A stretch of DNA of 64,000 nt from Patescibacteria group bacterium (GTDB lineage Bacteria > Patescibacteriota > Minisyncoccia > Phycocordibacterales > UBA9973). Numbering within the stretch: position 1 is the first letter of the stretch; the number at the start of each line of letters is the position of its first letter. Positions 1 through 64,000 of the stretch are shown here, one piece after another. The notes beneath the pieces are model-generated. The model did no database searches. It had not been told where the DNA came from and was given only the letters and a program-made list of their open reading frames with translations. The DNA lies in assembly GCA_030916965.1 (NCBI GenBank), contig JAUPVQ010000012.1:776-64775 (forward strand), read 5' to 3'. A program made the translations under genes and the position numbers.

Positions 1-1155
1 ATTTTCTATCTCGCCTACCACACCATCGCCAAATACTTCTTTGAAATTCTCTACCTTATATATAAATGCATTATTTTCTTTTGAATATTTTACAAATGAC
101 CGCGCAAGAATGTGCGACGAGCCAAGATCAAGCGAGCTTGCAATACCCATTACATCCGATCCATCTTTAAATATATTTATTTTATGAACTGCCGGCACAC
201 CCATTGTGATAGTACCGGTCTTGTCGAAAAGCATCCCTTTCACTCTAGACAATTTCTCGAGTGCTCCACCATCCTTTATAATCACGCCACGCTTAGCAGA
301 ACGACTCATGCCAGAGATAATGGCAATTGGGGTTGCAAGTATCAGCGGGCAAGGTGTCGCAACCACAAGCACTGCTAGCACTCGAGTCCAATCACGAAAA
401 ATGAACCATGTTATAGCTCCTATAACAAATGTAACAACTGTAAAAAATACTGCGTACTTGTCTGCAAGGCGCACAATTGGCGCTCTGGATTCCGAAGCAC
501 TTTTTACAAGTGATACAATCTTGGCATAATGACTATCACTTGCCTTTTTGAGTGCTTTTATTGTCAGCATCCCACTTGTATTCTCCGTACCTGAAGACAC
601 ATGCATGCCAACAGTCTTGTCTTGAGGTATTGATTCCCCTGTTAGACTCGATTCATCTACGAGAGATGTGCCAGTTATAATTACCCCATCAACTGGAATA
701 ATAGTCCCTGATTTGATTAGAATTTCATCACCAATATTTACATCCTCTATACGCACATCGTGATGCACACCATCTACTATTTTTATAGCATGTGTTGGTG
801 CCCGAGCGAGCAATCTAGTCAATTCATATTTAGCCTTGCTCATGGCATAAGTTTCCAATGTCTGACCACCAGACAGCATAAGCACTACCACAAGTCCTGC
901 CAGATTTTCACCAAGTAAAAATGCTCCCACTATGGCAACTCCCGCTATCAAGTCCACTCCGAAGTGCCCTCGAACAATACTTTTGATAATTCCATACAAA
1001 ATTGGCAAGCTCAAGACTGCAAGTGATATATTGAAAAATATTTTCAGAGTATCAATAAAACCAAATAAATAAAAAAATCCTCCAAGTGCGAGCACAAGCA
1101 GGGTTAAAATTGCGACCCAAGTTTCGAAACTAAATTTTTTAAGAGAGTTAATCAT
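1..1155 (-). CDS. Heavy-metal/cation P-type ATPase (P1B family), N-terminal ~385 aa. The gene runs off the left edge of the window (partial).
   Basis: Minus-strand ORF starting at ATG 1155 and open to position 1. Translation shows N-terminal TM helices, the TGES actuator motif, the TM6 motif ATPCPLILATP (PCP variant of the CPx motif) and the phosphorylation site DKTGTIT. It is absent from the ORF track only because no stop codon lies in the window. Confidence 0.85.
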   Translation of the reverse strand, partial: MINSLKKFSFETWVAILTLLVLALGGFFYLFGFIDTLKIFFNISLAVLSLPILYGIIKSIVRGHFGVDLIAGVAIVGAFLLGENLAGLVVVLMLSGGQTLETYAMSKAKYELTRLLARAPTHAIKIVDGVHHDVRIEDVNIGDEILIKSGTIIPVDGVIITGTSLVDESSLTGESIPQDKTVGMHVSSGTENTSGMLTIKALKKASDSHYAKIVSLVKSASESRAPIVRLADKYAVFFTVVTFVIGAITWFIFRDWTRVLAVLVVATPCPLILATPIAIISGMSRSAKRGVIIKDGGALEKLSRVKGMLFDKTGTITMGVPAVHKINIFKDGSDVMGIASSLDLGSSHILARSFVKYSKENNAFIYKVENFKEVFGDGVVGEIEN

Positions 1156-1184
1156 ATATACATTATACTACAAAAAAGAAAAAA

Positions 1185-1214
1185 GGAACGTTGCTACAAC
1201 GTTCCTTTTTTTAA
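1185..1214. terminator. Bidirectional intrinsic terminator-like hairpin
   Basis: aaaaaGGAACGTTGctaCAACGTTCCtttttt: perfect 10-bp stem flanked by an A-run and a T-run, lying between two minus-strand genes. Confidence 0.5.
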
Positions 1215-1240
1215 TTAAATGCTTATAAATTTCAAAAATC

Positions 1241-1732
1241 TTATATCCCGATACTTGTACAAGCATCATATGGTTTATTTTTTGAGAAACTTATGTTCCA
1301 CAAATTGCTATAGGCTTGTTCAAATTCCGCCTCTGAGGAATTAAAAAGTATCACTCTCAGCAATTTATTTTCAAATTTAAACCAATGAATTGAAACCTGT
1401 ACAGGATCCCCTAGGTCGGCCCATGCCTGTTCAGATTTAATCGGTTTAATTTTACTAGCGCATAGTGTTTGTAAAAAGTTAAGAAAATCTTTTTTAAAGG
1501 AAATTCTGCTTTCACCAGTAAGAACCATAATAGTCGATCGAATCTGTCCTTCAGATTGTAATTCTTTTGGTACATATTCATCAGGGATATGTCTGGTTTC
1601 GTGATGAACATAAGCTGAATTTTCAAGAAAATTTTCTACACCTTTTAAAAAGATGTCGTGGTTATCTAATTTGATAACCATGGGTTTAACTTTTTTAAAA
1701 GCCCGGTCAGGTTCAGTGGTTTCTTGTGCCAT
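1241..1732 (-). CDS. Hypothetical protein (163 aa), no recognisable motifs
   Basis: Clean ORF with coding-like composition between the ATPase and the histidine kinase. No signal peptide or TM segment. Confidence 0.45.
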   Translation of the reverse strand: MAQETTEPDRAFKKVKPMVIKLDNHDIFLKGVENFLENSAYVHHETRHIPDEYVPKELQSEGQIRSTIMVLTGESRISFKKDFLNFLQTLCASKIKPIKSEQAWADLGDPVQVSIHWFKFENKLLRVILFNSSEAEFEQAYSNLWNISFSKNKPYDACTSIGI

Positions 1733-1833
1733 GTGGTTTTTGATTTAAGGGTTAATTTTTTTTATATTATAAATGAATTCAAATATAAGTCAATCTTGAT
1801 TAAGTGTGTACAAATAAATAATATGCTATAATT

Positions 1834-2589
1834 TTGTCTATAAATATGGATGATATAGAGGGTTTAAAAAAGGAAATAGAAATACTAAAGAATTCCAATG
1901 CAGTCAAATCTGATTTGATCTCTATTTCTGCGCACCAGCTCCGTACATCGCTCTCTGCTCTCAAATGGATATTGAAAATGTTCCTAGATAAAGACCTCGG
2001 TGCAATGTCGCCTGAACAAGAAGGCTTTATCAAAAAGGCCTCAGATAGCAATGACCGTATGATTGCACTCGTAAATGATATGCTAACACTCAGCCATGCC
2101 GAGGATACAGCATTATCTTTTAAATTTTCACCGACTGATATTATCAAATTAGCAGAGCAGACATTATTTGAATTCTCTGGCGAATCCCACAAGAAGCAAA
2201 TTGAAATCATCTTTCTCAAGCCCGACCACCAAGTACCTACCATAGATTGCGATCCCGAGATGATCCGTGTTGTATTCCAGAATCTGACCGAGAATGCCAT
2301 CAAGTACAGCGATGCTGGAGACAAAGTTGTCCTATCAATCAAGGAGGCCGAAGGCTCACTGGAAATATCGGTACACGATAATGGTATTGGTATAGACAAA
2401 AAGGAGCAAGACCAAATCTTTGGCAAATTCTTCCGTGCCGAAAATGCCAAAACAAAAGATGCTATCGGGTCAGGACTTGGTCTATTTACTATCAAAAAGA
2501 TAATCGAACACCACAAAGGCAAAATCTGGTTTGAAAGCACACGCGAAACTGGGACAACATTCTTTGTCTCATTGCCTACAAACAAATAA
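1834..2589 (+). CDS. Sensor histidine kinase, cytoplasmic (no TM region), HisKA + HATPase_c
   Basis: H-box SAHQLRTSLSALKW. N-box NLTENAIKYS. G1 HDNGIGID. F/G2 FGKFFRA...GSGLGLFTIKKIIEHHKGKIWFES. Confidence 0.85.
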   Translation: MSINMDDIEGLKKEIEILKNSNAVKSDLISISAHQLRTSLSALKWILKMFLDKDLGAMSPEQEGFIKKASDSNDRMIALVNDMLTLSHAEDTALSFKFSPTDIIKLAEQTLFEFSGESHKKQIEIIFLKPDHQVPTIDCDPEMIRVVFQNLTENAIKYSDAGDKVVLSIKEAEGSLEISVHDNGIGIDKKEQDQIFGKFFRAENAKTKDAIGSGLGLFTIKKIIEHHKGKIWFESTRETGTTFFVSLPTNK

Positions 2590-2607
2590 ATGCTATAATA
2601 CAAACAT

Positions 2608-2973
2608 ATGAGTAAAATACTAATAATCGAAGATGATCCATTCCTTCAGGGCCTCGAGGCAAGCAAGCTTACAAAAGACGGCTACGACATACTTGTAGCT
2701 TCAAGTGGAGACGAAGCAATGAGCAAGATCAATGAGCCAGATATTAATTTAATACTTCTCGACCTTGTTCTACCCAATTTCGATGGCTTCCAAGTTCTAG
2801 AGAAGATTCGTGCAACAGACGCGACAAAAACATTACCTGTTATTGTATTCTCCAATTTATCAGAAGCAAAAGATACAAAAAAGGCCCAAGAATTGGGTGC
2901 AACAGACTTCATGGTTAAGTCCAACTTCACGCTCGACGAACTCGTAGATCGTATCAAAATGATACTAAAATAA
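2608..2973 (+). CDS. Stand-alone response regulator receiver (CheY-like, 121 aa)
   Basis: LIIEDDPFL...LILLDLVLPNFDGF (phospho-acceptor Asp)...VIVFSNL...K. No output domain. Confidence 0.85.
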   Translation: MSKILIIEDDPFLQGLEASKLTKDGYDILVASSGDEAMSKINEPDINLILLDLVLPNFDGFQVLEKIRATDATKTLPVIVFSNLSEAKDTKKAQELGATDFMVKSNFTLDELVDRIKMILK

Positions 2974-2985
2974 ATACTTAATAAA

Positions 2986-5157
2986 ATGAAGCTAAATGAT
3001 AAATTAGAAATTCATTTTCGTATAAATGAGAGTCAAAAAAAGGCCCTAATTAAACTGGGGCTTTTTAATATCAAGGATATCCTCTATTTCTTCCCTACTC
3101 GATATACTGACATCTCAGATATTCGTCATATCAACACTTTGCAAGACGGAGAGAATGTAACAATTCTTGGAGAAATTTCTAACCTCAAAACTAAAAAAAG
3201 TTTCAAGTCCAAGATCCCTATGGGCGAGGCTACGATTACCGATATAACAGGCAAAATTCATATCATCTGGTTTCATCAACCATACTTGGCTAGAATGCTT
3301 ACAGAAGGAGCATTGGTGAAAGTTACAGGCAAAGTTACAAATAATGCGACTTATGGATTAACACTTACAAACCCAGAAATTTCAAAAGAAGATATTTTAC
3401 CAATTGATTTATCGGATTCACTTTTTACAAATAATAAAAATGCCGAGCAATATGGCTACCCTGTTTACCCAGAATCAAAAGGTGTCACGAGTAAATGGAT
3501 ATATCACACAATTTGCAAAATTTTGAAAGATGTTTGCGTACAAGAAATTATTGATTATTTGCCCAGCGATATTCTAAAGAAATATCATTTACCCGAGTTA
3601 AGAACTGCGCTCATCTGGATCCATATGCCACAGAAGAAGGATCATGCAGATAGCGCTCGCAAAAGATTTGCATTTGAAGAAGTCTTTTTTATCCAACTCG
3701 CACGGTTGCAGGAGCGCAAGGCTTATGAGGAACTCTTCTCTTACAAACTTCAAATTCCACATAAAGATATTGATGATTTTATTTCTAGGTTCCCTTTCAC
3801 CCCAACAGCAAGCCAAAATAATGCAATCAATTCTATACTTTCCGACTTCCAGAAAAATGTGGCTATGTCGCGATTAGTCGAGGGTGATGTAGGTAGTGGC
3901 AAGACATTTGTCGCGGCTACAGTTGCATATGCAGTGATAAAAAATAGGCCTGTGGGGCAAACTTTCGGTAACATTCAGGTGGCATATATGGCACCGACGG
4001 AAGTATTGGCAACTCAGCTGTTCGAAAATTTCATTTCATATTTCCGCCATACAGGTATAAACATTGCACTCATAACAGGATCAGGTTGTCGTAAATTTCC
4101 AAGCAAAGTCGCAAGTGCGAGAGATGACTGGACCAATATTTCCAAGAATCAATTACTCAAATGGATAAAGAATGGTGAGATTCCTATTGTCATCGGTACA
4201 CATGCACTTATCTCCAAAAGCGTAGAATTCGAAGACTTGGGTTTGGTAATTATCGACGAGCAACACCGCTTCGGTACTAATCAGAGAATGAAATTAGCAA
4301 AGAAAGAAGGTCACGCACCGCACTATCTATCTATGACTGCAACCCCTATTCCCCGTACACTCGCGCTCACAATATATGGAGATTTGGATTTATCTATCAT
4401 CAATGAAATGCCAGCCGGTAGGAAAAAAGTGATCACAGAAATTGTGCCACCCAACAAGCGCGATGAGGCTTACGAAAAAATTCGTAAAGAATTAGCGGAA
4501 GGTCGCCAAGCGTATGTAATTTGTCCGCGGATAAATGAGCCCGATCCAGATCAAGAGCGAGCTCTACAAATGAAGAATGTGACAAGCGAGGCCAAGCGTT
4601 TACAAAAGGATATCTTTCCTGAATATAAAATTGGCATCATGCATAGCAAGATGACCAAACAGAAAAAGGAGGAAGTCATGGAAGAATTTGCCAATCATGA
4701 AATTGATATCTTGGTTTCTACATCTGTCATCGAAGTTGGCGTGAATGTACCAAATGCAACATCGATAATCATCGAAGGTGCAGAAAGGTTCGGCCTCGCC
4801 CAGCTCCACCAGCTCCGAGGACGAGTCATACGAAGTAATCATCAATCATATTGTTACTTATTCGCTGAAGCAAAAACCGAGAAAACAATGGATCGCCTCC
4901 AAGCCCTCACAAAAGCTGCCAATGGATTCGAACTTGCCGAACTCGACCTCACTCTCCGCGGCGCAGGCCAGATGTCTGGTGACAAACAATGGGGTATAAG
5001 TGACTTAGGGATGGAAGCAATAAAAAATATAAAATTAGTCGAGGCAGCACGTAATACAGCAAAAGAAATTATAGAGGACGATCCTCATCTAAATGCCCTC
5101 CCACACCTTGCCCAAGCCCTAAAAGAAAAAAATCTAAAAGACCTACATTTTGAATAA
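2986..5157 (+). CDS. recG: ATP-dependent DNA helicase RecG
   Basis: 723 aa. N-terminal wedge/OB region, Walker A GDVGSGKT, DEQHRFG (motif II), TATPIPRTL and C-terminal helicase motifs. Confidence 0.9.
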   Translation: MKLNDKLEIHFRINESQKKALIKLGLFNIKDILYFFPTRYTDISDIRHINTLQDGENVTILGEISNLKTKKSFKSKIPMGEATITDITGKIHIIWFHQPYLARMLTEGALVKVTGKVTNNATYGLTLTNPEISKEDILPIDLSDSLFTNNKNAEQYGYPVYPESKGVTSKWIYHTICKILKDVCVQEIIDYLPSDILKKYHLPELRTALIWIHMPQKKDHADSARKRFAFEEVFFIQLARLQERKAYEELFSYKLQIPHKDIDDFISRFPFTPTASQNNAINSILSDFQKNVAMSRLVEGDVGSGKTFVAATVAYAVIKNRPVGQTFGNIQVAYMAPTEVLATQLFENFISYFRHTGINIALITGSGCRKFPSKVASARDDWTNISKNQLLKWIKNGEIPIVIGTHALISKSVEFEDLGLVIIDEQHRFGTNQRMKLAKKEGHAPHYLSMTATPIPRTLALTIYGDLDLSIINEMPAGRKKVITEIVPPNKRDEAYEKIRKELAEGRQAYVICPRINEPDPDQERALQMKNVTSEAKRLQKDIFPEYKIGIMHSKMTKQKKEEVMEEFANHEIDILVSTSVIEVGVNVPNATSIIIEGAERFGLAQLHQLRGRVIRSNHQSYCYLFAEAKTEKTMDRLQALTKAANGFELAELDLTLRGAGQMSGDKQWGISDLGMEAIKNIKLVEAARNTAKEIIEDDPHLNALPHLAQALKEKNLKDLHFE

Positions 5158-5158
5158 A

Positions 5159-5191
5159 AAAACTCCCATATTGGGAGTTTTTTTGTGGTCG
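5159..5191 (+). terminator. Intrinsic terminator after recG
   Basis: ACTCCCAtattGGGAGT hairpin followed by TTTTTTT. Confidence 0.55.
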
Positions 5192-5225
5192 AATTATTAT
5201 TTATTATGATTTATTTAAGATATTA

Positions 5226-5684
5226 CTAGAAACCAAAGCCCATTCCCATACCATGACCCATTCCTCCTTTGCCCTTACCTTTTTTGTCTTTCATTTTATC
5301 TGCCATTTTTTGCATTGTGGCAAGACGTGCATCGGCTTGAGCCTGAGTGATCACACCTTTATCTACAAGAGTTTGTAGGTGCGTTTTCATCTCTGCTTGG
5401 TGCGCTGCTTTCATTTTAGCTTTCAAAACTTCCTCAGTAATTCCCTTCTGCTTTGCGAGCTCTTTGAAGCTTGTACCGTTTGCCCACGCAGTTTTGACTT
5501 CATCAACGGTTGCACCTATCAGGGTTGCTTGCTGTTGGAACATCTGTGTGTGCATTGTTGCTACCTGCTCAGGTGTGACATTTTTGTTCATGCCACCACC
5601 AAATGCCTCGGCTGAGCCTGCTCCTATTAGGAGTGCTAATGCTAGTGCTGGTAAGCTATATTTAAGTAATTTGTTTTTATTCAT
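5226..5684 (-). CDS. Secreted periplasmic Spy/CpxP/ZraP-like protein with a Gly/Met/His-rich C-terminal tail
   Basis: Signal peptide MNKNKLLKYSLPALALALLIGAGSAEA. Helical body with LTxxQ-like motifs (VTPEQ, ITEE). C-terminus KKGKGKGGMGHGMGMGFGF resembles the metal-binding tail of ZraP. Confidence 0.5.
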   Translation of the reverse strand: MNKNKLLKYSLPALALALLIGAGSAEAFGGGMNKNVTPEQVATMHTQMFQQQATLIGATVDEVKTAWANGTSFKELAKQKGITEEVLKAKMKAAHQAEMKTHLQTLVDKGVITQAQADARLATMQKMADKMKDKKGKGKGGMGHGMGMGFGF

Positions 5685-5772
5685 ATTTATTATTTTACTT
5701 TCTTAAGTTAATAATGTTGCAAGGATATCGCTTGCATATACTACTACATTTCAAATAATAAAATATTTCAAA

Positions 5773-6330
5773 TTAATCTCTTTCTATATGCTCTGGTCCC
5801 CTCACTTTGTTTTCGAATCTTTCAAAACGCTCTCTTTCCATCATCTCTCCACGATAATACTTGTGCATAGGCCCAAGGATTGGGGTACGAGGACCTTCTC
5901 CAAAGCGAGCAAATCTGAAATTCATGTCAAAAATATGGACAATAATACCAGTAAACAAAACAAAGAATATTAATCCAAAAAAGCTATACACAAGTGGCTT
6001 CCTATAAACAAAAGAATATTGTTTAACTAATATATAAAATGTCATTAATAGAAACATTGAAAGTAGAACAATAACCCAAGGTATTGCTACCATAAATGCA
6101 CGCATTCCCCGAGGACTAAGATCAAGTATATTGAAATCTTTTTCGTGAGTTACCAACCCGATGAAGTTCAGCAAGTACACAATTACAAAAAACAAAATAA
6201 TAATCGATAGAACTCGCAATATTGTCTTTAATACAAAATGCCATTTGGGCTTCATTATAATCTTCCCTGACTTAATAGAACTAGTGACAAATTCTTCTAT
6301 TGAATTGTTGTGATTATTTTTCATATACAA
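5773..6330 (-). CDS. 3-TM membrane protein overlapping the end of the ECF sigma gene. Possible anti-sigma factor (inference).
   Basis: Three hydrophobic helices, charged cytoplasmic tail, 17-nt overlap with the upstream sigma factor gene. Confidence 0.4.
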   Translation of the reverse strand: MYMKNNHNNSIEEFVTSSIKSGKIIMKPKWHFVLKTILRVLSIIILFFVIVYLLNFIGLVTHEKDFNILDLSPRGMRAFMVAIPWVIVLLSMFLLMTFYILVKQYSFVYRKPLVYSFFGLIFFVLFTGIIVHIFDMNFRFARFGEGPRTPILGPMHKYYRGEMMERERFERFENKVRGPEHIERD

Positions 6331-6886
6331 AATTGTTTTTTTCTAATATTTCTTTTAATTTCTCCTTGCCCCTTTTAATACGCACACCCACAGTCGACGC
6401 TGGTATGCCCAATATTTGTGATATTTCCTTGTAATCCATGTCTTCATAAAAATACAATATAAGTGGCTCACGATATTTCTCACCTATCATATCCATATGT
6501 TTGTCGAGCATCTCTTTTGTAAACATTTTCTCGCTATCAGCATCTGCTGTCTCAGTAGCCTTCGGATGTGGGAGGAATGTGTCAAAATCAATCGAGAATA
6601 CTTTGTCAGTCAACTTTTTCTTCAAAGCATTTACATATGTATTGTGAGCGATACGATATATCCATGGCGAGAACTTACGATCATCGTCGAAGCTTTGCAA
6701 ATTAACATAAGCTTTGATAAAAACATCTTGGACCAAGTCGTCGGTATCGTTGCGTCCAAAAAGGAATTTATGAGCATAGCGTTGCATCTTGGTCTCATAC
6801 CTTTTAACAAGCGCGCCATATAGCTCAAGATTCCCTTTCTTGATCAAAAGAACTATTTCCTCGTCAGTTTTATTAGTATAATCCAT
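6314..6886 (-). CDS. ECF-type sigma-70 family RNA polymerase sigma factor
   Basis: Region 2 (DLVQDVFIKAYVNL...SPWIYRIAHNTYVN) and region 4 (DYKEISQILGIPASTVGVRIKRGKEKL). The track ORF extends to 6994. MDYTNK at about 6886 is the more likely start. Confidence 0.75.
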   Translation of the reverse strand: MDYTNKTDEEIVLLIKKGNLELYGALVKRYETKMQRYAHKFLFGRNDTDDLVQDVFIKAYVNLQSFDDDRKFSPWIYRIAHNTYVNALKKKLTDKVFSIDFDTFLPHPKATETADADSEKMFTKEMLDKHMDMIGEKYREPLILYFYEDMDYKEISQILGIPASTVGVRIKRGKEKLKEILEKNNFVYEK

Positions 6887-6945
6887 CCTATACACTATAA
6901 TACACCATAGACAGATTTTTATTTCAAAATATAAATTATTAAGTC

Positions 6946-7668
6946 TTGTGCTATAATCAAAAAATGACGATTTTATACCTTGCAGGAATTTCAATTATAC
7001 CAATCTTAGTAGCCCTTTTATTCCCTAAGAATAAAGACTTTTTCCAGCGTCATGCTGTAAAAGGCTTTGGGTTGGGGGTTTACTTAATGCTTGTGGTACT
7101 ACTTTTGCGTGAAGCTATAGAGCATAGTGGGTTTGTAAATGGAAGCTTGCTATTCGCCTGTGGTCTTGTAATCAGTTTATTGATTGGGGTTGTATTCAAA
7201 GAATTCCACCATCACCACAATGACGAGGAAAAGGCTCATAGTCATAACAAGAGTAGTATCTGGAGAGTTCTCATTTCAGACTTTTTCCATAATATCGTAG
7301 ATGGTATTGCTATCATTGCCGGATTCGCAGTAAATATTGGAGCAGGTATTACATCCTTCCTTGGAATCCTAGGACATCAAACAATCCAACAAGCTGGTCA
7401 GCAAGTGCTGTTGGTAGAAAACAAAATAAAACCACAAAAAGCAATTTTTATTTCATTTATGGTTTCCCTTTCCATATTTTTAAGTTTCCTATTTAAAGAT
7501 AACGAGACTCTTGAAATAATCTTCACTGCACTATCAGCTGGCATAGTCGCATGGAAAGTAGCGGTAGATATGATGCACGCGAAATGGAACAAGAAAATGA
7601 TTGTAGGGTTTATGATAGGAGCAATAATACTAGCACTTATACTAGTCCTTATCCCGCATGAGCATTAG
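6946..7668 (+). CDS. ZIP-family (ZupT-like) divalent metal transporter
   Basis: Polytopic membrane protein with a His-rich loop EFHHHHNDEEKAHSH and the TM4-like motif FFHNIVDGIAI (HNxxDG). Alternative start at MTILYL (6964). Confidence 0.65.
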   Translation: MCYNQKMTILYLAGISIIPILVALLFPKNKDFFQRHAVKGFGLGVYLMLVVLLLREAIEHSGFVNGSLLFACGLVISLLIGVVFKEFHHHHNDEEKAHSHNKSSIWRVLISDFFHNIVDGIAIIAGFAVNIGAGITSFLGILGHQTIQQAGQQVLLVENKIKPQKAIFISFMVSLSIFLSFLFKDNETLEIIFTALSAGIVAWKVAVDMMHAKWNKKMIVGFMIGAIILALILVLIPHEH

Positions 7669-7880
7669 AAGTATTTAGAAAATTCTGGATTTGTGGTCAG
7701 AGATAATTTATTCGTCGTCACTCATAAATTTCCCCGACCCTGACTCACCCGTTTTGCTTACTAGCAAAACATGACTCCGTCTCGCACAATGTGGTCACAA
7801 ATATTTTTCTGTTGAAAAATTTCGCGACCCCGGCTCGGCACCGACGTGCCTGCGCCTCGCACAAAATCTCCCAGATTTTG

Positions 7881-7954
7881 TGCGCCCTCATGGATTCGAA
7901 CCATGGACCCCAGAGGTATAAGCTCTGTGCTCTAACCAACTGAGCTAAGGGCGC
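7881..7954 (-). tRNA. tRNA-Ile with anticodon UAU (reads AUA)
   Basis: Hand-folded cloverleaf: acceptor GCGCCCT/AGGGCGC, D-arm GCTC-AGTTGGTTA-GAGC, anticodon stem CAGAG/CTCTG with loop CTTATAC (U33, A37), T-arm CATGG-TTCGAAT-CCATG, discriminator A. No encoded CCA. Confidence 0.8.
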
Positions 7955-8001
7955 ATAAATACTCTCCTATATTAGCAGAATTTGGACAATTAGTAAAACA
8001 C

Positions 8002-8030
8002 AAAAAACTCATAGAATTTCTATGAGTTTT
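8002..8030 (-). terminator. Intrinsic terminator overlapping the ftsH stop codon
   Basis: AACTCATAGAaatttCTATGAGTT stem followed by a T-run on the minus strand. Confidence 0.5.
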
Positions 8031-9930
8031 TTGTTTCTTCTCTTAATTTTGGAGTTATACCAAATGATTTTATTACTTCATTGTATTCATCCTGTTCGAG
8101 AGTTTCTACCTCTATCAACTTCTTGGCAATTGCATCCAGTACTTCCCTTTTCTCAGTCAGTACTGTTCTTGCAACTTCAAATGCGTTGTTCATGATCTTA
8201 CTTACTTCTTCATCTATCAATCCACTAACTCTCTCGCTGTATTCATTGTCATTTACTCCACGACCAAACATTGTCTTGCCACCATCACTCTCGAGTGCTA
8301 TTGGGCCAATGCTTGTACTCATACCCCATCGTGTCACCATCGCTCGGGCAAGATTTGTAGCCACCTGTAGATCGTTCGATGGACCTGTTGTAATATCTCC
8401 AAAAATCATCTCCTCTGCAACATAGCCACCGAGTGACATTGCAATGTCATCTAGGAATTCTTTCTTGCTATGTAATCTTTTATCTTCAAGTGGTAGCTTG
8501 AGTGTGTAACCGCCAGCATTGCCACGCGAAACTATAGAGACTTTGTGTACTGGGTCAGCATACTCAAGACATGATGCCACGAGTGCGTGGCCGCCTTCGT
8601 GATACGCTGTAATTTCTTTTTCTTTTTTTGAAAGTATGTGACTCTTGCGCTCTGGGCCCATCATAACTTTCTCAATAGAACGAACGAGATCAAACTGCGA
8701 AACCATTTTGTGATTTTCACGTGCAGCCAATATTGCAGCTTCGTTCATAAGTGAGGAAAGGTCTGCTCCTGAGAATCCAGGTGTACGCTCCGCAATAACT
8801 TTAATATTTACATCTTTCTCTAATGGCTTCTTTATGCAATGAATTGCTAGTATTGCTTCCCGGTCGGCTCTGTCTGGTAGATCGAGCACTACACGCCTAT
8901 CAAAGCGCCCTGGGCGCAATAATGCAGGGTCTAGGACATCCGAGCGGTTGGTTGCTGCCATTACTATCACTTTCTCATTTGGCTCAAATCCGTCCATTTC
9001 AACAAGTATCTGGTTGAGTGTCTGCTCGCGCTCGTCATTACCACCACCAACTCCAGTGCCACGCACACGGCCCACAGCATCGATCTCGTCGATAAATACA
9101 ATTGCTGGTGATGCCTTCTTGGCCATCTTGAAAAGATCTCGCACGCGACTTGCACCCACACCCACAAACATTTCTACGAATTCACTTCCTGATAGGTGGA
9201 AGAATGGCACACCCGCCTCGCCTGCTACTGCTCGTGCAAGCAATGTCTTACCTGTACCTGGTGCACCTGTGAGTAATACTCCTTTTGGAATCTTGGCACC
9301 AATATCGAGGAACTTTTTAGGATTCTTTAGGAAGTCTACAATTTCTTCAAGTTCTATTTTTGCTTCTTTTGCACCGGCGACATCTTTGAATGTCACACGA
9401 TTGTTTATGTCATTTGGATCAGTGATACGAGCTTTGGATTGGCCGAAGTTGAATGCTTGCATTCCAGCACCCTTTACTTGGCGAGTCAGCATCCAGATGA
9501 AAAATACTACGAGTATTACTGGCAAGGCAAATGGCAAAATATTCAATAGCCAGTAACCAAATCCACTTTCATTTTTGATTTCAATCGGGGTAGTATTTAA
9601 TTGTGCTGGTGTAACTCCGTATCTTACGAGTGTATCAGAGAGTGCACTCTCGGGCTCTTTTTTTGCCTCAGCTTTTGTTCCATCTTTCAAATCAATATTT
9701 ACCTTCTCGCCTTCCACTACAATCTTATCTATTTTATTTTCTGTAATATTCTTTGCTACGTCAGACAATGTAAATTGAGCAATTTTCTCATCTGGCTTTG
9801 AAATAGCAGAATACAAAACTACAATCACCATAAAAATAAGGATTGCAGACATTATTTGAGTACCCGGCCGGCTTGGTTTCTGTGTTGGTTTTTTGTCTTT
9901 ATGTTCTTTCATACGAGTCATTATACACAA
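8020..9930 (-). CDS. ftsH: ATP-dependent zinc metalloprotease FtsH
   Basis: TM anchor, AAA+ Walker [24 protein letters not shown], Walker [15 protein letters not shown], Zn-binding HEGGHALV. The N-terminus may start at an internal Met (MSAIL). Confidence 0.9.
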
Positions 9931-9994
9931 AATTTGGATAAATTAAAATTAAAAAATCGTTGAGAATATTGGCTATTACTGGTAGTATATATCT

Positions 9995-10438
9995 ATGACA
10001 GTTTTTACAGACAATCGAAAAGCCTTTTTCAACTACGAAATGCTCGACAAATTCGAAGCAGGTATTGAATTGGCGGGGTACGAGGTCAAATCCATCCGTG
10101 CAGGACAATGCAACTTGAAAGGTGCATATTGTATAGTACGTGGGGGTGAAGTGTATCTTATTGGTATGCATGTGTCTCCTTATCAGATCAAGAACATGCC
10201 AACAACTTACGAGCCAGATCAGAATCGCAAGCTTCTTTTGAATAAAAAAGAAATCGCCATGTTGCTGACAGCCGAGAAGTCTAAAGGATTGACTCTGATA
10301 CCACTATCATTGTATAGTAAGGGTCGCAGAGTAAAGGTTGAAATAGCAATTGCCAAAGGAAAGAAGATCCACGACAAACGTGACTCAATCAAAAAGCGCG
10401 ACACGGATCGCGAAATGCGTAGAACTTTGAAAGAATAA
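9995..10438 (+). CDS. smpB: SsrA-binding protein SmpB
   Basis: 147 aa. NRKAFFNYEMLDKFEAGIELAGYEVKS...GMHVSPYQ...KLLLNKKEI and a basic C-terminal tail. Confidence 0.9.
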   Translation: MTVFTDNRKAFFNYEMLDKFEAGIELAGYEVKSIRAGQCNLKGAYCIVRGGEVYLIGMHVSPYQIKNMPTTYEPDQNRKLLLNKKEIAMLLTAEKSKGLTLIPLSLYSKGRRVKVEIAIAKGKKIHDKRDSIKKRDTDREMRRTLKE

Positions 10439-10443
10439 TAAAT

Positions 10444-10833
10444 GGGGATGACGGGCTTTCGACAGGAAGTGCCATTATGTATATGCGTGTCGAGTACTCA
10501 GGAACCTCGCAAAACTTCTTGAAAAAGACTAAGTGCAAACAAAGTCGCTTCAGTAAAATCTCCTTACGCTTTTGCGTCTGGAAATTTTGCTCTATCCTTC
10601 GCCTAATAGGTCAAGGTAGTGTCCACTCTATCGACATCCGATAAATAGTTTGGGCATAATCAATCGGATTACGAATTCTATACCGCTTGAATAGAATTTC
10701 GACAATCAAAAGCTCGGTATTGTAGTGTTTTGAATGTTCTCTAGCTACATTATTTAAAACCAATGAACACTCTACACACGTAGAATTATATATAATCATT
10801 TTTTGCACGGCGGTTCAACTCCGCCCATCTCCA
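10444..10833 (+). ncRNA. ssrA: tmRNA (ssrA)
   Basis: 5' end GGGGATGACGGGCTTTCGACAGG and 3' end GGCGGTTCAACTCCGCCCATCTCCA form a tRNA-Ala-like acceptor with G3:U70 and a T-arm. An internal tag ORF, gca aac aaa gtc ... tcc ttc gcc taa tag, gives ANKVASVKSPYAFASGNFALSFA with a tandem stop. Lies immediately downstream of smpB. Confidence 0.85.
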
Positions 10834-10842
10834 CAGACAATA

Positions 10843-10877
10843 AAAATACTTCCATACTAGTATGGAAGTATTTTTAT
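10843..10877. terminator. Bidirectional terminator between ssrA and the converging purB
   Basis: AAAATACTTCCATACtagtaTGGAAGTATTTTT: perfect 13-bp stem flanked by A and T runs. Confidence 0.6.
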
Positions 10878-10886
10878 ATTTACAAT

Positions 10887-12245
10887 TTATTTCACCAACT
10901 TACTTGCTATACCTGTATATGTTAATGGTGTAAACTTTTTTAATTCAGCTTTTACTTTTTCTGAGACTTTTAGTGTGTCGATAAATGTTGCGAAGTCCGA
11001 CATTCCTACATTCTTGCCACGAGTTAATTCTTTCAAGGCTTCGTACGGCACAGGTAAGCCTTCCCTGCGCATTACTGTCTGGATCGCTTCGGCTACGACT
11101 TCTGGGTGTGATAGCAAATCTTCTTTAATTTTATTTTCATTTACTGCAATTTTACTCAAACCTTTTTCAAGCATTACATATGCCAAATATGAGTGCCCAA
11201 ACGCTGTTCCAAATGCGCGCTCAACAGTCGAATCGGAAAGATCGCGTTGTAGTCGTGATACCGGCAATTTGCGAGCAAAGAATTCAAACAAAGCATTGGC
11301 AATACCTATATTACCCTCACTGTTCTCGAAATCGATTGGGTTAACCTTGTGTGGCATTGTAGATGAGCCTACCTCCCCTTCTTTGGTCTTTTGAGTAACC
11401 CAAGAATCAGAAATGTATCTCCACATATCTTGATTGAAATCAAGCAATATTGTATTGATCCTGCGTACTGTATCGAATACTGCTACATAGCTATCGTGGC
11501 ATTCGATTTGTGTAGTAATCAAATTCGCTTCCAATTTTTGAGTACGTCCTTTGTTGAAACCTTCGATAAAATCCTGACTAAATTTTGGCCAGTTTACCGT
11601 AGGGTACGCAGCCATGTGTGCATTCCAATTGCCTGTCGCACCATTTAATTTGGCTTGGATTTTGATACCTTCGAGACCTTTCAATCTCTTCTCTATTCGT
11701 GCTACAAATACAAACATTTCTTTGCCGAAAGTTGTCGGGCTTGCAGATTGGCCATGAGTCCGCGCAAGCATTGGGAGATTTTTGTATTTAGTTGAAAGTG
11801 CTCGCAACTCTTTTACAATACTTTTAATTTTTGGAATCATTACATGCTCTAGTGAATCCGCAATCATTAATGCATAAGCGATATTGTTTGTATCTTCACT
11901 TGTTGTAGCAAAGTGTACCCACTCTGTCGCATTCTTGAGACTTGTCTTTGCTAGCTTTTCTTTTATGAAATATTCTACTGCTTTTACATCATGATTGGTC
12001 ACACTCTCGATCTTCTTTATAGCTTCGTATGAAGCATCATCAAATTTCTCATAAAGCGATTTAAGAGTTTTGATTTCATTTACTGTAAATTTCCGCAGGC
12101 CTGTCTTGCCCGATGCGGATATTGCGAGCAAATATTCGCACTCCATCATCGTGCGGTATTTCATCAAGGCCTGCTCAGAGAAATAAGGCGCCAAATCACG
12201 AGTTCGTTCATAATATCGCCCATCGAGTGGATTTATAGCTTGCAT
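10887..12245 (-). CDS. purB: Adenylosuccinate lyase
   Basis: 452 aa, fumarate-lyase fold. Signature region GSSTMPHKVNP-like (TMPHKVNPIDFEN). Confidence 0.9.
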   Translation of the reverse strand: MQAINPLDGRYYERTRDLAPYFSEQALMKYRTMMECEYLLAISASGKTGLRKFTVNEIKTLKSLYEKFDDASYEAIKKIESVTNHDVKAVEYFIKEKLAKTSLKNATEWVHFATTSEDTNNIAYALMIADSLEHVMIPKIKSIVKELRALSTKYKNLPMLARTHGQSASPTTFGKEMFVFVARIEKRLKGLEGIKIQAKLNGATGNWNAHMAAYPTVNWPKFSQDFIEGFNKGRTQKLEANLITTQIECHDSYVAVFDTVRRINTILLDFNQDMWRYISDSWVTQKTKEGEVGSSTMPHKVNPIDFENSEGNIGIANALFEFFARKLPVSRLQRDLSDSTVERAFGTAFGHSYLAYVMLEKGLSKIAVNENKIKEDLLSHPEVVAEAIQTVMRREGLPVPYEALKELTRGKNVGMSDFATFIDTLKVSEKVKAELKKFTPLTYTGIASKLVK

Positions 12246-13204
12246 TATATTTGTTTCAAATTATTAGTAATTCTTTCCATTATAGGAGTATTGAAATCAT
12301 GGTTGAAGGGCTCGCCTGTGATTGTCTCATAGATTTCGATATATCTGCGTGAGAGCTCGGCTACCATATCAGCTGGAGCATCAGGCAGGACAGTATCGTT
12401 GTATGGATCACAATTATCTTTGAACCAAAGGCGGAGGAATTCTTTGTCGAAATATTCTGGTTCTAATCCGGCATCTATACGCTCTTGGTAAGTCGCAGCT
12501 TTCCAGTAGCGAGATGAATCTGGTGTATGCACTTCATCGATTAGTGTTAATTTTCCATTCTCATCCATACCAAATTCATATTTAGTATCAACAAGGATCA
12601 AACCTTTTGAAAGTGCGATCTCCTGCCCTCTTTTGAAAACGGCTTTTGCTACACGTTCCAATTCATCTGTCATTTCTTTTGTTAGAATTCCTTCACTTAC
12701 AATCTCGGCTGGGGTAATTGGCCTGTCATGTTCATCGGACTTTGTTGTTGGGGTAAAAACTGGCTCATCCATTTTTTGATTCTTTTTCAAACCTTCTGGT
12801 AGTACAAAGTTTCCAAAATCTCTTTGGCCTTCCTTGTACAATGTCCACATAGATGTATTTGTAGAACCAGTAATATATCCTCGCACAATACACTCAATGG
12901 GGATCACTGTGCACTTCTTGGCAACAAGAACATTTGGGTCTGGAATACTTACCACGTGGTTCTGGATTATATCTTTTGTATTTTCAAACCAAAAAGCACT
13001 AATCTGGTTGAGCACAGCACCCTTGAATGGAATATGCGCAATAATGCGATCAAAAGATGAATGCCTGTCTGTAGAAACCAATGTAATTTTATCCGGAGCA
13101 ATATAAATATCGCGAACCTTACCAATCTTGCGTTCCCCAATACCTTGCAAATTTGTCTCTTTAATTACATCATTGATGTGCTCTTTTATTGTATCTATAT
13201 TCAT
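12245..13204 (-). CDS. purC: SAICAR synthetase (long form)
   Basis: 319 aa. GKVRDIY...LVSTDRHSSFD motif. Confidence 0.88.
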   Translation of the reverse strand: MNIDTIKEHINDVIKETNLQGIGERKIGKVRDIYIAPDKITLVSTDRHSSFDRIIAHIPFKGAVLNQISAFWFENTKDIIQNHVVSIPDPNVLVAKKCTVIPIECIVRGYITGSTNTSMWTLYKEGQRDFGNFVLPEGLKKNQKMDEPVFTPTTKSDEHDRPITPAEIVSEGILTKEMTDELERVAKAVFKRGQEIALSKGLILVDTKYEFGMDENGKLTLIDEVHTPDSSRYWKAATYQERIDAGLEPEYFDKEFLRLWFKDNCDPYNDTVLPDAPADMVAELSRRYIEIYETITGEPFNHDFNTPIMERITNNLKQI

Positions 13205-13205
13205 A

Positions 13206-14246
13206 TTATTTCAATACTACTTTTTTATTACCACTAATAATTTGACCAATTTCGTACATTATAAAATCAGGATATTTATTCAAAATTTCAGCAATTTTTT
13301 CTTTCTCTGTTTGTGGCACAATCAGGATCAAACCAATTCCCATATTAAATGCTCGGTACATTTGATCCTCGGGAACATTTGCTACCTTTTGCATATAAGA
13401 AAATATTGGGAGAACTGGCCAAGAATTCAGATTAATTTGTGCATCTAGATTTGCAGGTAACACACGAGGAATATTCTCGAGGAATCCTCCGCCTGTAATA
13501 TGCGCAATTCCACGAACATCAATCCCTTTATCGAGCATCTCGAGTACTGGTACAGAATAGTTTACGTGCACTTTCAATAATGCATCACCTACGCTCTCCC
13601 CGATTTCATCTACAACAGTATTTACATCTAGACCAGCCATATCAAAAAGTATTTTGCGAGCAAGCGAATAGCCATTGGTATGTAGCCCACTTGATGGTAG
13701 TCCTAGCAGAATATCTCCATCAATAATTTTCTCACCTGTAATTATTTTGTCCTTCTCTACCACTCCTGTAATCGAGCCTGCAATATCGTGCTCTCCTGTC
13801 ATATAAGTTCCTGGCATTTCAGCAGTCTCGCCACCAATTAGTGACACGCCATTTTCGCGGCAGGCCTTGGCCATACCACCCACCATCGCAGCCATTACAT
13901 TTGGATCCAATTTGTCGTGCGCTACATAGTCGAGGAATGTAAGAGATCGTGCACCCATAGCCAATAGGTCATCACAGCAATGATTCACAATATCTTCACC
14001 GACTGTATCGTATTTGTTCATCATCCGTGCAACAGAAAGCTTGGTCCCCACGCCATCTATAGATTGTACCAAAACGGGATTTTTGTAATTCTTTATTATT
14101 TCGCTCAAGTCATATAGCCCTCCGAAGCTACCGATACCAGTAAGCACAGCACTCGTATGAGTACTCGCAACATCAGCCTTGATACGGCGTACCGTCTCGT
14201 TCCCTGCTTCGATATCTACTCCTGCTTGTGTGTATAGATCAGCCAT
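13206..14246 (-). CDS. purM: AIR synthetase (phosphoribosylformylglycinamidine cyclo-ligase)
   Basis: 346 aa. N-terminus MADLYTQAGVDIEAGN. PurM N and C domains. Confidence 0.9.
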   Translation of the reverse strand: MADLYTQAGVDIEAGNETVRRIKADVASTHTSAVLTGIGSFGGLYDLSEIIKNYKNPVLVQSIDGVGTKLSVARMMNKYDTVGEDIVNHCCDDLLAMGARSLTFLDYVAHDKLDPNVMAAMVGGMAKACRENGVSLIGGETAEMPGTYMTGEHDIAGSITGVVEKDKIITGEKIIDGDILLGLPSSGLHTNGYSLARKILFDMAGLDVNTVVDEIGESVGDALLKVHVNYSVPVLEMLDKGIDVRGIAHITGGGFLENIPRVLPANLDAQINLNSWPVLPIFSYMQKVANVPEDQMYRAFNMGIGLILIVPQTEKEKIAEILNKYPDFIMYEIGQIISGNKKVVLK

Positions 14247-14767
14247 TATTTTTGTAAATAATTTTTATAACCAATTTCTGACATCTTTTTTGCTTTTGTT
14301 TTTACACCTGATTCTAGTTTCTTTTTGAATTCATTCAACTTTTTTTGTAGAGTCTTGTCACTAGTTGCTAAAATTTGGACTGCCAATATTCCAGCATTGT
14401 GTGCAGAATTGATACCAACAGTTGCAACAGGAATACCAGGTGGCATCTGTACTGTAGAGAGGAGTGAGTCTAGTCCATCGAGAGTCTTGGCCTTGATAGG
14501 CACACCTATCACAGGAAGTGTAGTCAACGATGCTGCTACCCCTGCTAGATGCGCTGCCCCACCAGCTGCGGCAATTATCACCTTCAACCCACGAGTAATT
14601 GCACTTGTTGCATAAGCATGAGCAATGTTTGGAGAACGGTGCGCAGATGCTACAGTAATCTCGTATGGCACACCAAAGTCTTCTAATAGTGTACAAGCCT
14701 CACTCATAACACCCAAATCAGAATCAGAACCCATAATAATACCTACTATTGATTTTGCCTTTTTCAT
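14246..14767 (-). CDS. purE: N5-CAIR mutase / AIR carboxylase catalytic subunit
   Basis: 173 aa. IVGIIMGSDSDLGVM...ITVASAHRSP...AAGGAAHLAGV. Confidence 0.9.
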   Translation of the reverse strand: MKKAKSIVGIIMGSDSDLGVMSEACTLLEDFGVPYEITVASAHRSPNIAHAYATSAITRGLKVIIAAAGGAAHLAGVAASLTTLPVIGVPIKAKTLDGLDSLLSTVQMPPGIPVATVGINSAHNAGILAVQILATSDKTLQKKLNEFKKKLESGVKTKAKKMSEIGYKNYLQK

Positions 14768-14842
14768 ATACCAAATATAGCATATTTCCCTATCCTCACA
14801 AATATATAATTAAAAACGAGGCCCCTATAAAGTAAGCCTCAT

Positions 14843-15679
14843 TTAATAAAATAGTTTTCCATCTTTAAGAGCGTTAGTAAGTTGCCCATAATTTGAAAAT
14901 ATTCTTTGGTTGTTATTTAGAAAGATATTCGTATCTTGGCTAAATAGCCAAAATGGAATTCCAGCATTTTCTGCCATTTTCCCATCAAGTTCAATATCAT
15001 CACCTATAAGTATGACATTCTGCCGCGCGTAATCCATATCGATTTGGGGATTACATTGTAGCCATTGATCAATAGCTAAAGCAATCAAATAAACACTAGG
15101 TTTATTCTTACTTTTCCAATCCAAATCAAATTGTCCAAAACTGTCATCAGGCGTGATGCAAAGTAATGGTTTTTTTAGGTTGTGAAAATTAAAAACTTCA
15201 TAAATAAATTTTTCATAACCTGATGATACAATACCGAGATCTGTATTATAGAGCTCGAGGGTATTCCGAAATTCACGGAAACCTGTATATATTTCAGGCC
15301 AAACATTTCCATTTAAACAAATTGTTCCTATGCTATGTTTTAAATAATAAATATTTGTTTTTATAAATGATGAATAAATTTCAGGAGTAGAGTCAAGATT
15401 TGAATCCAAACTTAAATCTATATCATAATTTTCACAATAGACTTTAAAGTTTGGTAACAATTCTTTTATGGATGCTAGATGCATTACCACTTGTATTAAG
15501 GATCTACCATTATTACCGCCTTCATTTAGAAATCTTGCTAAGCCTTCATATCCAAACATTAAATTAATAGTGTTGTGATATGCTTGCTCATACAAATTAT
15601 CTTCATCGGTTTTGGCAATAGTTTTAGAAAAACTAGCCAATACTAACCTTTTTGGGTATTCTATTATCGAGTTTTTCAT
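14843..15679 (-). CDS. Hypothetical protein embedded in the pur operon, with a HAD-like C-terminal motif
   Basis: 278 aa. C-terminal VILIGDDIELDGKMAENAGIPF matches HAD motif IV (GDxxxD...A..AG). No canonical DxDGT motif I was seen. Confidence 0.45.
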   Translation of the reverse strand: MKNSIIEYPKRLVLASFSKTIAKTDEDNLYEQAYHNTINLMFGYEGLARFLNEGGNNGRSLIQVVMHLASIKELLPNFKVYCENYDIDLSLDSNLDSTPEIYSSFIKTNIYYLKHSIGTICLNGNVWPEIYTGFREFRNTLELYNTDLGIVSSGYEKFIYEVFNFHNLKKPLLCITPDDSFGQFDLDWKSKNKPSVYLIALAIDQWLQCNPQIDMDYARQNVILIGDDIELDGKMAENAGIPFWLFSQDTNIFLNNNQRIFSNYGQLTNALKDGKLFY

Positions 15680-15732
15680 GACTTTACCTTTTATTAAAGT
15701 CTACATTAAAACCCAGATTTGTCAAAAAATAA

Positions 15733-17028
15733 TTACAATTTTGTATGTAGAGCTCTCTTGCCTATATCATCCCTATAATAGATGCCTTGGTAGTAGATTT
15801 TTTGTATTGCTTTGTAAGCCTTGTCTAGAGCCTCTTGTAGTGTCACACCTGTAGCCGACACCCCAAGCACTCGCCCTCCATTTGTAACAACATTGCCGTC
15901 AGCGATTGCAGTACCTGCATGAAATATTACAATATCGGGGTCATTCTGTGCTTCATTGATACCTGTAATTACTTTCCCTTTTTCATAAGCATTTGGATAA
16001 CCTCCGGATGCCAAAACAATATTACAAGCAAATAAACTTTTCCATTTAATTTCGAATTTGAATAATTCCTTTTCTATACAGGCATCAAATAACTCAAAAA
16101 TATCAACATCGAGTAACCGCATATATGTTTGAACTTCTGGATCTCCGAAGCGAGAGTTGAACTCTATTATCTTTGGTCCTTCTGTTGTGATTATTAATCC
16201 CGGGTATAGTATCCCCTCAAATGGTAGACCGTCATGCTCCATATTTACCAATGTGGGAAGAATAATGTTGTTTTTGATTCCTGTCATCAAATCTTCTGTA
16301 ACAAATGGAACAGGAGCAATCGTCCCCATACCCCCAGTGTTTAATCCTGTATCTCCTATGCCAATCTTTTTGTGATCCTGAGAAGATGGAAATACTTTTG
16401 AAGAAACTCCATCTGAGATAGCGTGAGTGGAAATCTCTGGCCCTACAAGAAATTCTTCAATAACAATTTGTTTTCCACCATCACCAAAAATCTTTTTTAT
16501 TAAAATATTTTCTACGGCAATCTTTGCCTCTTCTCTTGTAAGACAAATAAGCACACCCTTTCCAAGAGCAAGTCCAGATGCCTTGACGACTACTGGTGTT
16601 GTATGAGTATCTATATAATTAAGTGCGTCATTGTATTGCTCATCTGTAAAAGTTTGGAATTTAGATGTTGGTAAATTGTGACGATGCATGAAATCTTTTG
16701 CAAATGCCTTGGACCATTCGAGCTTGCTTGCTTCTTTTGTTGGACCCCAAATACGCAGATTATTTTTACGAAATAGATCTACAATTCCAAGTGCTAATGG
16801 ATCGTCTGGTAGTGCTAGGGTCATGTAGATATTTTCTTTTTTAGCAAATTCCAACAAGGCTTCTATATCAATAGCTCTTATATCTATATTTGTACCCAAT
16901 TCTGCTGTACCAGCATTCCCAGGTGCAAAAAAAAGTATTGGCCTATGTTGTGATTGATCCAATTTCCATCCTATAGCATGTTCCCTGCCCCCACTACCAA
17001 TTATTAATACTTTTTTATTCTGCAACAT
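15733..17028 (-). CDS. purD: GAR synthetase (phosphoribosylamine-glycine ligase)
   Basis: 431 aa. KVLIIGSGGREHAIGWKL N-terminus, ATP-grasp core. Confidence 0.9.
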   Translation of the reverse strand: MLQNKKVLIIGSGGREHAIGWKLDQSQHRPILFFAPGNAGTAELGTNIDIRAIDIEALLEFAKKENIYMTLALPDDPLALGIVDLFRKNNLRIWGPTKEASKLEWSKAFAKDFMHRHNLPTSKFQTFTDEQYNDALNYIDTHTTPVVVKASGLALGKGVLICLTREEAKIAVENILIKKIFGDGGKQIVIEEFLVGPEISTHAISDGVSSKVFPSSQDHKKIGIGDTGLNTGGMGTIAPVPFVTEDLMTGIKNNIILPTLVNMEHDGLPFEGILYPGLIITTEGPKIIEFNSRFGDPEVQTYMRLLDVDIFELFDACIEKELFKFEIKWKSLFACNIVLASGGYPNAYEKGKVITGINEAQNDPDIVIFHAGTAIADGNVVTNGGRVLGVSATGVTLQEALDKAYKAIQKIYYQGIYYRDDIGKRALHTKL

Positions 17029-17080
17029 AATTTAAATTTACCATATTTCTACCCGTTTGGGTATTTTAGTATTGTACTCT

Positions 17081-17701
17081 TTAACTGTGAGTGATCTTTC
17101 CCAAAACTTCTACATAAAGCTCATTTTCTTTCTTTTTCAATCTAGCATATAGAGATTCTACTGTGTCGTTGTTCTCTACTTTTTCAAATGTTCTACCGAG
17201 TACAGGCCCGAAGTCAAAATCAAGTGTCAGAAAATGGACTGATGACCCAGCAAAAGTACTTTTGTTATTCAAAAAATTAGCAACTGCTTTATCGGCAAGC
17301 ATTCCTTTGTTCCACAAGGCGAGGGTTCCATCTGGATTTTGAACAGTTCCCTCAACTGTATCTGGGATCAAACCAGGGTGCAAATTTAAAATCTTGTTTG
17401 GGTAAGCTGTGATAACTTCATCAAGTATTATCTTTTTCCAACCTGCTAAACATATAAAATCGGGATTCAATTTCTGTAATAGCGCCAACAAATCTTCTTT
17501 GATCGGGCAAATTTCTATGGGGATATTATGTGCTTTCGCATGTTCGAGCCCCATTGCATCATCTCTATCTGAAATAACAGCACAAATACTTGCATTGATA
17601 GAATCTCTTTCAACGCCATCAATAATTGCCTTTAAATTACTCCCAGTTCCAGTATTGGAGATAAGAACAACTATTTGTAATTTACTCTTTTGGGACATCA
17701 T
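17081..17701 (-). CDS. purN: GAR formyltransferase-like
   Basis: 206 aa. N-terminal KLQIVVLISNTGTGSNLKAI and the formyl-transferase HPGL/ICLAGW region. Confidence 0.8.
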   Translation of the reverse strand: MMSQKSKLQIVVLISNTGTGSNLKAIIDGVERDSINASICAVISDRDDAMGLEHAKAHNIPIEICPIKEDLLALLQKLNPDFICLAGWKKIILDEVITAYPNKILNLHPGLIPDTVEGTVQNPDGTLALWNKGMLADKAVANFLNNKSTFAGSSVHFLTLDFDFGPVLGRTFEKVENNDTVESLYARLKKKENELYVEVLGKITHS

Positions 17702-19079
17702 AGCTTACCTCACTTTTACGCTCTAATATATCTATTGGATATTCACCTGTGAAAAATGATGTACAGAGATTCTCTTTTGGAAGACCTATAGATTTAATAA
17801 GCCCGTCAAGTGACAAGAAGTGCAGACTTGTAGCTCCTAGGAATTCACGGATTTCCTCTACTGTTTTGTGTGATGCAATAAGGTCACCCTGCTTCGGTGT
17901 ATCAATACCATAGAAATCCGGAAATCGAACCGGTGGAGATGAAATCAGGAAGTGTACTTCCTTGGCACCAGATTTAAATAAATTCTCTACTAATTTACGG
18001 CTAGTTGTACCACGCACTATTGAATCATCTATTACAATTACTCTTTTGCCTGAAAGAACCTCTGGCATTGGGATTAATTTGAGCGCTACAGAGTGCTCGC
18101 GGGATTCTTGGTCAGGCTCTATAAATGTACGATGTACGTAGCGATTCTTGATCAAGCCTAATTCAAGAGGAATTCCAGATTTCTGAGAGAAACCAATCGC
18201 CACAGGCATAGCAGTATCTGGAACAGGCACTACTATATCTGCTTTTAGTATAAACTCTTCTGCGAGCGTCATACCAGATTGCTTACGAACTTCGTATACA
18301 GATTTGCCACAGAGTACACTATCCGGTCTTGCAAAATAAACAAATTCAAAAATATCATGATGTGGAGTCGGCTCTGCGAGCTTCACACTCTTTAACCCAT
18401 CTTTATTTATGATGAGCATTTCTCCAGGCTCTACTTCACGCAAGAATTCTGCCCCTATAGTTTTGAGTGCACAAGTTTCCGACGCTACCACAAAACCATT
18501 TTTTATTTTACCTAAAGCAAGTGGTCGCATACCATAGGAATCTCGGATTACTATAAGTGTATCTTTTGTCATCATAGTGATAGAAAATGATCCCGTCATT
18601 AGTGGAAAAACATTTTTAACACTTTCTTCTATATTCAGACCCTCTGCCAGATACACTTTGATTGCATCTGCAATCAATTCAGAATCAGAACGGTTATCTT
18701 TGAGAGCATTTTTTGAAGAGAGAAATTCTTGTAGAGCTTTGACGCTTGGCAAATTACCATTGTGAGCAAGAGCAAAATCATTCTCATTATTTACTACTGG
18801 CTGTGCATGATCAAGCGCACCACCTCCAGATGTGGAATATCGATTATGGCCAATAGCAATATGGCCTACCAATGGCTTGATTGTATCTTCGGTATATACA
18901 CCCGATACAAGCCCTGCCCCTTTGTGAGTATATAAATTAGCTCCATCACTTGTCGTGATTCCACTTGCCTCTTGTCCGCGGTGCTGAAGAGCAAACAATC
19001 CAAAAAAAGCATGCCGAGCGACATTAATGCCCTCTGCATAAATCCCAAAAACAGCACATTTTTCATTTAAATTTTCCAT
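17682..19079 (-). CDS. purF: Amidophosphoribosyltransferase
   Basis: 465 aa. Short propeptide then the Ntn Cys (MENLNEKCAVFGIY), PRTase motif VIVIDDSIVRGTTS. Confidence 0.9.
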   Translation of the reverse strand: MENLNEKCAVFGIYAEGINVARHAFFGLFALQHRGQEASGITTSDGANLYTHKGAGLVSGVYTEDTIKPLVGHIAIGHNRYSTSGGGALDHAQPVVNNENDFALAHNGNLPSVKALQEFLSSKNALKDNRSDSELIADAIKVYLAEGLNIEESVKNVFPLMTGSFSITMMTKDTLIVIRDSYGMRPLALGKIKNGFVVASETCALKTIGAEFLREVEPGEMLIINKDGLKSVKLAEPTPHHDIFEFVYFARPDSVLCGKSVYEVRKQSGMTLAEEFILKADIVVPVPDTAMPVAIGFSQKSGIPLELGLIKNRYVHRTFIEPDQESREHSVALKLIPMPEVLSGKRVIVIDDSIVRGTTSRKLVENLFKSGAKEVHFLISSPPVRFPDFYGIDTPKQGDLIASHKTVEEIREFLGATSLHFLSLDGLIKSIGLPKENLCTSFFTGEYPIDILERKSEVSYDVPKE

Positions 19080-19098
19080 TTAGGTCTCTAGTATAACA

Positions 19099-19878
19099 TT
19101 ATTTCTTAAAATAATTTACTGCATTTTTGAAGATTATTAAGCCGGGGCCTTCAGTTGGAAGTTTTGATTTCTTTCTCTTTGCAATTTCTTTTTTCAACTG
19201 CGCGTCGGGTCTTTGCTGGTAGAACATTCCTCTTTCAGGATGTGGCATCATACCGAGGATTTTTCCATTTTCAGAAAGCACACCTCCTACATCGTGCATA
19301 GCACCATTTGGATTGGCTGGAAGATTTTGGAATTCACAGATCTCACCTTTTGTATATTGAAATGCGATTTGACCATTCTTCATCATTTTTTTGTATTCAT
19401 CTTCATTAATTATGTATCGGCCTTCGCCATGAGCAATAGGCAAAGAGATTTCTTTCACCCCTTTTAACCATGGGCTACTGCCAACACACTTCATATCTAC
19501 CCAGCGATCAATATACATACCGCTTGCATTATGAGCGAGTGCACCTGGTACTAATTCCAAATTTGTAATAATCTGGAATCCATTACAAATACCGATCACC
19601 AATGTATCGCGTGCGATAAATTCATCAAGCTCTTTTTGTAAATGATTATGGAATTTGTTGGCATAAGCCTTACCAGAGCCTGTGTCATCTCCATAAGAGA
19701 ATCCTCCAGGGAAAGCAAGGATATCATAATTTGAAAGCAATGCAGGATTAGCAATCAAATCATTGATATGAACAATGTCAGCCTGTCCCCCCGCCCATTC
19801 AAAAGCATACTTGGTCTCCTCTTCGCAATTGAGCCCATACCCCGACATCACTATAATTTTTGGCTGTTTATTTTTCAT
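19099..19878 (-). CDS. purQ: FGAM synthase glutaminase subunit
   Basis: 259 aa. KIIVMSGYGLNCEEE...LAFPGGFSYGDD...GICNGFQII...HPE. Confidence 0.88.
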   Translation of the reverse strand: MKNKQPKIIVMSGYGLNCEEETKYAFEWAGGQADIVHINDLIANPALLSNYDILAFPGGFSYGDDTGSGKAYANKFHNHLQKELDEFIARDTLVIGICNGFQIITNLELVPGALAHNASGMYIDRWVDMKCVGSSPWLKGVKEISLPIAHGEGRYIINEDEYKKMMKNGQIAFQYTKGEICEFQNLPANPNGAMHDVGGVLSENGKILGMMPHPERGMFYQQRPDAQLKKEIAKRKKSKLPTEGPGLIIFKNAVNYFKK

Positions 19879-19879
19879 A

Positions 19880-22843
19880 TTATTTAAAGCTATTTGAAAA
19901 TGAATTATGGAATTTGGAAATTGTATCGACTTTTGTATCTACAATTTTTTGAGTGCCATTTTTTATTAAAAATTCTTTTCCAGATTTAACTTGTCCAATT
20001 TTTGTATATGGAATATTCTTTATCAAACTTTCAAATGCTTTCACATTACCCTTTGCCACACTTACTACAATTCTACCCTGACTTTCAGAGAACAATTTCG
20101 CATCTATACTACTTGCAGTTCCAGCAAGCTTCTTAAGATCAACATTGATACCAAGCATTCCACCAACACTTGCTTTTGCCAGTGCTTGTGCAAGACCTCC
20201 AGAATTTACAGATATTGCACTCGCAACTATACCTTTGGCAATTACTTTTTCGAGAGCTTTGTAAATTTTTGTATTTTTCTTTGTATCTACTTTTGGTACA
20301 CTATTCCCAATTGCAATATTCTTGCCAATTTGTTTGTAGTATTCACTTGCACCAAGTTCATCGTGTGTTTCCCCCAATATATATATAGTATCACCTGCAA
20401 TTTTGAATTCTGGGGTTACAGCCTTGTTGAAATCTTTCATCACACCAATTGCTGAAATTAGTAGTGTAGGTGGGATAGAAATCGCTACAGAGTTACCATC
20501 CTTATCGTAACCTTTGAAATCATTGAACATACTATCCTTACCAGAAATAAATGGAGTACCATAATCAACCGCTGTGTCATAACAAGCACGGATCGCGTCT
20601 ACCAATTCCCCTAAACGAACCTCATCATAAGATGAGCACCAGCAAGTATTGTCGAGGATTGCCAAGTGGTCAAGTGTACCACCAGCACAGATTGCATTTC
20701 GCACTGCTGTATCAATAGCACAAGATGTCATGTCGTATGTATTGATATCACCATAAGATGGATACACACTTGATGTCACAACAACGGCACGATCGGATTT
20801 AAATACTGGTTTAATAACTTGGGCATCTGTGTTTATTAATCCGGCCCCTGATAAAGGTTTAACAACCGAAGAGGATTGCACTTCGTGATCGTATTGCTCA
20901 CTTATCCATCTATTACTTCCCAAGTTTGCAGAACCAACGAGAGTTAAAAATTCTTTTGTTCGATTGTAGCCATTGGGTAACTTTGGTTCATTAAAAATCT
21001 TCACATCTCTTTTTGAATGAAGTTGTCTTGCAGGGAGACCGTTATGCAAGAATTCCATCGGCATATCCATTATCACTTTTCCGTTATGTCGAACTACGCA
21101 ATTTTTATTTTTAGAGAATTCTCCAATCACAGAGGCCTGCACTCCGCGACTTTCCATTAATTTTTGGAATTCATCCCATTTATTTTTTGGCACGGCAAGT
21201 GTCATTCGCTCTTGTGATTCAGAGATCCAAATCTGCCACGGAGAAAGTCCGGGATATTTAAGCGGAACATTCTCTATATCTACAACTGCTCCTCCACACT
21301 CTTTGGCCATTTCTGCCACAGAGCACGATATTCCTCCTGCACCATTGTCTGTAATACTATTATACAAATTTCTGTCACGCGCTTCTTTTACAATTGCATC
21401 ACTTAATTTCTTTTGAGTTATTGGATCTCCAATCTGTACAGCTGTTGCTGGGCTTGAAGAATCAAGTACTACAGATGAAAATGTCGCTCCGTGCACACCA
21501 TCAAGCCCTACCTTGCCACCAACTACTACGATATAGTCACCAGCACGAGCCCTCTTCTCTGTAGCATTCTTGCCATTTACAATACGTGGGGAAAGTCCAA
21601 TAGTCCCCGCAAAGACTAGAGGTTTGCCACGGTAGCGATCATCAAATTTTGTAAATCCATTAATTGTTGGAATTCCGGAGCAGTTTCCTCCAGCGTTTAT
21701 ACCTTTTATCACCCCGTCAACAATACGAGCAGGTGGGAGCATTTTTTGTTTTAATTTTTTATCTTTGTATAGTTCCCTTTTATCATCTGGATATCCAAAA
21801 CAAAATCCATACACATTGGCAATCGGTTTAGCTCCCATACCAAACCCGATGGTATCGCGGTTCACTCCCACAATCCCAGTGATTGCTCCACCAAATGGAT
21901 CAAGTGCTGATGGACTGTTGTGCGTCTCCACTTTGTGACTTACCATATATGTATCATCAAAAACAATTCCTCCGGCATTGTCGGAGAAAACTGAAAGACA
22001 GAAATCATTTTTACCTTTAGCTTTCCTTATATCGTTTGTAGCCTTCTTTATATAACTTTTATACAAGCCATCTTTGATATCATCAATAGAGTTTGCAAAA
22101 ATTGTATGCTTGCAGTGCTCACTCCATGTTTGTGCAAGCGATTCCAATTCTATATCTGTCGGATTTCTTTTTATATTTTTAAAAAAGTTTTGAATTACTT
22201 TCATACTCTCGAGGTCCAGTGCAAGTGGTCCCCGACGATCACCGTCTGGATCTAGTATTCCCTCTTTCCCTGTCTTTATAAGCTCATCTGTGTTTGCATT
22301 TGATAGTGGTACTACTATGCAATCTTTCTTTTTTGGCAAGACTACAACAGGCACATATAGTGGCAACCCTTTATTTTTTAATTCATTTGAGACTGGGAAA
22401 ATTGTAGCTCTTTCTATCAATGGATTGTGTAATGAGAATGCAATTTTGTTTACATCCTCTTTTGAGATTGTACCTCCAATTAGAAAAACTTTGGAAGTAT
22501 ATACAGCTTCAACATCAGCAAAAGGCCTTTTTAATAAATCACTCACACTCTCCATTACTGTATGTGCCACATTGTCTGTCACTCCAGGAGCAAAACCAAT
22601 TTCAAGTATATATGAAAAATTTGCCAGATTTGGCAATGAGTTTATGGAGTAGTTTTCAAGTTTTTTATTTATGAGAGATTGACCTGTCAAATTTAATTGC
22701 TCTGGTGTTAAGCTAGCATTAACGAGGTATGAGTCAATTACAGAAACATTTGCCACCTTGCCATATAGCCCTAAATTGTTAAAAGGCAATATCTTGCCTT
22801 TTCCATTTTGTTCATTAGGAACTACATAAATCCTTGAAATCAT
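19880..22843 (-). CDS. purL: FGAM synthase subunit PurL. At 987 aa it is larger than small PurL, with an N-terminal PurS-like extension.
   Basis: AIR-synthase-related N and C domains repeated (DxGGG-type motifs NGAGGIS / SGKDS), translationally coupled to purQ. Confidence 0.88.
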   Translation of the reverse strand: MISRIYVVPNEQNGKGKILPFNNLGLYGKVANVSVIDSYLVNASLTPEQLNLTGQSLINKKLENYSINSLPNLANFSYILEIGFAPGVTDNVAHTVMESVSDLLKRPFADVEAVYTSKVFLIGGTISKEDVNKIAFSLHNPLIERATIFPVSNELKNKGLPLYVPVVVLPKKKDCIVVPLSNANTDELIKTGKEGILDPDGDRRGPLALDLESMKVIQNFFKNIKRNPTDIELESLAQTWSEHCKHTIFANSIDDIKDGLYKSYIKKATNDIRKAKGKNDFCLSVFSDNAGGIVFDDTYMVSHKVETHNSPSALDPFGGAITGIVGVNRDTIGFGMGAKPIANVYGFCFGYPDDKRELYKDKKLKQKMLPPARIVDGVIKGINAGGNCSGIPTINGFTKFDDRYRGKPLVFAGTIGLSPRIVNGKNATEKRARAGDYIVVVGGKVGLDGVHGATFSSVVLDSSSPATAVQIGDPITQKKLSDAIVKEARDRNLYNSITDNGAGGISCSVAEMAKECGGAVVDIENVPLKYPGLSPWQIWISESQERMTLAVPKNKWDEFQKLMESRGVQASVIGEFSKNKNCVVRHNGKVIMDMPMEFLHNGLPARQLHSKRDVKIFNEPKLPNGYNRTKEFLTLVGSANLGSNRWISEQYDHEVQSSSVVKPLSGAGLINTDAQVIKPVFKSDRAVVVTSSVYPSYGDINTYDMTSCAIDTAVRNAICAGGTLDHLAILDNTCWCSSYDEVRLGELVDAIRACYDTAVDYGTPFISGKDSMFNDFKGYDKDGNSVAISIPPTLLISAIGVMKDFNKAVTPEFKIAGDTIYILGETHDELGASEYYKQIGKNIAIGNSVPKVDTKKNTKIYKALEKVIAKGIVASAISVNSGGLAQALAKASVGGMLGINVDLKKLAGTASSIDAKLFSESQGRIVVSVAKGNVKAFESLIKNIPYTKIGQVKSGKEFLIKNGTQKIVDTKVDTISKFHNSFSNSFK

Positions 22844-23304
22844 ACACCTATATTAGACTATTTTTGTCCTTATTACAAATATGTTATTATAGGCAAATGG
22901 CACAGCCAACACTACAAGTTACTGGATACCGTGGAATATGGGGAGACACTTTAACAAGTGAAATTGCAAAGAAATATGCAGGTGCATATGCTCAATTTGT
23001 AAAGAGTGAATTTCCCGACAAAGAAAATCCTACTATATTAATAGGCCGAGATGGCCGTGAAAGTGGTAAAGAGATTGCACTTGCTATTATTCCCATAATG
23101 CAATCATTTGGTATGAATGTAATAGATGGCGACATACTCCCTACTCCAACTTTGATGTTTGGAGTTAATAAATACAATTATGATGGCGCAGTAATAATTA
23201 CAGCGAGTCACAACCCTATAGAATACAATGGAATCAAGTTTGTTGTAAAAGGCGGTAGACTAACAAACGAGTCGGAAGTAGAAAAAATTAAAACATTTTT
23301 ATAA
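22834..23304 (+). CDS. Phosphohexomutase (PGM/PMM/GlmM family) domain I fragment. Probable start at MAQPTLQV, about 22897.
   Basis: Active-site loop TASHNP. Ends with a TAA 2 nt before the next ORF, which carries domains II-IV. Confidence 0.7.
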   Translation: MKSYTYIRLFLSLLQICYYRQMAQPTLQVTGYRGIWGDTLTSEIAKKYAGAYAQFVKSEFPDKENPTILIGRDGRESGKEIALAIIPIMQSFGMNVIDGDILPTPTLMFGVNKYNYDGAVIITASHNPIEYNGIKFVVKGGRLTNESEVEKIKTFL

Positions 23305-23305
23305 T

Positions 23306-24208
23306 ATGCCAAATTTTCCAAAAGAACATGCAGATCACATACTAGCCTATATCAACGTCGAGGCAATTCGCGCACGTAAATTCAAAGTGGCAGTAGACAT
23401 GATCAACGCATCCGCATGTGTTGTTGATCCGTATCTATTTGAACAACTTGGTGTGGAATTAGTTCCAATAAACAATATTCCAAATGGCAAATTCGCCCAC
23501 AAACCCGAGCCCACAGTAGAGAATCTTGTTGGGACTGGTCTTATTGTAAAAGAATCTGCTGTTGATATTGGTTTTGTCCATGACCCAGATGCAGACAGAA
23601 TGGTAATCATAAACAATGAGGGAACAGTTCTTTCCGAAGATTACACTCTAGCTTTCGGTGTAGAAAATATTTTGTCTAAAAATCCTGGAAGGAATGTTGT
23701 AATAAATATGTCTACATCACAAATGATCGATGACATAGCAGAGAGGCACGGTAGTAAATGTATCCGTACAAAGGTTGGAGAATCAAATGTGATGGGAGGC
23801 ATGTTGGAATATGATGCAATTGTCGGAGGAGAAGGCACAAGTGGTGTTATATTCCCTACTCTCAATAACTGTCGTGATAGTTTTGTCAGCTTAAGTCTTG
23901 CTCTAGAATTACTCGCAGAACGCAATCAAACCATAAATGAATGCGTAAGTTCGTTGCCAAAATATTTTATGAAAAGAGACAAGTGGCCAGTAGGTGGCGA
24001 GCTGTCAGGAATGTATTCAAAATTAAAAGAGCATTTTAAGGATGGTGTAATGAATGAGCTTGATGGTCTGCGCATAGTTCTCCCAGATAAATCTTGGATT
24101 CACTTGCGACCCTCAAACACAGAGCCAATAATCAGACTCTTTGGCGAAGCCAAGACCCAAGAAAGAGTCGAAGAACTCTTTGCCGAAGCTCAAAAAGTAA
24201 TTTCTTAA
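23306..24208 (+). CDS. Phosphohexomutase domains II-IV fragment (continuation of the preceding ORF in another frame)
   Basis: DPDADR metal-binding loop and GGEGTSG sugar-binding loop. Shifted frame relative to 22834..23304. Removing one A from the A6 run at 23282-23287 fuses the two ORFs. Confidence 0.7.
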   Translation: MPNFPKEHADHILAYINVEAIRARKFKVAVDMINASACVVDPYLFEQLGVELVPINNIPNGKFAHKPEPTVENLVGTGLIVKESAVDIGFVHDPDADRMVIINNEGTVLSEDYTLAFGVENILSKNPGRNVVINMSTSQMIDDIAERHGSKCIRTKVGESNVMGGMLEYDAIVGGEGTSGVIFPTLNNCRDSFVSLSLALELLAERNQTINECVSSLPKYFMKRDKWPVGGELSGMYSKLKEHFKDGVMNELDGLRIVLPDKSWIHLRPSNTEPIIRLFGEAKTQERVEELFAEAQKVIS

Positions 24209-25020
24209 ATACTATAATCTCCTATTTTTGTGCGCTTGATGTGCATTGCTAGTGCTTGAGTTCCTACACTCTCCCCTAATTCATGTGCTACAACTCTGAC
24301 ATATGTACCAGAGCTACAGGCGATTTTTAATTTTATACAAACAAATTCTTCCTCAGTAGAATTTTGGAGGACTTCGTTCCACTTTTCTAAAATTTCTTCT
24401 TGGCGGAAATCTCCTTTAATTTTTCCAATATTTTCTTTTATATATTTTGCGAGCTTTGTTTTTGTAATCTTACTCTCTTCTATCAACTCTATATTCGAAA
24501 TATACACTTCGTGTGATGGGATTGTAATTTCATCAAGCCGTCCCTCACGTGCCCACTGGAAAAGTGGCTTGCCATTCACGGTCCGCGAAGAATATGGCGG
24601 ATACTTCTGATCTATCTTGCCTGTAAAATTTTTTATTATCTTAGAAAACTCGCTCGTCATATTATTCCCGTCAGCACACATAAAATCCTGCTGGATTTTT
24701 GCTCTGCTCGGCTCGACAGCCTGCGCAAGTCTTCCTGGAACAACATGACTTCTCTCATCTTCTACCAACCCTAATAAATCATAAGTATCTGTAGCAAAGC
24801 CAAAAAGTATTGTTACTTCGTACTCTTTAGATAAATTTGTGTATTCGTCCTTTTTCATACAATCATCGCCTGTAAGTACAAGCATTAGACCCTCGGCCAT
24901 AGGATCAAGGCGCCCGGCATAGGTCATAGGGACATACTGGTATTCCGGATTCTCATTTTTTAGCCTTTTTAGGACATCAAGCGGGGTCTCCCCCCTTTCT
25001 TTATAAGCTTGGATTAACAT
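24205..25020 (-). CDS. truB: tRNA pseudouridine(55) synthase TruB-like
   Basis: 271 aa. Catalytic-Asp motif YAGRLDPMAEGLM. C-terminal GTYVRVVAHELG region. Confidence 0.75.
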   Translation of the reverse strand: MLIQAYKERGETPLDVLKRLKNENPEYQYVPMTYAGRLDPMAEGLMLVLTGDDCMKKDEYTNLSKEYEVTILFGFATDTYDLLGLVEDERSHVVPGRLAQAVEPSRAKIQQDFMCADGNNMTSEFSKIIKNFTGKIDQKYPPYSSRTVNGKPLFQWAREGRLDEITIPSHEVYISNIELIEESKITKTKLAKYIKENIGKIKGDFRQEEILEKWNEVLQNSTEEEFVCIKLKIACSSGTYVRVVAHELGESVGTQALAMHIKRTKIGDYSI

Positions 25021-25108
25021 ATTGCTATAATAACACGAATATGCTATTATCCTCTCAGGTACATCTTTGGCAATTTAGCCCTAGAGAGATCTATTAAACA
25101 CTTTAAAA

Positions 25109-25630
25109 TTGAGAGAACGTATTAACAACCAAATACGAGCCAATGAGCTCCGAGTTATATCAAGCACGGGCGAGAACCTTGGTGTTTTAAGTTTTAAAGA
25201 AGCATTTGCTATGGCACAGGCCGAAGGGTTGGATTTGATAGAAATATCACCCAATGCGAAGCCCCCTATAGTAAAGATAATGGATCATGGTAAATACCAG
25301 TACGAGCAGAACAAAAAGCAAAAGAAAGCAAAAGCCGGATCAAAAGCTACAGAGACCAAATCGGTGCAAATCAAGATTGGTACTGGAGACAATGATCTAA
25401 ACATGAAAGCCAAGAAAGCAAGTGAATGGCTAAAGGAAGGTCATAGGATAAAGATAGAACTCTTCCTCTCTGGCCGTTCCAAATATATGGCAGATGCATT
25501 TTTAAAAGAAAGACTTGATAGAATCCTACATCTAATAACAGAAAATTATAAGATAGCGGAGGAATACAAGAAGGGTCCAAAAGGTCCAATGATTACAATA
25601 GAAAAAGATGGCAAAGCAATGCCAAAATAA
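25109..25630 (+). CDS. infC: Translation initiation factor IF-3 (TTG start)
   Basis: 173 aa. INNQIRANELRVISSTGENLGVLSFKEAFAMAQAEGLDLIEISPNAKPPIVKIMDHGKYQYEQ. Confidence 0.9.
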   Translation: MRERINNQIRANELRVISSTGENLGVLSFKEAFAMAQAEGLDLIEISPNAKPPIVKIMDHGKYQYEQNKKQKKAKAGSKATETKSVQIKIGTGDNDLNMKAKKASEWLKEGHRIKIELFLSGRSKYMADAFLKERLDRILHLITENYKIAEEYKKGPKGPMITIEKDGKAMPK

Positions 25631-25635
25631 ATTAT

Positions 25636-25821
25636 ATGAAAACAAACAAATCACTTACAAAAAGATTAAAGGTTACACGAAAAGGCAAAATCCTTGCTCG
25701 TAAGCCTGGGTTCAACCACTTCAATGCCAAGCAATCCCGCGTAAAGCAATTGGGCGGTCGCCGTGGTAAAGAACTTAATCTTTCAAACAAAGTTATCAAC
25801 ACGCACTTACAAAACGCGTAA
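25636..25821 (+). CDS. rpmI: Ribosomal protein bL35
   Basis: 61 aa basic protein. MKTNKSLTKRLKVTRKGKILARKPG. Canonical infC-rpmI-rplT order. Confidence 0.9.
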   Translation: MKTNKSLTKRLKVTRKGKILARKPGFNHFNAKQSRVKQLGGRRGKELNLSNKVINTHLQNA

Positions 25822-25847
25822 TTATCAAAATTTAATTTTTTAATACA

Positions 25848-26189
25848 ATGACAAGAGTAAAAAGAGGAGTAATGAAAAATAAGCGTCGCAAGAATATCCT
25901 AAGTCAAACAAAAGGATTTCGTTTTGGACGCAGTACAAAGGAAGCTCAAGCAAAAGAGGCAATCATGCATGCTGGTGCCTACGCTTTTGCCCACCGCCGA
26001 GACAAAAAGGGTGTTGCACGCCGACTATGGCAAGTGCGCATCAATGCTGCTATCCGTCCCCTTGGAATGTCCTACAGCAAATTCATCGATGCATTGAAAA
26101 AGAAAGGTATTGCAATCGACCGCAAAATCCTATCAACTCTAGCAAAAGATAACCCAGCTACATTTGAAAGAATCGTAAAAAGCCTATAA
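25848..26189 (+). CDS. rplT: Ribosomal protein bL20
   Basis: 113 aa. MTRVKRGVMKNKRRKNIL... Confidence 0.9.
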   Translation: MTRVKRGVMKNKRRKNILSQTKGFRFGRSTKEAQAKEAIMHAGAYAFAHRRDKKGVARRLWQVRINAAIRPLGMSYSKFIDALKKKGIAIDRKILSTLAKDNPATFERIVKSL

Positions 26190-26192
26190 TAA

Positions 26193-26226
26193 AAATACCA
26201 CCCATTGGGTGGTATTTTTATATTAA
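26193..26226. terminator. Intrinsic terminator after rplT
   Basis: AAAAATACCACCCAttGGGTGGTATTTTTAT. Confidence 0.6.
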
Positions 26227-26520
26227 TTAATCAAATTTTCCATCTAATTCAGTTATTTGGAAAGGTTTGTCCCATAAATCCTTATCAATATTTACAAAAC
26301 TTTCAAACATCTCTTTTGCTTCATCAAAATTTTTAGCATAAATTTCCATTCCCATACCATTTGGACCATTCTGTTCAGTAGCATCGAGATTATATAATTT
26401 AATTTCTTTACTACCTTTTCCAAATTCTTCTTTGTATAAAGCTATTTTAGCACTATTAGCTTTAGCTTTATTTTCTGCTTCGACTCCCCATTTTTTTTGT
26501 TCATTATTTAATCCTTCCAT
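26227..26520 (-). CDS. Hypothetical small cytoplasmic protein (97 aa)
   Basis: Clean ORF with no signal peptide or TM segment. Expressed from the poly-G spacer promoter at 26552-26581. Confidence 0.45.
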   Translation of the reverse strand: MEGLNNEQKKWGVEAENKAKANSAKIALYKEEFGKGSKEIKLYNLDATEQNGPNGMGMEIYAKNFDEAKEMFESFVNIDKDLWDKPFQITELDGKFD

Positions 26521-26551
26521 AAATTTTATTGGGTTATTTACTAATAGCCTA

Positions 26552-26581
26552 ATAATACCCCCCCCTGTGGCATCAAGTCAA
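26552..26581 (-). promoter_or_regulatory. Sigma70-like promoter with a G8 homopolymer inside the -35/-10 spacer
   Basis: Minus strand reads cccTTGACTtgatgccacaGGGGGGGGTATTATtagg: -35 TTGACT, 18-nt spacer ending in G8 (plus-strand C8 at 26558-26565), -10 TATTAT, about 30 nt upstream of the start of 26227..26520. Confidence 0.55.
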
Positions 26582-26680
26582 GGGTTTAATTTTACTTGCA
26601 TAATATGGATGTATATAGTATATTATCTACATAAACAAGAAAAAGACCCCTGATATGTCTCGGCATATCTGGGGGCTTTT

Positions 26681-27163
26681 TCATTTTATCTTTAGTTTTT
26701 CAACAAATTGATCAAGGATTACAATTGGAACATTTGTACGTTTTAATAAGAGCGATAGATACTTGCGATTCGGCGATACAATTTCAATGTGAATATTTTT
26801 CTCTTTCAAAAACTCAACAATACAGTGGTAATCACCATCTCCAGAAACAAGGACTACGCTTTCTAGCTTATTTTCATAAAAATCTTTTGCAATAGTTAGT
26901 ATCAATTCTCCGTCTACATTTCCTTTAGTTTTGCCCTCTTTGCTAGTAATTGTAGGCTTGAAAGAAATATCATACCCAATATTCTGTAAGTAATTATAAT
27001 ATTCGAAGTTATCGGGTAAAAGTCCCATAAAAAGTATGGCTCGATTTACGCCAAATTTATCACGGAGCCACGACCGAAAAGATTTATAATCAAGCTCCCA
27101 GCCACTTTGCTTGACGCCGAATTTTAAATTTGAAGAGTCTATGTATGCAGTAGAATTTTTCAT
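26681..27163 (-). CDS. NYN-domain (LabA-like) predicted ribonuclease
   Basis: 160 aa. AILFMGL...VVLVSGDGDY...IEIVS acidic-residue pattern of NYN/PIN-like nucleases. Confidence 0.7.
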   Translation of the reverse strand: MKNSTAYIDSSNLKFGVKQSGWELDYKSFRSWLRDKFGVNRAILFMGLLPDNFEYYNYLQNIGYDISFKPTITSKEGKTKGNVDGELILTIAKDFYENKLESVVLVSGDGDYHCIVEFLKEKNIHIEIVSPNRKYLSLLLKRTNVPIVILDQFVEKLKIK

Positions 27164-27184
27164 TGCATTTTAAAAAACTAATAA

Positions 27185-28561
27185 TTAGGAACAATCTATA
27201 ATGATTGTATCCCCTGCCATTGGGCTCTCTGTTTCTATTCCTAAATTATCTTTGAGTTTTTGTGCGAGATACAGTGCTGCCTTTGGCTCGCCCATTACAG
27301 TGAAAACTTTCTTCACTGTCTTTGCAGTGTCTGCGACGAATTCCACCAAGTGATCGGAATCTTTATGGCCAGAATATCCGCTAATCATTTCTACATGAGC
27401 ATGAATAGGTATCTCCTCATTCATAATATGAACTTTCTTTACTCCCTCTTGAATTAATCTACCCAATGTTCCCACTGATTGGTATCCAATTAGTAGTATT
27501 GTATCATTTGGGTTTGGAAGATAATTCTTCTCGTGGTGGAGGATTCTGCCACCGTTACTCATACCACTACCTGCCATAATTATCTTTGGACTTGGGACAG
27601 AAAGTATGGCTTTGGATTCTTGTGTTTCTTCTGTCATTTTGAGCCCTGGAAAGTTGAAGATATCATCTCCACTTGCTATGATATCACGAGCATTTTGGTT
27701 GAAATATTTGCTATTAGTTTTGTAAATTCGTGTTAATTTAATAGCCAATGGTGAATCGAGAAATATCGGCATAAAAGGAATTGTTTTGGCCTCTACCATT
27801 TCATTGATTTCAAAAATCAATTCTTGAGTACGCTCAAGGGAAAATACCGGTATCATAAGTGTCCCTGCTCTTTTGTAATTCTCATTGATTACCTTTGCCA
27901 ATTTTTCCTTTCTCTCATTGCGATCCTCGTGATTGCGGTCTCCGTACACGGATTCCATTATCATATAATCTGCATCTGTTACCTTGTCAGTGTCTGGTAG
28001 TATTGGTGATGGAGAATTACCAAGATCTCCTGTAAAAACTATTTTCTTGCCATTATAGACTATCTCTACCATCCCAGAGCCCAATATATGTCCAGTGTCT
28101 TTGAAAGAGAATTGAAATCCATGATCGACGTTGATTACTTGATGATACTCTACTCCCTCCCAGAGTTCCATAGCTCTCTTTATATTTTCGGCAGAATAAA
28201 TATCTTTTAAATGATGCTCGTTGTCGCGCGATAATATATGAGCAGTATCCTCGAGCATAATTTGAACAATATCACGAGTTGGAATTGTAGAAATTATTCT
28301 ACCTTTGAATCCGTCTTGTATTATTTTGGGTATACGACCAATATGGTCTATGTGCCCGTGTGTTATAAAAAGAATATCAATTGTACTAGGGTCATAAGTA
28401 AACGGGGCCCAATTGAGCTCATCTGCAATCCTCTCTCCTTGGACAAGTCCACAATCAATGAGGAATTTCTTGCCATTCCCTTCGAGTAAAAAATTAGCAC
28501 CGGTCACAGTACCGGCACCATTTGCAAAAGTAATCTTTAGTTCTGTATCTTTAATTTCCAT
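27185..28561 (-). CDS. MBL-fold metallo-hydrolase of the beta-CASP RNA-metabolising family
   Basis: 458 aa. HxHxDH motif ILFITHGHIDHIGRIP. C-terminal beta-CASP / RMMBL-like region. Confidence 0.75.
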   Translation of the reverse strand: MEIKDTELKITFANGAGTVTGANFLLEGNGKKFLIDCGLVQGERIADELNWAPFTYDPSTIDILFITHGHIDHIGRIPKIIQDGFKGRIISTIPTRDIVQIMLEDTAHILSRDNEHHLKDIYSAENIKRAMELWEGVEYHQVINVDHGFQFSFKDTGHILGSGMVEIVYNGKKIVFTGDLGNSPSPILPDTDKVTDADYMIMESVYGDRNHEDRNERKEKLAKVINENYKRAGTLMIPVFSLERTQELIFEINEMVEAKTIPFMPIFLDSPLAIKLTRIYKTNSKYFNQNARDIIASGDDIFNFPGLKMTEETQESKAILSVPSPKIIMAGSGMSNGGRILHHEKNYLPNPNDTILLIGYQSVGTLGRLIQEGVKKVHIMNEEIPIHAHVEMISGYSGHKDSDHLVEFVADTAKTVKKVFTVMGEPKAALYLAQKLKDNLGIETESPMAGDTIIIDCS

Positions 28562-28573
28562 ATTTATATTATA

Positions 28574-28951
28574 CTATTTTCTAGATATATATAATAGCCC
28601 CAATATACCTCCTGCCATATCGAAAAATAAATCTGAAATTGAGTCTAGGTATATTTGTGGGTTATGGGATATCAACATAGATATCAATTGTTCATACAAT
28701 TCCCATCCAAAACCAATAACAAAAACAGATAATATTAAAATTCCGATTGGTAAATTTGATCTCGAAGAAATTCTGCTATAAAAAAGGTAAACGATTAAAA
28801 AAAGTACTGTCATCCCCCCAATAAAATGCATCAGCATATCGAAATACCAAAATAGATAGTACCACAATCCTTTTATAGCAATAAAATTGACTATGCAGAG
28901 GAATATAATAGATGAGGCAAGAAGAGAAAGAATATTTTTACGTGATTTCAT
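28574..28951 (-). CDS. VanZ-like membrane protein
   Basis: 125 aa, 4 TM. Motif DSISDLFFDMAGGILG. Confidence 0.55.
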   Translation of the reverse strand: MKSRKNILSLLASSIIFLCIVNFIAIKGLWYYLFWYFDMLMHFIGGMTVLFLIVYLFYSRISSRSNLPIGILILSVFVIGFGWELYEQLISMLISHNPQIYLDSISDLFFDMAGGILGLLYISRK

Positions 28952-29238
28952 ATAAATATAGTAGCAAATACAAAGACTTTTGCCTATGAAAAAGAAAAAT
29001 CCTCAATCATAAAGATGGAGAATTCGTCTTTTAGGGCTATCTCGGAAATATTACCATAGCGTTACGCTAAGTGGGTGTATTGCAACTCTCACCACAGTGA
29101 AAATTGACCGATACTCCCTTAAAATATATGTTCTAGGTAACACGCCGCCAATAACCCTACATAAATTATACCTGAATGTAAAACCAAAGCAAGCGTTTTA
29201 ATGATTAACCACACCTTTGACAGCTTTACAAGTCTAAT

Positions 29239-29820
29239 TTAAAGAAAAAAATTTTTAACCTGATCTACAGAAGAATATATTTCAGCATTTATTCCAAATT
29301 CTTTTGCACTTTCTACGTTCTTGTGATCATCGTCCAGGAAAAGTATTTCCTCTTTCCTAATATTTTCTAATTCGTCATATATTTTTTGGAAAAATTCCAA
29401 ATCTGGCTTCTTTGACCCCAGATGCGCAGATGAATAAGTCTTGTCGAAGCTCTTTGCGAAACCCATTTTGTCTAGCATGTATGCAAATCTATATTTCTCA
29501 TTATTTGTAGCAACGAAACATTGAACACCTTTTCCTCTTAATTCCTGTATGTAATTAATCAATTCTTCATTTATTGTATGCTCGGCATTAAACCAATAAT
29601 CAAGAAATGTATCTACATCACCCTTCCACCCCCATAGAGACAAATGCGGTGCAACTGTTTCTTTAAGATCTGCATCGCCTACTAGGCAATTTTGAAATTC
29701 GCCATTAAAAAATGGTAATGTTTTGTTTATAGATATCCCATGCTCGCGCTCGAGCACTAGACTAAAACGCTCACCGTTTACGAGTACCCCATCAGCGTCA
29801 AAAAGTATTACTTTGATCAT
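29239..29820 (-). CDS. HAD-superfamily hydrolase (beta-PGM-like subfamily)
   Basis: Motif I VILFDADGVLV at the proposed start MIKVILFDADG (29820). The track ORF extends further and overlaps ndk. Motif IV LFLDDDHKNVESAKEFG. Confidence 0.75.
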   Translation of the reverse strand: MIKVILFDADGVLVNGERFSLVLEREHGISINKTLPFFNGEFQNCLVGDADLKETVAPHLSLWGWKGDVDTFLDYWFNAEHTINEELINYIQELRGKGVQCFVATNNEKYRFAYMLDKMGFAKSFDKTYSSAHLGSKKPDLEFFQKIYDELENIRKEEILFLDDDHKNVESAKEFGINAEIYSSVDQVKNFFL

Positions 29821-29866
29821 AAAATTTATTTTAACACAAAAAGCACCCGAAGGTGCTTTTTGTAAA

Positions 29867-30334
29867 CTACTTTTTGTGTTCTGCGTAAATAAAATCAGTA
29901 TCAATTTTTTGATACTCAAAAATTTCGTTAGATTCAAAAAATCTTTTAACCTCTATTTCACCATTCTCTATTGAATCTGAGGCGTGCACAATATTTGATT
30001 GTGTAGAAAGTGAGAAGTCTCCACGGATAGTACCCGCATTTGCCTCCCAAGCTTTAGTAGGTCCAACAAGCAATCTTAGAGCTGAGATTGTGTTTATACC
30101 ATCAACTGCCATTACAACCACAGGACTTGCTTTCATAAAATCACGAATACCTGGGAAAAATGGCTTGTCTTTTATGTGTGCATAGTGCTCTTCTAATACA
30201 GCATCTTGTATGCTGATCATTTTCATTCCAACTATTTTTAATCCTTTTTTTTCTATACGTGAAATAATTTCACCGATTAAATTTCGTTGCACTGCGTCCG
30301 GCTTGATAATAATCAAAGATTTTTCGTAAGTCAT
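29867..30334 (-). CDS. ndk: Nucleoside diphosphate kinase
   Basis: 155 aa. LIIIKPDAVQRNLIGEIISRIEKKGLKIVGMKM...NIVHASDS (active-site His). Confidence 0.9.
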   Translation of the reverse strand: MTYEKSLIIIKPDAVQRNLIGEIISRIEKKGLKIVGMKMISIQDAVLEEHYAHIKDKPFFPGIRDFMKASPVVVMAVDGINTISALRLLVGPTKAWEANAGTIRGDFSLSTQSNIVHASDSIENGEIEVKRFFESNEIFEYQKIDTDFIYAEHKK

Positions 30335-30406
30335 ATCTATTCTATATATATTAAATTAATAAGTACAAGCATAATAACAGAAATTATGCCTTTTTGCAAT
30401 TTAAAA

Positions 30407-33130
30407 TTATTGCCTATATTTATCCATTATTTCGTTCTCCACCTCTTCACGATCACGGCCATACTTGAGATATGACAATTCCTTAAGAGCTTGGACCATT
30501 TCCATATTACCTTTTGGTGGAGCAAATGTTGCTATATTGAATGGCTTGGTTGGTTGGCCATTGATGAGCATACTTACATAAGCATTGCGGTTGTCTATCT
30601 TCATAATATCTTTGGCTGTAAAGACTGGTTTGAATTTACTCTCGAGGAATTCAGCATCTTCAGCACCTACGCGAAATACTGCGAGCGAGCCAACGTTACC
30701 AAACACAGCGTTCTTAATATTATCTTCTAATTGGGAAATATATTGGTGTGCAACAGTAAGTGATAGTCGGTACTTACGAGCTTCGGAAAGAATTGATTCA
30801 ATCGAGTCAGTCGTAACATTCTGGAACTCATCGATATACAGGAAGAAGTCTTCCATCTTTTGCCCATACATATCTACACGAGAAAGTGCGGCCATCTGAA
30901 TTTTCCCTACTAGCAACATACCAATCAGATTAGCATTGATCTCACCAAGACGGCCTTTTGATAAATTCACTAAAAGAATTTTCTTATTATCCATAATCTC
31001 ACGGAAGTCAAAAACGGATTTCTCTTGCAAGACTACCGGGCGCATAATGTCATTGGAAATAAAATTGTCGAATTTGGAAGTTAGATACGGCACGAAGTTG
31101 GCAAGAGACTGATCCCCTGTTGTTTGTTCAGCGTTCATCCAGAATTGTTTAATAATTGGGTTTTTACATTTGGATAATTTCATATCGCGAAATGCTTTGT
31201 CGGAAAGGACACGAGAGATCTCCAATAGAGTACATCCACTCTCTGGGTCCTCCATTATCAGGAAAGCTGAGTTCTTGAAATACTGCTCAAACATAGGACC
31301 ACCACTTGTCTTCATATCAAAAAGCTTATTGAATATTCCCATCAATTCATTTACCACAAAAGTCTTTTGCTCAGGGTATTTAGGGTCAAACTGTAGCATA
31401 TTGAGTCCCATAGGGCGCGCAGTATATGCTGGGTCAAAGTAGATAACATCATCTATGCGCTCCTTTGGCACATAGGAAAGAATATCTTGGATGTCGGTAC
31501 CATGTGGGTCGATATAGCATACACCGTGGCCTGCCGCTATGTCCTGAGCAATCATGTTCTTCATGATTGTTGTCTTACCTGTACCTGTCTGACCTATAAC
31601 ATAGAAATGGCGCATTCGATCCTCTGGAGCAAAATGGATCTGTGTATCCTTGCCGCGATAATCATTGTGCCCAATCACAATACCCTCTCCACCCATTTCA
31701 ATAGGAGCAGGTGCAATCCCAGCTTTTGCTTGTTTGAGTTGAGGTGAATCAGAAATACCATATGGGAAGTGAAATATAGTTGCAAGTTCTTTTAAATTCA
31801 GTGGCATTTTCATTTCGTCGTCAAAAGTACGATAAGAGAAATTGTGAACCAAATGTGCAAGCTCTGCCCCAACTGGTCTCTCAAACAATAATCCATTTCG
31901 ATCTGCTTCTGTGAACTGGTTGAATGATGACTCTAAGTCTGAGAGAATTTGGCGTGCTCTATCTGCTGTACCTGCCGATGTGACTATACGGATATTTGTC
32001 GCCATAATTGTACTCTTCAATTTCTCTGTGATTGCCTCGACTGCGCGGTCGTTTGTCTTTTTATCTTCTTTATGTTTGCTTGCTCCAAAAAGTATTTCTT
32101 TTGCAAGTTTGCCAAACTCTTTGCCGACTTGGCGTACCATAGAGCTCGCTGTGCGCACAGACATACCACTCTTTACATCCTCTAGGATTATCCTGTATTT
32201 AGCAATTATGTCGTCATCCTCTGGGCAGATACTAAATTGAATACTTGCACCTTCGCCCTCCTTTTGCATCTTTGTAAAAACATTGAGGATAATATTGAGT
32301 GGGTCATGCTCTATGTTGTCGTAGAGTTTGATTGGGTACACATCGTACTTTGTTAATTTTGCCATAGATGCTGCTATCGCACCATTTTCTGTAAAAATAT
32401 TATAGTCATCAGGTAGTTCTACAATCTTTGCATGTGCGTGCACACCTAAAATTTGTTTCTCAAAAAGATCAGCTTTGTTGCTTGGGACCGCTGTATAAAA
32501 AATAAACTGGTCACTATTATTTGAAAGTGCGATTTCTAATGTGAAATGATTGCGTTCATAGTTGTGACGCCCTTCACCTACTGAATGCATACCTGCATAG
32601 AATTGCTCCATTGCAGAAAGCAATTCTTTCAAGCCCTTTTTATTGTCTTCGGTAGGTTCTGGGAGTGAGATCTCGAACAATTTCATATCCAAAGATTTAA
32701 ATAATGGTGTACCCTCTTTAAGACCAGGAACTCTTTTTGCACTATGTAAATACTGCACAAGAAACCGGTGGAAGTCATCGTCTAGGTGTGGGTTATTCAT
32801 TTTGGCTACCAATGCGAGAGTATTGCTTATACCCTTCTCAAGTAATATTCCTAGCAATTCTTCCATTTTGTGATCGTGGTTTTCTGGCTTTAGTCGCAAT
32901 ACTAGTGCCTCGGCTTCGTGATCTTTCAGCACAGCACTCTGATGCATAACCTCGGTAGGATCTATCTTGCGATATTCATGGATTGCATCATGAGCCAATT
33001 GTTCTCGCGTAATATCAGAACCACTCTCAATAATTTTTTGCTCACGCTCTTTTAACTGCGCGCGCAAATACGATAGCTCTTCTTGAGCATCTTTGAATTT
33101 CGGAGCATTATTAAAATTGAAACTTTCCAT
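30407..33130 (-). CDS. Large soluble FtsK/HerA-superfamily ATPase, VirD4/TraG (T4 coupling protein)-like, with a ~500-aa N-terminal region of unknown function
   Basis: 907 aa, no TM helices. Walker A YVIGQTGTGKTT...CYIDPHGTD. C-terminal TraG-D_C-like IDEFQN...ARKYRLSLTVAHQYISQL. Confidence 0.65.
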   Translation of the reverse strand: MESFNFNNAPKFKDAQEELSYLRAQLKEREQKIIESGSDITREQLAHDAIHEYRKIDPTEVMHQSAVLKDHEAEALVLRLKPENHDHKMEELLGILLEKGISNTLALVAKMNNPHLDDDFHRFLVQYLHSAKRVPGLKEGTPLFKSLDMKLFEISLPEPTEDNKKGLKELLSAMEQFYAGMHSVGEGRHNYERNHFTLEIALSNNSDQFIFYTAVPSNKADLFEKQILGVHAHAKIVELPDDYNIFTENGAIAASMAKLTKYDVYPIKLYDNIEHDPLNIILNVFTKMQKEGEGASIQFSICPEDDDIIAKYRIILEDVKSGMSVRTASSMVRQVGKEFGKLAKEILFGASKHKEDKKTNDRAVEAITEKLKSTIMATNIRIVTSAGTADRARQILSDLESSFNQFTEADRNGLLFERPVGAELAHLVHNFSYRTFDDEMKMPLNLKELATIFHFPYGISDSPQLKQAKAGIAPAPIEMGGEGIVIGHNDYRGKDTQIHFAPEDRMRHFYVIGQTGTGKTTIMKNMIAQDIAAGHGVCYIDPHGTDIQDILSYVPKERIDDVIYFDPAYTARPMGLNMLQFDPKYPEQKTFVVNELMGIFNKLFDMKTSGGPMFEQYFKNSAFLIMEDPESGCTLLEISRVLSDKAFRDMKLSKCKNPIIKQFWMNAEQTTGDQSLANFVPYLTSKFDNFISNDIMRPVVLQEKSVFDFREIMDNKKILLVNLSKGRLGEINANLIGMLLVGKIQMAALSRVDMYGQKMEDFFLYIDEFQNVTTDSIESILSEARKYRLSLTVAHQYISQLEDNIKNAVFGNVGSLAVFRVGAEDAEFLESKFKPVFTAKDIMKIDNRNAYVSMLINGQPTKPFNIATFAPPKGNMEMVQALKELSYLKYGRDREEVENEIMDKYRQ

Positions 33131-33137
33131 GTTTTTA

Positions 33138-33905
33138 TTATAACATAGTTAAAATTTCTGGCTCGTCTTTTGTGATTAGAATTGTGTGTTCGAAGTGTGC
33201 AGCCTTGGATCCATCAGCTGTGATTATTGTATAGCCGTCATTTAGTACTTCGATATTTGCTTTGCCATTTGTCAGCATTGGCTCAATTGCAATTATCATT
33301 CCTGGAATTAATTTCACGCCTTTACCCGCCTTCCCAAAATTGGGAATATAGGGATCTTCATGAATTTCTATCCCCACGCCATGGCCTGAAAGCTCGCGAA
33401 CGATACCATACTTTTTATTTACAAATGATTCAATAGCGTAACCAATATCCCCTGTTGTGTTACCATTCTTTGCTGCCCAGATTCCCACCATCATCGCCTC
33501 TTTTGTATCATCGATAAGTTTTTGATCCTTCTGTGAAATTTTCCCAACAGGTACAGTAATAGCGTGATCTGTAAAGTAACCCTTATGTTTGATACCAAGA
33601 TCTATACAAATAATATCCCCTTCTTTTAAAACTCTCCTTTTGCTAGGTATACCGTGAACAACTTCACTATTTGTAGATGTACACAAAGAGGCTGGGAATG
33701 CCTTGTGATGACCCTCTGGCTTGTAATTAAGGAATGCTGGGGTATCTCCACCCTCTTTGATCAGTTTATAGGCATATTCATCGAGCTCTGCTGTTGTGAC
33801 CCCTGGAGCCACCATTTTACCCACTTTGGCCAATATAGTAGCCAACCGCTTGCCTCCTTCCCGGATAATCTCAATCTCCTCTTTAGTTTTAATATAAATA
33901 GCCAT
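33138..33905 (-). CDS. map: Methionine aminopeptidase type I
   Basis: 255 aa, pita-bread fold. Metal ligands in DIICIDLG / GHGVGIEIHE / IEPM. Confidence 0.9.
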   Translation of the reverse strand: MAIYIKTKEEIEIIREGGKRLATILAKVGKMVAPGVTTAELDEYAYKLIKEGGDTPAFLNYKPEGHHKAFPASLCTSTNSEVVHGIPSKRRVLKEGDIICIDLGIKHKGYFTDHAITVPVGKISQKDQKLIDDTKEAMMVGIWAAKNGNTTGDIGYAIESFVNKKYGIVRELSGHGVGIEIHEDPYIPNFGKAGKGVKLIPGMIIAIEPMLTNGKANIEVLNDGYTIITADGSKAAHFEHTILITKDEPEILTML

Positions 33906-33949
33906 GTCAATTCATACTAGCTAATCCGAGCTAGTATTGCAAATAATTA

Positions 33950-34636
33950 TTATTTAATTACAGTCCCTATAAACGCTTGGCCATCGAGATAGTTTTTGAG
34001 GTTCTCTAAGTTTTTGCCATTCATTATGGCTACTTCTATTCCCTTCTCTTCAGCTTTTATGGCTGCTATTGGGTCGAATGGTGCGTTGAGACCTGGGTTC
34101 CACTCTGTAGGTAATATCTTACGAAAGTCTGCCCAATTTGAGTGCTCTATCTTTACTGCGTCAGGAAAAGATTTCGGGTCTTTGTCGTAAGCATAATCTA
34201 TATTTGAAAGATTGATGACCTTCTTTGCACCAAGAGTGATTGCAGTGTGTATAGCAGCCAAATCGCTACTGTTTCCCGGCTTCCATCCACCACCAAGCAT
34301 AACTTGCCTATCTGTAGTTGGTATCATATCAGGATCAAGAATTATTTTGTCATAAGCAAGCTCACCAAAAGCAACTCGTAATAGTTCAGCATTCAAACGA
34401 GTGCTTGCAATACCTATCCAATCGAGATCTGTATTTGATGGAGTAGTAATTATTTTTATTGCATCGAGATAATTTCGAGCAACTTTTCCACCACCAGTTA
34501 TGATTCCAAATTTATATCCTTTTGCAACATATTCTTTTATTAGCGAAACAAAATCAGGAATGAAATTTGTATCTATTTCATTAGGTGCAATCAAAGACCC
34601 ACCCAAAGAGATGATGATGTGTTTGTTGTCTTCCAT
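33950..34636 (-). CDS. pyrH: UMP kinase, archaeal-type (amino-acid kinase family)
   Basis: 228 aa. IIISLGGSLI...FGIITGGGKVARNYL...GIASTRLNAELL...MLGGGWKPGNSSD...IDYAYDKDP...FDPIAAIKAEEKGIEVAIMN parallels archaeal UMPK block for block. Confidence 0.8.
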   Translation of the reverse strand: MEDNKHIIISLGGSLIAPNEIDTNFIPDFVSLIKEYVAKGYKFGIITGGGKVARNYLDAIKIITTPSNTDLDWIGIASTRLNAELLRVAFGELAYDKIILDPDMIPTTDRQVMLGGGWKPGNSSDLAAIHTAITLGAKKVINLSNIDYAYDKDPKSFPDAVKIEHSNWADFRKILPTEWNPGLNAPFDPIAAIKAEEKGIEVAIMNGKNLENLKNYLDGQAFIGTVIK

Positions 34637-34637
34637 A

Positions 34638-35234
34638 TTAAATTCCTAGAGATTTAATAATTTCTGCATGCACTCCCTCTATCGATTGCTCACCATTTAC
34701 AATATGCATATTGTAACCTGGAATATCTTTGAAGTAATTCATAGATGGTACAACATTGTTTACATATTCATCGAAGCGCTTCTCTATACCCTCGTCACTG
34801 TCATCTGAGCGCCCACGCAACTTCATGCGTTTGATTGCTTCTTCTCTTCCAACTTTTATATAAATTACATGTACTGTATCACGGCTATAGAACTTCATTG
34901 CATTTTCAAATGATTCAGCTTGTGATGTTGTTCTAGGATAACCGTCTGCAATAAAAGAGGTATTTTCTTTCATACCTGCAATCAAGATATTTGCAAACAA
35001 AGTTGTTGTGAGGAAATCTGGCTGGAGGAAGCCTTTCTCTAAAGTTGTTTTGACCAAGTTGCCTGTATAACTCTCACTATTTATCAATTTTCTGTACTCA
35101 TTACCTGTTGAAGTAAATAGTACGTCGTCAGTCAATTTCTTATCTAGAAGGTACTTTTGCAAAAGTTCAACTTGAGTTCCCTTGCCAGAACCCACAATTC
35201 CAAAGAAAACAAATGTAAATGGTTTATTATTCAT
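34638..35234 (-). CDS. adk: Adenylate kinase
   Basis: 198 aa. P-loop FGIVGSGKGTQ. LID-less short form. Confidence 0.88.
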   Translation of the reverse strand: MNNKPFTFVFFGIVGSGKGTQVELLQKYLLDKKLTDDVLFTSTGNEYRKLINSESYTGNLVKTTLEKGFLQPDFLTTTLFANILIAGMKENTSFIADGYPRTTSQAESFENAMKFYSRDTVHVIYIKVGREEAIKRMKLRGRSDDSDEGIEKRFDEYVNNVVPSMNYFKDIPGYNMHIVNGEQSIEGVHAEIIKSLGI

Positions 35235-35286
35235 ATTTTTATTATACTATAAAATTAACATTAAAAAAGCCCCATTTAGGGACTTT

Positions 35287-36558
35287 TTAGTATTCTCTCA
35301 TTGAGAGTTGTGCTTCAACTTTCTTTATCAAATCAAGGACCACAGATACCACAATCAATAAGGCTGTACCTCCAAGAGCAAATGATGTAATCCCTGTAAT
35401 ACCCTTCATCACGAGCGGTAACACTGCGATAATACCTAGGAACAATGCACCTACAAGTGTAATACGAGTTAGTATGTTTGAAATGTATTCAATAGTTGCA
35501 GCACCTGGACGAATTCCTGGAATAAACGCACCACCCTTTTGCAAATTATCTGCAAGTTGCTTTGGATCAAATGTGATTGCTGTATAGAAATATGTAAATA
35601 GAAATACAAGAATAAAGTATGTTATAGCATAAGCATATGAATTGTTCACAAACCAAAGCATACCTTTTGAAATAGATAGTAATATACTACTTGTAGAGCT
35701 AGCTAGTAAGTTACCTAAAATCTGTGGGAACATAAGTATAGATAGACCGAAGATAATAGGGATAACTCCAGCTTGGTTAACTCGCAATGGTAAATATGTT
35801 TGTACTCCACCAGCATTGCCATAACCACGGACTTGCTTGGCATATGTAACAGGTATTGGGCGCTCAGCCTCAGATATCAATACTACACCTGCGATAATCA
35901 ATAATCCGACAACTAAGAAAATTATGTACATTGGTAACTTTGCAACTTCAAATGTATAAATAAATTGACTAATATTTTGTGGGATTGTTGCGATAATACC
36001 AGCAAAGATTATAAGTGATACACCATTACCAATACCAAATTCAGAAATCAACTCACCAATCCACATTAGTAACATTGATCCACCTACAACAATAGTTATA
36101 TTGGCAATCATTTGAAATGTTGTAAGGTCACCCAATACGCCTTGTTTTGAAAGTAAAAGTATCAAAGAAAATCCTTGAATTATAGCAAGTGGTACAGTCA
36201 AAATACGGCCATATTGAGTGAATTTCTTTTTACCTAGCTCGCCTTCCTCTTGATACATAGACTTGAGTCTTGGCACCATGATAGTGAGCAATTGCATTAT
36301 GATTGATCCTGTAATATAAGGTCCTACTCCAAGCATGATTATAGACAAATGTGAAAGCCCTCCTCCAGATAGAATGTTGAACGCTCCAAGTAATTGGTTG
36401 TTATTGATAACACGCTCAAGTGCTGTTATATCAACTCCAGGAATTGGAATATTTGCTAGAAGTCGGAATGCAACAAGAGCAAGAAGGACAAAAACAACGC
36501 GCTTGCGAAGTATCTTGTCCATAAAAATCATTCTTATTTTATTCCAAACATTTTCCAT
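35287..36558 (-). CDS. secY: Preprotein translocase subunit SecY
   Basis: 423 aa, 10 TM, conserved plug/TM2 region. Position downstream of rplO. Confidence 0.9.
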   Translation of the reverse strand: MENVWNKIRMIFMDKILRKRVVFVLLALVAFRLLANIPIPGVDITALERVINNNQLLGAFNILSGGGLSHLSIIMLGVGPYITGSIIMQLLTIMVPRLKSMYQEEGELGKKKFTQYGRILTVPLAIIQGFSLILLLSKQGVLGDLTTFQMIANITIVVGGSMLLMWIGELISEFGIGNGVSLIIFAGIIATIPQNISQFIYTFEVAKLPMYIIFLVVGLLIIAGVVLISEAERPIPVTYAKQVRGYGNAGGVQTYLPLRVNQAGVIPIIFGLSILMFPQILGNLLASSTSSILLSISKGMLWFVNNSYAYAITYFILVFLFTYFYTAITFDPKQLADNLQKGGAFIPGIRPGAATIEYISNILTRITLVGALFLGIIAVLPLVMKGITGITSFALGGTALLIVVSVVLDLIKKVEAQLSMREY

Positions 36559-36570
36559 TTGTATTTTGTT

Positions 36571-36999
36571 TTAAAGGATAGTTCCACCAGCCTTCTCGAT
36601 TTTTGTTCGAGCTGACGCTGACACAACACAACCTTCGATAGTTAGCTTCTTTGTGATCTCACCTGTACCCAATATCTTTACCATAGGTAGTTTACCACTT
36701 ACTTTACGTATAAGTCTTGCCTTAAATAAATCCCCTGGCTTAAGTATAGCACCTACTTCGAAAATATTTAGTGCTCCTACGTTTACTGGAGCTGGCTTTT
36801 GTTCTGTAGATTTGAAACGGTATCCACGAAGCTTTGGAAGCTTCTTGATCATATCACGGATTTCTGGGCGCTTCTTGTGACCAGCACGAGCATTTTGACC
36901 TTTTGTACCACGGCCCGAAGTCTTACCACGTGCACCACCACGGCCAACTACTCTCTTTGCTTTATTTTTTGTTTTTCTTTTTAGTGTGTGTAATTGCAT
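36571..36999 (-). CDS. rplO: Ribosomal protein uL15
   Basis: 142 aa. Gly/Arg-rich N-terminus GRGGARGKTSGRGTKGQ. Confidence 0.9.
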   Translation of the reverse strand: MQLHTLKRKTKNKAKRVVGRGGARGKTSGRGTKGQNARAGHKKRPEIRDMIKKLPKLRGYRFKSTEQKPAPVNVGALNIFEVGAILKPGDLFKARLIRKVSGKLPMVKILGTGEITKKLTIEGCVVSASARTKIEKAGGTIL

Positions 37000-37003
37000 A
37001 AAA

Positions 37004-37630
37004 TTATTCTTTTGTTACCTCTTCTGCTAATACTGGCTTAGCCTTGATACTACCTTTTGTACGAATTTGGTACAAAGCATAATATGTTGCACGAGCATTG
37101 TTAAGCTTGTTCTTACTACCTGAATTTATTTTTGCAGTTACATTTTTGATACCAGCAAGTGTAAGCATTTCACGAACAGTACTTCCTGCTACCAATCCTT
37201 TGCCACGGTTAGGCATGATTGCAACTGTAGAACTTGCGAATTTTGCAAATACATCTACTGGGATAGACATTTCTTTTGTTGTCTTGATACGGAACATGTT
37301 TTTCTTTGCAACACGGAGTGCCTTTGCGATTGCAAGAGCTGTGTCGTTACCCTTTCCTGTTCCGAGTCCTAGTGATCCCTTTTTGTCGCCAATAGCAAGT
37401 GCTACAGCGAAGCTCATACGGCGTCCTCCAGACACAACACGAGTCACACGACGGATAGATACCATCTTTTGGTCAAACTCTGGCTTTGGACGCTCGAAAG
37501 ATGCTCTTGGTTTGCGATGTTCCCCACCTGAGCGTGATGCTCCACCACTGTATGTACTACCTCGTCCTTTTGATGGAGAGTAAGCAGGCTTTGCTGTTGT
37601 TGTATTTGTTTTTGGTGTTTGTGTATCCAT
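37004..37630 (-). CDS. rpsE: Ribosomal protein uS5 (with an N-terminal low-complexity extension)
   Basis: S5 dsRBD plus C-domain (GGRRMSFAVALAIGDKKG...). Only 4 nt separate it from rplO, so there is no rpmD between them. Confidence 0.9.
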   Translation of the reverse strand: MDTQTPKTNTTTAKPAYSPSKGRGSTYSGGASRSGGEHRKPRASFERPKPEFDQKMVSIRRVTRVVSGGRRMSFAVALAIGDKKGSLGLGTGKGNDTALAIAKALRVAKKNMFRIKTTKEMSIPVDVFAKFASSTVAIMPNRGKGLVAGSTVREMLTLAGIKNVTAKINSGSKNKLNNARATYYALYQIRTKGSIKAKPVLAEEVTKE

Positions 37631-37639
37631 ATATTTATA

Positions 37640-37981
37640 TTAAAAAATTAGACCGCCTTCGCGTGCACTATCTGCAAGTGCTTTTACACGACCAGTGTAT
37701 TTAAATCCATTTCTATCGAAAACGACAGTCTTGATACCCTTGGCGATTGCTAATTTTGCAATTTCTTTACCGATATCTAGAGATCGTTCAGTTTTTTTAC
37801 CCTTTACTACTTTCATGTCATTTGCTGAAACAATCGTCTTGCCTGTTGTATCATCAATCACTTGAGCATAGATAAATTTGTTTGATCGGAATACTGACAA
37901 GCGTGGGCGCTCCATAGTACCAGTTACTTTTGTTCTGATCTTTTTCTTTAGTCTTATTCTTTTGTCTAGTTTTTTGTTCAT
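37640..37981 (-). CDS. rplR: Ribosomal protein uL18
   Basis: 113 aa. [20 protein letters not shown]. Confidence 0.9.
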
Positions 37982-38016
37982 GGTTTTTCTTATACTTATA
38001 CTAAATCCTTATGCTA

Positions 38017-38592
38017 TTACGCAGCCTTTTTACCTTGCTTACGACGAACAACTTCATCGTCATAATGGAATCCTTTACCTTTGTATGGTTCTGGTTTCTT
38101 AAGGGCTCTTACACTTGCTGCGAATTGACCAACCATTTCTTTGTCGATACCTGATACTGTGATGTTGTTCTTTTCAGCTTTTACTTCAAGTCCAGTTGGG
38201 ATTTCAACATTTACAGGGTGAGAGAATCCTAATGCGAGCTTCAGTACTGTACCTGCAACTTCTGATTTGAATCCAACTCCTTCTAGTATCAATTTCTTTG
38301 AATATCCTGTTGAAACACCGTTTACCATGTTCTTTACATGAGATGCGTATGTTCCCCACAATGCACGGTTCTTTTTGTCATCAGCATTCTTTGGCACAAA
38401 TGTGATCTCATTGCCTGTTATAGCAATTGTAACATTACCTGGAAACTCGCGTGTTAGAGTACCCTTTGGGCCTTTCACAGTAAAAGTCTTGTCTGAAAGC
38501 TTTGCCTCCACTCCTGCTGTTATTAAAATTGTTTGTTTTCCTATACGTGACATAAAATTATTCTTACCACATTGTAAAGAGGACTTCGCCAC
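38017..38592 (-). CDS. rplF: Ribosomal protein uL6
   Basis: Two-domain L6. The likely true start is MSRIGKQ (about 38553). Confidence 0.9.
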   Translation of the reverse strand: MAKSSLQCGKNNFMSRIGKQTILITAGVEAKLSDKTFTVKGPKGTLTREFPGNVTIAITGNEITFVPKNADDKKNRALWGTYASHVKNMVNGVSTGYSKKLILEGVGFKSEVAGTVLKLALGFSHPVNVEIPTGLEVKAEKNNITVSGIDKEMVGQFAASVRALKKPEPYKGKGFHYDDEVVRRKQGKKAA

Positions 38593-38950
38593 CGACGAGC
38601 TCCTTGCGTGCTTCGCTATCTGTTAAAATTCCTTTTGGTGTTGTAAGAACCATAATACCTTGACCATGCTTCACTCTTCGGATCCCCTTTACTCCTGTAT
38701 ACATACGTCGAGAAGATTTTGAAACACGCTTAACATCCTGAACCTTTGGGCCATTTGCTGTGTAGATAAGACCGATTTCCAATACTGGGAAATTCTTTTT
38801 CATTTTCTTTGTAACGCTTGAGATGAATTTGTGGCGAAGTAGACATTCAGCAATAGCCATCTTGATCTTTGAAAATGGAACAACAACAACCTCGTGTTCA
38901 CGAGAGTTTGCATTCTTTATCATTTGTATCATGTTTGCGATTTGGTCCAT
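38564..38950 (-). CDS. rpsH: Ribosomal protein uS8
   Basis: 128 aa. MDQIANMIQMIKNA... Confidence 0.9.
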   Translation of the reverse strand: MDQIANMIQMIKNANSREHEVVVVPFSKIKMAIAECLLRHKFISSVTKKMKKNFPVLEIGLIYTANGPKVQDVKRVSKSSRRMYTGVKGIRRVKHGQGIMVLTTPKGILTDSEARKELVGGEVLFTMW

Positions 38951-38967
38951 ATGTTTTGTTTAAATTA

Positions 38968-39153
38968 TTACCAGCTTGATTTACGAACTCCAGGAAGCAT
39001 ACCATCATTGGCAAGCTCTCGGAAGCAAATACGGCAAATACCGAAATCTCGCATAAATCCACGTCCTCGGCCACACTTAAAACAACGATTTGTTTCTCGA
39101 GTGCTAAATTTGGACTTCTTTAGATGTCTTGCGATTACTGATGTTTTTGCCAT
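38968..39153 (-). CDS. rpsN: Ribosomal protein uS14, Zn-ribbon type Z
   Basis: 61 aa. [23 protein letters not shown] (CxxC...CxxC). Confidence 0.9.
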
Positions 39154-39363
39154 ATATAAAAATATATCCCCTAATCTGGTGATGTCTCGCTTGTTTTCTT
39201 AAAAAGTCATAAACCTCTTAAGGAGAAAAGCGGATCAGCCAAATTAAAGAACTTCCCCTATACTATCAGATAGCCTCATATATGTCAAACCCTTTCACTA
39301 TCGAATACAAGGCTAAATAAAAAGGCTCCTTTCGAAGCCTTTTTTAATAAAAATAATTTTAGT

Positions 39364-39732
39364 TTAGTGAGTCATTAAGACGAATTTGCCGTCTTTGATT
39401 TCATAATTTTTCTCCACAAAGATTCTCTCCCCTTCATCAACGATAATATGAATTCTATCGTTTATTAGTTTTCGCCGTAAATTCATATTGGGGTTTTCGA
39501 CTTTCCCTATCACAATATTATTCACTTTGTCGAAAATTTTGGTATGTATAATCAAATTCTCATCCAACTCTTTAGGTAAAAAATGAAATGGATTCGAAAG
39601 TAGTTGTTTTTTTCTTTGGTTTTCCTTGTAAAATAAATAGGCAAAAATCAAAGCAATGATAGAAACACCGAAGAAAAAATAATTAGGGATGTCCAAGTTG
39701 GACAATTCGTGGATTAAATTTTTTAGATTCAT
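39364..39732 (-). CDS. Hypothetical membrane-anchored protein (122 aa) inserted between rpsN and rplE
   Basis: One N-terminal TM helix, then a soluble domain. Flanked on both sides by terminator-like hairpins. Confidence 0.45.
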   Translation of the reverse strand: MNLKNLIHELSNLDIPNYFFFGVSIIALIFAYLFYKENQRKKQLLSNPFHFLPKELDENLIIHTKIFDKVNNIVIGKVENPNMNLRRKLINDRIHIIVDEGERIFVEKNYEIKDGKFVLMTH

Positions 39733-39788
39733 AATTATAAGGAGTTAAATTTTCTCTCATCATACCCCTTACACTAAAAATGTCAACG

Positions 39789-39816
39789 AAAAAATCCCCT
39801 TTCGGGGACTTCTTAG
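39789..39816 (-). terminator. Intrinsic terminator after rplE
   Basis: Minus strand: GTCCCCgaaaGGGGAT followed by TTTTTTCG. Confidence 0.5.
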
Positions 39817-39821
39817 AAATA

Positions 39822-40361
39822 TTACTTTTTGAATGGAATACCTATGAGTTTGAAGAATTCTAATGCTTCCTTTTTTGTCTTTGCGCTTGTTACTATTGTA
39901 ACTGCCATACCGAATACATCTTTTAGTTCTTCATCTCCTGCTTCTGGGAAGATTGTGTGCTCTTTGATACTCATTGTTAGATTTCCGATATTGTCTACAA
40001 TTTTTGTCTCTATACCACGGAAGTCTTTTGTACGAGGGATTGCAACGTTGATTAGCTTATCTAGGAATGAGTACATACGCGCACCACGTAGTGTAACCAT
40101 TACCCCTACTGGATCCCCTTCACGGATTTTGAAGCTCGCGATAGATTTCTTTGCACTTCGTAGAGCTGGCTTCTGACCTGTGATCTTTGCAAGGCGTCCT
40201 ACAACAAAGTCGTTGCGATTCTTGTCGCGCTTTACAGCACTACCTGTGCCTGTAGCTACAACTACCTTTACCAAATGAGGTGCAGACATCAAATTCTTGT
40301 ATTTGAAGTCGCCTTTCATTGTTGTGTATGCTTTTTTCTCTTTTTGTTTTGTTGTTTCCAT
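39822..40361 (-). CDS. rplE: Ribosomal protein uL5
   Basis: 179 aa. L5 family throughout. Confidence 0.9.
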   Translation of the reverse strand: METTKQKEKKAYTTMKGDFKYKNLMSAPHLVKVVVATGTGSAVKRDKNRNDFVVGRLAKITGQKPALRSAKKSIASFKIREGDPVGVMVTLRGARMYSFLDKLINVAIPRTKDFRGIETKIVDNIGNLTMSIKEHTIFPEAGDEELKDVFGMAVTIVTSAKTKKEALEFFKLIGIPFKK

Positions 40362-40380
40362 ATATTAATTACAAATTAAA

Positions 40381-40599
40381 TTAAGCAACCTTTTTTGCAT
40401 TACTTGCGTCTATTGGCATTGCCATTTCTATTACTTGCCCTGCGCCAGTCTTCTTGCTTGCTTTCTTGCTTCGCTTCTTCATGTTGATACCCTCAACAAC
40501 TATTTTGTTGAGTGTAGGCATAGCTTTCATTACTTTACCTTTTTTACCTTTGTCGCTTCCGGCAAGAATTATTACATTGTCTCCTTTTTTGATTTTCAT
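40381..40599 (-). CDS. rplX: Ribosomal protein uL24 (short, KOW)
   Basis: 72 aa. KIKKGDNVIILAGSDKGKKGKV. Confidence 0.85.
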   Translation of the reverse strand: MKIKKGDNVIILAGSDKGKKGKVMKAMPTLNKIVVEGINMKKRSKKASKKTGAGQVIEMAMPIDASNAKKVA

Positions 40600-40603
40600 A
40601 TAA

Positions 40604-40975
40604 TTATATAACCTCTGGTGCTAATGAAATAATCTTTTGGTAGCCACGCTCTGCTAGCTCTCGTGGAATTGGTCCGAATACACGACCTGCTTTTGGGTCT
40701 TGCTTGTCCTTTTCTAGTATTACTACTGCATTATCATCAAAACGAATATATGATCCATCCTTTCGGCGAAACGCATTTGTAGTACGCACAACTACAGCCT
40801 GACAGACATCCTTCTTCTTTATACCCTTGCGAGGTTCTGCAACCTTTACAGAAAGGATTACTTTGTCGCCAATATAAGCATAACGTCGGCGTGATGAGCC
40901 AAGTACTTTGAAGACCTTGCCAACCTTTCCGCCAGCATTGTCTGTTATTTTTACTACTGTTCCGTCTTGTATCAT
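40604..40975 (-). CDS. rplN: Ribosomal protein uL14
   Basis: 123 aa. MIQDGTVVKITDNAGGK... Confidence 0.9.
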   Translation of the reverse strand: MIQDGTVVKITDNAGGKVGKVFKVLGSSRRRYAYIGDKVILSVKVAEPRKGIKKKDVCQAVVVRTTNAFRRKDGSYIRFDDNAVVILEKDKQDPKAGRVFGPIPRELAERGYQKIISLAPEVI

Positions 40976-40979
40976 ATAA

Positions 40980-41228
40980 TTAAGCTATTACTTTAAATTT
41001 CTTATCTTTAGAGATTGGACGAGTCTCTACGATTTCTACCTTATCCCCTGTTTTCTTGGAATTTGTTTCGTCATGGGCCTTGTACTTCTTGCTGATTTTC
41101 AATCTTTTACCGTATTTTTTGTGCTCTACAAAGCGAGTAACAGATACTACAATAGTCTTGTCCATTTTATCTGAAACAACAACTCCTTTCAATACTTTAT
41201 TCTTTTTTACTTCTGTTTTTTCTTTCAT
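40980..41228 (-). CDS. rpsQ: Ribosomal protein uS17
   Basis: 82 aa. [18 protein letters not shown]... Confidence 0.9.
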
Positions 41229-41234
41229 AAAAAT

Positions 41235-41654
41235 TTATTGACGAGCTACGATGCGTGTCTTTAATGGTAATTTTGTACCAGCCTTGCGCAAAGCCTCACG
41301 AGCAAGAGCTTCTGGAATTCCATCTACTTCGAAAATGATGCGTCCTGGATTTACTTCCATACAGTAACCTTGTGGATCACCTTTACCCTTTCCCATACCT
41401 ACTTCTGCGGGCTTTGCTGTAAATGGTCGGTCTGGAAAAATACGAATCCAAATACGTCCAGCTTTTGTGATAGTACGAGTTGCAACCTTACGAGCAGATT
41501 CGATTTGGTTAGACTTTACGCGAGCGCTTGATGTAGCCTTCAATCCGAATGATCCAAAAGCAAGTGTAATACCCCGAGTATCTGGAGTACGACGCTCCAC
41601 ATTTCTGCGTGCTGTTTGCCATTTTCTAAATTTTACTTTCTTTGGGATTAACAT
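41235..41654 (-). CDS. rplP: Ribosomal protein uL16
   Basis: 139 aa. MLIPKKVKFRKWQ... Only 6 nt separate it from rpsQ, so no rpmC is encoded between them. Confidence 0.9.
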   Translation of the reverse strand: MLIPKKVKFRKWQTARRNVERRTPDTRGITLAFGSFGLKATSSARVKSNQIESARKVATRTITKAGRIWIRIFPDRPFTAKPAEVGMGKGKGDPQGYCMEVNPGRIIFEVDGIPEALAREALRKAGTKLPLKTRIVARQ

Positions 41655-41659
41655 AAAAA

Positions 41660-42322
41660 TTATTTTTTATCTTCATTAAAAATTTCACCACGGTATATCC
41701 ATACTTTGATACCAATATCACCGTATGTCATATGTGCTTTCTCACGAGCAAAGTCTACGTCCGCACGGAATGTCTGCAAAGGAATACTTCCTTTCTTGAT
41801 CTGTTCTGTACGAGCGATTTCAGCTCCACCAAGACGGCCTCCGATGAATATACGTGCCCCTTTTACTCCACGAGCAGCCATAACCTTCTCTATCATTTGC
41901 TTCAATACACGGCGGTATGGTAGGCGCTTCTCCAAGCCCTCAGCAATACCATAAGCAACGATAGCAGCATCTGCATCTGGGTTTGTAACTTCGATAATAT
42001 CGAACTTTACTTCTTCTGGAAGATTGATTTTGCTCTTTGAAAGTGACTTCAACAACTCAGCTTTAAGCTTCGCAGCACCCTCACCACTGCGGCCAATGAT
42101 CATACCTGGGCGTGATGTGTGTACTAGGATCTTCAAACTTTTGTTATTGCGCTCTATGTCAACAGTCGATATGTACATACCACGCAATTTCTTGTCCAAG
42201 AAACGACGGATAAGAACATCACCTGCTAAATTTGAAGCGTAATTTTTGTCAGCAAACCAACGGCTTTTCCAACCGCGTAGTATGACTAATCTATGAGCAT
42301 ATGGGTGTACAACTTTTGACAT
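41660..42322 (-). CDS. rpsC: Ribosomal protein uS3
   Basis: 220 aa. KH domain plus S3-C. Confidence 0.9.
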   Translation of the reverse strand: MSKVVHPYAHRLVILRGWKSRWFADKNYASNLAGDVLIRRFLDKKLRGMYISTVDIERNNKSLKILVHTSRPGMIIGRSGEGAAKLKAELLKSLSKSKINLPEEVKFDIIEVTNPDADAAIVAYGIAEGLEKRLPYRRVLKQMIEKVMAARGVKGARIFIGGRLGGAEIARTEQIKKGSIPLQTFRADVDFAREKAHMTYGDIGIKVWIYRGEIFNEDKK

Positions 42323-42326
42323 ATAA

Positions 42327-42743
42327 TTATTTATCTTCTTTCTTAGCTTTTAAAACCTTGGCTTTTGGGGCCTTTTTAACAGCAACTTTCTTTGCTACTT
42401 TTTTAGCTCCATCCTTTGATCCTACTTCTTTCAATGTAAGCAAAACGTGACTTGTACGCTTGTTGATACGTGATGCACTACCACGAGCTCTTGGCATAGA
42501 GCGCTTCATAACAAGACCCTTGTTTACTGTAACATTTGCAATCACTAGGTTATTGATATCCATTCCTTGCAACTTTGCATTTGCAACTGCTGAATCGAGC
42601 AATTTCATCATTGGTAGACTTGCTCGCTTGATCAAATTGCGAAGCTCTGTTTGAGCTACAACAACACTTTTACCCTTCAACAAATCTCCGACTAAGCGGA
42701 CTTTGCGAGGAGACTGTCTGTAATTTTTGAGTGATGCTTTCAT
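42327..42743 (-). CDS. rplV: Ribosomal protein uL22
   Basis: 138 aa, basic C-terminal tail. Confidence 0.9.
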   Translation of the reverse strand: MKASLKNYRQSPRKVRLVGDLLKGKSVVVAQTELRNLIKRASLPMMKLLDSAVANAKLQGMDINNLVIANVTVNKGLVMKRSMPRARGSASRINKRTSHVLLTLKEVGSKDGAKKVAKKVAVKKAPKAKVLKAKKEDK

Positions 42744-42752
42744 ATATTAAAA

Positions 42753-43097
42753 TTATTTCTTCTTTGTATCTGTTGCACCCTTTGCAGCCTTGGCAGCAGT
42801 AATCTCGGCCTCTTTCTTCTTTTGCTCTAATTCTTTTTGCATTTTACCTCCATGGCGTACGAACTTACGAGTTAGAGAAAATTCTCCTAAACGGTGTCCT
42901 ACCATGTCTTCTGTAACCAATACTTCAACGTGCACCTTACCATTATGTACTCCGAACATGAATCCTACCATTTCTGGAGAAATTTGACATGCACGAGACC
43001 AGGTCTTTATCATACCTGTTTCGATTGGTTTCTTGCCAGCGATTTTTTTCAAAAGTCGCTCGTCTACGTATGGTCCTTTTTTAAGTGATCTTGTCAT
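42753..43097 (-). CDS. rpsS: Ribosomal protein uS19 (with a lysine-rich C-terminal extension)
   Basis: [19 protein letters not shown]... Confidence 0.9.
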
Positions 43098-43190
43098 ATA
43101 TAAAATAAAGCTCTACAGAGCTCGTAAGGTGTATATTATACCAAAGCGTTACAATAGTCAAGTTAATATATTATTGCTATAATAAAATCT

Positions 43191-43826
43191 ATGAATATAA
43201 TCAAATCCAAAGAATTGGCCAAAAAACTCTTGGAAATTAAGGCCGTAAAATTAAATGTTGAAAATCCGTTTACTTGGACATCTGGTACGATATCCCCTAT
43301 TTATTGTGATAATCGTATGGTACTTTCTTATCCAGAAATTCGAACTTTTGTAAAAAATGCTCTGGCTGAAATTATTCAAGACAAATTTCCAAACACAGAA
43401 GTCGTAGCCGGAGTAGCAACTGCAGGAATTGCACATGCAGCACTAGTATCGGATGTATTAAATTTACCGAATTGTTATGTACGTCCCGAGCCAAAAAAAC
43501 ATGGGATGAAAAATCAGATCGAAGGCAATCTACCAAAAGGTAGCAAGGTTGTACTAGTAGAAGATTTGATTGCAACTGGTAAAAGTAGCTTCCAATCAAT
43601 CCAGGCCGTTCGCGAAGCAGGCTCCGAGGTGATTGGGCTTGTGGCATTATTTACGTATGGATTTCCAGATGCAAAAGAATCATTTGATAAAGAAAATATT
43701 CCAACATATACTATTTCAAATTTCGAAACTTTGTGCACAGTTGCAGTAGAAGAAAATTTGCTCGATAAAAATAATCTAGAGAAAGTTATAGAATTCGCCA
43801 AAAACCGCGACGGGTGGAGAAAATAA
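43191..43826 (+). CDS. pyrE: Orotate phosphoribosyltransferase
   Basis: 211 aa. PRPP-binding loop VVLVEDLIATGKS. Confidence 0.85.
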   Translation: MNIIKSKELAKKLLEIKAVKLNVENPFTWTSGTISPIYCDNRMVLSYPEIRTFVKNALAEIIQDKFPNTEVVAGVATAGIAHAALVSDVLNLPNCYVRPEPKKHGMKNQIEGNLPKGSKVVLVEDLIATGKSSFQSIQAVREAGSEVIGLVALFTYGFPDAKESFDKENIPTYTISNFETLCTVAVEENLLDKNNLEKVIEFAKNRDGWRK

Positions 43827-43829
43827 ATA

Positions 43830-44558
43830 CTACTTGGCTATAAGCATTGCATCTATTATTTGTTGCAACACAAGTTGAGCTGCTTCAGCCCTATCTTTTT
43901 GTTGTGTGATACCTCGCCCTACAACAATAGCAGTAGCTCCATTTAAAATTGCATCTTTTGGTGTCATTGTGCGATTTTGATCATTGGTTACTGTCCAATC
44001 AGGTTGGATCCCTGGAGTTATTTTTATCAAATCGTTAAATTGTGGGTCCATGCATAGCATCAATAATTCATTTGGGGAACACACAATACCATCCATTTTT
44101 GAATTGAGTGCATCCTCTGCAAATTGATAAACTTTTTCATTGACTGGTGATCCAAATATATGCAAGCAATCTTCTTCAGTATGAGAAGTCAGTACGGTAA
44201 CACCCAAAATACAAGTATCCCCTTTGTTTTCAACGGCTCTTTCCAATGCTCTTGCTCCAGCTGAGCAATGCACTGTCATCATATCTACATTTTTTTGAAC
44301 CAATTTGGCCGTTGCATGACCTACTGTATTAGGGATATCGTGGAATTTACCATCAAAAAAAACTTTTGCTTTATATTTTTTAACAAGATTTATCATTGTG
44401 TCTATCCCATAAGCAGTACTTACTTCGAGCCCTATTTTATACCATCCACAGAATAAATATGTTTCTTTAATTAAATCTTCGATTTCGCCTAGACTAGCAA
44501 CATTATCGATAGCAATAATTAATTTATCTTTTGGTGTTTTAAATAGATTGTCTTTCAT
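43830..44558 (-). CDS. pyrF: Orotidine-5'-phosphate decarboxylase
   Basis: 242 aa. DGKFHDIPNTV (Lys-Asp-Lys-Asp array) and IVVGRGI. Confidence 0.85.
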   Translation of the reverse strand: MKDNLFKTPKDKLIIAIDNVASLGEIEDLIKETYLFCGWYKIGLEVSTAYGIDTMINLVKKYKAKVFFDGKFHDIPNTVGHATAKLVQKNVDMMTVHCSAGARALERAVENKGDTCILGVTVLTSHTEEDCLHIFGSPVNEKVYQFAEDALNSKMDGIVCSPNELLMLCMDPQFNDLIKITPGIQPDWTVTNDQNRTMTPKDAILNGATAIVVGRGITQQKDRAEAAQLVLQQIIDAMLIAK

Positions 44559-44559
44559 G

Positions 44560-45000
44560 TTAATTTAATATTATTTTTGGTAAGAATATTATCAAGCCTA
44601 TCACACTTGCCACAACAACAGAAATAAGGACTGCTCCTGCCGCGACATCCTTTGTTGCTTTCGCGTATGGGTGATATTCAGGACTAGTAAGATCTATATC
44701 TATCTCCATAGCAGTATTAAATGCCTCTGAAGCGAGCACGAAGCCCATAGCCAGCACTAGAACTGACCATTCAGCATGTGATATATCAAATTTGAAACCA
44801 AGAACTATAGCAACTATAGCTGCCACCATGTGCACCCAAGCATTGTGCTGTGTACGAAGCATAATCCCAATTCCTCGAAAAGCATGCTTGAAGCTACGCG
44901 CCCGAGCAATAATTGAGAAGTTCTTTTTAGTCAAAAATTTATCCATATACAGCATTATAACAAAAAATACCCATAACGGGTATTTTTTGTTATTCACCAA
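44560..45000 (-). CDS. dgkA: Prokaryotic diacylglycerol / undecaprenol kinase (DgkA family)
   Basis: SFKHAFRGI...EAFNTAMEIDIDL...AKDVAAGAVL parallels E. coli DgkA. The start may be at the internal MDKFL. Confidence 0.75.
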   Translation of the reverse strand: MVNNKKYPLWVFFVIMLYMDKFLTKKNFSIIARARSFKHAFRGIGIMLRTQHNAWVHMVAAIVAIVLGFKFDISHAEWSVLVLAMGFVLASEAFNTAMEIDIDLTSPEYHPYAKATKDVAAGAVLISVVVASVIGLIIFLPKIILN

Positions 45001-45010
45001 ACTTAATAAA

Positions 45011-45661
45011 CTAAAGAGGCCTTTGACTTGTTGTAGGATCTAATAACTTACCCATATTAGGAAGAGGAATATCACCTTCTGCTGAGACACTATTTACACC
45101 CGCTTCGTCGGGATTAATAAATTTTGTTATTAATAAAGCTTTAGTTTCTTTATTTATAGTTCCGCTCGCTGGAAGTTTGTATTTCTTTTGGAATTTAGTA
45201 ATTGCTGATTTCGTCATAGATCCATAATTTCCATCTACAGCACTAATTAATCCTTCATTTTTTAAAACAAGTTGTATTTTTTTAACATTTGTATTATTTT
45301 TATTCCCTAAAACAGGTGTTTTTGCATCAAAAACTTGTGAAGCACCAGTTGTAGGAAGTATAGCCCCTCCTCCATAAATACCATCTTCTTGCGGATTTTT
45401 ATTAGCAGAATATCCACGTGTATCACACCAGATCTTTGTACCATCACCTTTCATTTCTCCCCCAACTGTATATGTACTACCATCTGAATATGTAATAGTT
45501 ACCTGGCAAAGATTCCTACCTGAATCAGGATCATGACCTAAATATTTAGTAGTTCGTCCAACCTCATACTTTACTTCTTTTGCAAAAATGAACCCAGTAA
45601 ATGAAACAAACATAAGTATAAAAACAAAACTCCCTAAACCAATTTTTAAAAATTTCTTCAT
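45011..45661 (-). CDS. Secreted protein with a C-terminal peptidoglycan-binding (PG_binding_1-like) domain
   Basis: Signal peptide/anchor MKKFLKIGLGSFVFILMFVSFTGFIFA. C-terminal VKKIQLVLKNEGLISAVDGNYGSMTKSAITKFQKKYKLPASGTINKETKALL. Confidence 0.6.
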   Translation of the reverse strand: MKKFLKIGLGSFVFILMFVSFTGFIFAKEVKYEVGRTTKYLGHDPDSGRNLCQVTITYSDGSTYTVGGEMKGDGTKIWCDTRGYSANKNPQEDGIYGGGAILPTTGASQVFDAKTPVLGNKNNTNVKKIQLVLKNEGLISAVDGNYGSMTKSAITKFQKKYKLPASGTINKETKALLITKFINPDEAGVNSVSAEGDIPLPNMGKLLDPTTSQRPL

Positions 45662-45724
45662 AATATGAATAGAATTAAATTGTGTGTTGTTATAATAAAA
45701 TTACACACAACTTAAACTAATAAC

Positions 45725-45755
45725 ATTGTACCCCCCCCCCTCGGCCTCCTGTCAA
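45725..45755 (-). promoter_or_regulatory. Sigma70-like promoter with a G10 homopolymer inside the -35/-10 spacer
   Basis: Minus strand reads atatTTGACAggaggccgaGGGGGGGGGGTACAATgt: -35 TTGACA, 19-nt spacer ending in G10 (plus-strand C10 at 45731-45740), -10 TACAAT. Lies upstream of 45011..45661. Confidence 0.55.
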
Positions 45756-45794
45756 TATATTGTGGGGATAAATAATTTACTAAATACCCTATAT

Positions 45795-45826
45795 ATAAAT
45801 AATACACATTTAAGCATATGCATAAA
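45795..45826. repeat. Palindromic repeat element, copy A
   Basis: ACACATTTaaGCATATGCatAAATGTGT. About 27/32 identical to copy B. Terminator-like hairpin just 3' of gene 45849..46457. Confidence 0.6.
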
Positions 45827-45848
45827 TGTGTTTCATTTTATTTTTTTA

Positions 45849-46457
45849 CTACTTTTTTCTAATTCTTAGATACAACAATGATACTGCTACTGCGCCTAGG
45901 ACGTCTAGGAGCATATCCTTTTGTGCGTCCCAGATGTCGCCTTGAGAGCCTAGGAAGGCTGCTCCACTCTCCCCTCCATACAATTCTGCATACCACCATT
46001 CTGTCCATTCGTAGAACACAGCCACAAATGCTATAAAAAATATAGAATGAGTTATCGCGAGAAACCTTTTGGCCACCAACTTCCTTTCCACCATGTATTC
46101 AATAATCGGTAATGCATAGAATCCTACTGTAAAGTGCCCAATACGATCATACATATTACGCTCAAATCCGAAAAAGTTATTAAAGAAATCAAATGGTACA
46201 CGCTCAAATGTATAGTGCCCTCCAATAGTATGCCAAAATGGCAATATGAACATTAGTATATATGAAGTATTAGAGAATCGTACACCTCGGTAATATAGGA
46301 TTACTATAAACAAAACGAGCAACATAATAGGAATATTCTCGGCATACCAAACGCTCCGTGAATAAGGATTAATCCCTGCAACAATTGCCTCTATTACATA
46401 AAGGCCCAATAAAATATGTGGTAAATATTTTTTCATATTATAAATTACTAAATACAA
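45849..46457 (-). CDS. Polytopic membrane protein (202 aa), possibly YjdF/DUF2238-like
   Basis: 5-6 TM helices. Motifs HTIGGHYTFERVPF and ERNMYDRIGHF. The family assignment is from memory only. Confidence 0.45.
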   Translation of the reverse strand: MYLVIYNMKKYLPHILLGLYVIEAIVAGINPYSRSVWYAENIPIMLLVLFIVILYYRGVRFSNTSYILMFILPFWHTIGGHYTFERVPFDFFNNFFGFERNMYDRIGHFTVGFYALPIIEYMVERKLVAKRFLAITHSIFFIAFVAVFYEWTEWWYAELYGGESGAAFLGSQGDIWDAQKDMLLDVLGAVAVSLLYLRIRKK

Positions 46458-46776
46458 ATAATAAAATAATCATAGGCACAATAGTTAGAACTAATTCAAC
46501 AATAAAAAATATCCGGGCTATTCTATATGCTGAAGGACTTTTGGTGAAAATAATTACAAGTGCCGGAACAATGAATAATAAGATCGCAAAACTACCAGAA
46601 CTCCTGTTAAAAATAATTGGCAAGAGGAACAAAAAAGCATATATAACAAGCTGTATATAAGCAATAACTAAGATTACTTTAGATTTATGAAATTCTTTTA
46701 CAACAGCACTAACTGGTATTGGAACTGGTGGTGGAGTTATGATAGGTGGTATTTCCATAGATATTTTATTCCCCAA
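46438..46776 (-). CDS. Small 2-3 TM membrane protein (112 aa), paralogue of 47969..48289
   Basis: Pro-rich N-terminus. Shared block VVKEFHKSKVILVIAYIQLVIY versus VVAKEFKKNINAIILACVQIIVII. Confidence 0.5.
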   Translation of the reverse strand: MGNKISMEIPPIITPPPVPIPVSAVVKEFHKSKVILVIAYIQLVIYAFLFLLPIIFNRSSGSFAILLFIVPALVIIFTKSPSAYRIARIFFIVELVLTIVPMIILLFVFSNL

Positions 46777-47218
46777 CTACTTTGTGGCGACTTTGAGTGA
46801 GGTATATACCATATGTACATACGGCAATAAGGGCGAGCATTACTATGTAGAACTGGATTGTAGTGTGATGATTGATGAAATATACACTAACTTGAAGCAG
46901 TAGTTGCATAGCCAAGATTATACTGACCACGAAATATGGTACAAGTGCTACTGCATAACGCTCTTGTCTGTGAGAAAGTGATAGATTCAATACTAATGCA
47001 ATAACTAGGAAGAATATTATTACAACAGCATGCACAATGATCACACCTAAGTTGTCGAAATAGTCGAGCGGTGGCAATGCAATCAAACGGCCTGTATCGT
47101 AGAGTACCCTCTCGGCTAAGGCTAGAAGTGATAGGCCAAGGAGGGTCACAATAAATCCTCCAGTATTTGTAAACTTTGTTTTGAAAACATTTTCATTTTG
47201 TGTTGTTACAAGTGCCAT
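46766..47218 (-). CDS. 4-TM membrane protein (150 aa), same architecture as 48292..48768
   Basis: Overlapping or coupled genes. Hydrophobic profile. Confidence 0.5.
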   Translation of the reverse strand: MALVTTQNENVFKTKFTNTGGFIVTLLGLSLLALAERVLYDTGRLIALPPLDYFDNLGVIIVHAVVIIFFLVIALVLNLSLSHRQERYAVALVPYFVVSIILAMQLLLQVSVYFINHHTTIQFYIVMLALIAVCTYGIYLTQSRHKVVGE

Positions 47219-47222
47219 ATAA

Positions 47223-47867
47223 TTATGATTTCATATATTTTTGAATAAAAAGAATCGATCCTGTAAGTACAATAATTATAAGTATCAATACAACATACAC
47301 ACCATAAGCTGCATTAGCATTCAAAATATAGTTGCTAGTATCCCAAAGTAGTCGTACGAGCAAAAATCCGCTAACCAGGAAGTATGGCTGGGACATAATA
47401 AGGAACTTTTTCTTATGATCTCGGAAAGATTCATGCAAGATAAAAGCCACTACTATAAACGGGACAATCAGCATCACATCAAAAATCAATTTAGCATTTA
47501 TACTATTTGTAAATATAGCACTGTCATCTATTACCTTATTGAGGAGTATAAATATAGCAGCACAAAGCACTGTCGCAAGACCAATACTATATGGTGAATT
47601 GTACTCAACTGAGTGATTCTGGTTAATAGTATGACTACTTGCCACTGTAGACTTAGCAACATTTATAGATACTGTTTGTTGTGGAATATTTATTTGAGCT
47701 GTACCTGCTGGCACCGGCATCCCCTTCAAGAGCTTCATATGTGAATATGCTTCCTCTACTTCATTACTCTGCCATCCAGCCTTGGCCAATACATCCCGAA
47801 CAGCAGACTCGGTAAAACCCTGAGCCTCGACTGTCTTTATATAGTTCACCAACTGCTCATTTATCAT
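47223..47867 (-). CDS. Membrane protein (214 aa) with an N-terminal soluble helical domain
   Basis: N-terminal ~60 aa soluble (LVNYIKTVEAQGFTESAVRDVLAKAGWQSNEVEEAY), then 4 TM helices. Confidence 0.5.
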   Translation of the reverse strand: MINEQLVNYIKTVEAQGFTESAVRDVLAKAGWQSNEVEEAYSHMKLLKGMPVPAGTAQINIPQQTVSINVAKSTVASSHTINQNHSVEYNSPYSIGLATVLCAAIFILLNKVIDDSAIFTNSINAKLIFDVMLIVPFIVVAFILHESFRDHKKKFLIMSQPYFLVSGFLLVRLLWDTSNYILNANAAYGVYVVLILIIIVLTGSILFIQKYMKS

Positions 47868-47935
47868 GTATTTAAATTATACTACTTCTCAAAATTTACA
47901 CAATCAAAAACCAATTTTCCCCTTAATAAAAATGA

Positions 47936-47965
47936 TACACATTCTAGCATATGCTGAAATGTGTA
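47936..47965. repeat. Palindromic repeat element, copy B
   Basis: ACACATTCTAGCATATGCTGAAATGTGT. Near-perfect palindrome followed by a U-run on the minus strand. Confidence 0.6.
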
Positions 47966-47968
47966 TCA

Positions 47969-48289
47969 CTAATTTAATTTAGATAAAACAATACTCAAAA
48001 AATAGAAGAAAAAAAATATATACTCAACAGTCATTAAACTTTTTCCTATCTTATAGATAGATTCATCTTTCTTATTTGAAAACAAAATTAGAAGCGCGGG
48101 AATAATTGCAATTATCCACCAAAATGGGACATAGTAGAGTAAGGATTCTGGGTGAACTCGCACACGAAAAATATTAAATATAATAACAATAATTTGAACA
48201 CAGGCAAGAATAATAGCGTTTATATTCTTTTTGAATTCTTTCGCAACTACCGGCACATTTGATTTATTGTTAATTGTTTGTTGTTCCAT
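47969..48289 (-). CDS. Small membrane protein (106 aa), paralogue of 46438..46776
   Basis: Shared KEF-containing block. 2-3 TM helices. Confidence 0.5.
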   Translation of the reverse strand: MEQQTINNKSNVPVVAKEFKKNINAIILACVQIIVIIFNIFRVRVHPESLLYYVPFWWIIAIIPALLILFSNKKDESIYKIGKSLMTVEYIFFFFYFLSIVLSKLN

Positions 48290-48291
48290 AC

Positions 48292-48768
48292 TTAAGACAT
48301 TGTTTGTTGATCTTGTAAAAAGCTTATCTCGCCTTCATATTTTGTTCTACCTTGCAATCGCTTTGTTACCGATACAAAACTCCCAATTACTACAATATGA
48401 AAGAGAGGGACAATTATAGTTCCACCATATTGCCAGCATAAAAATCCTAGTCCGGCTTCAGTTGCAACACCAGGCACGAACCAACCAACAAAAACTGAAA
48501 GAAACAATACTATTGATACTACCGTATACAAAATATATTTTTTAAAATTTAAAAACATTCCCAAAAATACAATCAAAATAGAGTTTGCAAAAAAATAAAT
48601 ATCCATAGGGCTATTTCTTAAATTATAAAACTCAGAAAAATCCAAATACATTGGGAAATTACCTATCCTTAATGTAAGATGTACAATTGTTAACCAAACA
48701 GACAATATTCCAACAATTATACAAAATATTGCCCATCGATTTCGTTTTTTATCTAAAATAATTTGCAT
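48292..48768 (-). CDS. 4-TM membrane protein (158 aa)
   Basis: Hydrophobic profile. 3 nt from the next gene. Confidence 0.5.
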   Translation of the reverse strand: MQIILDKKRNRWAIFCIIVGILSVWLTIVHLTLRIGNFPMYLDFSEFYNLRNSPMDIYFFANSILIVFLGMFLNFKKYILYTVVSIVLFLSVFVGWFVPGVATEAGLGFLCWQYGGTIIVPLFHIVVIGSFVSVTKRLQGRTKYEGEISFLQDQQTMS

Positions 48769-48813
48769 ACATGTATTGTATCATCTATAAAACAAACTAC
48801 AATCAAAATTTAT

Positions 48814-49548
48814 TTATTTCATGCCTCTTACTAGCTCGATTTCTGATTTTAGCTTTGTTTCGACATCCTTTGAGCTTTTTATAAAGTCTACAACGGTAAA
48901 GCCGTGGTTGGATGTTAGTTCGTCGCTATGATCAGGGGTTGAATTAAATAATGCCGATTTATTACCTGCTGAAAAATTATCCTCTTTTATTAAATCCGGA
49001 TTATTATAATTGCTAATTCCAAAAATATTCTCATTGACAACAAAAAGCTTTCCGTTCGCGCAAATACTCTTACTCTCAGCTTTAAACATAGTCTCGCTAG
49101 TTGGGGGTAGAGTATTAGTTTTGTTTTTTGTTTTTTGATACATTATGATTGCATTTTTGTCACCAAAAGATGCTAGCCTTGATTTATAGTAAATATGCTC
49201 CGAGGAATCTACCTCCCACTTATTTTGAGGTGCTTCTTTGTAAGATTGAAGCAAGTTATGTTTCTTGGCTTCAGCAAATAGGACATCCGAAAGACTATCA
49301 CAGGCCTCTTTGTGCTTATTTATTTCAATTGTTTGCTCTTGTGTAAGCTTTATATTTTGGGTTGCACATTCTACCTTTTTTTGTTGTGCCTCTGAATAAC
49401 CAAAAGATGCTAGAAATAATGCCGATGCCACACCGAACCTCTTAAGTGAAGTGCGTAAAGATTCAAAAGTAGTCGGATCAGTATTTTCCTTGACCTCATT
49501 TTTGTTATTTAGAACATTGTCTTGTGATGCAAAATTAAATTTTTCCAT
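48814..49548 (-). CDS. Hypothetical secreted or membrane-anchored protein (244 aa)
   Basis: Hydrophobic signal-anchor LKRFGVASALFLASFGYSEA after a 35-aa N-terminal stretch. Cys-containing soluble domain. Confidence 0.45.
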   Translation of the reverse strand: MEKFNFASQDNVLNNKNEVKENTDPTTFESLRTSLKRFGVASALFLASFGYSEAQQKKVECATQNIKLTQEQTIEINKHKEACDSLSDVLFAEAKKHNLLQSYKEAPQNKWEVDSSEHIYYKSRLASFGDKNAIIMYQKTKNKTNTLPPTSETMFKAESKSICANGKLFVVNENIFGISNYNNPDLIKEDNFSAGNKSALFNSTPDHSDELTSNHGFTVVDFIKSSKDVETKLKSEIELVRGMK

Positions 49549-49587
49549 GGGTTAATTATAACATGGCCTACATGCAATACAATAAAA

Positions 49588-49622
49588 AATACCCTTGATT
49601 GTTCAGGGGTATTTTTTTAAAA
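49588..49622 (-). terminator. Strong intrinsic terminator directly after rplB
   Basis: AAAAATACCCCTGAACAATCAAGGGTATTTTTT (minus-strand sense). Confidence 0.6.
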
Positions 49623-50474
49623 CTATTTTGATTTTCTTGATTTTCCAACTTTTCTTCGAGATACAACAAACATGTTTGAGTATTTCTTTGGTGTTCGAGT
49701 CTTTTGGCCTTTACCTGTTGGCTTACCATACACACTCTTGGCACGGCGTAGTCCTCGTCCTTGTGCACCTTCACCTCCTCCGTATGGGTGATCCACTGGG
49801 TTCATGGCACTACCTCGAACTGTTGGACGGATACCCTTCCATCGGCTCTTGCCGGCTTTACCAAAGTTTTGAAGAATGTATTCTGAATTTCCAACTTCAC
49901 CGATTGTTGCCCAACATTTCTCGCTAACTTTGCGAACTTCTGTTGAAGGCATTTTCAAGTTTGTATATCCATTGTCATTTGCCACAACTTGCGCAAATGT
50001 ACCAGCACTGCGAACCATCTTTGCACCATTACCTGGCTTGACCTCTACGTTGTATACAAATGTACCAACTGGGATCACTGATAGTGGCAAACGGTTAAGT
50101 GTAGTAAGTGGAGCCTTTTCGGATACCATAAACTTGTCTCCTACTTTGATAGATTTTGGTAGTACTGTGTAGCGCTTCTCACCATCGGCATATACTGCCA
50201 ATCCTATGAATGCATTACGGTTCGGATCATATTCAACAGTTGTGATCTTTGCAGGGATATCATGCTTGTTGTACATGAAGTCTACATCTCGGTATAGGCG
50301 CTTGTTACCACCACCTTTGTGGCGAGTAGTAATACGGCCTTGGTTGTTGCGTCCTACAGAGCGCTTGAATCCATGTGTCAGAGACTTCTCTGGAGTACTT
50401 GTAGTCAAGACACCTCGGTATGTAACTGTAGTCTCGTGACGCTTTGATGGAGTTGTTGGTCTATATGTTTTCAT
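49623..50474 (-). CDS. rplB: Ribosomal protein uL2
   Basis: 283 aa. GRNNQGRITTRHKGGG...PVDHPYGGGEG. Confidence 0.92.
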   Translation of the reverse strand: MKTYRPTTPSKRHETTVTYRGVLTTSTPEKSLTHGFKRSVGRNNQGRITTRHKGGGNKRLYRDVDFMYNKHDIPAKITTVEYDPNRNAFIGLAVYADGEKRYTVLPKSIKVGDKFMVSEKAPLTTLNRLPLSVIPVGTFVYNVEVKPGNGAKMVRSAGTFAQVVANDNGYTNLKMPSTEVRKVSEKCWATIGEVGNSEYILQNFGKAGKSRWKGIRPTVRGSAMNPVDHPYGGGEGAQGRGLRRAKSVYGKPTGKGQKTRTPKKYSNMFVVSRRKVGKSRKSK

Positions 50475-50480
50475 ATTATT

Positions 50481-50801
50481 TTATGCAAATGCAATTTTAT
50501 CACCCTTTTTTAAATACACGACCGCCTTTTTACCACCAGATTTTGTACCAAGTCTACCACCACGGAATGTTGTCTTTTCTTTTCGGATAGTTATAGAAAT
50601 TTTTACAGGTGTAACCTTGTACATTGCCTTGATAGCTTTTGCTACTTCACTCTTGTTTGTAGTTGTCGCTACATTGAAAGTGTATCGTCCCTTCTCAGAG
50701 CCGAGAGCACTCTTTTCTGTAATACGGCTACCGAGGATAACAGAATTGTTTTTTACTTCCTTTACTTTTACTTCTTTAATTTTTTTTGTTGTTGTAGCCA
50801 T
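50481..50801 (-). CDS. rplW: Ribosomal protein uL23
   Basis: 106 aa. Confidence 0.88.
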   Translation of the reverse strand: MATTTKKIKEVKVKEVKNNSVILGSRITEKSALGSEKGRYTFNVATTTNKSEVAKAIKAMYKVTPVKISITIRKEKTTFRGGRLGTKSGGKKAVVYLKKGDKIAFA

Positions 50802-50804
50802 ATA

Positions 50805-51488
50805 TTATTTCTTATTTATCTTACCACCCAAGAAAGCAAAGCTCTCTACTGGCTGTGATATAACTATAAATTTATATGTTAATAGATCAACCGGATTAAT
50901 ATTACGAATCTCGTCTACAACTACAGTTGGCAAGTTAGCAAAACTCTTCTTTACATTTTCGCCTTTTGCTGGAAGTGTAATATAAGTATTTGGCTTCTTG
51001 CTACCAACCATTCTTTCGTATCCTTTTATTTTAGCTAAATCATGTAATACAGATTGAGCGTCTTTTGTTTTGATTTTTGAGAAGTTTAGTTCCTCTACAA
51101 AAAGAACTTGCCCTTTGCGAACTTTCTCTGAAAGTACAGTATAAAGTGCTTTGACTTTCATCTTTTTGTTTACTTTTTGTGTATAAACTCTGTCATTACG
51201 AGGACCATGAGTAATACCTCCACCAATCCAGATTGGTGATCGTGTAGATCCATGACGAGCTCGTCCTGTACCCTTTTGCTTCCATGGCTTCTTGCCTCCA
51301 CCACGCACTTCTCCACGAGTCTTTGTGTGTGCAACTGGTGTACGAGCATTTGCTTGCATTGCCATTACTGTTTGATGTACTAAGTCGGCATTCCAAGGAA
51401 GACCAAATATAGATTCTGGCAACTTCATTGTACCCACTTCTTTTCCTTTTTGATTGTATATTTGTGTTTCCATATAATTAACCGACAA
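50805..51488 (-). CDS. rplD: Ribosomal protein uL4
   Basis: 227 aa. RGGGKKPWKQKGTGRARHGS. Confidence 0.9.
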   Translation of the reverse strand: MSVNYMETQIYNQKGKEVGTMKLPESIFGLPWNADLVHQTVMAMQANARTPVAHTKTRGEVRGGGKKPWKQKGTGRARHGSTRSPIWIGGGITHGPRNDRVYTQKVNKKMKVKALYTVLSEKVRKGQVLFVEELNFSKIKTKDAQSVLHDLAKIKGYERMVGSKKPNTYITLPAKGENVKKSFANLPTVVVDEIRNINPVDLLTYKFIVISQPVESFAFLGGKINKK

Positions 51489-52080
51489 TTTCTACGAGCG
51501 TACCACGTCGTCCTGGAATTGCACCTTTAATTAATAATTGATTATTATCGGCATCAACTCCAACAATTTTTAAGTTCTTGATTGTGATACGGTCTCCACC
51601 TGTGCGTCCTGCCATGCGCATACCTTTTGGTACACGATTTCGCAATCCTCCACCGATAGATCCTGGTTCGCGTTCTGAGTGCTTCTGACCGTGTGATCGT
51701 GGTCCTCCATGGAATCCATGACGCTTGATAACACTTTGGAATCCTTTACCTTTTGAGATACCAGATACAACCACAACATCACCTTTGGCAAAGCTTGAAA
51801 CATCTACTTTGTCCCCTATATTGAGGTCTACACCAACATCACGAAATTCGTGCAAGTGTTTAAATGCGCCAGTTTTTACATGACCAAGGTGTGCTTTGTT
51901 TGCACGCTTTTCTTTTTGAGCTTCAAAACCAAATTGGAATGCTGAATATCCATCTGTTTCTTTGTTTTTGATTTGAGTCACTACGATTGGGCCCGCATTT
52001 ACCAATGTTGCTGGAATCACAGTTCCGTCAACATCAAAATACTGCACCATATGCTGTTTTTTTCCTAGAATAAATTTCAT
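51478..52080 (-). CDS. rplC: Ribosomal protein uL3
   Basis: 200 aa. FKGDVVVVSGISKGKGFQSVIKRHGF. Confidence 0.9.
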   Translation of the reverse strand: MKFILGKKQHMVQYFDVDGTVIPATLVNAGPIVVTQIKNKETDGYSAFQFGFEAQKEKRANKAHLGHVKTGAFKHLHEFRDVGVDLNIGDKVDVSSFAKGDVVVVSGISKGKGFQSVIKRHGFHGGPRSHGQKHSEREPGSIGGGLRNRVPKGMRMAGRTGGDRITIKNLKIVGVDADNNQLLIKGAIPGRRGTLVEIVG

Positions 52081-52085
52081 AAAAT

Positions 52086-52439
52086 TTACATCATCTTCAC
52101 ATCAATATCAACGCCTGACGGGAGAGACATGTTAGTTAGAGCTTCGATTGTCTTTGGATTTGGGTTCAAGATATCGATGACACGCTTGTGTGTACGAATT
52201 TCAAACTGCTCGCGAGCATTTTTAAACACAAAGGATGCACGGTTTACTGTATACTTTTTGATTTCAGTTGGAAGAGGTATTGGTCCTACAATAGTTGCAT
52301 CATAGCGTAGAGCTGTATCAATAATTTGCTTGACTGAAGTGTCAAGAATCTTGTTCTCGTATGCTCTTACACGGATGCGTAGTCGAACTACACCTTCTTC
52401 TTTCTTAATTTTTTCTTTTTTTACGGTCTTTGTTGCCAT
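52086..52439 (-). CDS. rpsJ: Ribosomal protein uS10
   Basis: RLRIRVRAYENKILD...GPIPLPT. Confidence 0.9.
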   Translation of the reverse strand: MATKTVKKEKIKKEEGVVRLRIRVRAYENKILDTSVKQIIDTALRYDATIVGPIPLPTEIKKYTVNRASFVFKNAREQFEIRTHKRVIDILNPNPKTIEALTNMSLPSGVDIDVKMM

Positions 52440-52476
52440 ACATTTGTGAATTTTTTAAATCCAAATTTTAAAGAGC

Positions 52477-53676
52477 TTAAGCAGTAATCTTTGTTACAAC
52501 ACCAGCTCCGACAGTCTTGCCACCTTCACGGATTGCGAAACGTTGCTGATCTTCTAGCGCTACTGGAGTTACCAATTTAACAGATAGTTTAACTGTATCA
52601 CCTGGCATAACCATTTCTACTCCTGCTGGTAATGCAGCCTCCCCTGTTACATCAGTAGTACGGATGTAGAATTGTGGCTTGTATCCAGTAAAGAATGGAG
52701 TGTGGCGACCACCTTCCTCCTTTTTCAAGATATAAACTTCACATTCAAATGCTGAGTGAGGAGTCACAGTACCTGCTTTTGCAAGAACTTGTCCGCGTGT
52801 TAGGTCTTCTTTCTTTACACCGCGAAGTAGGATTCCAGCGTTGTCGCCAGCCATACCCTCTTTCAAGTTTTTGTTGAACATTTCGATACCAGTAACAGTA
52901 GTCTTTGCTGTGTCTTTGATACCAACGATTTCGATTTCTTCACCTACCTTAACAATTCCGCGCTCGATTTTACCTGTAACAACTGTTCCACGGCCTTCGA
53001 TAGAGAATATATCTTCGATTGGCATAAGGAATGGCTTTGTAACATCACGCTCTGGAACTGGGATATATGTATCAAGAGCATTTACAAGCTCCAATACTTT
53101 CTTTGCCCATTCATCGTTGTTGTCAGCTGACTCAAGAGCTTTCAAGCCTGATCCACGGATAACTGGAGCATTTGCGCCATCAAAACCTTGTTTTGTAAGC
53201 AATTCACGGATTTCTTCTTCTACCATGTCTATCATGTCTTTGTCATCAACCATGTCGCATTTGTTTAAGAATACGATGATCTTTGGAACACCAACTTGTT
53301 TTGCAAGCAATACGTGCTCACGAGTTTGTGGCATAGCTCCGTCTGTTGCGGCAACTACCAATACAGCACCGTCCATTTGGGCAGCACCTGTGATCATGTT
53401 CTTGATATAGTCAGCGTGACCTGGCGCATCGATGTGCGCGTAGTGACGAGTAGGAGTTTCGTATTCGTTGTGAGAAAGCGCGATAGTAATACCACGAGCC
53501 TTTTCTTCTGGAGCGGAGTCAATTGCATCAACGCCTTTTAATTTAGCTGAGAAGCCATCCCCTGCACGAGCAAGGATACTTAGAATAGCTGCTGTTAATG
53601 TTGTTTTCCCGTGGTCAACGTGGCCAATAGTACCTACGTTTACATGGGGCTTTGAACGGTTAAATTCTTCTGCCAT
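52477..53676 (-). CDS. tuf: Elongation factor Tu
   Basis: 399 aa. [25 protein letters not shown]. Confidence 0.95.
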
Positions 53677-53813
53677 ATATGTTTATTGGTTGATAATCAA
53701 AATACAGGTTACGAGACACTATATTAAAATTACCAACATAAATTAAATAATAAAAAGCGCAAAATGTGCGATTACCCTATACTAGCAAATTGTGGGATTT
53801 TGTCAAATTTTGT

Positions 53814-55280
53814 TTATTCAAAAATATCTTGCTTGTTTTCATCCACTTCTGGCTTAATCTCAAGCTTTGTTTCTGGCATTTGCACTATTGGTGTTTGCAC
53901 TACTGGCACAGCCAACTCTGGGGTTGTGTTGGTTTTTACCTCAGGGACCGCTTTTATTTCTTCTGTTTTTTCATCTTTTGCATCCATTACTTCCTCTACC
54001 TCTTTTACAACCTCGGCTACACTTTCACCCTTTTTGCCTTGAAGCAAATGTGATATTACTTGTAATTTGCGCAATACTTTGTGACCCCATAGATAATGAG
54101 TAAGGTAGAGCAATACCAGTAGTAGAAGTAACAACAACAACATAATACTTGAATTATTTGTAAACCATCGCGCAAGGGCTGTAGGTGGGCGAACAGAAGT
54201 TTGTATATCTGTACTGTTACCTGCCATATCATATGCACGGATAATTACACGAGAATTTGCTACAGCAGAAACGGGCACTTGGTACGGACTCTCGGAACGC
54301 ACAAAAATTGGAGAAGAAGTCTCCCCTTGAGTTTTGTCGATTACACCAATCTCATAATGATCTATACCCGATAGACTGTCTGTGCTGAAGAATGAAACTA
54401 ATGCTTTATCAATATTGTCAGTTTTTATATAATCAACTTTTGGCTTAAATTTAGCAGGGGCTGTTGTATCTATTCGAAATAGATAATGTGTAGTTGTGCC
54501 CCATGCTCCACCCTCATTGAGTGATTTGATATGGAAATACCACAAGCCATCGGTTAGATCTTGGTACGACTTAGAAGTTTCGTTTAGTATATTTTTATTA
54601 TCTGGAATAGTATTTGGCTTGTTGTCTAGGATATAACTAAAGCCGACAATTTTGGGATCTTTGTTCCAGGCTACAGTTGGACTATTGTTGTTATACCAAT
54701 GATCTTGGAATTGATGGGTGTCGGAATATATTGTTAATCCCCCAGGAGATTTTGGCAGTATTGTATACAACCCACGACTACTTGTGAGGATTGCTTGTGA
54801 TCCAAGCCCATCATTTGCCAACACGTTTGAACTATCCAATACTCGAATCTCTGTTGTCCCTGTATTCTTTGCTTGAAACGTTATCGTAATGATCAATGCT
54901 GAATCAGAGACAATCCCCCCTGGAACTGTTCCCACAAAGCTTGCTGTACCGTTTGTGTTGTCATACTTTGGTGGCTGAACCCAGATACCGATAATTGATT
55001 TACCAGTAGAGGGTTTGATAATACTCAACTTATTGGGGTCAAATTTTAAATTTAACTCTATGGCATTCATGCTCTGCCCTTTTGTATTTAAAAGTATTGG
55101 TACTTCAAAAATTGACCCTTCTATAAAAGTAGCAGAACTTGGATTAACCGATATCTCAGCTCGAGCTATCAGCGTCGATGCATCTACATTTACCACCTGT
55201 TCTGCATATATAAAAGATGCATTACCAAGTAATAATATTAAACCTAATATTAATGAATGTACTTTTTTATATTTATACAT
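53814..55280 (-). CDS. Membrane-anchored surface protein with an N-terminal cohesin-like domain (paralogue 1 of 3)
   Basis: Signal peptide. ~140-aa domain NAIELNLKFDPNKLSIIK...ASFVGTVPGGI...ITITFQAKNTGTTEIRV with cohesin-like beta-sandwich periodicity. Ig-like middle domain. Poly-Leu TM helix and an acidic cytoplasmic tail. Confidence 0.55.
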   Translation of the reverse strand: MYKYKKVHSLILGLILLLGNASFIYAEQVVNVDASTLIARAEISVNPSSATFIEGSIFEVPILLNTKGQSMNAIELNLKFDPNKLSIIKPSTGKSIIGIWVQPPKYDNTNGTASFVGTVPGGIVSDSALIITITFQAKNTGTTEIRVLDSSNVLANDGLGSQAILTSSRGLYTILPKSPGGLTIYSDTHQFQDHWYNNNSPTVAWNKDPKIVGFSYILDNKPNTIPDNKNILNETSKSYQDLTDGLWYFHIKSLNEGGAWGTTTHYLFRIDTTAPAKFKPKVDYIKTDNIDKALVSFFSTDSLSGIDHYEIGVIDKTQGETSSPIFVRSESPYQVPVSAVANSRVIIRAYDMAGNSTDIQTSVRPPTALARWFTNNSSIMLLLLLLLLVLLYLTHYLWGHKVLRKLQVISHLLQGKKGESVAEVVKEVEEVMDAKDEKTEEIKAVPEVKTNTTPELAVPVVQTPIVQMPETKLEIKPEVDENKQDIFE

Positions 55281-55285
55281 ATTAA

Positions 55286-56338
55286 TTATTTTTCCTTATT
55301 ATAAATGCAGGGGCCAAATAATTTACATTTAGGATGATTACGGCAATACATTACTCTGTACCAGCCATACAATATTATTATCATTACAAAGAGTAGAATG
55401 ATTGGTATCATAAATAGGAATATATTTGTAGTTTTTGTTATTACCAATTTAGGCTCCTCTTGTACAGAAATTTGAAGCGGGATTGTTTCTATACTCTCAA
55501 CTCCTTTGGCATTACGAGCTCGGGCTACTATTGTATACATTCCTTTTCTTGCTCTGCTTTCTGAGACATATGTATAGTTTCCTCTTTCATCTGCTTTGAT
55601 AGTTGAAGTTTCATGTAAAAAATTACTACTATCCAACAATTGTGCATCTAGATTGAAGATAACATCATGCAATGGTAATGATGTACCTTTTATCACAATA
55701 AAATCATTCTCACGTACATTGTTCGAATAATCTGTAAAGATAGGTACCGGCACTATATCTATTTCTATCTCTACTTTTTCTATTGGTATAGTTGGTGTTG
55801 GTGTTGGTGTTATTTCTGGAGTTTTGATCTTTACTGATTCCGAGATATTGAAGTTGGAACCTCTTGTATTATTTAGTATTGGTGTACCTGCCCCGTCATG
55901 AGCTAGGACTGAAGCATTCTCAAATTTGATACTTGCCTTACCATTTGATTTGGCTTTAAAAAACAAAGTTAGTATGATTCCATTACTTCCTTGATACCCC
56001 GACAGTATTACTCCGTCTAGATTAAGTATTCCATTTGCGTTCGAATACGATGGCTCGACTGGCCAAACATTTACAATTGAGTCGGATTTTGAAATAGAAC
56101 TCAGAGTAAGCAAATCTTTCGAAAAAGTTACAGTACCTGATATTGCATTGGCAATCTTGTCGCTACTAGATAAAATTATCCGTGCTTTTATTGTGTCCCC
56201 TACTTGTACGCTACTAGATGCTGGAGAAATACTTAGATCTGCAGCATGAACAGTATAACTTGAGAAAATAAATAAAATTACAACCAAAAAGCAAAATACA
56301 GAATACTTAGAAAAATTTTGTTCTCTTACTATGTGCAT
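55286..56338 (-). CDS. Membrane-anchored surface protein with an N-terminal cohesin-like domain (paralogue 2)
   Basis: Signal peptide. TVTFSKDLLTLSSI...GILNLDGVILSG...ILTLFFKAKSNGKASIKF. Thr/Pro linker TPEITPTPTPT. C-terminal TM helix. Confidence 0.55.
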   Translation of the reverse strand: MHIVREQNFSKYSVFCFLVVILFIFSSYTVHAADLSISPASSSVQVGDTIKARIILSSSDKIANAISGTVTFSKDLLTLSSISKSDSIVNVWPVEPSYSNANGILNLDGVILSGYQGSNGIILTLFFKAKSNGKASIKFENASVLAHDGAGTPILNNTRGSNFNISESVKIKTPEITPTPTPTIPIEKVEIEIDIVPVPIFTDYSNNVRENDFIVIKGTSLPLHDVIFNLDAQLLDSSNFLHETSTIKADERGNYTYVSESRARKGMYTIVARARNAKGVESIETIPLQISVQEEPKLVITKTTNIFLFMIPIILLFVMIIILYGWYRVMYCRNHPKCKLFGPCIYNKEK

Positions 56339-56346
56339 ACTTAATA

Positions 56347-57201
56347 TTATACCCTATATTTACGCAAATATCGACGGTATATGTACAAAACACAAAACAT
56401 AAGCCCCACAATTAATAGAACAATTACTAATATCAGCCACTTTGATAAGAGGATTGATTCTCTTGCGTTCCCATCTGCATCAACAGCACGAACAATTACT
56501 CTGTAAAATGGGGTTTGGTATTTTAATAAATGAGGTGATTCGGATTTTATGCAATTTTGTCTACTGAATTCACATACTTCATAATAATCAATGCCTGTCC
56601 CTTTGTCCTGCGCACTATACACCAAATACCATTTATTATCATATATGTATATGTTCCTTGTCCTTTCTGTTGTGAATTTTTCTGGTTTTGTTTTATCATT
56701 TGCAATAATCTGTTCCTCAACTTGTGTTGTATTTTGAGTAATATTTAAACTACTATTATTTACGGTAACAGTATCTTTTGTGCCTTCCCCATCATTCAAG
56801 AATAGATTTATATTTTCAAGAGTTATGCCAGTCTTTCCTTCATTAACACCTCTGAAAATTACAGAAAATACATCCCCCTGAGCTATCGTTATGCCTCCAG
56901 GCACAATCCCAGAGAAATGAATCCTACCTTCATTTACAAAATTTGGCTTCTCAACCCAGAAGCTTATAAAAGAATTCCCAATGTTAATTTTCTCAACTTT
57001 TAGGAAATTTTTGTCATATACTAAATCCCCCTCAACTGTATTGATTGAATTTAATTTCGTATCTAATTGTACATTTATAGTAGAAAGTTCTCCGGTCTTT
57101 ATGTTACTCTTTTCTACTGTTAAATTGACAGACGAAGCACTCGCAACATCGCTTACAAATAGTATACATAATATTATAATTGTTAATTTAATTTTTTTCA
57201 T
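56347..57201 (-). CDS. Membrane-anchored surface protein with an N-terminal cohesin-like domain (paralogue 3)
   Basis: Signal peptide MKKIKLTIIILCILFVSDVASA. DLVYDKNFLKVEKI...RIHFSGIVPGGI...VFSVIFRGVNEGKTGITL. C-terminal TM helix. Confidence 0.55.
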   Translation of the reverse strand: MKKIKLTIIILCILFVSDVASASSVNLTVEKSNIKTGELSTINVQLDTKLNSINTVEGDLVYDKNFLKVEKINIGNSFISFWVEKPNFVNEGRIHFSGIVPGGITIAQGDVFSVIFRGVNEGKTGITLENINLFLNDGEGTKDTVTVNNSSLNITQNTTQVEEQIIANDKTKPEKFTTERTRNIYIYDNKWYLVYSAQDKGTGIDYYEVCEFSRQNCIKSESPHLLKYQTPFYRVIVRAVDADGNARESILLSKWLILVIVLLIVGLMFCVLYIYRRYLRKYRV

Positions 57202-57470
57202 ATATTTATTTTCTGACCATAAAAATACTCTTTTAGCATTCGCTTTAATAAACGACTTCCTTGGCTTGTTTTAAGATATTTTTCTCTTCTCTTTGCATCT
57301 TGTTCATTTAAATATGCTTCATAATGAATAATACTCCATGGTCGTTTGCTTTTAGTAGAAAGATTTAGACCTTTATTATGCGCTTGTAATCGTGTTTTTA
57401 AGTCAGCTGTATAGCCTTTATATAACTCGCCATTTACTTTGCTTTGTAATATATATGTGTAATAAAACAT
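57198..57470 (-). CDS. Small GIY-YIG nuclease-family protein (90 aa)
   Basis: FYYTYILQSKVNGELYKGYTADLKTRLQAHNKG...RPW. Confidence 0.8.
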   Translation of the reverse strand: MFYYTYILQSKVNGELYKGYTADLKTRLQAHNKGLNLSTKSKRPWSIIHYEAYLNEQDAKRREKYLKTSQGSRLLKRMLKEYFYGQKINI

Positions 57471-57483
57471 AAATTTTTATTTA

Positions 57484-57572
57484 TCCTGTCCACAGGGTAG
57501 TGAAAGTTGGCATAGCGCTTTGCGCGCTCCGATTAGTATCGGAGCAATGCCAACTTCTACTACCCTGTCCAA
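57484..57572. repeat. ~90-bp compound palindromic structured element
   Basis: Arms CCACAGGGTAGTGAAAGTTGGCAT / ATGCCAACTTCTACTACCCTGTCC (about 21/24 bp complementary) enclose two short hairpins (AGCGCtttGCGCGCT and CCGATtagtATCGG). Confidence 0.55.
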
Positions 57573-58921
57573 TAATACGCCATTATACTAAAGTCGACTA
57601 AGTTAATTTTGCTATCACCATTTAGCTTAAGCTTCTCTAAAGCAAGTGTTTGAGTATTCAACACTTTCTTATACCAAAATGCAGCGATAGAAAAGTCTAC
57701 TAAATTCACTTTGCAATCATTATTTAAGTCACCTTTTTGTGGACACTTTTTATCAACTGGGGCTATGTTTTCAGATCCAACAGAAAAATTATACCCATTA
57801 CTATACCCACTAATTTCTCCTCCAGATGCAACTTTTGATTTTGCATTATGTCCCCCAACCTCCAGCACTGACGTATCCATTGTATGAAGATATACTCCAT
57901 TTTTATCAGAATTTACTTTTCTAAATATTTCTTCGTTTGAGTGAACAGCAATTGTCACTTCACTTTCGGGAACTGCCTGTCCAAAAAATGTAATATTATC
58001 GCCCTTTTTGACTGTGCTTTTATCACCGGTTAGTGTCGGTGACAGGAATATTCCTCCTACATTTATTGTTACACCTTCAGTGATTGTTATGGGAAAAGAT
58101 TGAAGGACTGATTTGATGCCATTTTTATCTGAAGAGTATACGCTGAAAACATATACCCCAGCGCTTGCACCATTGATTTGAATATTAAAATTTGCATCAG
58201 ATCCCGAGACTGTACTTGCGACGGTCTGACCATCCTTCAAAAGTGTTACAGGGCTCAGTGGGTATGCCTTACCGAAAATAATTACCTTTGTGTTCGGTGT
58301 TCCTCCGCCACCCCCTCCTCCACCGCCGCCTCCTCCGCCTCCACCACCACCGCCTCCTCCTCCAGATGCTGCGGGTGTTGAACTAACAATCGCAGATTCA
58401 TTCAATAGAAATCCTGCGGCATATGAGCGAATTTTGAAATAGTATGTTGTGCCATTTGTAAGACTTGTTTGTATAGAGGTTAATACATTACCAACATTAC
58501 TGTAAGTATATGTGCCTCCAGATGATGTGCTAATACCCACTTCATAACTTGTAACATTTGCAAATATACCAGTTGATGCTGTCCAATTGAGAGTCACTTG
58601 AGTATCACCAGCCGTTGCAGATACAACAGGCGAACTTGCTGTAGGGAAATAAAGGAAACCAGCATTTTGAGCGAAGTTGGAACTAGTACTTTGGCCTTGT
58701 GTGATCTGACTTGTACTTGATAAATACTGAAAGCTCGATGAAGATGCCTGTCCTCCTGATATAACTGCAGTTGATGGATTCTCGAGATTAAAGCTTGTAC
58801 TTGAAAATGCAGATGCAAAAGAAAAAAACACCAATCCAAAAAATAGAATCAGGGAAGTTTTAAAAACAAAAATTCCGTTAATCTTATTTTTTTTCTGGTG
58901 TTTTTTCTTGAACGTTTTCAT
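57560..58921 (-). CDS. Secreted multidomain protein with an Fn3-like domain, a Gly22 linker, Ig-like domains and a C-terminal dockerin-like domain
   Basis: Signal peptide. Fn3-like QVTLNWTAS...TSYEVGIS...TTYYFKIRSYA. 22 consecutive Gly. C-terminal duplicated Ca-loop segments GDLNNDCKVNLVDFSIAAFW and LNGDSKINLVDFSIMAYYW. Confidence 0.65.
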   Translation of the reverse strand: MKTFKKKHQKKNKINGIFVFKTSLILFFGLVFFSFASAFSSTSFNLENPSTAVISGGQASSSSFQYLSSTSQITQGQSTSSNFAQNAGFLYFPTASSPVVSATAGDTQVTLNWTASTGIFANVTSYEVGISTSSGGTYTYSNVGNVLTSIQTSLTNGTTYYFKIRSYAAGFLLNESAIVSSTPAASGGGGGGGGGGGGGGGGGGGGGTPNTKVIIFGKAYPLSPVTLLKDGQTVASTVSGSDANFNIQINGASAGVYVFSVYSSDKNGIKSVLQSFPITITEGVTINVGGIFLSPTLTGDKSTVKKGDNITFFGQAVPESEVTIAVHSNEEIFRKVNSDKNGVYLHTMDTSVLEVGGHNAKSKVASGGEISGYSNGYNFSVGSENIAPVDKKCPQKGDLNNDCKVNLVDFSIAAFWYKKVLNTQTLALEKLKLNGDSKINLVDFSIMAYYWTG

Positions 58922-59005
58922 CTATATCTAAATTATACCCCGTAGTGAGATTTCTCACAAATTCTACTACCGGGTATATAGATGAGTACCCGCTCTCCAA
59001 TGTAA

Positions 59006-59443
59006 TTACTGAGCCTTCGCAGGAGTTGTTGTTGTTTTTGCTGCTGGTGCTGCTGCTGGTGGAGTAACTGATTTTGCATCACCAATATTTAGTGGTGCAA
59101 CATCTAGAATCTTGTTCATTCCTACACTGTATAGTATTGCTTTTTTTGCTTGTGCGTAGATTAGAACTTTGTCACCCTTTACAGCATTTGCGAAGAAGAC
59201 TTGATCCTTCAATGCCTCAGGATCTGACACTGTTGCTACAGTTGGTGTCTCCTCTGTTGGTAGTACTACCAATTTACCAACCTTCACTACAAGCGCTTCT
59301 ACTTCTTGTTGCGCTGCTATATTTGGATCCTTTTTAAGATCGCGCACTTGCTTATAAAAATAACCTGCAGCCAAGATTGCAATTATCGCAATTAATGGCA
59401 CTACAACTTGAACAAACTTCTTTTTTACAATATCATTTTCCAT
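59006..59443 (-). CDS. Hypothetical N-terminally membrane-anchored protein (145 aa) with an Ala/Pro/Thr-rich C-terminal tail
   Basis: TM helix VVPLIAIIAILAAGYFY, then a small domain. C-terminus PPAAAPAAKTTTTPAKAQ. Confidence 0.45.
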   Translation of the reverse strand: MENDIVKKKFVQVVVPLIAIIAILAAGYFYKQVRDLKKDPNIAAQQEVEALVVKVGKLVVLPTEETPTVATVSDPEALKDQVFFANAVKGDKVLIYAQAKKAILYSVGMNKILDVAPLNIGDAKSVTPPAAAPAAKTTTTPAKAQ

Positions 59444-59555
59444 ATATAAAAATATAATAAACTAATAATAAATAGACACTATTAAACACACATCTATACG
59501 TACTATTGTATAACAAACATATTTACTATGCAAGAGAATGAGGAAAATATATTTT

Positions 59556-62500
59556 TTAAAAAAATCTAAATAAATTCCCAAATAAATTCCTAAATGATTG
59601 TCTGAAATTTATAGAACCCGCAGATGCAAGCATTGATCGTGTATAAGAGAACCCTAGGTCTCCTCCTCCACCTCCTCCTTGGCCTCCATTACCTGCACAT
59701 CTACCCCCAGAGTCTACTCCAGTCTCATCACCATTTTGTATACTATCTGCACAAGTACCTACATCTCCACTACCTTCACCACCTGCTCCTCCACTGCCAC
59801 CATCCACTCCTCCTCCAGTAACTCCGCCTTGTGGTGTTGCAGATGATTCGACAGATCCACCAGACCCGCCGCCACGTGATCCAACAAAGAATACCCATCC
59901 ACAGTTATGGTTAACATCAATACTTGTTCCATCACTTGCAATCCAACTTGCACCTCCAGAAGCACAGCTATCCTCAATAGAGATATACGAAACTGTGTTT
60001 GTGCCACTACTATCTACCAAATACCAATATAAACTCGGGATAGAGCTCTTTAAGCTAATGCGTGAACTAGCATTTGTATCTAGCGTCAGAGAACTTATTG
60101 TAGTAGTAGTACCTTCTGTGAAATTAATATCATGTGCACCAGTTCCATCATCTTTGAAATCATTAAATGTATTACTTCCTGTTATAGTATAGCTTCCTGT
60201 CCCCGTACTTGGTGCAAGCCAAATATTATTGTATGTACCACCGCCGAGAGCTAATGTTTTGGCATTTGAAGATGAATCTGTAAATTTAATTGTTGAGGTA
60301 TTTGCTGTATATGTACCTGAATTTGTAAATACATTTCCAATACCAGACAATGTTAAAGTGTAACTACTTCCATCTAGTGTGCTTGAGGCACCTATTGTTA
60401 GATTGCTTGCTGTTGTGTCACCGCCAAGTGTTTTTGTTCCAGCACCTGATGTGTTCAAATTTGCATATGTTATCGCTTCATCAACAGTCTGAGTACCTGC
60501 TAATGCATAGTCTACTGTGGAACCAGAGTCCATAGTACGAGTTTCAAAGCTTGGATAAGTTCCTGCAAAAGTAGAATGCTGAACTTTAATCGTTGCGCCG
60601 CTGCTTACAGTTAATGTATTGGTTCCACTACCTGTTGCTGTAAAGCTCGTTGTTGGGTCAAAAGTTCCAGCCGATATTGTCAGGCCATTTGTTACTGTCA
60701 AATTCTCACCTAGAGATTTCGTGCCAGTACCACTCGATGTCAGATTGTAGAAGCTTGGATTTCCAGATGCTACAGTTGCACTACCATTACCTATCATATC
60801 AACATTTGAAGTCCCTGCAGTAAATGTACCACTTGATTTTGTAAACAATATTCCAGATGCTCCTGTCAAACTAACAATCGAAGCCTGTGGGGTAAACGTT
60901 CCTCCGTTTATAGTTATTGTTCCTGCCCAAACTGTATAATTATTTGCAGCTGTAGTATCAAATGTTCCAGCAGATATAGTTAGTGCTCCTGTTACAATCA
61001 GAGCTGCGTCCAAAGATTTTGTTCCAGCTGAATATGAGGTCAAATTATTAAATTCAGGTGATCCACTTGCTACTGTCACATTTTGGGTAGACGATGATGG
61101 TGCATAAGTATATACATACCCTGTATATGCTCCTCCTATAAATTTCACTCCATCAGCTGATGATGCCACGCTCTTCCAGTTGCGAGCACCCGCACTCGTT
61201 TGTTCTGTCCAATTAACTCCAGAATCAACAGACGTCATTACATAGTCTCCACTTGCTCCCGCAATCAATTTATTTCCATTATCAGACATTGCAATTGTTT
61301 CCCAATCATGAACTCCAGAATTTGTTTGTTGTGTCCAACTTGATCCTGAGTTTGCTGATGTATATATGTAGCCTGCATTGTTTACTGCAGCCAATTTTGT
61401 ACCATCACTCGATATTGCAACATCATACCAAAGACGTGAACCAGAAGCGCTACTTTGTGTACCCCAGCTTGCTCCAGAATCGGTTGATGTGTAGATATAC
61501 CCACTGTAAACTGTAGCAGCCAATTTTGTACCGTCAGCCGATGAAGCAACACTTGTCCAACCTGCAGTTCCCGAAGCATTACTTTGTGTGCCCCATGTCA
61601 CCCCACTGTCTGTTGATGTGTATATATAGTCACTATCTGCTGTTGCTACAAGCTTAGTGCCATCACTTGATGATGCAATTCCAGTCCAAGAGTGCTGTCC
61701 TGAAGAATTGCTGTTTGTTGTCCATGTTACCCCTCCATCACTTGATGTATATATATATCCATTATTTCCATCAGTGGCAGCAAGTTTTATTCCGTCTGTT
61801 GATGAGGTAATACTATTCCAAAAATGCGAACCAGAAGAATTGCTATTGGTACTCCATGTTGCACCATTATCTACTGATGTATAGATATATCCATTATAAA
61901 CTACAGCAGCCAATTTAGATCCATCAGCAGAAGATGCTACACTACGCCAATTGCGTGTACCAGACCCTGTCTGCTGTGTCCAAGAGCTTGCCCCACTTGC
62001 AAGATACACATTGGAAGTACCAGCATTAAATACCCCGTATCTACCTTTTGTAAATAATGTACCTGTTGTCTCGTTTAGGGTAATCGTTGAACCGTTTGCA
62101 GTCAATCCTGCAGTAGCAGTATTCGCAATATTTATTTTGCCAAAAATAATATCGTAGTTGTTTGCTGATGTTGTATCGAGTGTACCATCTGTGATTGTGA
62201 GAGTCCCTGCAGAATTACCAGTGATCGCTCCACCCAGAACATACGTCTCAGCGCTGTTGTTAATAGTCAGATGATAATAATTTGTACCTGCTACTGTGGT
62301 ATTGCCACCACTATTGTTACCAGTATAAGTAACTGTACCAAGATTTGGGGTAAATGTACCCGTAACGACAAATGGTGTCCCAGTTGTTCCTGAAAGTGTG
62401 GTATTAAATGTACTTGCATCAAGAGTACCTGCTGTAATCGTAAGTACTCCACTCACTGTTGTGTCTCCTCCTAGTGTTTTTGTGCCACTACCTGATGTAT

Positions 62501-64000
62501 TTAAATTTGAATATGAAAGAGTATTATCTATAGTTTGAGTTCCAGTAAGTGCATAATCTACAGTAGAGCCAGTACTGAGTGTGACTGTCTCAAAGCTTAT
62601 ATATGTCCCTGCAAAAGTTGAGTGTTGAGCTTTGACTGTACCGCTTGCGCCTACTGATAAGATATTTGTTCCACTACCTGTAAGAGTATATGAAGATGTT
62701 GGATCCAGAGTTCCTGCTGTAACCGTAGCATTACCATTGACTGTTGTACTTGCTCCAAGAGTCGCAGTTCCTGATCCATTTACGATCAGATGGTGATATG
62801 TTGTACCTTTTACGGTTTGAGCACTACCAGTATATTGGACAGTATTCGGGTTTGCAGTAGCAACAAGTGTGGTTATAGTAGGCACTGTTCCTGAAAATGT
62901 CAGGACTGCATCTGTACCTTGAGCAAGAGCTGTGACAGTTGTATTCGAACCAGAAAATGTTAAACCGTCCCCTGTAGTAATAGTATTTAACAGGGATGAA
63001 ATTGTAATACTTTGAGTCCCATCAATTGTCTGAGGATTTGTACTAAATGTATACACACTATAACCCGAAGTAAATGTACTTGTACTATTTACAGTCAAAC
63101 CTCCACGAAATTCATATGGGGCATTCCCCACTCCACCACTCCATGTTCCGCCATTATTCACAGTCACAGCACCAATAAATAGATTTGTTGCTGTAGGACT
63201 AGTATCTTGGAGTGTACCAGTGATTGAAGTAGTCCCTGTTACAGTCAGGTCATACATACTTGGATTAAATGTCCCTGCAGATATAATCAAATCACCACCA
63301 ACAACAATCGCCTCTCCAGAAGTTTTAGTTCCCGTACCGCTTGAAGTTAGACTATTAAAAGTAATTGCCCCAGAATTGACAGTCGCACTTCCATTCCCCG
63401 AAAGAACTACCGTCGAAGTGCCTGGTGTAAATGTTCCAGTTGCATGCTTAGTAAACAGTGTTCCACTTGTTCCCGATAGCGTAATTGTTGATCCATTGGC
63501 AGTCAATGTACCTGTTGAAGAAATGTCTAATGTTGTTCCAGAAAGTGCATAGTTTGTCCCGCTTGTTGTAAGTGTCCCATTTATAGTAATAGCCCCAAGC
63601 ACATTTGATGCTATATCCATGGTAATCACATCTCCAGCGCGGATAGTTGTTGTTGCTCCAGCCGTAGGCACTGACCCACAACTCCAAGTCCCTGCTGTAT
63701 TCCAGTTACCAGTTGTGACTTGAGAGGTACAAGTAATAGAAAATACCCATCCGCTACCAGCAGATGATGTTGACTGGTTATCTGTACTATTCACACCTCC
63801 ATTCCATGTTGCCCCTCCTGTCGCTACTGAGTGTTGAATATTTAAATAGTCAGAATTTACAATTCCTGATGCTTTTGAAAGTGTGTGTGTAGCTGTTGAA
63901 GTCGCTCCTGCTCCATTACCAGAATTGATTGTAATCAATGCTCCTGGGTTCCCAGATACTGTAAAGGTTGTGATAGTCTGCGTCGTACCTGCTGTAAATA
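59556..64000 (-). CDS. Giant surface protein (>1480 aa), partial: the N-terminus lies beyond the right edge of the window. Beta-helix-like Thr/Gly/Ser-rich repeats plus a BNR/Asp-box beta-propeller region.
   Basis: The reading frame is open to position 64000 (the track start at 63938 is an internal TTG). At least six Asp-box-like motifs (SVDNGATWS, SSDGGVTWT, STDSGVTWG, STDSGASWG, SANSGSSWT, SVDSGVNWT). ~100-aa internal repeats (TGSGTN.L.V..GA..K.QHSTFAGTY) also visible at the DNA level. Gly-rich C-terminus. Confidence 0.7.
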   Translation of the reverse strand, partial: FTAGTTQTITTFTVSGNPGALITINSGNGAGATSTATHTLSKASGIVNSDYLNIQHSVATGGATWNGGVNSTDNQSTSSAGSGWVFSITCTSQVTTGNWNTAGTWSCGSVPTAGATTTIRAGDVITMDIASNVLGAITINGTLTTSGTNYALSGTTLDISSTGTLTANGSTITLSGTSGTLFTKHATGTFTPGTSTVVLSGNGSATVNSGAITFNSLTSSGTGTKTSGEAIVVGGDLIISAGTFNPSMYDLTVTGTTSITGTLQDTSPTATNLFIGAVTVNNGGTWSGGVGNAPYEFRGGLTVNSTSTFTSGYSVYTFSTNPQTIDGTQSITISSLLNTITTGDGLTFSGSNTTVTALAQGTDAVLTFSGTVPTITTLVATANPNTVQYTGSAQTVKGTTYHHLIVNGSGTATLGASTTVNGNATVTAGTLDPTSSYTLTGSGTNILSVGASGTVKAQHSTFAGTYISFETVTLSTGSTVDYALTGTQTIDNTLSYSNLNTSGSGTKTLGGDTTVSGVLTITAGTLDASTFNTTLSGTTGTPFVVTGTFTPNLGTVTYTGNNSGGNTTVAGTNYYHLTINNSAETYVLGGAITGNSAGTLTITDGTLDTTSANNYDIIFGKINIANTATAGLTANGSTITLNETTGTLFTKGRYGVFNAGTSNVYLASGASSWTQQTGSGTRNWRSVASSADGSKLAAVVYNGYIYTSVDNGATWSTNSNSSGSHFWNSITSSTDGIKLAATDGNNGYIYTSSDGGVTWTTNSNSSGQHSWTGIASSSDGTKLVATADSDYIYTSTDSGVTWGTQSNASGTAGWTSVASSADGTKLAATVYSGYIYTSTDSGASWGTQSSASGSRLWYDVAISSDGTKLAAVNNAGYIYTSANSGSSWTQQTNSGVHDWETIAMSDNGNKLIAGASGDYVMTSVDSGVNWTEQTSAGARNWKSVASSADGVKFIGGAYTGYVYTYAPSSSTQNVTVASGSPEFNNLTSYSAGTKSLDAALIVTGALTISAGTFDTTAANNYTVWAGTITINGGTFTPQASIVSLTGASGILFTKSSGTFTAGTSNVDMIGNGSATVASGNPSFYNLTSSGTGTKSLGENLTVTNGLTISAGTFDPTTSFTATGSGTNTLTVSSGATIKVQHSTFAGTYPSFETRTMDSGSTVDYALAGTQTVDEAITYANLNTSGAGTKTLGGDTTASNLTIGASSTLDGSSYTLTLSGIGNVFTNSGTYTANTSTIKFTDSSSNAKTLALGGGTYNNIWLAPSTGTGSYTITGSNTFNDFKDDGTGAHDINFTEGTTTTISSLTLDTNASSRISLKSSIPSLYWYLVDSSGTNTVSYISIEDSCASGGASWIASDGTSIDVNHNCGWVFFVGSRGGGSGGSVESSATPQGGVTGGGVDGGSGGAGGEGSGDVGTCADSIQNGDETGVDSGGRCAGNGGQGGGGGGDLGFSYTRSMLASAGSINFRQSFRNLFGNLFRFF

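Follow-up and report, generated by a model that had tools for sequence, protein, structure and literature searches.

A tRNA-Ile(UAU) gene conserved beside ftsH as the probable lysidine-independent decoder of AUA in Paceibacteria

One of the classic weak spots of the genetic code is the need to read AUA as isoleucine while leaving AUG alone. In the canonical bacterial system this task is carried out by tRNA-Ile2(CAU) together with the lysidine synthase TilS, an essential enzyme. TilS occurs in about 98% of bacteria and has been called evolutionarily stable (PMC6063277, PMC12514573). As for tRNA-Ile genes with a UAU anticodon, TAT anticodons were counted in 19 species by tRNADB-CE (PMC4013482), and a review from 2021 describes UAU as lost in prokaryotes (PMC8007984). 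CPR bacteria are not mentioned in this context in any of these four papers. The tRNA-Ile(UAU) of Mycoplasma mobile and that of a Bacillus subtilis suppressor carry an unmodified U34 and, on the cognate ribosome, bind AUA strongly and AUG poorly (PMC3575796, PMC3919564). In Bifidobacterium and Neorickettsia strains without tilS, the isoleucyl-tRNA synthetase (IleRS) is of the eukaryote type (PMC3575796). TilS-independent decoding of AUA by a tRNA-Ile(UAU) is a known kind of system, represented by M. mobile and Bifidobacterium; what is apparently new in the locus described here is the scale, with a UAU tRNA as the norm of a large lineage. No report linking tilS, lysidine or UAU with CPR/Patescibacteria was found in the open-access and bioRxiv literature.

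The window (the whole 64-kb stretch of DNA that was analysed) has a G+C content of about 38% and is a piece of the chromosome of an ultra-small bacterium of the Patescibacteria (CPR), class Paceibacteria, Nomurabacteria-like. It carries genes for a histidine kinase, a response regulator, RecG, an ECF sigma factor, a ZIP transporter, FtsH, SmpB and tmRNA, as well as a purine-biosynthesis operon, truB, infC, secY, a ribosomal-protein block and tuf. The encoded FtsH shares at most 80% identity with any protein among 185,579 species representatives. The 80 best FtsH relatives among these representatives, with the DNA around ftsH (1.24 Mb in all), served as the comparison set. All of them are Patescibacteria MAGs, labelled Nomurabacteria, Paceibacteria/Paceibacterota, Parcubacteria, Taylorbacteria, Adlerbacteria, Zambryskibacteria or Minisyncoccia; some bear the label 'Saccharibacteria', evidently wrongly. 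The features of the locus are as follows.

7669..7880, minus strand: structured, GC-enriched 3' trailer of the tRNA (fold; direct repeats D1/D2)
7881..7954, minus strand: tRNA-Ile(UAU) gene, 74 nt (ARAGORN; Rfam RF00005; covariation in 48 distinct homologues)
7916..7922, minus strand: anticodon loop C32-U33-U34-A35-U36-A37-C38, 7 nt (sequence and cmscan alignment)
8000..8034, minus strand: hairpin of 16 bp with a T-run behind it, overlaps the ftsH 3' end (promoter/terminator scan; inverted repeat I1)
8020..9930, minus strand: ftsH, ATP-dependent zinc metalloprotease; conserved neighbour and anchor of the tRNA (NCBIfam TIGR01241, 782 bits)
9995..10438, plus strand: smpB, divergently oriented to ftsH and belonging to the conserved neighbourhood (NCBIfam NF003843, 186 bits)
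10444..10836, plus strand: tmRNA (ssrA) (ARAGORN; Rfam RF00023, 131.7 bits)

The two RNA genes that ARAGORN reported in the window are the tmRNA, placed by this program at 10444-10834, and, on the minus strand at 7880-7954, a tRNA-Ile whose anticodon is given as (tat). The Rfam model RF00005 matched 7954-7881 on the same strand, its 71.4 bits lying well above the gathering score of 29 (E = 1.3e-13 in the 64-kb window), and covering the full model (1-71) at a posterior probability of 1.00; the call is far above chance level. The preliminary description had placed a tRNA-Ile with a UAU anticodon at exactly these coordinates, giving no strand, and had proposed a check with ARAGORN; the program returned the same anticodon, Rfam agrees, and no alternative anticodon appeared at the locus. 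The gene has the cloverleaf of a bacterial tRNA, with a 7-nt anticodon loop, the T-loop GTTCGAAT, GG in the D-loop and a score above the gathering value. It has the pair G1-C72 and the discriminator A73, and CCA is not encoded (the 3' flank reads C-A-A). The anticodon UAU occupies 7918-7920, where the plus strand reads 'ata'.

The smpB/tmRNA-ftsH-tRNA-Ile arrangement is conserved, with tmRNA near ftsH in most relatives; a protein identical to this SmpB was found only on Logan contigs of 3 kb or less, adjoining ftsH, and reads of the organism are in the runs SRR22000184 and SRR24011139-48. The hairpin at 8000..8034 resembles a terminator in its match to the consensus and may separate ftsH from the tRNA 65 nt downstream. 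Behind the tRNA, the trailer folds with -78.9 kcal/mol (z = -6.7) and holds two tandem related units (D1/D2), including a 37-nt GGTC...GACC hairpin that turns up again behind the tRNA-Ile and tmRNA genes of relatives (about 12 loci). Rfam gave no match to this segment (7669..7880) at E <= 10; it is probably a terminator or processing module.

In 72 of the 80 related species a tRNA-Ile(UAU) gene lies downstream of ftsH at a median distance of 190 bp, on the ftsH strand in 54 and on the opposite strand in 18; six of the eight relatives without it are represented by contigs that end less than 0.9 kb beyond ftsH. Together with the window this makes 73 tRNA-Ile(tat) genes with 60 distinct core sequences, and all 73 have the UAU anticodon. 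Among 48 distinct sequences, 99.5% of the 1008 cells of the cloverleaf stems are paired and 16 of the 21 pairs show compensatory changes, with a covariation score of 0.759 compared with 0.174 for shuffles and at most 0.157 for slid partners. The loop reads CTTATAC in 58 of the 60 distinct cores and CTTATAT in the other two, so that position 38 is C or U, and the D-stem, U8, A14, G18-G19, the T-loop, A73 and C32-U33-U34-A35-U36-A37 are invariant across the homologues. The gene thus encodes a canonical tRNA under strong purifying selection with ftsH as conserved neighbour, and it is a conserved core gene of the lineage. The rarity that the preliminary description had attributed to UAU tRNAs holds for the literature and fails for this lineage, where the gene is the rule.

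These data also bear on the idea that the gene has no core role and is either cargo of a phage or integrative element or a decaying pseudogene. Genes for tRNAs are common as cargo and as integration targets, a repeat-containing structured segment follows directly 3' of this one, and weak phage tRNA matches (about 80% identity) exist; the latter, however, are tRNA-Arg and tRNA-Lys genes at the level of generic tRNA similarity, and no integrase or phage genes were found nearby among the window ORFs. The conservation of the chromosomal position across the related species, the strong covariation and the invariant loop show that the gene is neither a pseudogene nor a recent accessory acquisition, and this explanation, refuted by the conservation data, is left with next to no probability.

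AUA is used often, and it behaves like a codon for isoleucine. It makes up 26-36% of Ile codons (32% across 16 long window ORFs). Its frequency per 1000 codons is 20.4 even within the ribosomal-protein/EF-Tu block, compared with 31.3 elsewhere, a usage classed as 'high' by PMC12514573. Where the window's ftsH has its 18 ATA codons, 55% of the cells of the 80 relatives are Ile, 27% Val or Leu and less than 2% Met. Six of these columns are near-invariant Ile with ATT, ATC and ATA used interchangeably, and Arg is seen in one variable column only.

The occurrence of Arg is relevant to the proposal that a synthetase other than IleRS charges the tRNA, or that AUA has been reassigned, since the best E. 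coli match of the tRNA body is a tRNA-Arg gene (argU-like, UCU) with 79.5% identity and an identical acceptor stem. When the tRNA was aligned with E. coli tRNA-Arg, ileX (CAU) and ileT (GAU), the likeness to tRNA-Arg proved to be confined to the GC-rich acceptor stem. The determinants of Arg identity are A20, C35 and G73; the E. coli tRNA-Arg carries all three and the window tRNA none of them, and an Arg identity based on the BLAST match was rejected on these grounds. The window tRNA has instead U20, A35 and A73, the state found in both ileX and ileT, and its U36, A37 and U12-A23 likewise match the two E. coli tRNAs. They part at position 38, which is C in the window tRNA, whereas both E. coli tRNAs have the A38 that belongs to the identity set of E. 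coli IleRS. Moreover, the ATA codons of ftsH fall on Ile/Val/Leu columns with no pattern of change from Ile to another residue. Based on the codon columns and the identity positions the tRNA has isoleucine identity, and charging with isoleucine is predicted; a non-Ile tRNA is already largely refuted and extremely improbable.

The DNA was also searched for TilS. Neither the TilS PP-loop domain (PF01171) nor ileS was found among the ORFs of the 64-kb window. A tblastn search with E. coli TilS against the window and the 80 loci returned nothing below E = 3; it was judged too insensitive, and a TilS HMM with a positive control took its place. This model combined E. coli TilS with 13 TilS proteins from the metagenomic control loci. 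The control loci were obtained by searching metagenome contigs with a CAU version of the tRNA body (loop CTCATAC), which yielded 120 loci, 13 of them with ftsH within a few kb. The ORF between the CAU tRNA and ftsH was TilS in all nine loci tested (PF01171, E = 1e-47 to 1e-59); some of these nine ORFs also have TilS or TilS_C domains, and one locus includes an hpt-like gene. The HMM recovered TilS in 27 of the 120 control loci, and in 23 of 26 loci with a parsable tRNA, tilS directly follows the CAU tRNA in the same orientation. Applied to 9,588 six-frame ORFs of the window and the 80 Paceibacteria ftsH loci, the same model found no TilS, its sole match being a weak one (21.6 bits) that corresponds to GuaA (GMP synthase).

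Elsewhere, then, a tRNA(CAU)-tilS-(hpt)-ftsH module exists, and the ftsH neighbourhood of this lineage has a UAU tRNA and no tilS. A swap of tRNA-Ile2(CAU)-tilS for the UAU tRNA at the same site is nevertheless unsupported because the UAU tRNA lies on the opposite side of ftsH, downstream of it, and the canonical module lies upstream; the upstream side, where tilS stands in other bacteria, is occupied here by smpB. The single CAU tRNA present in the related loci was considered as a tRNA-Ile2 and set aside; its sequence shows no relation to that of the UAU tRNA, and nothing marks it clearly as Ile2. The support for the lineage having no TilS and no tRNA-Ile2(CAU) is indirect but consistent.

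A wider view was obtained from the tRNA counts of 95 complete Patescibacteria genomes, made with tRNAscan-SE and ARAGORN (PMC13011429, supplementary Table 2), a paper whose main text mentions neither UAU, TAT, lysidine nor TilS. The counts are given per amino acid and not per anticodon, and ARAGORN labels every CAU tRNA as 'Met'; the equation of a second Ile gene with a UAU tRNA is therefore inferred outside the 80 scanned loci. Two or more non-CAU Ile genes are present in 45 of the 95 genomes, 40 of which have at most two CAU tRNAs, and each of the 50 genomes with a single Ile gene has at least three CAU tRNAs. The association between the extra Ile gene and the missing third CAU tRNA is strong (Fisher p about 1e-21, uncorrected for phylogeny). 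The two-Ile type includes all Microgenomatia (12/12), Dojkabacteria (7/7) and ABY1 (4/4) as well as WWE3, UBA1384 and Doudnabacteria, and the canonical type 34 of 36 Saccharimonadia, all seven JAEDAM01 and Kazan-3B-28. Among the complete Paceibacteria, 15 are of the two-Ile type, 14 of them with no more than two CAU tRNAs, and five are canonical, so the trait is not class-wide.

These counts also bear on the idea that the genome, like those of Lactobacillus casei and L. plantarum, retains TilS and tRNA-Ile2(CAU) and that the UAU tRNA supplements them. Bacteria that carry both systems are listed in Taniguchi 2013 (PMC3575796), and a tilS gene could sit anywhere in the approximately 90% of the genome outside the window. 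Within the phylum coexistence does occur: three CAU tRNAs accompany the additional Ile gene in five of the 45 genomes, one of them from a member of the Paceibacteria (GCA_022530585.1). The other 40 genomes speak against redundancy, as do the 80 ftsH loci and the window, which have no TilS even though tilS adjoins ftsH in other bacteria. The lactobacilli resemble the present case in having a genomic tRNA-Ile(TAT) in a bacterium, but they have kept tilS and tRNA-Ile2(CAU), whereas an extra Ile tRNA in Patescibacteria is mostly accompanied by the loss of a third CAU tRNA. Redundant decoding is on this evidence unlikely.

Published gene tables of Paceibacterales point in the same direction. The Ca. 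Paceibacterales bin PMX_810_sub (866 features, complete gene table; PMC10936435, Table S2) lacks ftsH and is therefore incomplete; within these 866 features neither K04075 nor PF01171 is present, the absence of the latter being a further argument against redundancy. One protein of the bin is labelled 'tRNA(Ile)-lysidine synthase', a label that was rejected as the protein is an N-acetyl sugar amidotransferase, and the finding thus also touches annotation, with a PP-loop amidotransferase passing for a lysidine synthase. The tRNAs in this incomplete bin include one tRNA-Ile(gat), two tRNA-Met(cat) and no tRNA-Ile(tat). In Minisyncoccus archaeiphilus no 'lysidine' entry occurs among the genes listed, by estimate some 40% of the total, which carries little weight.

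The type of synthetase was read from the same two Paceibacterales genomes, as tblastn with E. coli IleRS gave no match in the window and the 80 ftsH loci. PF19302 (DUF5915) is among the Pfam matches listed for the IleRS of M. archaeiphilus and of PMX_810_sub, the zinc-finger PF06827 is not among the domains listed for either, and the best eggNOG match given for the Paceibacterales IleRS is the enzyme of Treponema, a spirochaete. In our reading, supported by the Treponema match, PF19302 marks the C-terminus of type-2 IleRS, and the IleRS of these two genomes would be of the type-2, eukaryote/archaeal-like form, Paceibacterales being a different order from that of the window's organism.

Altogether, the evidence suggests the following route. 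The genomically encoded U34 would pair directly with the A of AUA, making the tRNA-Ile2(CAU) plus TilS pair unnecessary. Judging by the two Paceibacterales genomes and by tilS-less Bifidobacterium and Neorickettsia, charging would be performed by a eukaryote/archaeal-type IleRS2, which would recognise A35, U36, (t6)A37 and A73. U34 would be unmodified, or at least not xm5-modified, and would pair poorly with G, for which reason AUG would not be misread; the invariant C32/pyrimidine-38 loop context and the lineage's own (CPR) ribosome probably help to limit pairing with G, in line with the experiments on M. mobile and the B. subtilis suppressor. The preliminary description had inferred from the anticodon a different strategy for decoding AUA, possibly with tilS absent; the anticodon does point to decoding without lysidine, and that interpretation is partly supported and probably right for the most part.

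It had also raised a special modification of U34, for which no support was found. In a fuller form this proposal keeps the same role for the tRNA and ascribes fidelity to a lineage-specific modification of U34 (pseudouridine or another U derivative, for example) that restricts pairing to A. Eukaryotes do modify the UAU anticodon (PMC8007984), such a modification was raised for M. suis by Taniguchi 2013 (PMC3575796), and haloarchaeal tRNA-Ile mutants with U34 gain a modification and bind AUG (PMC3895270), so that U34 may be a hazard when left unprotected. An enzyme could moreover use the invariant C32/C38 loop as its recognition element. Against this, U34 is unmodified in both bacterial cases that were chemically analysed (PMC3575796, PMC3919564), and TruB is the only pseudouridine synthase in the window. 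The gene table of the incomplete bin PMX_810_sub (866 features) includes the modification enzymes TsaD (t6A37) and MnmA and lacks MnmE, MnmG and TadA. Modification of U34 is a variant of the preferred explanation and compatible with it, and we hold it to be possible but doubtful.

The explanation we prefer, at a probability of about 0.78, is that the gene encodes a functional AUA-decoding tRNA-Ile of Paceibacteria and that TilS and tRNA-Ile2(CAU) are unneeded and most likely lost in the lineage. Its place among the described systems can be drawn from several comparisons. With M. mobile (PMC3575796) it shares a genomic UAU anticodon, a reduced genome, frequent AUA codons and an A37 available for t6A (TsaD is present in Paceibacteria). 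M. mobile, which has no tilS, differs in having a bacterial-type IleRS1 with Arg865 in place of Trp in the zinc-binding domain, unlike the IleRS2 (PF19302) of the Paceibacterales genomes with data, and in being a single species within a tilS-containing genus, as opposed to at least 72 species here. Bifidobacterium adolescentis and Neorickettsia sennetsu combine a UAU tRNA, a type-2 IleRS and no TilS, the combination closest to the class-level data, in which the IleRS comes from Paceibacterales, another order; they are phylogenetically unrelated, and the synteny of the tRNA with ftsH and the C38 set the present case apart. Class-level data thus suggest that the closest subtype is that of Bifidobacterium/Neorickettsia (UAU tRNA with IleRS2) and not that of M. 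mobile (IleRS1, Arg865).

The canonical tRNA-Ile2(CAU) with TilS performs the same task, AUA being read as Ile and AUG left unread, with a similar tRNA body (U20, A73, D-arm) and a comparable linkage, as the CAU tRNA (probably tRNA-Ile2) and tilS are linked to ftsH elsewhere. It relies, however, on C34 and an enzyme, whereas here a U34 would act without one, and its genes stand upstream of ftsH and not downstream. A UAU anticodon is also found in the eukaryotic cytoplasmic tRNA-Ile, in Nanoarchaeum equitans and in Korarchaeum, where charging is of the IleRS2 type. N. equitans, also ultra-small, is an episymbiont without a C34-modifying enzyme (PMC3919564, PMC3895270). The eukaryotic tRNA has the anticodon psi-A-psi and often an intron, unlike the tRNA described here, which gives no sign of either.

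A broader reading, to which we give an even chance, is that UAU is the prevailing AUA decoder in about half of Patescibacteria (most Paceibacteria, Microgenomatia, Dojkabacteria, ABY1, WWE3 and others), with tRNA-Ile2(CAU) and TilS lost and the C32/C38 signature and a type-2 IleRS shared. If this is true, CPR would be the first large bacterial radiation without lysidine, which would contradict the description of TilS as 'evolutionarily stable across bacteria' (PMC6063277), and TilS could not be used as a universal bacterial marker, or as a drug target, for CPR organisms. The 60 natural variants with their invariant C32-C38 loop, together with the cultured Minisyncoccus archaeiphilus, would provide a data set on how U34 avoids G. 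Should the whole CPR branch use a plain UAU tRNA, the exceptions to lysidine-dependent decoding of AUA would amount to thousands of species and not a handful.

In the alignment of tRNA-Ile(UAU) sequences (A1) from the loci around ftsH of related Patescibacteria (L001-L080), 26 of the 48 distinct sequences start with C1-G72 (CCGCCC...GGGCGG-A73) and not with the usual G1-C72. C1-G72 is an unusual first pair in bacterial elongator tRNAs. The copy present in the window has G1-C72. This gene is followed on its 3' side by a structured segment:

window 7669-7880, minus strand: GC-enriched structured segment of 212 nt, directly 3' of tRNA-Ile(UAU)

The segment, which had no match in Rfam, folds with an energy of -78.9 kcal/mol (z = -6.7) and comprises two related units in tandem, including a 37-nt AT-rich hairpin (GGTC...GACC). 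Recurrences of the hairpin, with up to 100% identity over 35 nt, lie downstream of tRNA-Ile or tmRNA genes, at a distance of 40-300 nt, in about 12 related species. The segment may represent a terminator or processing module of stable RNAs, or a small mobile repeat.

Among the metagenome loci carrying the CAU version of the tRNA body, a recurrent co-directional gene order, tRNA(CAU, loop CUCAUAC)-tilS-(hpt)-ftsH, was observed on contigs that span 35-75% G+C:

loci L098, L114, L116, L123, L127, L131 and L135: tRNA(CAU)-tilS-(hpt)-ftsH module
loci L164, L170, L177, L187, L194, L199 and others: the same module

TilS adjoins the CAU tRNA with the CUCAUAC loop in 27 of 120 metagenome loci, suggesting that the tRNA-Ile2 gene is often placed right beside the gene of its own modifying enzyme; the CAU tRNA of these loci may be either Ile2 or Met.

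A tRNA-Ser with a genomically encoded ACU anticodon was found in 10 relatives, and A34 anticodons are very rare among bacteria:

L011 16268-16355, minus strand: tRNA-Ser(ACU)
L013 15460-15545, minus strand: tRNA-Ser(ACU)
L012, L015, L021, L024, L029, L034, L035 and L055: tRNA-Ser(ACU)

These tRNAs display the loop UUACUAA, G73 and a class II long arm, their stems show compensatory changes from species to species, and the genes are divergent from that of tRNA-Ser(GCU), located 60-500 bp away. The tRNA-Ser(ACU) gene is absent from the 64-kb window, and TadA is absent from one Paceibacterales bin.

The IleRS gene of a Paceibacterales bin (PMX_810_sub_00382, 3504 nt, not a gene of the window) encodes an additional histidine-phosphatase domain (PF00300) and was labeled "phosphoglycerate mutase GpmB" by Prokka (PMC10936435 Table S2). 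In the gene table of Minisyncoccus archaeiphilus, a gpmB-family gene is located immediately ahead of ileS. PMX_810_sub_00382 may be a lineage-specific IleRS fusion.

The window also encodes nucleotide and sugar-phosphate functions:

10887-22843, minus strand: nearly complete operon for de novo synthesis of purines (purB, purC, purM, purE, an unassigned 278-aa ORF, purD, purN, purF, purQ and purL of 987 aa)
43191-44558: pyrF and a phosphoribosyltransferase
22834-23304, plus strand: phosphoglucomutase/phosphomannomutase domain I ORF
23306-24208, plus strand: phosphoglucomutase/phosphomannomutase domains II-IV ORF

The purine operon stands out, since an inability to make nucleotides is part of the usual description of CPR bacteria. 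The two neighboring mutase ORFs lie in different frames, which could reflect a frameshift or a sequencing error, or the gene could be truly split.

Three further products were identified:

30407-33130, minus strand: VirD4/HerA-like ATPase (type IV secretion coupling protein), 907 aa
53814-55280, minus strand: cohesin-domain protein
59556-63938, minus strand: G8-domain protein, 1460 aa

It is plausible that these proteins belong to the cell-surface or host-interaction functions of an episymbiont.

Follow-up and report, generated by a model that had tools for sequence, protein, structure and literature searches.

A predicted de novo purine operon of Patescibacteria contains a HAD-fold protein without the catalytic aspartates

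Introduction

Why would a small bacterial genome keep, in the middle of a purine operon, a gene with the fold of a phosphatase and without the residues on which such enzymes depend? Genomes of the CPR are streamlined, and dead genes are seldom retained in them. The gene in question, called X here, is flanked by purD and purE in the window (the whole 64-kb stretch of DNA that was analyzed). From the sequence alone, the original prediction had proposed three roles for it: a nucleotidase, a phosphatase acting on pathway intermediates, or a non-orthologous replacement for a missing step. In this study, we analyzed the operon, the descent of X and the gene neighborhoods of its relatives.

Results

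The operon covers the steps from PRPP to AICAR

Ten ORFs in the order purL-purQ-purF-purN-purD-X-purE-purM-purC-purB, all on the minus strand, occupy positions 10887-22843 of the window, with neighboring genes overlapping by at most 20 bp or separated by at most 75 bp. The features are as follows.

19880..22843, minus strand: purL of the PurS-fused type (mdPurL, or "PurSL"), 987 aa, without a glutaminase domain (TIGR01736, 533 bits from residue 212; AIRS, AIRS_C and FGAR-AT_linker)
22229..22843, minus strand: N-terminal 205 residues of PurL, predicted double PurS-like domain (AF2 model and Foldseek)
19099..19878, minus strand: purQ, glutaminase subunit of FGAM synthase (GATase_5, 1.4e-70; TIGR01737 above cut-off)
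17682..19079, minus strand: purF, amidophosphoribosyltransferase, with a 7-residue propeptide before Cys8 (TIGR01134, 458 bits from residue 8)
17081..17701, minus strand: purN, folate-dependent GAR formyltransferase (Formyl_trans_N, 3.7e-31; TIGR00639, 118.8 bits, below the cut-off of 150.1)
15733..17028, minus strand: purD, GAR synthetase (TIGR00877, 479 bits; GARS_N, GARS_A and GARS_C)
14843..15679, minus strand: X, HAD-IA-fold protein without the nucleophile (motif I S16-F-S18), 278 aa, derived member of a HAD family linked to pur operons
14246..14767, minus strand: purE with class I (N5-CAIR mutase) motifs (TIGR01162, 207 bits; SAHRSP and AAGGAAHLAG)
13206..14246, minus strand: purM, AIR synthetase (TIGR00878, 371 bits)
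12245..13204, minus strand: purC, SAICAR synthetase (NF009251, 419 bits; SAICAR_synt, 1.3e-71)
10887..12245, minus strand: purB, adenylosuccinate lyase, with an ASL_C domain (NF006764, 628 bits)

Nine of the ten ORFs were recognized as Pur enzymes by Pfam or NCBIfam, in agreement with the gene content and order first proposed, and eight of these nine passed the curated NCBIfam equivalog cut-off, PurN alone scoring below its own. The short propeptide of PurF, also part of the original prediction, is real: the protein starts with MENLNEK followed by CAVFGIY, the TIGR01134 alignment begins at Cys8, and the only other cysteines are at positions 203, 257 and 439. A search with Rfam detected no purine riboswitch.

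The suspected CPR origin of the DNA also held up. The window proteins exactly match NCBI records of a MAG named Patescibacteria group bacterium, encoded on a contig of 66,849 bp, and relatives are labelled Ca. Nomurabacteria and Ca. Saccharibacteria in the source databases; the assignment follows these names of matching proteins and relatives. The region is thus read as an intact, presumably co-transcribed de novo purine operon of Nomurabacteria/Paceibacteria-like Patescibacteria, in which PurF, PurD, PurN, PurSL with PurQ, PurM, class I PurE, PurC and PurB would lead from PRPP to AICAR. De novo purine genes have already been reported in some Paceibacteria (PMC12239599, PMC12114108), so that purine synthesis in the CPR is notable but not new. 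The same contig carries pyrE and pyrF, which points to at least partial pyrimidine synthesis by the organism itself.

As in a Bacillus subtilis-type pur operon, most of the pathway is encoded by one co-directional operon with split PurL/PurQ and a PurF propeptide. However, the gene order differs from the purEKBCSQLFMNHD of that type, PurS is predicted to be fused, purK and purH are missing, a HAD-fold gene is added, and there is no Rfam purine riboswitch.

PurS is predicted to be fused to PurL

The original prediction listed a separate purS among the missing genes and noted an N-terminal extension of PurL. The extension exists and comprises residues 1-205, the TIGR01736 match beginning at residue 212. 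AF2 modelled these residues with a mean pLDDT of 90.2, and when the model was compared with the PDB using Foldseek, the best 18 matches were all the N-domain of large PurL (7dw7, 1t3t and human PFAS; E 4e-5 to 7e-4), followed by the PurS structures 1vq3 and 2cuw. Support at the sequence level was weak (PurS 8j3n, E 0.12; hhalign, E 0.009). The protein combines a PurS-like N-domain with an FGAM synthetase core, lacks a glutaminase domain and is encoded upstream of a separate purQ, as in PurS-fused enzymes, and an identical protein carries the NCBI name PurSL. Hence, according to the structural model, PurS is not missing and appears as a double PurS-like N-domain of PurL, which would do the job of PurS alongside PurQ. 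This "mdPurL" form is known from methanogens, in which the same extension of ~200 aa replaces a separate PurS and PurQ is also separate (PMC3261824). Unlike in methanogens, the host here is a CPR bacterium and the PurS-like fold is supported by structure prediction, not just suspected.

PurE is of class I and has no adjacent purK

We searched for purH, purK and purP and found no homologue across the 64-kb window, consistent with the predicted lack of purH and purK in the cluster. The PurE of the operon matches E. coli class I PurE at the motifs SAHRSP and AAGGAAHLAG, where the class II-like PurC-PurE fusions of loci L023 and L028 have SGHKS and GRSNGLGP instead. By the class I signatures of the 40s and 70s loops, SAHR.P and AGGAAHL.G (see also PMC3261824), the PurE of the window is classified as an N5-CAIR mutase. 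A class I PurE that lacks a PurK partner is a common finding in high-CO2 organisms and is not taken to mean that an enzyme is missing; methanogens, Desulfurococcales and some Thermococci likewise have class I PurE motifs without an adjacent purK (PMC3261824). Unlike in those lineages, a sister lineage (L012, L043) keeps purK in the same operon, suggesting that purK was lost recently from this slot. The N5-CAIR that PurE needs probably arises without an enzyme or through a purK at another genomic site. Genes for the last two steps probably also lie outside the window, either purH or purP together with an IMP cyclohydrolase, as on related contigs.

X has a HAD fold and lacks both motif I aspartates

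Searches of X against Pfam returned only sub-threshold matches to HAD_2 and Hydrolase_like (E about 1e-3). Its predicted structure, of medium confidence (overall pLDDT 72; cap region, residues 91-129, below 50), has the fold of HAD subfamily IA, a Rossmannoid HAD core with a cap. Motif I reads LVLASFSKT (S16-F-S18-K-T20) where D-x-D-x-T is expected, while motifs II (S152, S153), III (K193) and IV (D227, D228 and D232, in IGDDIELDG) are kept and align with SSGH, KPS and GDDxxKDG of the family described below. The presence of HAD motif IV without a canonical motif I had been predicted correctly.

HAD subfamily IA phosphatases with a C1 cap include the Thermococcus onnurineus protein 4ygq, phosphoglycolate phosphatases, beta-phosphoglucomutase-like proteins and phosphonatase. 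In contrast to these, X has S-F-S in place of D-x-D, so that no aspartyl-phosphate is possible, and its cap is much larger (X has 278 aa, compared with about 210-230 aa). No relative in the PDB was detectable by sequence, even with a profile of the intact D-x-D family. To our knowledge, every characterized HAD phosphotransferase needs the motif I Asp nucleophile and the Asp+2 general acid, and all HAD phosphatases and mutases use an aspartyl-phosphate intermediate. Since X cannot form this intermediate, and both aspartates are replaced throughout its clade (S, G or N at the first position), the lost nucleophile makes a working nucleotidase or phosphatase, as initially proposed, unlikely.

X belongs to a HAD family that is paired with an AAA_28 gene in pur operons

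A profile built from X and close relatives matched 211 clusters at E <= 1e-10, mostly over the full length, and the homology of X to D-x-D proteins extends along its entire sequence (profile E 1e-38 to 1e-20). The X clade is rare, monophyletic in an NJ tree, and nested in a HAD family that is uncharacterized and comprises about 340 clusters. All 10 representatives of the clade have S/G/N-F-S/P as motif I, compared with D-x-D in 137 of the 154 family representatives. Most clade members keep S18; two (P0019, P0020) have also lost the motif III lysine, and several residues of GGLxNRAP, SSGH and VTDDDxR that are conserved in the D-x-D family are altered in X.

The rest of the family keeps DFDGT and is encoded within pur operons beside a gene for an AAA_28 P-loop protein of ~175 aa. 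Pur genes flank the HAD gene in 16 of 17 metagenome loci and on three of four looked-up contig sets, the pair of L019/L020 being without pur genes. The AAA_28 gene was present on the fetched stretch, usually adjacent, at 16 distinct D-x-D loci and at none of eight distinct non-D-x-D loci, and 15 of the 16 distinct contigs bearing the pair have it inside a purine operon. Using hmmsearch, we found no AAA_28 gene in the 64-kb window or in the eight distinct X-clade loci with available flanks. Compared with the pairs in L043, L021, L029 and L023, X therefore lacks both D-x-D and the AAA_28 neighbor; both losses trace to one event in one monophyletic clade, which makes the correlation statistically weak.

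The AAA_28 profile has its best PDB matches among NadR riboside-kinase domains (9x6f at 1e-5, 8x7f and 1lw7), and Pfam assigned AAA_28 to nine of nine members and dNK to seven of nine. Among solved structures, the AAA_28 partner (but not X) is closest to the C-terminal ribosylnicotinamide kinase domain of NadR. The partner and this domain share a P-loop kinase fold of ~170 aa, with profile matches across almost the whole domain. However, the relationship is distant (E 1e-5 to 9e-3), and the AAA_28 protein is stand-alone and encoded in pur operons, although missing from the window. The HAD and AAA_28 genes apparently form a conserved two-gene module that is undescribed, and X descends from this pur-operon HAD family, which normally stands beside the NadR-like AAA_28 gene. 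The possibility that X represents a common pur-operon family was thus partly realized: the family is routinely found in pur operons but is uncharacterized.

Related operons form a series

In the window and all relatives, X is found between purD and purE; the intact HAD gene of L043 and L037 occupies the corresponding position, following purD and preceding purK or purE. The nearest intact relatives have the order purL-Q-F-N-D-HAD-AAA_28-purK-purE-M-C-B, which is the operon of the window plus AAA_28 and purK. The slot reads purD-HAD(DFDGT)-AAA_28-purK-purE in L043, L044 and L037, purD-X(GFSGT)-purK-purE in L012, and purD-X(SFSKT)-purE in the window; purK is gone from between X and purE in most members of the X clade.

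Discussion

We favor, at a probability of about 60%, an operon as described above in which X is a non-catalytic relic of the pur-operon HAD family with a role tied to the pathway. Purifying selection and the retained phosphate- and Mg-binding motifs II-IV make such a role the most likely one, and X would most likely bind a phosphorylated intermediate or partner a neighboring Pur enzyme, as a ligand-binding protein or scaffold.

The retained motifs and HAD-IA fold, purifying selection with a dN/dS of about 0.1, the conserved operon position and the S18 of most clade members would also fit an enzyme with altered chemistry, a hydrolase or nucleotidase in which an Mg-activated water or another nucleophile acts on a ribotide of the purine pathway, for instance AICAR-P, IMP or AIR. 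We consider this unlikely, given what is known of the superfamily, in which the characterized phosphotransferases all need both motif I aspartates. Moreover, neither position 1 (S/G/N) nor position 3 (S/P) behaves as a conserved catalytic residue in the clade, and there are further shifts from SSGH to SSGY, from VTDDDxR to ITPDDxF and from GDDxxKDG to GDDxxLDG. Loss of catalytic residues, extending to the motif III lysine in P0019 and P0020, could instead mark X as a functionless, decaying remnant on its way to loss once the AAA_28 partner was gone. Between relatives, X does diverge more than any other gene of the operon: identities are 47-48% for X and PurD, compared with 85-97% for the flanking genes, a pattern that fits recombination and could also reflect relaxed constraint. 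Decay seems rather improbable nonetheless, because the frame is intact and full length in eight distinct loci, 92 columns are invariant among seven sequences with identities down to 43%, and dN/dS is 0.10-0.16, comparable to the PurN value (0.10-0.11 in the two pairs with the least saturation), in genomes whose streamlining leaves little room for dead genes.

It is very unlikely that X replaces PurK in N5-CAIR synthesis or PurH in AICAR formylation and/or IMP cyclization. Such a replacement could be suspected from the absence of purK and purH from the window and most related operons and from the position of X directly upstream of purE, a frequent site of purK. However, a HAD fold without a nucleophile has no evident route to ATP-dependent carboxylation or formyl transfer, and the literature does not read a purK-less class I PurE as a missing enzyme (PMC3261824). 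The family also co-occurs with PurF, PurD and PurN (L040, L041, L043), with PurK (L036, L037, L043, and X itself in L012) and, in contig-level data, with PurP (L021) and an IMP-cyclohydrolase-only PurH fragment (L029). Because the family co-occurs with every canonical pur step, X very probably does not replace a missing enzyme, contrary to what had been suggested. As a substitute for PurK in particular, X was rejected on the purD-X-purK-purE order of L012 and on the intact relatives beside purK.

A non-catalytic, pathway-tied X leads to a broader and more tentative idea. The D-x-D HAD and the NadR-like AAA_28 protein may together be an unrecognized accessory purine module of uncultured small-genome microbes, with X as its non-catalytic descendant that would act as a ligand sensor or as a scaffold of Pur enzymes. 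If so, the module might interconvert the riboside and ribotide of an AIR- or AICAR-type intermediate for salvage, overflow or pool control. The related operons provide a natural "knock-out series" in one architecture, with the intact pair plus purK, the dead HAD plus purK, and the dead HAD alone, and thus a direct handle on the job of the module and on why a streamlined genome keeps a dead enzyme.

Overall, the biochemistry of the operon is ordinary and its host is unusual. As a further well-resolved example of Patescibacteria with their own purine synthesis, it tempers the textbook picture of a CPR wholly dependent on hosts for nucleotides.

Composition of the purine operon

Ten minus-strand genes, all in one direction, span 10887-22843 in the ORF listing, with spacing that ranges from a 20-bp overlap of purF and purN to a 75-bp gap between X and purE.

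Genes of the purine operon (coordinates, strand, gene and source of the assignment)
19880-22843, minus, purL (Pfam/NCBIfam)
19099-19878, minus, purQ (Pfam/NCBIfam)
17682-19079, minus, purF (Pfam/NCBIfam)
17081-17701, minus, purN (Pfam/NCBIfam)
15733-17028, minus, purD (Pfam/NCBIfam)
14843-15679, minus, X (278 aa, sub-threshold HAD matches)
14246-14767, minus, purE (Pfam/NCBIfam)
13206-14246, minus, purM (Pfam/NCBIfam)
12245-13204, minus, purC (Pfam/NCBIfam)
10887-12245, minus, purB (Pfam/NCBIfam)

Pfam and NCBIfam name nine of these genes, which agrees with the original prediction of a ten-gene pur operon containing one unassigned member. Eight meet a curated NCBIfam equivalog cut-off; PurN falls below its NCBIfam cut-off, yet is clearly a Formyl_trans_N protein. 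The tenth gene, X, has only sub-threshold HAD matches (E about 1e-3). EF-Tu, PurB, PurL, PurE, and FtsH of the window are identical to NCBI proteins from a MAG labelled 'Patescibacteria group bacterium', and the nearest named homologue of X is from 'Candidatus Nomurabacteria bacterium'; on these source labels, we accepted the host as a member of the CPR. Nucleotide synthesis is typically absent from CPR genomes (PMC11809585, PMC8407418), but purine and pyrimidine synthesis has been reported in some Paceibacteria (PMC12239599) and, across the CPR as a whole, both pathways are complete (PMC12114108). In view of these reports, the operon is a good example rather than a discovery.

In an Rfam search at the gathering threshold, the tmRNA and one tRNA were the only matches, with no riboswitch or leader preceding purL, and a promoter and terminator scan over the operon gave no excess above the shuffled expectation. 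An ORF in the SmpB position (9995-10438, plus) and a tmRNA gene (10444-10834, plus; tag ANKVASVKSPYAFASGNFALSFA) lie beside the 3' end of purB, adjoined by an FtsH gene. As predicted, PurF has a short propeptide, with 7 residues preceding Cys8. This propeptide resembles the Bacillus type, yet the protein (17682-19079, minus) has four cysteines in all (8, 203, 257, and 439), which would not suffice for both Cys1 and an iron-sulfur site with four Cys ligands.

PurL, PurE, and the genes absent from the cluster

The original prediction had noted an N-terminal extension of PurL and the lack of a separate purS. The extension is present: the small-PurL model aligns only from residue 212 onward, and Pfam gives no match for residues 1-205. 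The best PDB profile match of this region was PurS (E 0.12), and comparison with the N-domains of large PurL by hhalign gave E 0.009 at a probability of 4%. Its AlphaFold model, built with 37 homologues (mean pLDDT 90), gave 18 top Foldseek matches that are all large-PurL N-domains (Salmonella and human), followed by PurS of Thermotoga and Thermus, which match half of the model. Because the predicted structure resembles first the large-PurL N-domain and then PurS, the model indicates that PurS is fused to PurL rather than missing. The NCBI name for this protein is PurSL, and the fusion has an archaeal precedent in mdPurL of some methanogens, which has the same arrangement (PMC3261824).

The absence of purH and purK from the cluster was also confirmed and extends further, as no PurK, PurH, PurP, or AAA_28 homologue was found within the 64-kb window. 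The PurE motifs SAHRSP and AAGGAAHLAG align with class I PurE of E. coli and differ from those of PurC-PurE fusions on other contigs (SGHKS and GRSNGLGP). The substrate of class I PurE is N5-CAIR, which is normally supplied by PurK. Class I PurE without PurK has precedent in archaea, is common among high-CO2 organisms, and is not read as a hint of an undiscovered enzyme (PMC3261824).

X is a HAD protein without the nucleophile

X has a HAD fold and lacks the catalytic nucleophile. Its AF2 model (pLDDT 72) has a well-predicted core, with low confidence in part of the cap. Motif II (S152/S153), motif III (K193), and motif IV (G226-D-D ... D232) are retained, whereas motif I reads L-V-L-A-S16-F-S18-K-T, so that both catalytic aspartates are replaced; the predicted combination of a HAD motif IV with no canonical motif I is thus borne out. 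Close relatives are few: a word-indexed search across 5.8 billion proteins returned only six (43-96% identity). When 1.84 billion representatives were searched exhaustively with a profile, 339 clusters scored E <= 1e-3, 211 of them <= 1e-10 and only 8 <= 1e-30.

We surveyed motif I in 154 family sequences, comprising the 150 best representatives and the close relatives from the word-indexed search. The canonical D-[FWY]-D-x-T is present in 137 sequences and D-A-D-N-T in one more; six are N-terminally truncated. The remaining ten, which lack D-x-D (SFS in seven, and GFS, NFP, and NSS), are X with its close relatives and no others, and a neighbour-joining tree groups them as a single clade. Intact members also share GGLxNRAP, WPxPC, SSGH, VTDDDxR, KPS, and GDDxxKDG, several of which are altered in X. 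By sequence, the intact family had no relative in the PDB at E < 0.1.

Intact relatives are mostly paired with an AAA_28 gene in pur clusters

Every related contig (L001-L011, L016, and L045) has the order purD-X-purE, and in L012 it is purD-X-purK-purE-purM. Relatives with D-x-D lie inside pur clusters in three of four contig sets looked up (L021/L022, L023/L024, and L043/L044; the pair in L019/L020 is without pur genes) and in 16 of 17 loci of a metagenome scan. Almost all of these loci contain a gene of about 175 aa matching Pfam AAA_28, mostly directly adjoining the HAD gene; common orders are purL-purQ-HAD-AAA_28-purE/purM and a divergent arrangement (purM<-lgPurL<-AAA_28, HAD->). A profile search found AAA_28 in 16 distinct D-x-D loci versus none of 8 distinct X-clade loci, and X has no such partner within the available flanks. 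One long D-x-D locus, L041, is without AAA_28. The 492-aa P0106 was considered as a HAD-AAA_28 fusion and ruled out, its C-terminus having no similarity to AAA_28.

The nearest intact relatives, L043 and L044, have the order purL-purQ-purF-purN-purD-(68 aa)-HAD(DFDGT)-AAA_28-purK-purE-purM-purC-purB, which is the operon of the window plus AAA_28 and purK. Three states form a series inside one operon architecture.

States of the HAD gene within the operon (state, where found, order)
Intact HAD with AAA_28 and purK; L043, L044, L037; purD-HAD(DFDGT)-AAA_28-purK-purE
Dead HAD with purK; L012; purD-X(GFSGT)-purK-purE
Dead HAD alone; the window and most relatives; purD-X(SFSKT)-purE

Loss of the aspartates together with loss of AAA_28 is a single evolutionary event, not many. 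The closest solved relatives of AAA_28 are the ribosylnicotinamide-kinase domains of NadR (E 1e-5 to 9e-3), and seven of nine members weakly match a deoxynucleoside-kinase family; on these similarities, AAA_28 most probably acts as a kinase of ribosides or nucleosides. The pairing of a HAD phosphatase with a NadR-like kinase and its position beside purL/Q and purM suggest that the intact module might interconvert the riboside and ribotide forms of a pathway intermediate. In the part of the journal literature searched, nothing relevant was found on a HAD or AAA_28 (PF13521) protein as a pur-operon component.

Among contigs with the intact pair, L021 encodes an archaeal-type PurP (DUF1246/DUF1297; 16687-17802, minus), and L029 a stand-alone 265-aa protein that matches only the IMP-cyclohydrolase part of PurH (16454-17248, minus); therefore, the two final steps of purine synthesis may proceed in these lineages without the standard bifunctional PurH. 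A second group has an animal-like layout, with a PurC-PurE fusion carrying class II PurE motifs (L023, L024, and L028) and a 1300-aa large PurL (L023, L025, L028, and L030).

The operon is a mosaic

Between the window and its close relative L045, PurL, PurQ, PurE, PurM, PurC, and PurB are 85-97% identical, whereas PurF (61%), PurN (26%), PurD (66%), and X (47%) are not; comparable breaks were seen against L016 and L007. On this difference, the central purF-purN-purD-X block (15733-19079 and X) was apparently swapped among related lineages by recombination, which would explain the strong divergence of X. PurN of L016 and L045 is of a different type (240 aa). Small extra ORFs (130-190 aa) lie between purQ and purF in L007 (5397-6469), L009 (6012-6575), and L011 (4109-4633), one with a weak Janus/Ocnus match, and L045 has a 464-aa Lys/Glu-rich, probably coiled-coil ORF between purC and purB (13580-14974). 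A 280-aa protein between purE and purM in L010 (5251-6093), with a weak match to the M24-peptidase/creatinase fold, was ruled out as an X paralogue (16% identity).

Other genes of the window

Orotate phosphoribosyltransferase (pyrE; 43191-43826, plus) and OMP decarboxylase (pyrF; 43830-44558, minus) are encoded inside the ribosomal-protein gene region, indicating that the organism is equipped for at least the final steps of de novo pyrimidine synthesis. Another HAD-IA hydrolase, canonical and outside the X family (29239-29937, minus; HAD_2 E 1e-16, weak nucleotidase-family matches), overlaps the start of a nucleoside diphosphate kinase gene (29867-30334, minus), with an archaeal-type UMP kinase (33950-34636) and adenylate kinase (34638-35234) nearby. 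The gene for an archaeal-type phosphoglucosamine mutase (GlmM/PGM) is broken into two ORFs that lie in separate frames, one for domain I alone (22834-23304, plus) and one for domains II-IV (23306-24208, plus). The independent assembly L001 has the same break, and in L007 and L009 one undivided gene encodes a protein of 478-484 aa. The two-ORF form would be a genuine split, a pseudogene, or a frameshift common to both assemblies. A 907-aa protein (30407-33130, minus), at least 90% identical across related MAGs, weakly matches VirD4/TraG/TrwB coupling proteins and HerA-type ATPases and is named 'type IV secretion system DNA-binding domain-containing protein' by one source. Most bacteria decode AUA with a lysidine-modified CAT tRNA; the tRNA-Ile with anticodon TAT at 7880-7954 (minus) may be informative about how this lineage decodes AUA.

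Role of X

The original prediction offered X as a nucleotidase or phosphatase, or as a non-orthologous replacement for a missing step, and both proposals are unlikely. With both motif-I aspartates replaced, we infer that X is incapable of the aspartyl-phosphate mechanism by which HAD phosphatases and mutases work. Members of the family occur beside PurF, PurD, PurN, PurL/Q, PurM, PurK, PurE, PurC, PurB, PurP (L021), and the IMP-cyclohydrolase-only protein (L029). Every canonical step is seen beside the family; therefore, it is accessory and not a stand-in. Substitution for PurK or PurH, both of which the window lacks, is accordingly very improbable: X and purK adjoin in L012, and co-occurrence excludes X or the module as a replacement of PurF, PurD, PurN, PurK, PurP, or IMP cyclohydrolase.

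An enzyme with altered chemistry would fit the retained motifs and is the least unlikely alternative, although a doubtful one; the motif-I positions vary within the clade (S/G/N and S/P), which argues against their recruitment as new catalytic residues. We consider a decaying remnant somewhat less likely still. The dN/dS of X (0.11 for the window versus L011 and 0.10 for L007 versus L009) is about two- to three-fold above that of the most conserved Pur enzymes and similar to that of PurN, and an alignment of seven sequences, some pairs as little as 43% identical, has 92 invariant columns. This conservation, and the motifs for phosphate and Mg binding that X has kept, suggest a non-catalytic role. 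X would bind a phosphorylated pathway ligand, or a neighbouring Pur enzyme, and we regard this as the most likely reading, with a probability of about 0.6 for the explanation as a whole. The operon itself is ordinary, and a dead HAD protein with an intact two-gene ancestor is its modest, testable novelty.

Follow-up and report, generated by a model that had tools for sequence, protein, structure and literature searches.

Poly-G tracts in the promoter spacers of two strain-specific ORFan genes in Patescibacteria: candidate phase-variable promoters

Introduction

Can a run of G's inside a promoter serve as a switch in bacteria that have few recognisable regulators? Patescibacteria (CPR) are ultra-small, mostly episymbiotic organisms with ~1-Mb genomes in which such regulators are scarce; to our knowledge, little has been established about how they create phenotypic diversity where they meet host cells. 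The question is raised by two sites in a 64-kb, 38% GC segment of a bacterial chromosome (the whole stretch of DNA that was analysed, hereafter the window), which belongs to a MAG that NCBI labels "Patescibacteria group bacterium" and carries infC-rpmI-rplT, truB, an S10/spc ribosomal cluster, pyrE/F, and tmRNA. The initial annotation of this segment read site 1 (26552-26581) as TTGACT-N10-G8-TATTAT, a promoter with an 18-nt spacer about 30 nt before a 97-aa ORF, and saw the same architecture at a second site (45725-45755). In its view, two such sites suggested deliberate design rather than chance, with phase variation or a mechanism that depends on the G tract as possibilities. Are these tracts real, and are they placed where chance would not place them? 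Do they vary in length, and, if so, what would that variation do?

Two predicted poly-G promoters in 64 kb

At site 1, the minus strand (26581..26552) reads TTGACT-TGATGCCACA-GGGGGGGG-TATTAT, with a spacer of 18 nt. The -35 hexamer TTGACT (26576..26581, minus strand) is followed by the non-repeat part of the spacer, TGATGCCACA (26566..26575), and then by the mutable part, a G8 homopolymer (26558..26565; C8 on the plus strand) that directly adjoins the -10 hexamer TATTAT (26552..26557). The two hexamers match the sigma-70 consensus at 10 of 12 positions, and the ATG at 26520 lies 31 nt past the -10. It opens the 97-aa acidic ORFan MDQ5971286.1 (26227..26520, minus strand; 28% GC), the single gene of its transcription unit. 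Site 2 (minus strand, 45755..45725) shares this architecture and reads TTGACA-GGAGGCCGA-GGGGGGGGGG-TACAAT (TTGACA-N9-G10-TACAAT), with a spacer of 19 nt: the -35 hexamer TTGACA (45750..45755), the non-repeat part GGAGGCCGA, a G10 homopolymer (45731..45740), and the adjoining -10 hexamer TACAAT (45725..45730), with a consensus match of 11 of 12. The ATG at 45661, 63 nt past this -10, begins the 216-aa ORFan MDQ5971314.1 (45011..45661, minus strand), a secreted protein that has a signal peptide and a PG_binding_1 domain. Both hexamer scores are among the window's best, and on the strength of sequence we infer that TTGACT/TATTAT and TTGACA/TACAAT are the promoters actually used.

Each poly-G unit is monocistronic and bracketed by hairpin terminators, and no better promoter was found between the terminator and the ATG of either unit. 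The terminator of the upstream NYN gene (26640..26682) shields the site 1 promoter from read-through, and a bidirectional hairpin terminator (26191..26219) closes both the 97-aa unit and rplT; the latter hairpin is cassette-specific, since the related loci L131 and L145 bear another one. At site 2, the upstream border is the DUF2238 terminator, and a hairpin terminator of the 216-aa gene (44962..44988, minus strand) stands before the DAGK promoter. The 216-aa gene's 5' leader also holds a 13-bp perfect hairpin/palindrome (45675..45715, minus strand; dG -12.8 kcal/mol, z -3.3), a possible further layer of control above the poly-G switch, whether as an operator or as an RNA element for attenuation or stability. 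Neither ORF is preceded by a Shine-Dalgarno (SD) sequence, which is normal because this organism does not use one (a loose match in 11 of the window's 78 genes); many window genes look leaderless, with TATAAT 3-10 nt ahead of the ATG. No known RNA family was found at site 1 or site 2; the window yields tmRNA (10444-10836, plus strand; 131.7 bits) and a single tRNA (7881-7954, minus strand), and the listed ORFs that overlap these two genes are spurious.

The products say little about function. The 97-aa protein matches only itself in 5.8 billion clusters and in 1.84 billion representatives (full HMMER), and neither Pfam nor PADLOC returned anything for it; its single-sequence AF2 model has a pLDDT of 70, and Foldseek found no match for that model in the PDB at E <= 0.001. 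The 216-aa protein likewise matches only itself in 5.8 billion clusters. Since both are self-matches only, the tracts cannot be traced through orthologues. A search of JGI metagenomes for the site 1 pattern gave 0 matches.

Could two such sites arise by chance or by faulty assembly? The window contains just two G/C homopolymers longer than 6 nt, and both are the promoter tracts (C runs: length 5, n = 12; length 6, n = 4; length 8, n = 1; length 10, n = 1; G runs: length 5, n = 4), so that 2/2 of these runs fit TTGACN-N9/10-Gn-TAnnAT. The pattern TTGACW-N8-14-G7-TAYWAT occurs twice in the window against 0.00 expected (100 dinucleotide shuffles). Both tracts recur in at least 4-5 independent Logan assemblies of the same population as well as in the NCBI MAG, and therefore they are not assembly artefacts. 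The architecture described in the initial annotation is thus confirmed at both sites, and it is more than chance.

The tracts stand against a background of G-rich promoters. Extended -10 TGn elements are common in the window (T at -15 in 21 and G at -14 in 15 of 37 promoters), GGGTANNAT is enriched (14 matches against 6.6 expected, with 0/100 shuffles reaching 14, and 13/14 on the gene-rich strand), and GGGG immediately precedes the -10 box in the promoters at 39759-39786 and 58932-58940. It is plausible that short G runs such as these last two are seeds for tract expansion. Because G at -14 is common, a G tract that abuts the -10 keeps a favourable G at -14 at any length. Elsewhere in the window, TTGAC promoters are spaced at 15-16 nt, and by this measure the poly-G spacers of 18 and 19 nt are long for the genome.

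Tract length between strains

A second strain (SRR22000184, from Logan) is 99.35-99.4% identical to the window and differs at both tracts: G8 in the window is G9 in that strain at site 1, and G10 is G9 at site 2. Apart from these two changes, the 8023 + 4848 aligned bp (12.9 kb) contain no gap, and they carry 51 + 28 mismatches (79 substitutions). The tracts are thus polymorphic between close strains with conserved flanks, on the basis of one independent second strain with a single change at each site; any homopolymer is prone to indels. Within one study the contigs all agree (G8 at site 1 in 4/4 of those shown, G10 at site 2 in 4/4), and no heterogeneity within the population was seen in consensus assemblies.

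Two further candidates for variation were rejected. In a third strain (CXWK01090094.1, locus L145), an apparent G11 at site 1 might be taken for a third slippage allele; the alignment shows that it equals the G9 allele in flank-to-flank length and that GG replaces TA where the -10 box begins, either a mutation that destroys the -10 or a post-homopolymer sequencing error, and it was not counted as slippage. A break in contig L008 beside the G10 tract might be read as a sign of heteroplasmy, but a k=31 tract-length bubble would break the contig inside the tract, not 4 nt upstream of it.

Across the sampled alleles of the two sites, the spacer is 18 or 19 nt; the canonical 17 nt is absent. With neither 17 nt nor the local 15-16 nt among them, the sampled states would all be suboptimal, or else spacing may matter less here. 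The G9 allele of site 1 (L010:5001-5348, P0003) has an additional consequence for annotation: gene callers extend the 97-aa ORF to 115 aa, starting from an ATG within the promoter spacer. This call is likely an artefact caused by the tract.

Recurrence among relatives and across phyla

Is this arrangement peculiar to one window? Two surveys stand in for a genome-wide count, the genome itself being covered over 64 kb. In the first, 234 kb from 36 loci of relatives were screened for tracts of G>=8, and two were found: the orthologue of site 1, and L147:1751 (TTGACT-N9-G8-TACACT), which precedes a 75-aa ORFan. With the two window sites, L147:1751 makes three independent G>=8 tracts in the clade, and all of them sit at TTGAC-N9/10-Gn-TA. 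The three promoters also have in common a TATTA[G/C]T at the predicted transcription start (26540-26546 and 45716-45722, both minus strand, and L147 ~1791). As a genome-wide promoter motif, TATTAGT was rejected: it is not enriched (14 found versus 13.5 expected).

In the second survey, a scan of GTDB with TTGAC-N9-13-G8-TAnnAT gave at least 120 loci. The matches listed come from Clostridia, Bacilli, Treponema, and others, and include 10 Patescibacteria/Saccharibacteria loci; among them, several genomes have 2-3 matches each. Without exception among the matches listed, the tract adjoins the -10 box, and the SD and ATG lie tens of nucleotides downstream. The spacer lengths of the matches listed are 19 nt (n = 46), 18 nt (n = 35), 16 nt (n = 17), 20 nt (n = 14), and 17 nt (n = 11), such that the canonical 17 nt is the rarest class and 19 and 18 nt are the commonest. 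The rarity of 17-nt poly-G spacers could reflect a default-OFF state, or an optimum that is shifted by G tracts.

What do these promoters drive? For the GTDB matches listed, 69/103 downstream ORFs have signal-peptide- or transmembrane-like N termini, compared with 186/1000 background ORFs (odds ratio 8.9, p = 1e-23, with a crude heuristic for the call). The CPR matches listed precede pilin-like, collagen-like, or other secreted proteins, or small ORFans. Among the matches listed there are also near-identical poly-G promoter-plus-leader modules placed before differing or paralogous genes in single genomes (L076:2829 and L111:1171; L029:7079 and L098:297-328 on the minus strand; L071; L077; L083). 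In one Saccharibacteria MAG, such repeated modules precede a 474-aa protein and a collagen-like 279-aa protein.

Cassettes that come and go

Both poly-G units behave as cassettes. Cassette 1, which is lineage-specific, consists of promoter, ORFan, and terminator (26222..26591, minus strand). In sister species whose NYN is 96-98% identical, the slot between NYN and rplT is occupied by a 0.8-kb segment with a 214-aa tRNA_anti-like gene and no poly-G; homology to the window ends 11 nt upstream of the site 1 -35 and resumes at the rplT terminator. CXWK01 keeps the site 1 poly-G promoter, including about 18 nt beyond the -10 box, and loses homology to the window 14 nt ahead of the ATG of the 97-aa ORF, after which entirely different cargo follows, ORFs of 47 aa and 155 aa. 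In more distant relatives, NYN and rplT are not adjacent. Cassette 2, which is strain-specific, again consists of promoter, 216-aa gene, and terminator (about 44967..45865, minus strand). It is missing from strains L180 and L181, in which DUF2238 adjoins DAGK and the DAGK protein is nonetheless identical to that of the window, and from the related species L135.

A contingency locus is expected to encode a product that is secreted or dispensable and that evolves fast, and the two genes are of this kind: both are ORFans that are absent or replaced in near-identical strains. Surface exposure is seen at site 2 only (signal peptide, PG_binding_1). The 97-aa protein is without a signal peptide and, judged by its sequence, looks cytoplasmic, unlike a surface protein.

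Other parts of the window also vary between strains. The S10/spc cluster is split by an accessory island of ~6.5 kb (43191-49548, between rpsS at 42753-43097 and rplB at 49623-50474) that holds five small membrane ORFans, DUF2238, the poly-G cassette, DAGK, pyrF, and pyrE, and whose content differs between species and, at 98-99% identity, between strains as well. In L180 and L181, a single 110-aa gene stands in place of the five membrane ORFans, and within this part of the island L006:467-754 cannot be aligned with window 47909-48258, in strains otherwise 99.4% identical. Elsewhere, a 1.7-kb presence/absence polymorphism at ~29247/29248 (L010:625-2325; L134:211-1911) encodes a 566-aa ORFan that is present in SRR22000184 and in a sister species and missing from the window; this ORFan has no match in Pfam or PADLOC.

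We speculate that the poly-G promoter might be a portable, conserved "expression head" for ORFan cassettes that Patescibacteria exchange or invent, a reading that we advance tentatively and consider improbable as it stands. Three observations prompt it: CXWK01 has the site 1 promoter before different ORFs, the three promoters of the clade share TATTA[G/C]T at the predicted transcription start, and repeated promoter-plus-leader modules precede unrelated genes in single genomes (L076/L111, L029/L098). If the idea were true, stochastic switching would be built into the newly acquired or newborn genes of reduced genomes, and the cross-phylum preference for 18-19-nt spacers would speak for promoters that are OFF by default, or for a spacing optimum that has shifted.

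A slippage model and its rivals

In total, the observations outlined above are best accommodated by phase or volume variation at both sites, in which strand slippage changes the promoter spacing, a reading to which we assign a probability of roughly 0.7. In this model, both sites are near-consensus sigma-70-type promoters, and part of each spacer is a G homopolymer adjoining the -10 box. Slipped-strand mispairing during replication would gain or lose single G's and thereby shift the spacer length, between 18 and 19 nt as observed and with 17 nt expected to be within reach. Such a shift would alter both the distance and the rotational register between the -35 and -10 hexamers, and promoter strength would flip heritably and reversibly among high, low, and off states. 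Because each promoter is predicted to drive one terminator-insulated, monocistronic, strain-specific gene (the 97-aa ORFan or the secreted peptidoglycan-binding ORFan), single cells of an episymbiont-type bacterium would differ in whether they express the two accessory genes. The model supposes that slippage occurs at a high rate within populations and that changes in tract length alter transcription. By analogy with the known switches discussed below, site 1 would be ON at G7 and site 2 at G8, each with a 17-nt spacer, or at a length shorter still if the local norm of 15-16 nt holds. With ON at 17 nt or less, the sampled populations would therefore be mostly reduced or OFF. The suggestion of a deliberate design based on phase variation or the G tract, made in the initial annotation, thus draws support from the length polymorphism, the position of the tracts in the clade, the recurrence in GTDB, and the known switches.

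Is it possible that the tract matters and its length does not? The main rival, which we regard as unlikely, treats the G run as a fixed part of the promoter, either an overgrown G-rich or extended -10 or a regulator binding site, with length drift that is incidental and near-neutral. It would account for the enrichment of GGGTANNAT (14 versus 6.6), for GGGG before other -10 boxes (39759-39786; 58932-58940), for G at -14 in 15/37 promoters, for the absence of a 17-nt spacer from every sampled allele, and for the GTDB matches listed, in which 17 nt is rarest and 18-19 nt commonest. However, an element of 3-4 G's does not need 8-10 of them, and no other runs of >=7 occur in the window; the 234 kb from relatives hold no G>=8 tract outside the promoter-spacer position, both tracts changed between strains without another indel in 12.9 kb, and the design is a proven switch in Treponema and Neisseria (PMC7864442). 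The tract lengths, their exclusive position, and the indel pattern count against a fixed element and weaken it. Could slippage instead act on translation? If translation began at the spacer ATG (TTGACTTG-ATG-CCA-CAG-GGG...), the tract would belong to an extended coding sequence and slippage would shift the frame of the 97-aa ORF, and indeed that ATG is in frame with the ORF in the G9 allele only, the allele that yields the called 115-aa P0003 from the spacer ATG through the tract. We find this highly improbable. The ATG sits inside the spacer, flanked by the -35 and -10 of the sole recognisable promoter, ~90 nt past a terminator, and for this reason no transcript is expected to cover it; the 97-aa ORF retains its own ATG at every tract length; site 2 has neither a start codon upstream of the tract nor an ORF through it; and the GTDB matches listed always have the tract abutting the -10, with SD and ATG tens of nucleotides downstream. 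The tract is upstream of the -10 box and not inside a reading frame, where a translational repeat switch would have it.

There is equally little room for the view that the tracts, or their differences in length, are due to chance or to sequencing and assembly errors at homopolymers. Illumina reads do worsen past long G runs, contig L008 begins 4 nt before the G10 tract, and the "G11" of L145, a contig that contains N's, is a G9 length with TA->GG and possibly post-homopolymer miscalls. Against this, G8 and G10 come back identical from 4-5 independent assemblies and from the NCBI MAG, the G9/G9 calls sit in an SNP-defined strain background, and the positional pattern has an expectation of zero. 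Might the G tract instead act through non-B DNA (G-quadruplex, i-motif, or A-form) that tunes melting or the effective spacer length, with no switching by length? Poly-G spacers do prefer 18-19 over 17 nt across phyla among the GTDB matches listed, and A-philic G tracts have a shorter rise per base pair, which could explain that preference. Still, quadruplex and i-motif were ruled out, with one run per site: a single run cannot form either structure intramolecularly, and there are no other G runs nearby. Moreover, PMC7864442 places the optimum of porA and tp0126 at 17 nt despite the tract. A structural role of this kind therefore strikes us as barely credible, and slippage-driven variation of promoter spacing is the reading that we carry forward.

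Meaning, and comparison with known switches

The mechanism itself is well known, and its occurrence in Patescibacteria appears to be unreported; full-text literature searches for phase variation through repeats in this phylum came back empty. Two observations are new: the promoters go with swappable ORFan cassettes, and spacers of 18-19 nt are preferred across phyla. The presence of two putative switches within 64 kb suggests that Patescibacteria count stochastic switching among their means of regulation, and with at least 120 loci the design is far more widespread in uncultured gut Firmicutes and spirochaetes than the few pathogen examples imply. There is also a practical lesson, in that consensus MAG sequences conceal tract variation and gene callers misannotate such sites, as in the 115-aa call.

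How closely do these sites resemble switches that have been characterized? Both hold a homopolymer of at least about 7 nt between recognisable -35 and -10 hexamers, as porA- and tp0126-type promoters do. In Treponema pallidum, the promoter of tp0126 (an OmpW homologue) has a poly-G between -35 and -10 whose length varies within and between strains, with transcription that peaks at 17 nt, and 76% of the G>=8 tracts of this species are variable in vivo (PMC7864442). The likeness lies in a G homopolymer of ~8-11 nt between the -35 and -10 of a sigma-70-type promoter, and Treponema MAGs are among the listed GTDB matches to the same pattern. The differences are that our host is a non-pathogenic, uncultured member of the Patescibacteria, that the targets are strain-specific ORFans and not conserved outer-membrane proteins, and that the window sites, known here from sequence, show 18- and 19-nt spacers only. 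The poly-G tracts of T. pallidum tprE/G/J and tprL are related, not identical. For Neisseria meningitidis porA, slippage of the spacer poly-G leads to high, intermediate, or no expression, a "volume control," as described in PMC7864442. This promoter, and also opc with its poly-C, resembles the present sites in having a spacer homopolymer that controls a single gene; in porA the tract is mid-spacer, in a Gram-negative pathogen, whereas here it always adjoins the -10 and keeps a G at -14 at any length. By this comparison, the window sites would belong to the same mechanistic class as porA.

A parallel that extends to lifestyle is the set of vlp lipoprotein genes of Mycoplasma hyorhinis, a host-dependent organism with a minimal genome, in which a poly-A in the promoter spacer switches individual monocistronic genes and paralogous promoter modules stand before different cargo. 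The same module pattern recurs in L076/L111 and L029/L098. The repeat is poly-A there and poly-G here, and vlp is a family of lipoprotein genes, whereas the window genes are unrelated ORFans.

Follow-up and report, generated by a model that had tools for sequence, protein, structure and literature searches.

A soluble, partner-fused ATPase of the VirB4/VirD4 clade at the map–ndk locus of Patescibacteria and its possible role as a secretion-system motor

What does an ATPase resembling the coupling proteins of type IV secretion systems (T4SSs) do among the housekeeping genes of a patescibacterial chromosome? Patescibacteria hold a large share of uncultivated bacterial diversity, and the question arises in a 64,000-nucleotide stretch of one of their genomes, hereafter the window. 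A complete ORF with an ATG start (30407..33130, minus strand, as are all features given below) encodes 907 residues, identical to P0001, a protein record from a Patescibacteria MAG; it joins a DUF8128 domain to an ATPase domain like that of type IV coupling proteins (T4CPs) in what is here termed the long soluble form. The methionine aminopeptidase gene map (33138..33905; Peptidase_M24, 5.4e-47) lies 7 nt upstream and ndk (29867..30334; NDK, 5.6e-49) 72 nt downstream, the housekeeping position described in the first-pass annotation. That annotation had proposed a soluble, orphan VirD4/TraG-like ATPase of the FtsK-HerA superfamily behind ~500 residues of unknown function, and had suggested either a defence core or a lineage-specific essential translocase.

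The P-loop ATPase domain (aa 481–872, 30515..31690) belongs to the VirD4/VirB4 clade of the FtsK-HerA superfamily. Four Pfam families, DUF87, T4SS-DNA_transf, TrwB_AAD_bind and TraG-D_C, are matched, all within aa ~498–827, with TraG-D_C covering aa 764–827. In the window protein, T4SS-DNA_transf (25.9 bits, cut-off 20.1), TrwB_AAD_bind (24.7 bits, cut-off 20.5) and TraG-D_C (25.1 bits, cut-off 22) are partial matches just above gathering, and TrwB_AAD_bind and TraG-D_C are matched by 48 of 50 family members. A profile of the family recovered TrwB (5.8e-7) and DotL (1.7e-5) among PDB sequences; the single window protein gave marginal matches only (DotL, 0.009). The expected motifs are in place: Walker A, GQTGTGKT (aa 513–520, 31571..31594); Walker B, FLYIDE (aa 763–768, 30827..30844); and, in the stretch SEARKYRLSLTVAHQYISQL (aa 782–801), the T4CP-type motif EARKYRLSLTVAHQYISQL (aa 783–801, 30728..30784), which lies under the TraG-D_C match. 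The two Walker motifs are separated by a helical insertion (aa ~586–716, 30983..31375), by its position a candidate for the all-alpha domain of T4CPs. The domain is followed by a C-terminal helical tail (aa 873–907, 30407..30514 including the stop codon; helices at 876–906 in the AF2 model), 65% identical among long forms. Among 50 diverse family members, sequences only 30–61% identical, G513, G516 and K519 of Walker A, D767 and E768 of Walker B, and E783, R785, K786, L789, Q796 and Q800 are invariant. Because Walker A, Walker B, R785/K786 and Q796/Q800 persist unchanged at such divergence, the protein is judged from its sequence to be an active enzyme, a P-loop NTPase of the VirB4/VirD4 clade with its catalytic residues intact. 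Pfam, NCBIfam, PDB-profile and structural matches thus bear out the VirD4/TraG-like FtsK-HerA ATPase first placed in the C-terminal half.

The protein is not an ordinary coupling protein. None of the curated T4CP equivalog or subfamily cut-offs (TraD, VirD4-like CD1115, MobC, TrbC) was reached, the best score, for SXT_TraD, being 51.4 bits against a cut-off of 366. T4CPs (VirD4, TrwB, TraD, TraG, DotL, Cag-beta) carry an N-terminal two-helix transmembrane domain, whereas the window protein lacks a transmembrane helix (maximum Kyte-Doolittle 19-residue mean, 1.42), in agreement with the solubility originally claimed, and has a ~330-aa VirB4-NTD-like domain ahead of its ATPase. The likeness to T4CPs resides in the nucleotide-binding P-loop domain with its T4CP profile matches. 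Profiles for the other motors of the superfamily stayed below threshold in the window protein: FtsK_SpoIIIE scored 15.9 against 24, and HerA_C reached only E=0.064. FtsK/SpoIIIE was rejected on its motor score and on the absence of the multi-pass transmembrane domain and the gamma (KOPS-binding) domain; HerA-NurA was rejected as well, there being no HAS barrel and no partner gene. Unlike HerA/FtsK/DptH-type translocases, the window protein has no NurA, Sir2 or Dnd partner.

The N-terminal half gave no match over ~480–500 residues in the scanned Pfam set, which did not contain the PF26449 model, so that part of the original description stands. The label 'unknown' does not, since the region consists of a fused partner and a VirB4-NTD-like domain. 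The latter, an alpha/beta domain at aa 148–480 (31691..32689) with a disordered Lys/Glu-rich loop at aa 334–357, corresponds to DUF8128 (PF26449), an assignment precomputed for the identical P0001 and for all listed homologues. Foldseek returned full-length collinear matches to TrwK/VirB4 over 830–902 aligned columns, with E down to 1.6e-14, and the structural search on the N-terminal domain matched the VirB4 NTD; by structure comparison DUF8128 resembles this domain and not a HAS barrel. On these model-based matches, DUF8128 shares its fold with the N-terminal domain of VirB4. In sequence the ATPase half resembles T4CPs, in structure VirB4 and TrwB to the same degree; HerA, DptH/DndH and FtsK, all DNA translocases, are among the closest structural neighbours. 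With the partner module and the VirB4-NTD-like domain making up its N-terminal half, the protein as a whole is as VirB4-like as it is VirD4-like.

The partner module (aa 1–135, 32726..33130) is all-helical, with helices at 15–129 and pLDDT <50 at aa 131–135 in the AF2 model, has no Pfam match, and averages 48% identity among 43 long forms. It aligns end to end (BLASTP E=3e-13) with separate proteins of 121–129 aa (L086:7643-8008, L084:7619-8008), which are encoded directly upstream of membrane-anchored sister forms, the partner gene and the ATPase gene overlapping by 8 nt. A linker follows (aa 136–147, 32690..32725) at the place where the sister forms have their single N-terminal transmembrane helix, a feature also of more distant family members; in the short forms this helix spans aa ~8–30 and is succeeded by sequence aligning to the window protein from aa ~138 onwards. 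In the Nomurabacteria/Paceibacteria lineage, to which the window belongs, the partner was fused to the N-terminus and the transmembrane helix precisely deleted, leaving a soluble protein. Saccharibacteria also encode a small ORF ahead of their ATPase. It has no detectable similarity to the window N-module (E=17 and 0.11), and the likeness is one of gene arrangement, with homology not demonstrable from sequence.

The ATPase is no orphan, contrary to the first reading. At E<=1e-30 the family comprises at least 5,382 clusters (50% identity), and a single clade contributes at least 587 species-level genomes that carry it. Its standard architecture is one N-terminal transmembrane helix, then DUF8128, then the T4CP-like ATPase, and it is nearly universal in, and almost restricted to, Patescibacteria. 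In PMC12102498, 'T4CP homologues' were counted at ~2 per genome and present in 96% of the patescibacterial genomes surveyed (2,918 of 3,035); almost certainly they are the proteins of the present family. A literature search for 'DUF8128' found no paper, and the N-domain fold, the fusion and the operon position are described in the available portions of neither PMC12102498 (Quinonero-Coronel et al. 2025) nor PMC10633639 (Wang et al. 2023).

The gene is inherited vertically. Synteny is kept over about 80 species-level genomes, and protein identity follows that of the neighbours. Between genomes in which SecY is 70–76% and S8/L15 are 65–72% identical, the window protein is 76–78% identical, and the gene is on this measure as conserved as SecY. 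Of 75 related loci, 58 have map, which closes the canonical gene set of the rps/rpl-secY-adk-map operon, immediately upstream, and 66 have ndk no more than 1.5 kb downstream, a synteny that the first-pass annotation had proposed to examine. Promoter and terminator scans ran at background level and were used solely to record that no minus-strand terminator-like site was found between 29000 and 37000; the ATPase gene is probably co-transcribed with the operon. Elsewhere, family members neighbour ndk/adk/AA-kinase/CYTH/HD, gyrB-gyrA, topA-dprA or nrdDG.

Across the window, all ORFs of at least 300 aa and the immediate neighbours of the ATPase gene were scanned. Their products include RecG, FtsH, purB/C/M/L/F/D, cohesin, fn3 and G8 surface proteins, HAD, beta-CASP, NYN, AA_kinase and adk; no T4SS, relaxase, integrase or defence system was found among them, consistent with the earlier statement that conjugation and secretion genes are missing nearby. 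The protein was not placed in a well-characterised family with relaxase or T4SS genes beside it. In a PADLOC-type scan the neighbours gave nothing more specific than an NYN match and, for RecG, helicase matches, and the ATPase itself matched mad8 of MADS (9.7e-14) in the P-loop region only. A known anti-phage system was rejected on this confinement and on the other components not being nearby.

A connection to secretion comes from several directions. DUF8128 gave a single match among 72,556 plasmids, and this sole plasmid-borne copy, on a Bacillota megaplasmid, lies 7–13 kb from a monoderm-type T4SS cluster with a pilin-like protein, a CD1110-family VirB4 and an M23 peptidase. In Southlakia, the T4SS cluster is essential and has no recognisable coupling protein or relaxase (PMC10633639). 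According to PMC12102498, VirB4 is found in 80% of the 3,035 genomes, and only 148 of 5,713 T4CP homologues lie near virB4. The 80% for VirB4 and 96% for T4CPs fit near-universal co-occurrence, since 1-0.2^2 = 0.96 if each gene is detected with a probability of ~0.8 and a genome holds ~2 T4CP-like genes.

Southlakia also offers genetic evidence. In the Tn-seq data of PMC10633639, SEML1_0142 and the small ORF before it scored ES, and the second paralogue, SEML1_0293, was dispensable though the T4SS is essential. SEML1_0142 was placed in the family by synteny, length and annotation: saccharibacterial DUF8128 ATPases occupy the same locus (infC-YifB-small ORF-ATPase-gyrB-gyrA), and for each of the two Southlakia genes the protein at the matching saccharibacterial position carries DUF8128. 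P0490, which stands in the place of SEML1_0142, shares 36% identity with the window protein over 792 aa, and the SEML1_0293 type (P0262/P0375) about 32–34%. In the comparison behind a neighbour-joining tree the identities were 33–35% with the essential type against 32% with the dispensable one, and the tree, with its deep branches, grouped the window protein clearly with neither. Judged by synteny, one family paralogue is essential in Southlakia. Proteins of the SEML1_0142/SEML1_0293 type are membrane-anchored, 920–1150 aa long with C-terminal extensions, and encoded at gyrBA or topA-sigma loci, whereas the window protein is soluble, partner-fused and located at map/ndk. With SecY-level conservation and the essential paralogue in Southlakia, the lineage-specific essential translocase fits best among the roles first suggested, and the defence core found no support, having no partner genes.

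By analogy with known T4SSs, the window protein may be a substrate-coupling and translocation motor docked on the chromosomal patescibacterial T4SS, the reading we tentatively prefer while giving it somewhat less than even confidence. In the R388 T4SS, the VirB4 NTD docks VirB4 on VirB3 and on the VirB8 tails and mediates VirB4-VirB4 dimerisation. The window protein would assemble into a ring-shaped ATP-driven translocase, and its VirB4-like N-domain, like that of R388 VirB4, would dock on an inner-membrane platform of VirB4, TrsD, VirB3, VirB6 and VirB8, part of the chromosomal, relaxase-less T4SS. It would thereby be the motor for substrate coupling and translocation that is missing from the T4SS gene cluster, and the fused helical module could act as a built-in adaptor or regulator, in principle as CagZ does for Cag-beta. 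The VirB4-like architecture and fold, the T4CP sequence signal, the invariant catalytic residues, the fusion with loss of the helix, the core-gene status, the T4SS links and the essential paralogue of a relative speak for it. Several observations weigh against such a motor. Neither T4SS nor relaxase genes adjoin the ATPase gene, whether in the window or across about 85 related loci, the Bacillota megaplasmid copy being the one exception, and few patescibacterial T4CP homologues (the 148 of 5,713) are close to virB4; the membrane anchor is gone, which is unexpected for a coupling protein; a dispensable SEML1_0293-type paralogue exists beside an essential T4SS, and the window protein may correspond to it as well as to SEML1_0142; and the DNA- and nucleotide-metabolism neighbours (ndk/adk, gyrBA, topA/dprA, nrdDG) suit a T4SS-independent role equally well.

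Such an independent role is the most serious competitor, if on balance unlikely: a VirB4/VirD4-derived motor may have been exapted for an essential cytoplasmic nucleic-acid task, for instance importing or processing scavenged DNA, supporting chromosome segregation or decatenation, or translocating DNA or RNA in some other step. It would explain both expression with the translation/secretion operon and a needless membrane anchor. The solubility of the window protein, its SecY-like conservation within the r-protein/secY/adk/map operon, the recurrence of nucleotide- and DNA-metabolism genes beside family members, the rarity of adjoining virB4 genes and the presence of HerA, DptH/DndH and FtsK among the nearest structural neighbours all speak for it, and the authors of PMC12102498 keep t4cp exaptation as a possibility. 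Yet most members, including the closest sister forms, keep the anchor, which implies a membrane-associated ancestral role; the VirB4-type N-domain is known solely from T4SSs, where it serves docking and oligomerisation; the window protein showed no DNA-binding domain; and the neighbourhoods are generic housekeeping ones that differ between lineages. That specifically the soluble partner-fused form is a domesticated essential cytoplasmic translocase, outside any secretion machine, strikes us as rather doubtful; co-expressed with the ribosome/SecY/nucleotide-kinase operon, it might act on nucleic acid, scavenged or chromosomal, in organisms that depend on a host for nucleotides.

Less probable still is a VirB4 paralogue in place of a coupling protein, that is, an ATPase of assembly or pilus biogenesis that energises construction of the machine and not substrate recruitment, or, in a variant, an 'outer' subunit heterodimerising with canonical VirB4 through NTD-NTD contacts. 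The architecture, a VirB4-type NTD followed by a C-terminal RecA-like ATPase, is indeed that of VirB4, R388 VirB4 dimers are formed entirely by NTDs (PMC9259494), and patescibacterial T4SSs, unusually, encode VirB2-like pilins. The profiles nevertheless favour a T4CP: the window protein scored 17 bits against a cut-off of 643 for the VirB4 profile TIGR00929 and has no significant sequence-profile match to VirB4 (TrwK of R388, Thermoanaerobacter VirB4, CD1110/TrsE-type), CagE_TrbE_VirB was matched by none of 50 members, and the family-profile search of PDB sequences returned no VirB4 chain. Moreover, the T4SS clusters already hold a bona fide VirB4, a separate canonical protein in most Patescibacteria, whereas the window gene lies outside any T4SS cluster, among housekeeping neighbours and with no VirB3, VirB6 or VirB8 beside it. 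An anti-phage defence core or a relic of an integrated element, conjugative or otherwise mobile, is highly improbable, because such genes are patchy and fast-evolving and the opposite is seen here: a strictly fixed position and vertical inheritance over about 80 species at ribosomal-protein-level conservation, GC content equal to that of the flanks, no partner defence genes nearby, no relaxase, integrase or T4SS gene among the window ORFs scanned, and DUF8128 in 0 of 50,697 phage records and that one plasmid.

The docked T4SS motor, as the preferred reading, bears on a system of wider interest, the chromosomal, relaxase-less patescibacterial T4SS being the first T4SS shown to be essential for the growth of its owner. 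The near-universal 'T4CP homologues' of the phylum form an architectural class of their own, in which a docking domain of VirB4 type precedes a motor of VirD4 type, and this architecture bears on the relationship between the VirB4 and VirD4 families. Conjugative T4CPs set the contrast: the window gene is chromosomal, vertically inherited and unlinked to relaxase or T4SS genes, and one lineage holds the soluble, partner-fused form at ribosomal-protein-like conservation. Two hypotheses are offered, namely that DUF8128 docks on VirB4/VirB3/VirB8 and that the small helical partner serves as an adaptor; Southlakia, the only genetically tractable member of the phylum, has one family paralogue that is essential by synteny. 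A motor independent of the T4SS would, if true, represent a new essential housekeeping function, and a domesticated translocase would extend the T4SS ATPase clade to a cellular role not seen before and give Patescibacteria a core gene peculiar to them.

The ATPase is encoded by a real ORF of 907 aa on the minus strand (30407–33130), which carries a Walker A motif, GQTGTGKT, at residue 513, a Walker B motif, FLYIDE, at residue 763 and the motif EARKYRLSLTVAHQYISQL. Matches to Pfam and NCBIfam are weak, partial and confined to residues ~480–860, with Pfam scores that barely exceed gathering and NCBIfam scores far under the curated cut-offs; the families matched are of the T4CP/HerA type (DUF87, T4SS-DNA_transf, TrwB_AAD_bind, TraG-D_C and SXT_TraD). 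The soluble VirD4/TraG-like ATPase called by the first-pass annotation is confirmed. Even family sequences as low as 30% in identity keep the catalytic K519, D767 and E768 unchanged, as well as R785/K786 and Q796/Q800, and the protein is predicted from its sequence to be an active NTPase.

The full-length AlphaFold2 model is confident (mean pLDDT 82.8, 51-sequence alignment), and residues 138–482, modelled separately as a domain, gave a pLDDT of 84 and a pTM of 0.83. In Foldseek searches, the full model aligned collinearly with TrwK/VirB4 over 830–902 columns, with E down to 1.6e-14, whereas alignments with TrwB, Cag-beta, DotL and HerA were shorter (~400–740 columns). The N-terminal region, for which the annotation had no function to offer, can thus be assigned a fold: as modelled, DUF8128 (residues 148–480) has the fold of the VirB4 N-terminal domain (NTD). 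In R388, VirB3 wraps around the VirB4 NTD, which also binds VirB8 tails and provides the VirB4–VirB4 dimer interface (PMC9259494). In sequence, the ATPase half resembles T4CPs: TrwB_AAD_bind and TraG-D_C are matched by 48 of 50 diverse family members and the VirB4 family by none of them, and a search with the family profile finds TrwB (5.8e-7) and DotL (1.7e-5), with no VirB4 chain among its matches. Given VirB4-length structural alignments and a T4CP-like ATPase sequence, the protein therefore joins the VirB4 domain plan to a motor of VirD4-like sequence; VirD4-type T4CPs such as TrwB and DotL resemble it in the motor but align with it over fewer columns than VirB4 does.

The same sequence is on record as a hypothetical protein of a Patescibacteria MAG, and more than 100 clusters (90% identity) match the protein at 75–90% identity over the full length. 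Relatives occur in at least 587 genomes in a scan of one genome per species and, among the matches listed, every genome belongs to Nomurabacteria, Paceibacteria, Minisyncoccia or other Patescibacteria. Searched exhaustively, 1.84 billion cluster representatives yielded 20,896 matches, 5,382 of them with E<=1e-30. The family-wide conserved core spans residues ~145–905, and its N-terminal portion is Pfam DUF8128 (PF26449), a name that returned nothing in a full-text literature search; the first ~140 residues are confined to one clade. The DUF8128 region has no match in 50,697 phage records and one in 72,556 plasmids, and a relative is encoded by 12 of 2.9 million IMG/VR contigs, 11 of which match the ATPase half only. 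Large extensions C-terminal to the ATPase bring some members (P0171, P0177, P0178, P0180, P0183, P0186 and P0191) to 1,500–2,000 aa; those of Saccharibacterial members measure ~150–300 aa, and one member of the family alignment has a T4SS_pilin Pfam match (1.8e-5). A few kb upstream of a short TM-anchored form, positions 1–5800 of locus L084 hold a methyltransferase, a LexA-S24-fused methyltransferase and HEPN_AbiU2, a cluster that resembles a restriction-modification or abortive-infection island and was not seen in the other loci.

No membrane-spanning hydrophobic segment is present in the window protein (Kyte-Doolittle 19-residue mean, maximum 1.42), so that the annotated lack of a TM anchor holds for this protein, but its soluble form is derived, the rest of the family being anchored in the membrane. 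Its sisters, ~800 aa long and 52–54% identical to it, lack residues 1–140 and start with a single strongly hydrophobic helix (residues ~8–30) immediately preceding DUF8128. Each sister gene is preceded by an ORF of 121–129 aa that overlaps its start by 8 nt, and whose product is homologous end to end to residues 11–134 of the window protein (BLASTP E=3e-13). This small helical partner and the ATPase are thus fused in the window protein, with a short linker in place of the TM helix. Of 116 representatives whose Walker A is canonical, 66 have a TM-like segment upstream of it, and in a rough NJ tree the soluble long forms come out as the sister group of the TM forms.

The gene lies 7 nt downstream of map and 72 nt upstream of ndk, and its GC content is in line with that of its flanks. 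The other large ORFs of the window encode RecG, FtsH, a purine-biosynthesis cluster, surface proteins and a ribosomal-protein/secY/adk operon; no T4SS, relaxase or defence system was found among the large ORFs and immediate neighbours, in agreement with the housekeeping surroundings described initially. Comparison with related genomes extends this picture, the order secY-adk-AA_kinase-map-ATPase-ndk-beta-CASP being retained in ~80 species-level loci. Where the flank suffices (75 loci), map is immediately upstream in 58 and ndk within 1.5 kb downstream in 66. Identity of the ATPase follows that of SecY and Map genome by genome, also for a 55%-identical homologue; in two related genomes it is 76–78%, against 70–76% for SecY, 67–72% for Map, 65–72% for S8 and L15, and 77–88% for IF3. 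Across 43 long forms, mean identity to the window protein is 78% in the ATPase half, 81% in its helical insertion, 53% in DUF8128 and 48% in the N-terminal module (residues 1–135). No terminator-like site occurs on the coding strand from secY to ndk. Synteny, SecY-like conservation and the lack of a terminator-like site together indicate a vertically inherited, strongly constrained gene, core and not mobile, which is probably co-transcribed with the ribosomal-protein/secY/adk/map operon.

Several neighbouring features, all on the minus strand, deserve description. Between adk and map of the spc-type operon, an amino-acid-kinase-family (UMP-kinase-like) gene (33950–34636) is kept in most related loci, several of which insert one or two ORFs of 560–585 aa with no Pfam match between it and map. 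A 122-aa ORF with a hydrophobic N-terminus (39364–39732) lies within the ribosomal-protein operon, flanked by 39822–40361 and 38564–38950, probably L5 and S8 judging from positions in related loci. The ATPase gene is followed by a block of genes for nucleotide and RNA metabolism (beta-CASP, NYN, CYTH, HD) that varies between loci: here a beta-CASP/RMMBL (RNase J-like) and an NYN-domain gene follow ndk (26681–28561), and relatives including L001 and L002 intersperse one to three CYTH-domain genes and one HD-domain gene around ndk. The contiguous de novo purine-biosynthesis cluster (10887–22843) encodes a purB-like lyase, SAICAR synthetase, amidophosphoribosyltransferase, GAR synthetase and two AIR-synthase-related proteins, one of 987 aa and FGAM-synthase-like; it stands out, as Patescibacteria are usually said not to make nucleotides de novo (PMC10633639). 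A series of large, probably surface or adhesion proteins (53814–63938) comprises a 1460-aa G8-domain, a 488-aa cohesin-domain and a 453-aa fn3/Big_6 protein, and two ORFs (350 and 284 aa) without a match in the Pfam scan.

The single plasmid match, on an 898-kb Pontibacillus megaplasmid, is full-length, frameshifted and TM-anchored, and lies 7–13 kb from a monoderm-type T4SS cluster with an Mbov_0395 pilin-like protein, a CD1110-family VirB4-like ATPase and a large M23 peptidase. This one example ties the DUF8128 family to a T4SS context. On this Bacillota replicon (Pontibacillus sp. ALD_SL1 'plasmid' NZ_CP062975.1, region 322–370 kb; L088/L092), the T4SS cluster, with its pilin-like protein, resembles Patescibacterial T4SSs and adjoins flagellar genes. 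Both the DUF8128 ATPase gene and the gene for the large subunit of a class I ribonucleotide reductase are broken into several ORFs there, breaks that could reflect true pseudogenes or assembly frameshift errors.

Quinonero-Coronel et al. counted VirB4 in 2,417 of 3,035 Patescibacterial genomes and 5,713 VirD4-type T4CP homologues spread over 2,918 genomes; just 148 of these homologues lie near virB4, and the authors remark that t4cp exaptation 'cannot be ruled out' (PMC12102498). These counts are consistent with a genome content of a single VirB4 and a pair of T4CP-like genes at ~80% detection, since 1-0.2^2 = 0.96. In Southlakia, Wang et al. found the T4SS cluster essential and without a recognisable coupling protein or relaxase (PMC10633639). 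By Tn-seq in the same study, SEML1_0142 (TraM-recognition-domain ATPase, 1019 aa, P-loop from residue ~381) scored ES/ES/ES, the 139-aa ORF immediately 5' of it, SEML1_0141, GD/ES/ES, and the 921-aa paralogue SEML1_0293 NE/NE/NE (PMC10633639). Saccharibacterial DUF8128 ATPases occur in the order infC-YifB-small ORF-ATPase-gyrB-gyrA, the arrangement of SEML1_0137–0146, and a second group has a topA-sigma-ATPase context, as for SEML1_0293; synteny, length and annotation lead us to infer that SEML1_0142 and SEML1_0293 belong to the family. Over 792 aa, the window protein shares 36% identity (E=3e-147) with a SEML1_0142-type Saccharibacterial protein; the Saccharibacterial small ORF has no detectable similarity to the N-terminal module of the window protein. 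That T4CP-like genes are widespread in Patescibacteria, at a distance from virB4, is already published, and Pfam already lists DUF8128. To judge from the searchable literature, four findings are new: DUF8128 folds like a VirB4 NTD, which makes the protein a VirB4/VirD4 hybrid; a partner was fused to it with exact excision of the TM helix; the gene keeps a fixed place at the end of the ribosomal-protein operon, with SecY-level conservation; and synteny connects the family to an essential Southlakia gene.

These analyses show what the gene encodes, its domain architecture, how the fusion arose, and its conservation and synteny; the readings of its function that follow are proposals. The main rival to the reading we prefer, a housekeeping nucleic-acid translocase independent of the T4SS, seems less likely, though it would suit the lost membrane anchor, the position in the operon and the recurrent DNA/nucleotide-metabolism neighbours (ndk/adk, gyrBA, topA/dprA, nrdDG). 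A VirB4-like assembly ATPase would share the domain plan of VirB4, but the family lacks the VirB4 sequence-profile match, and we consider this reading decidedly less probable. A defence or mobile-element role is strongly disfavoured, to the point of near-implausibility. We tentatively prefer a T4SS-associated motor, as a plausible reading held with somewhat less than even confidence: the protein would assemble as a ring translocase, which its VirB4-like domain may dock onto the inner-membrane platform of the chromosomal Patescibacterial T4SS, where it would supply the coupling and translocation motor that the system is missing, the fused helical module serving as an adaptor or regulator.
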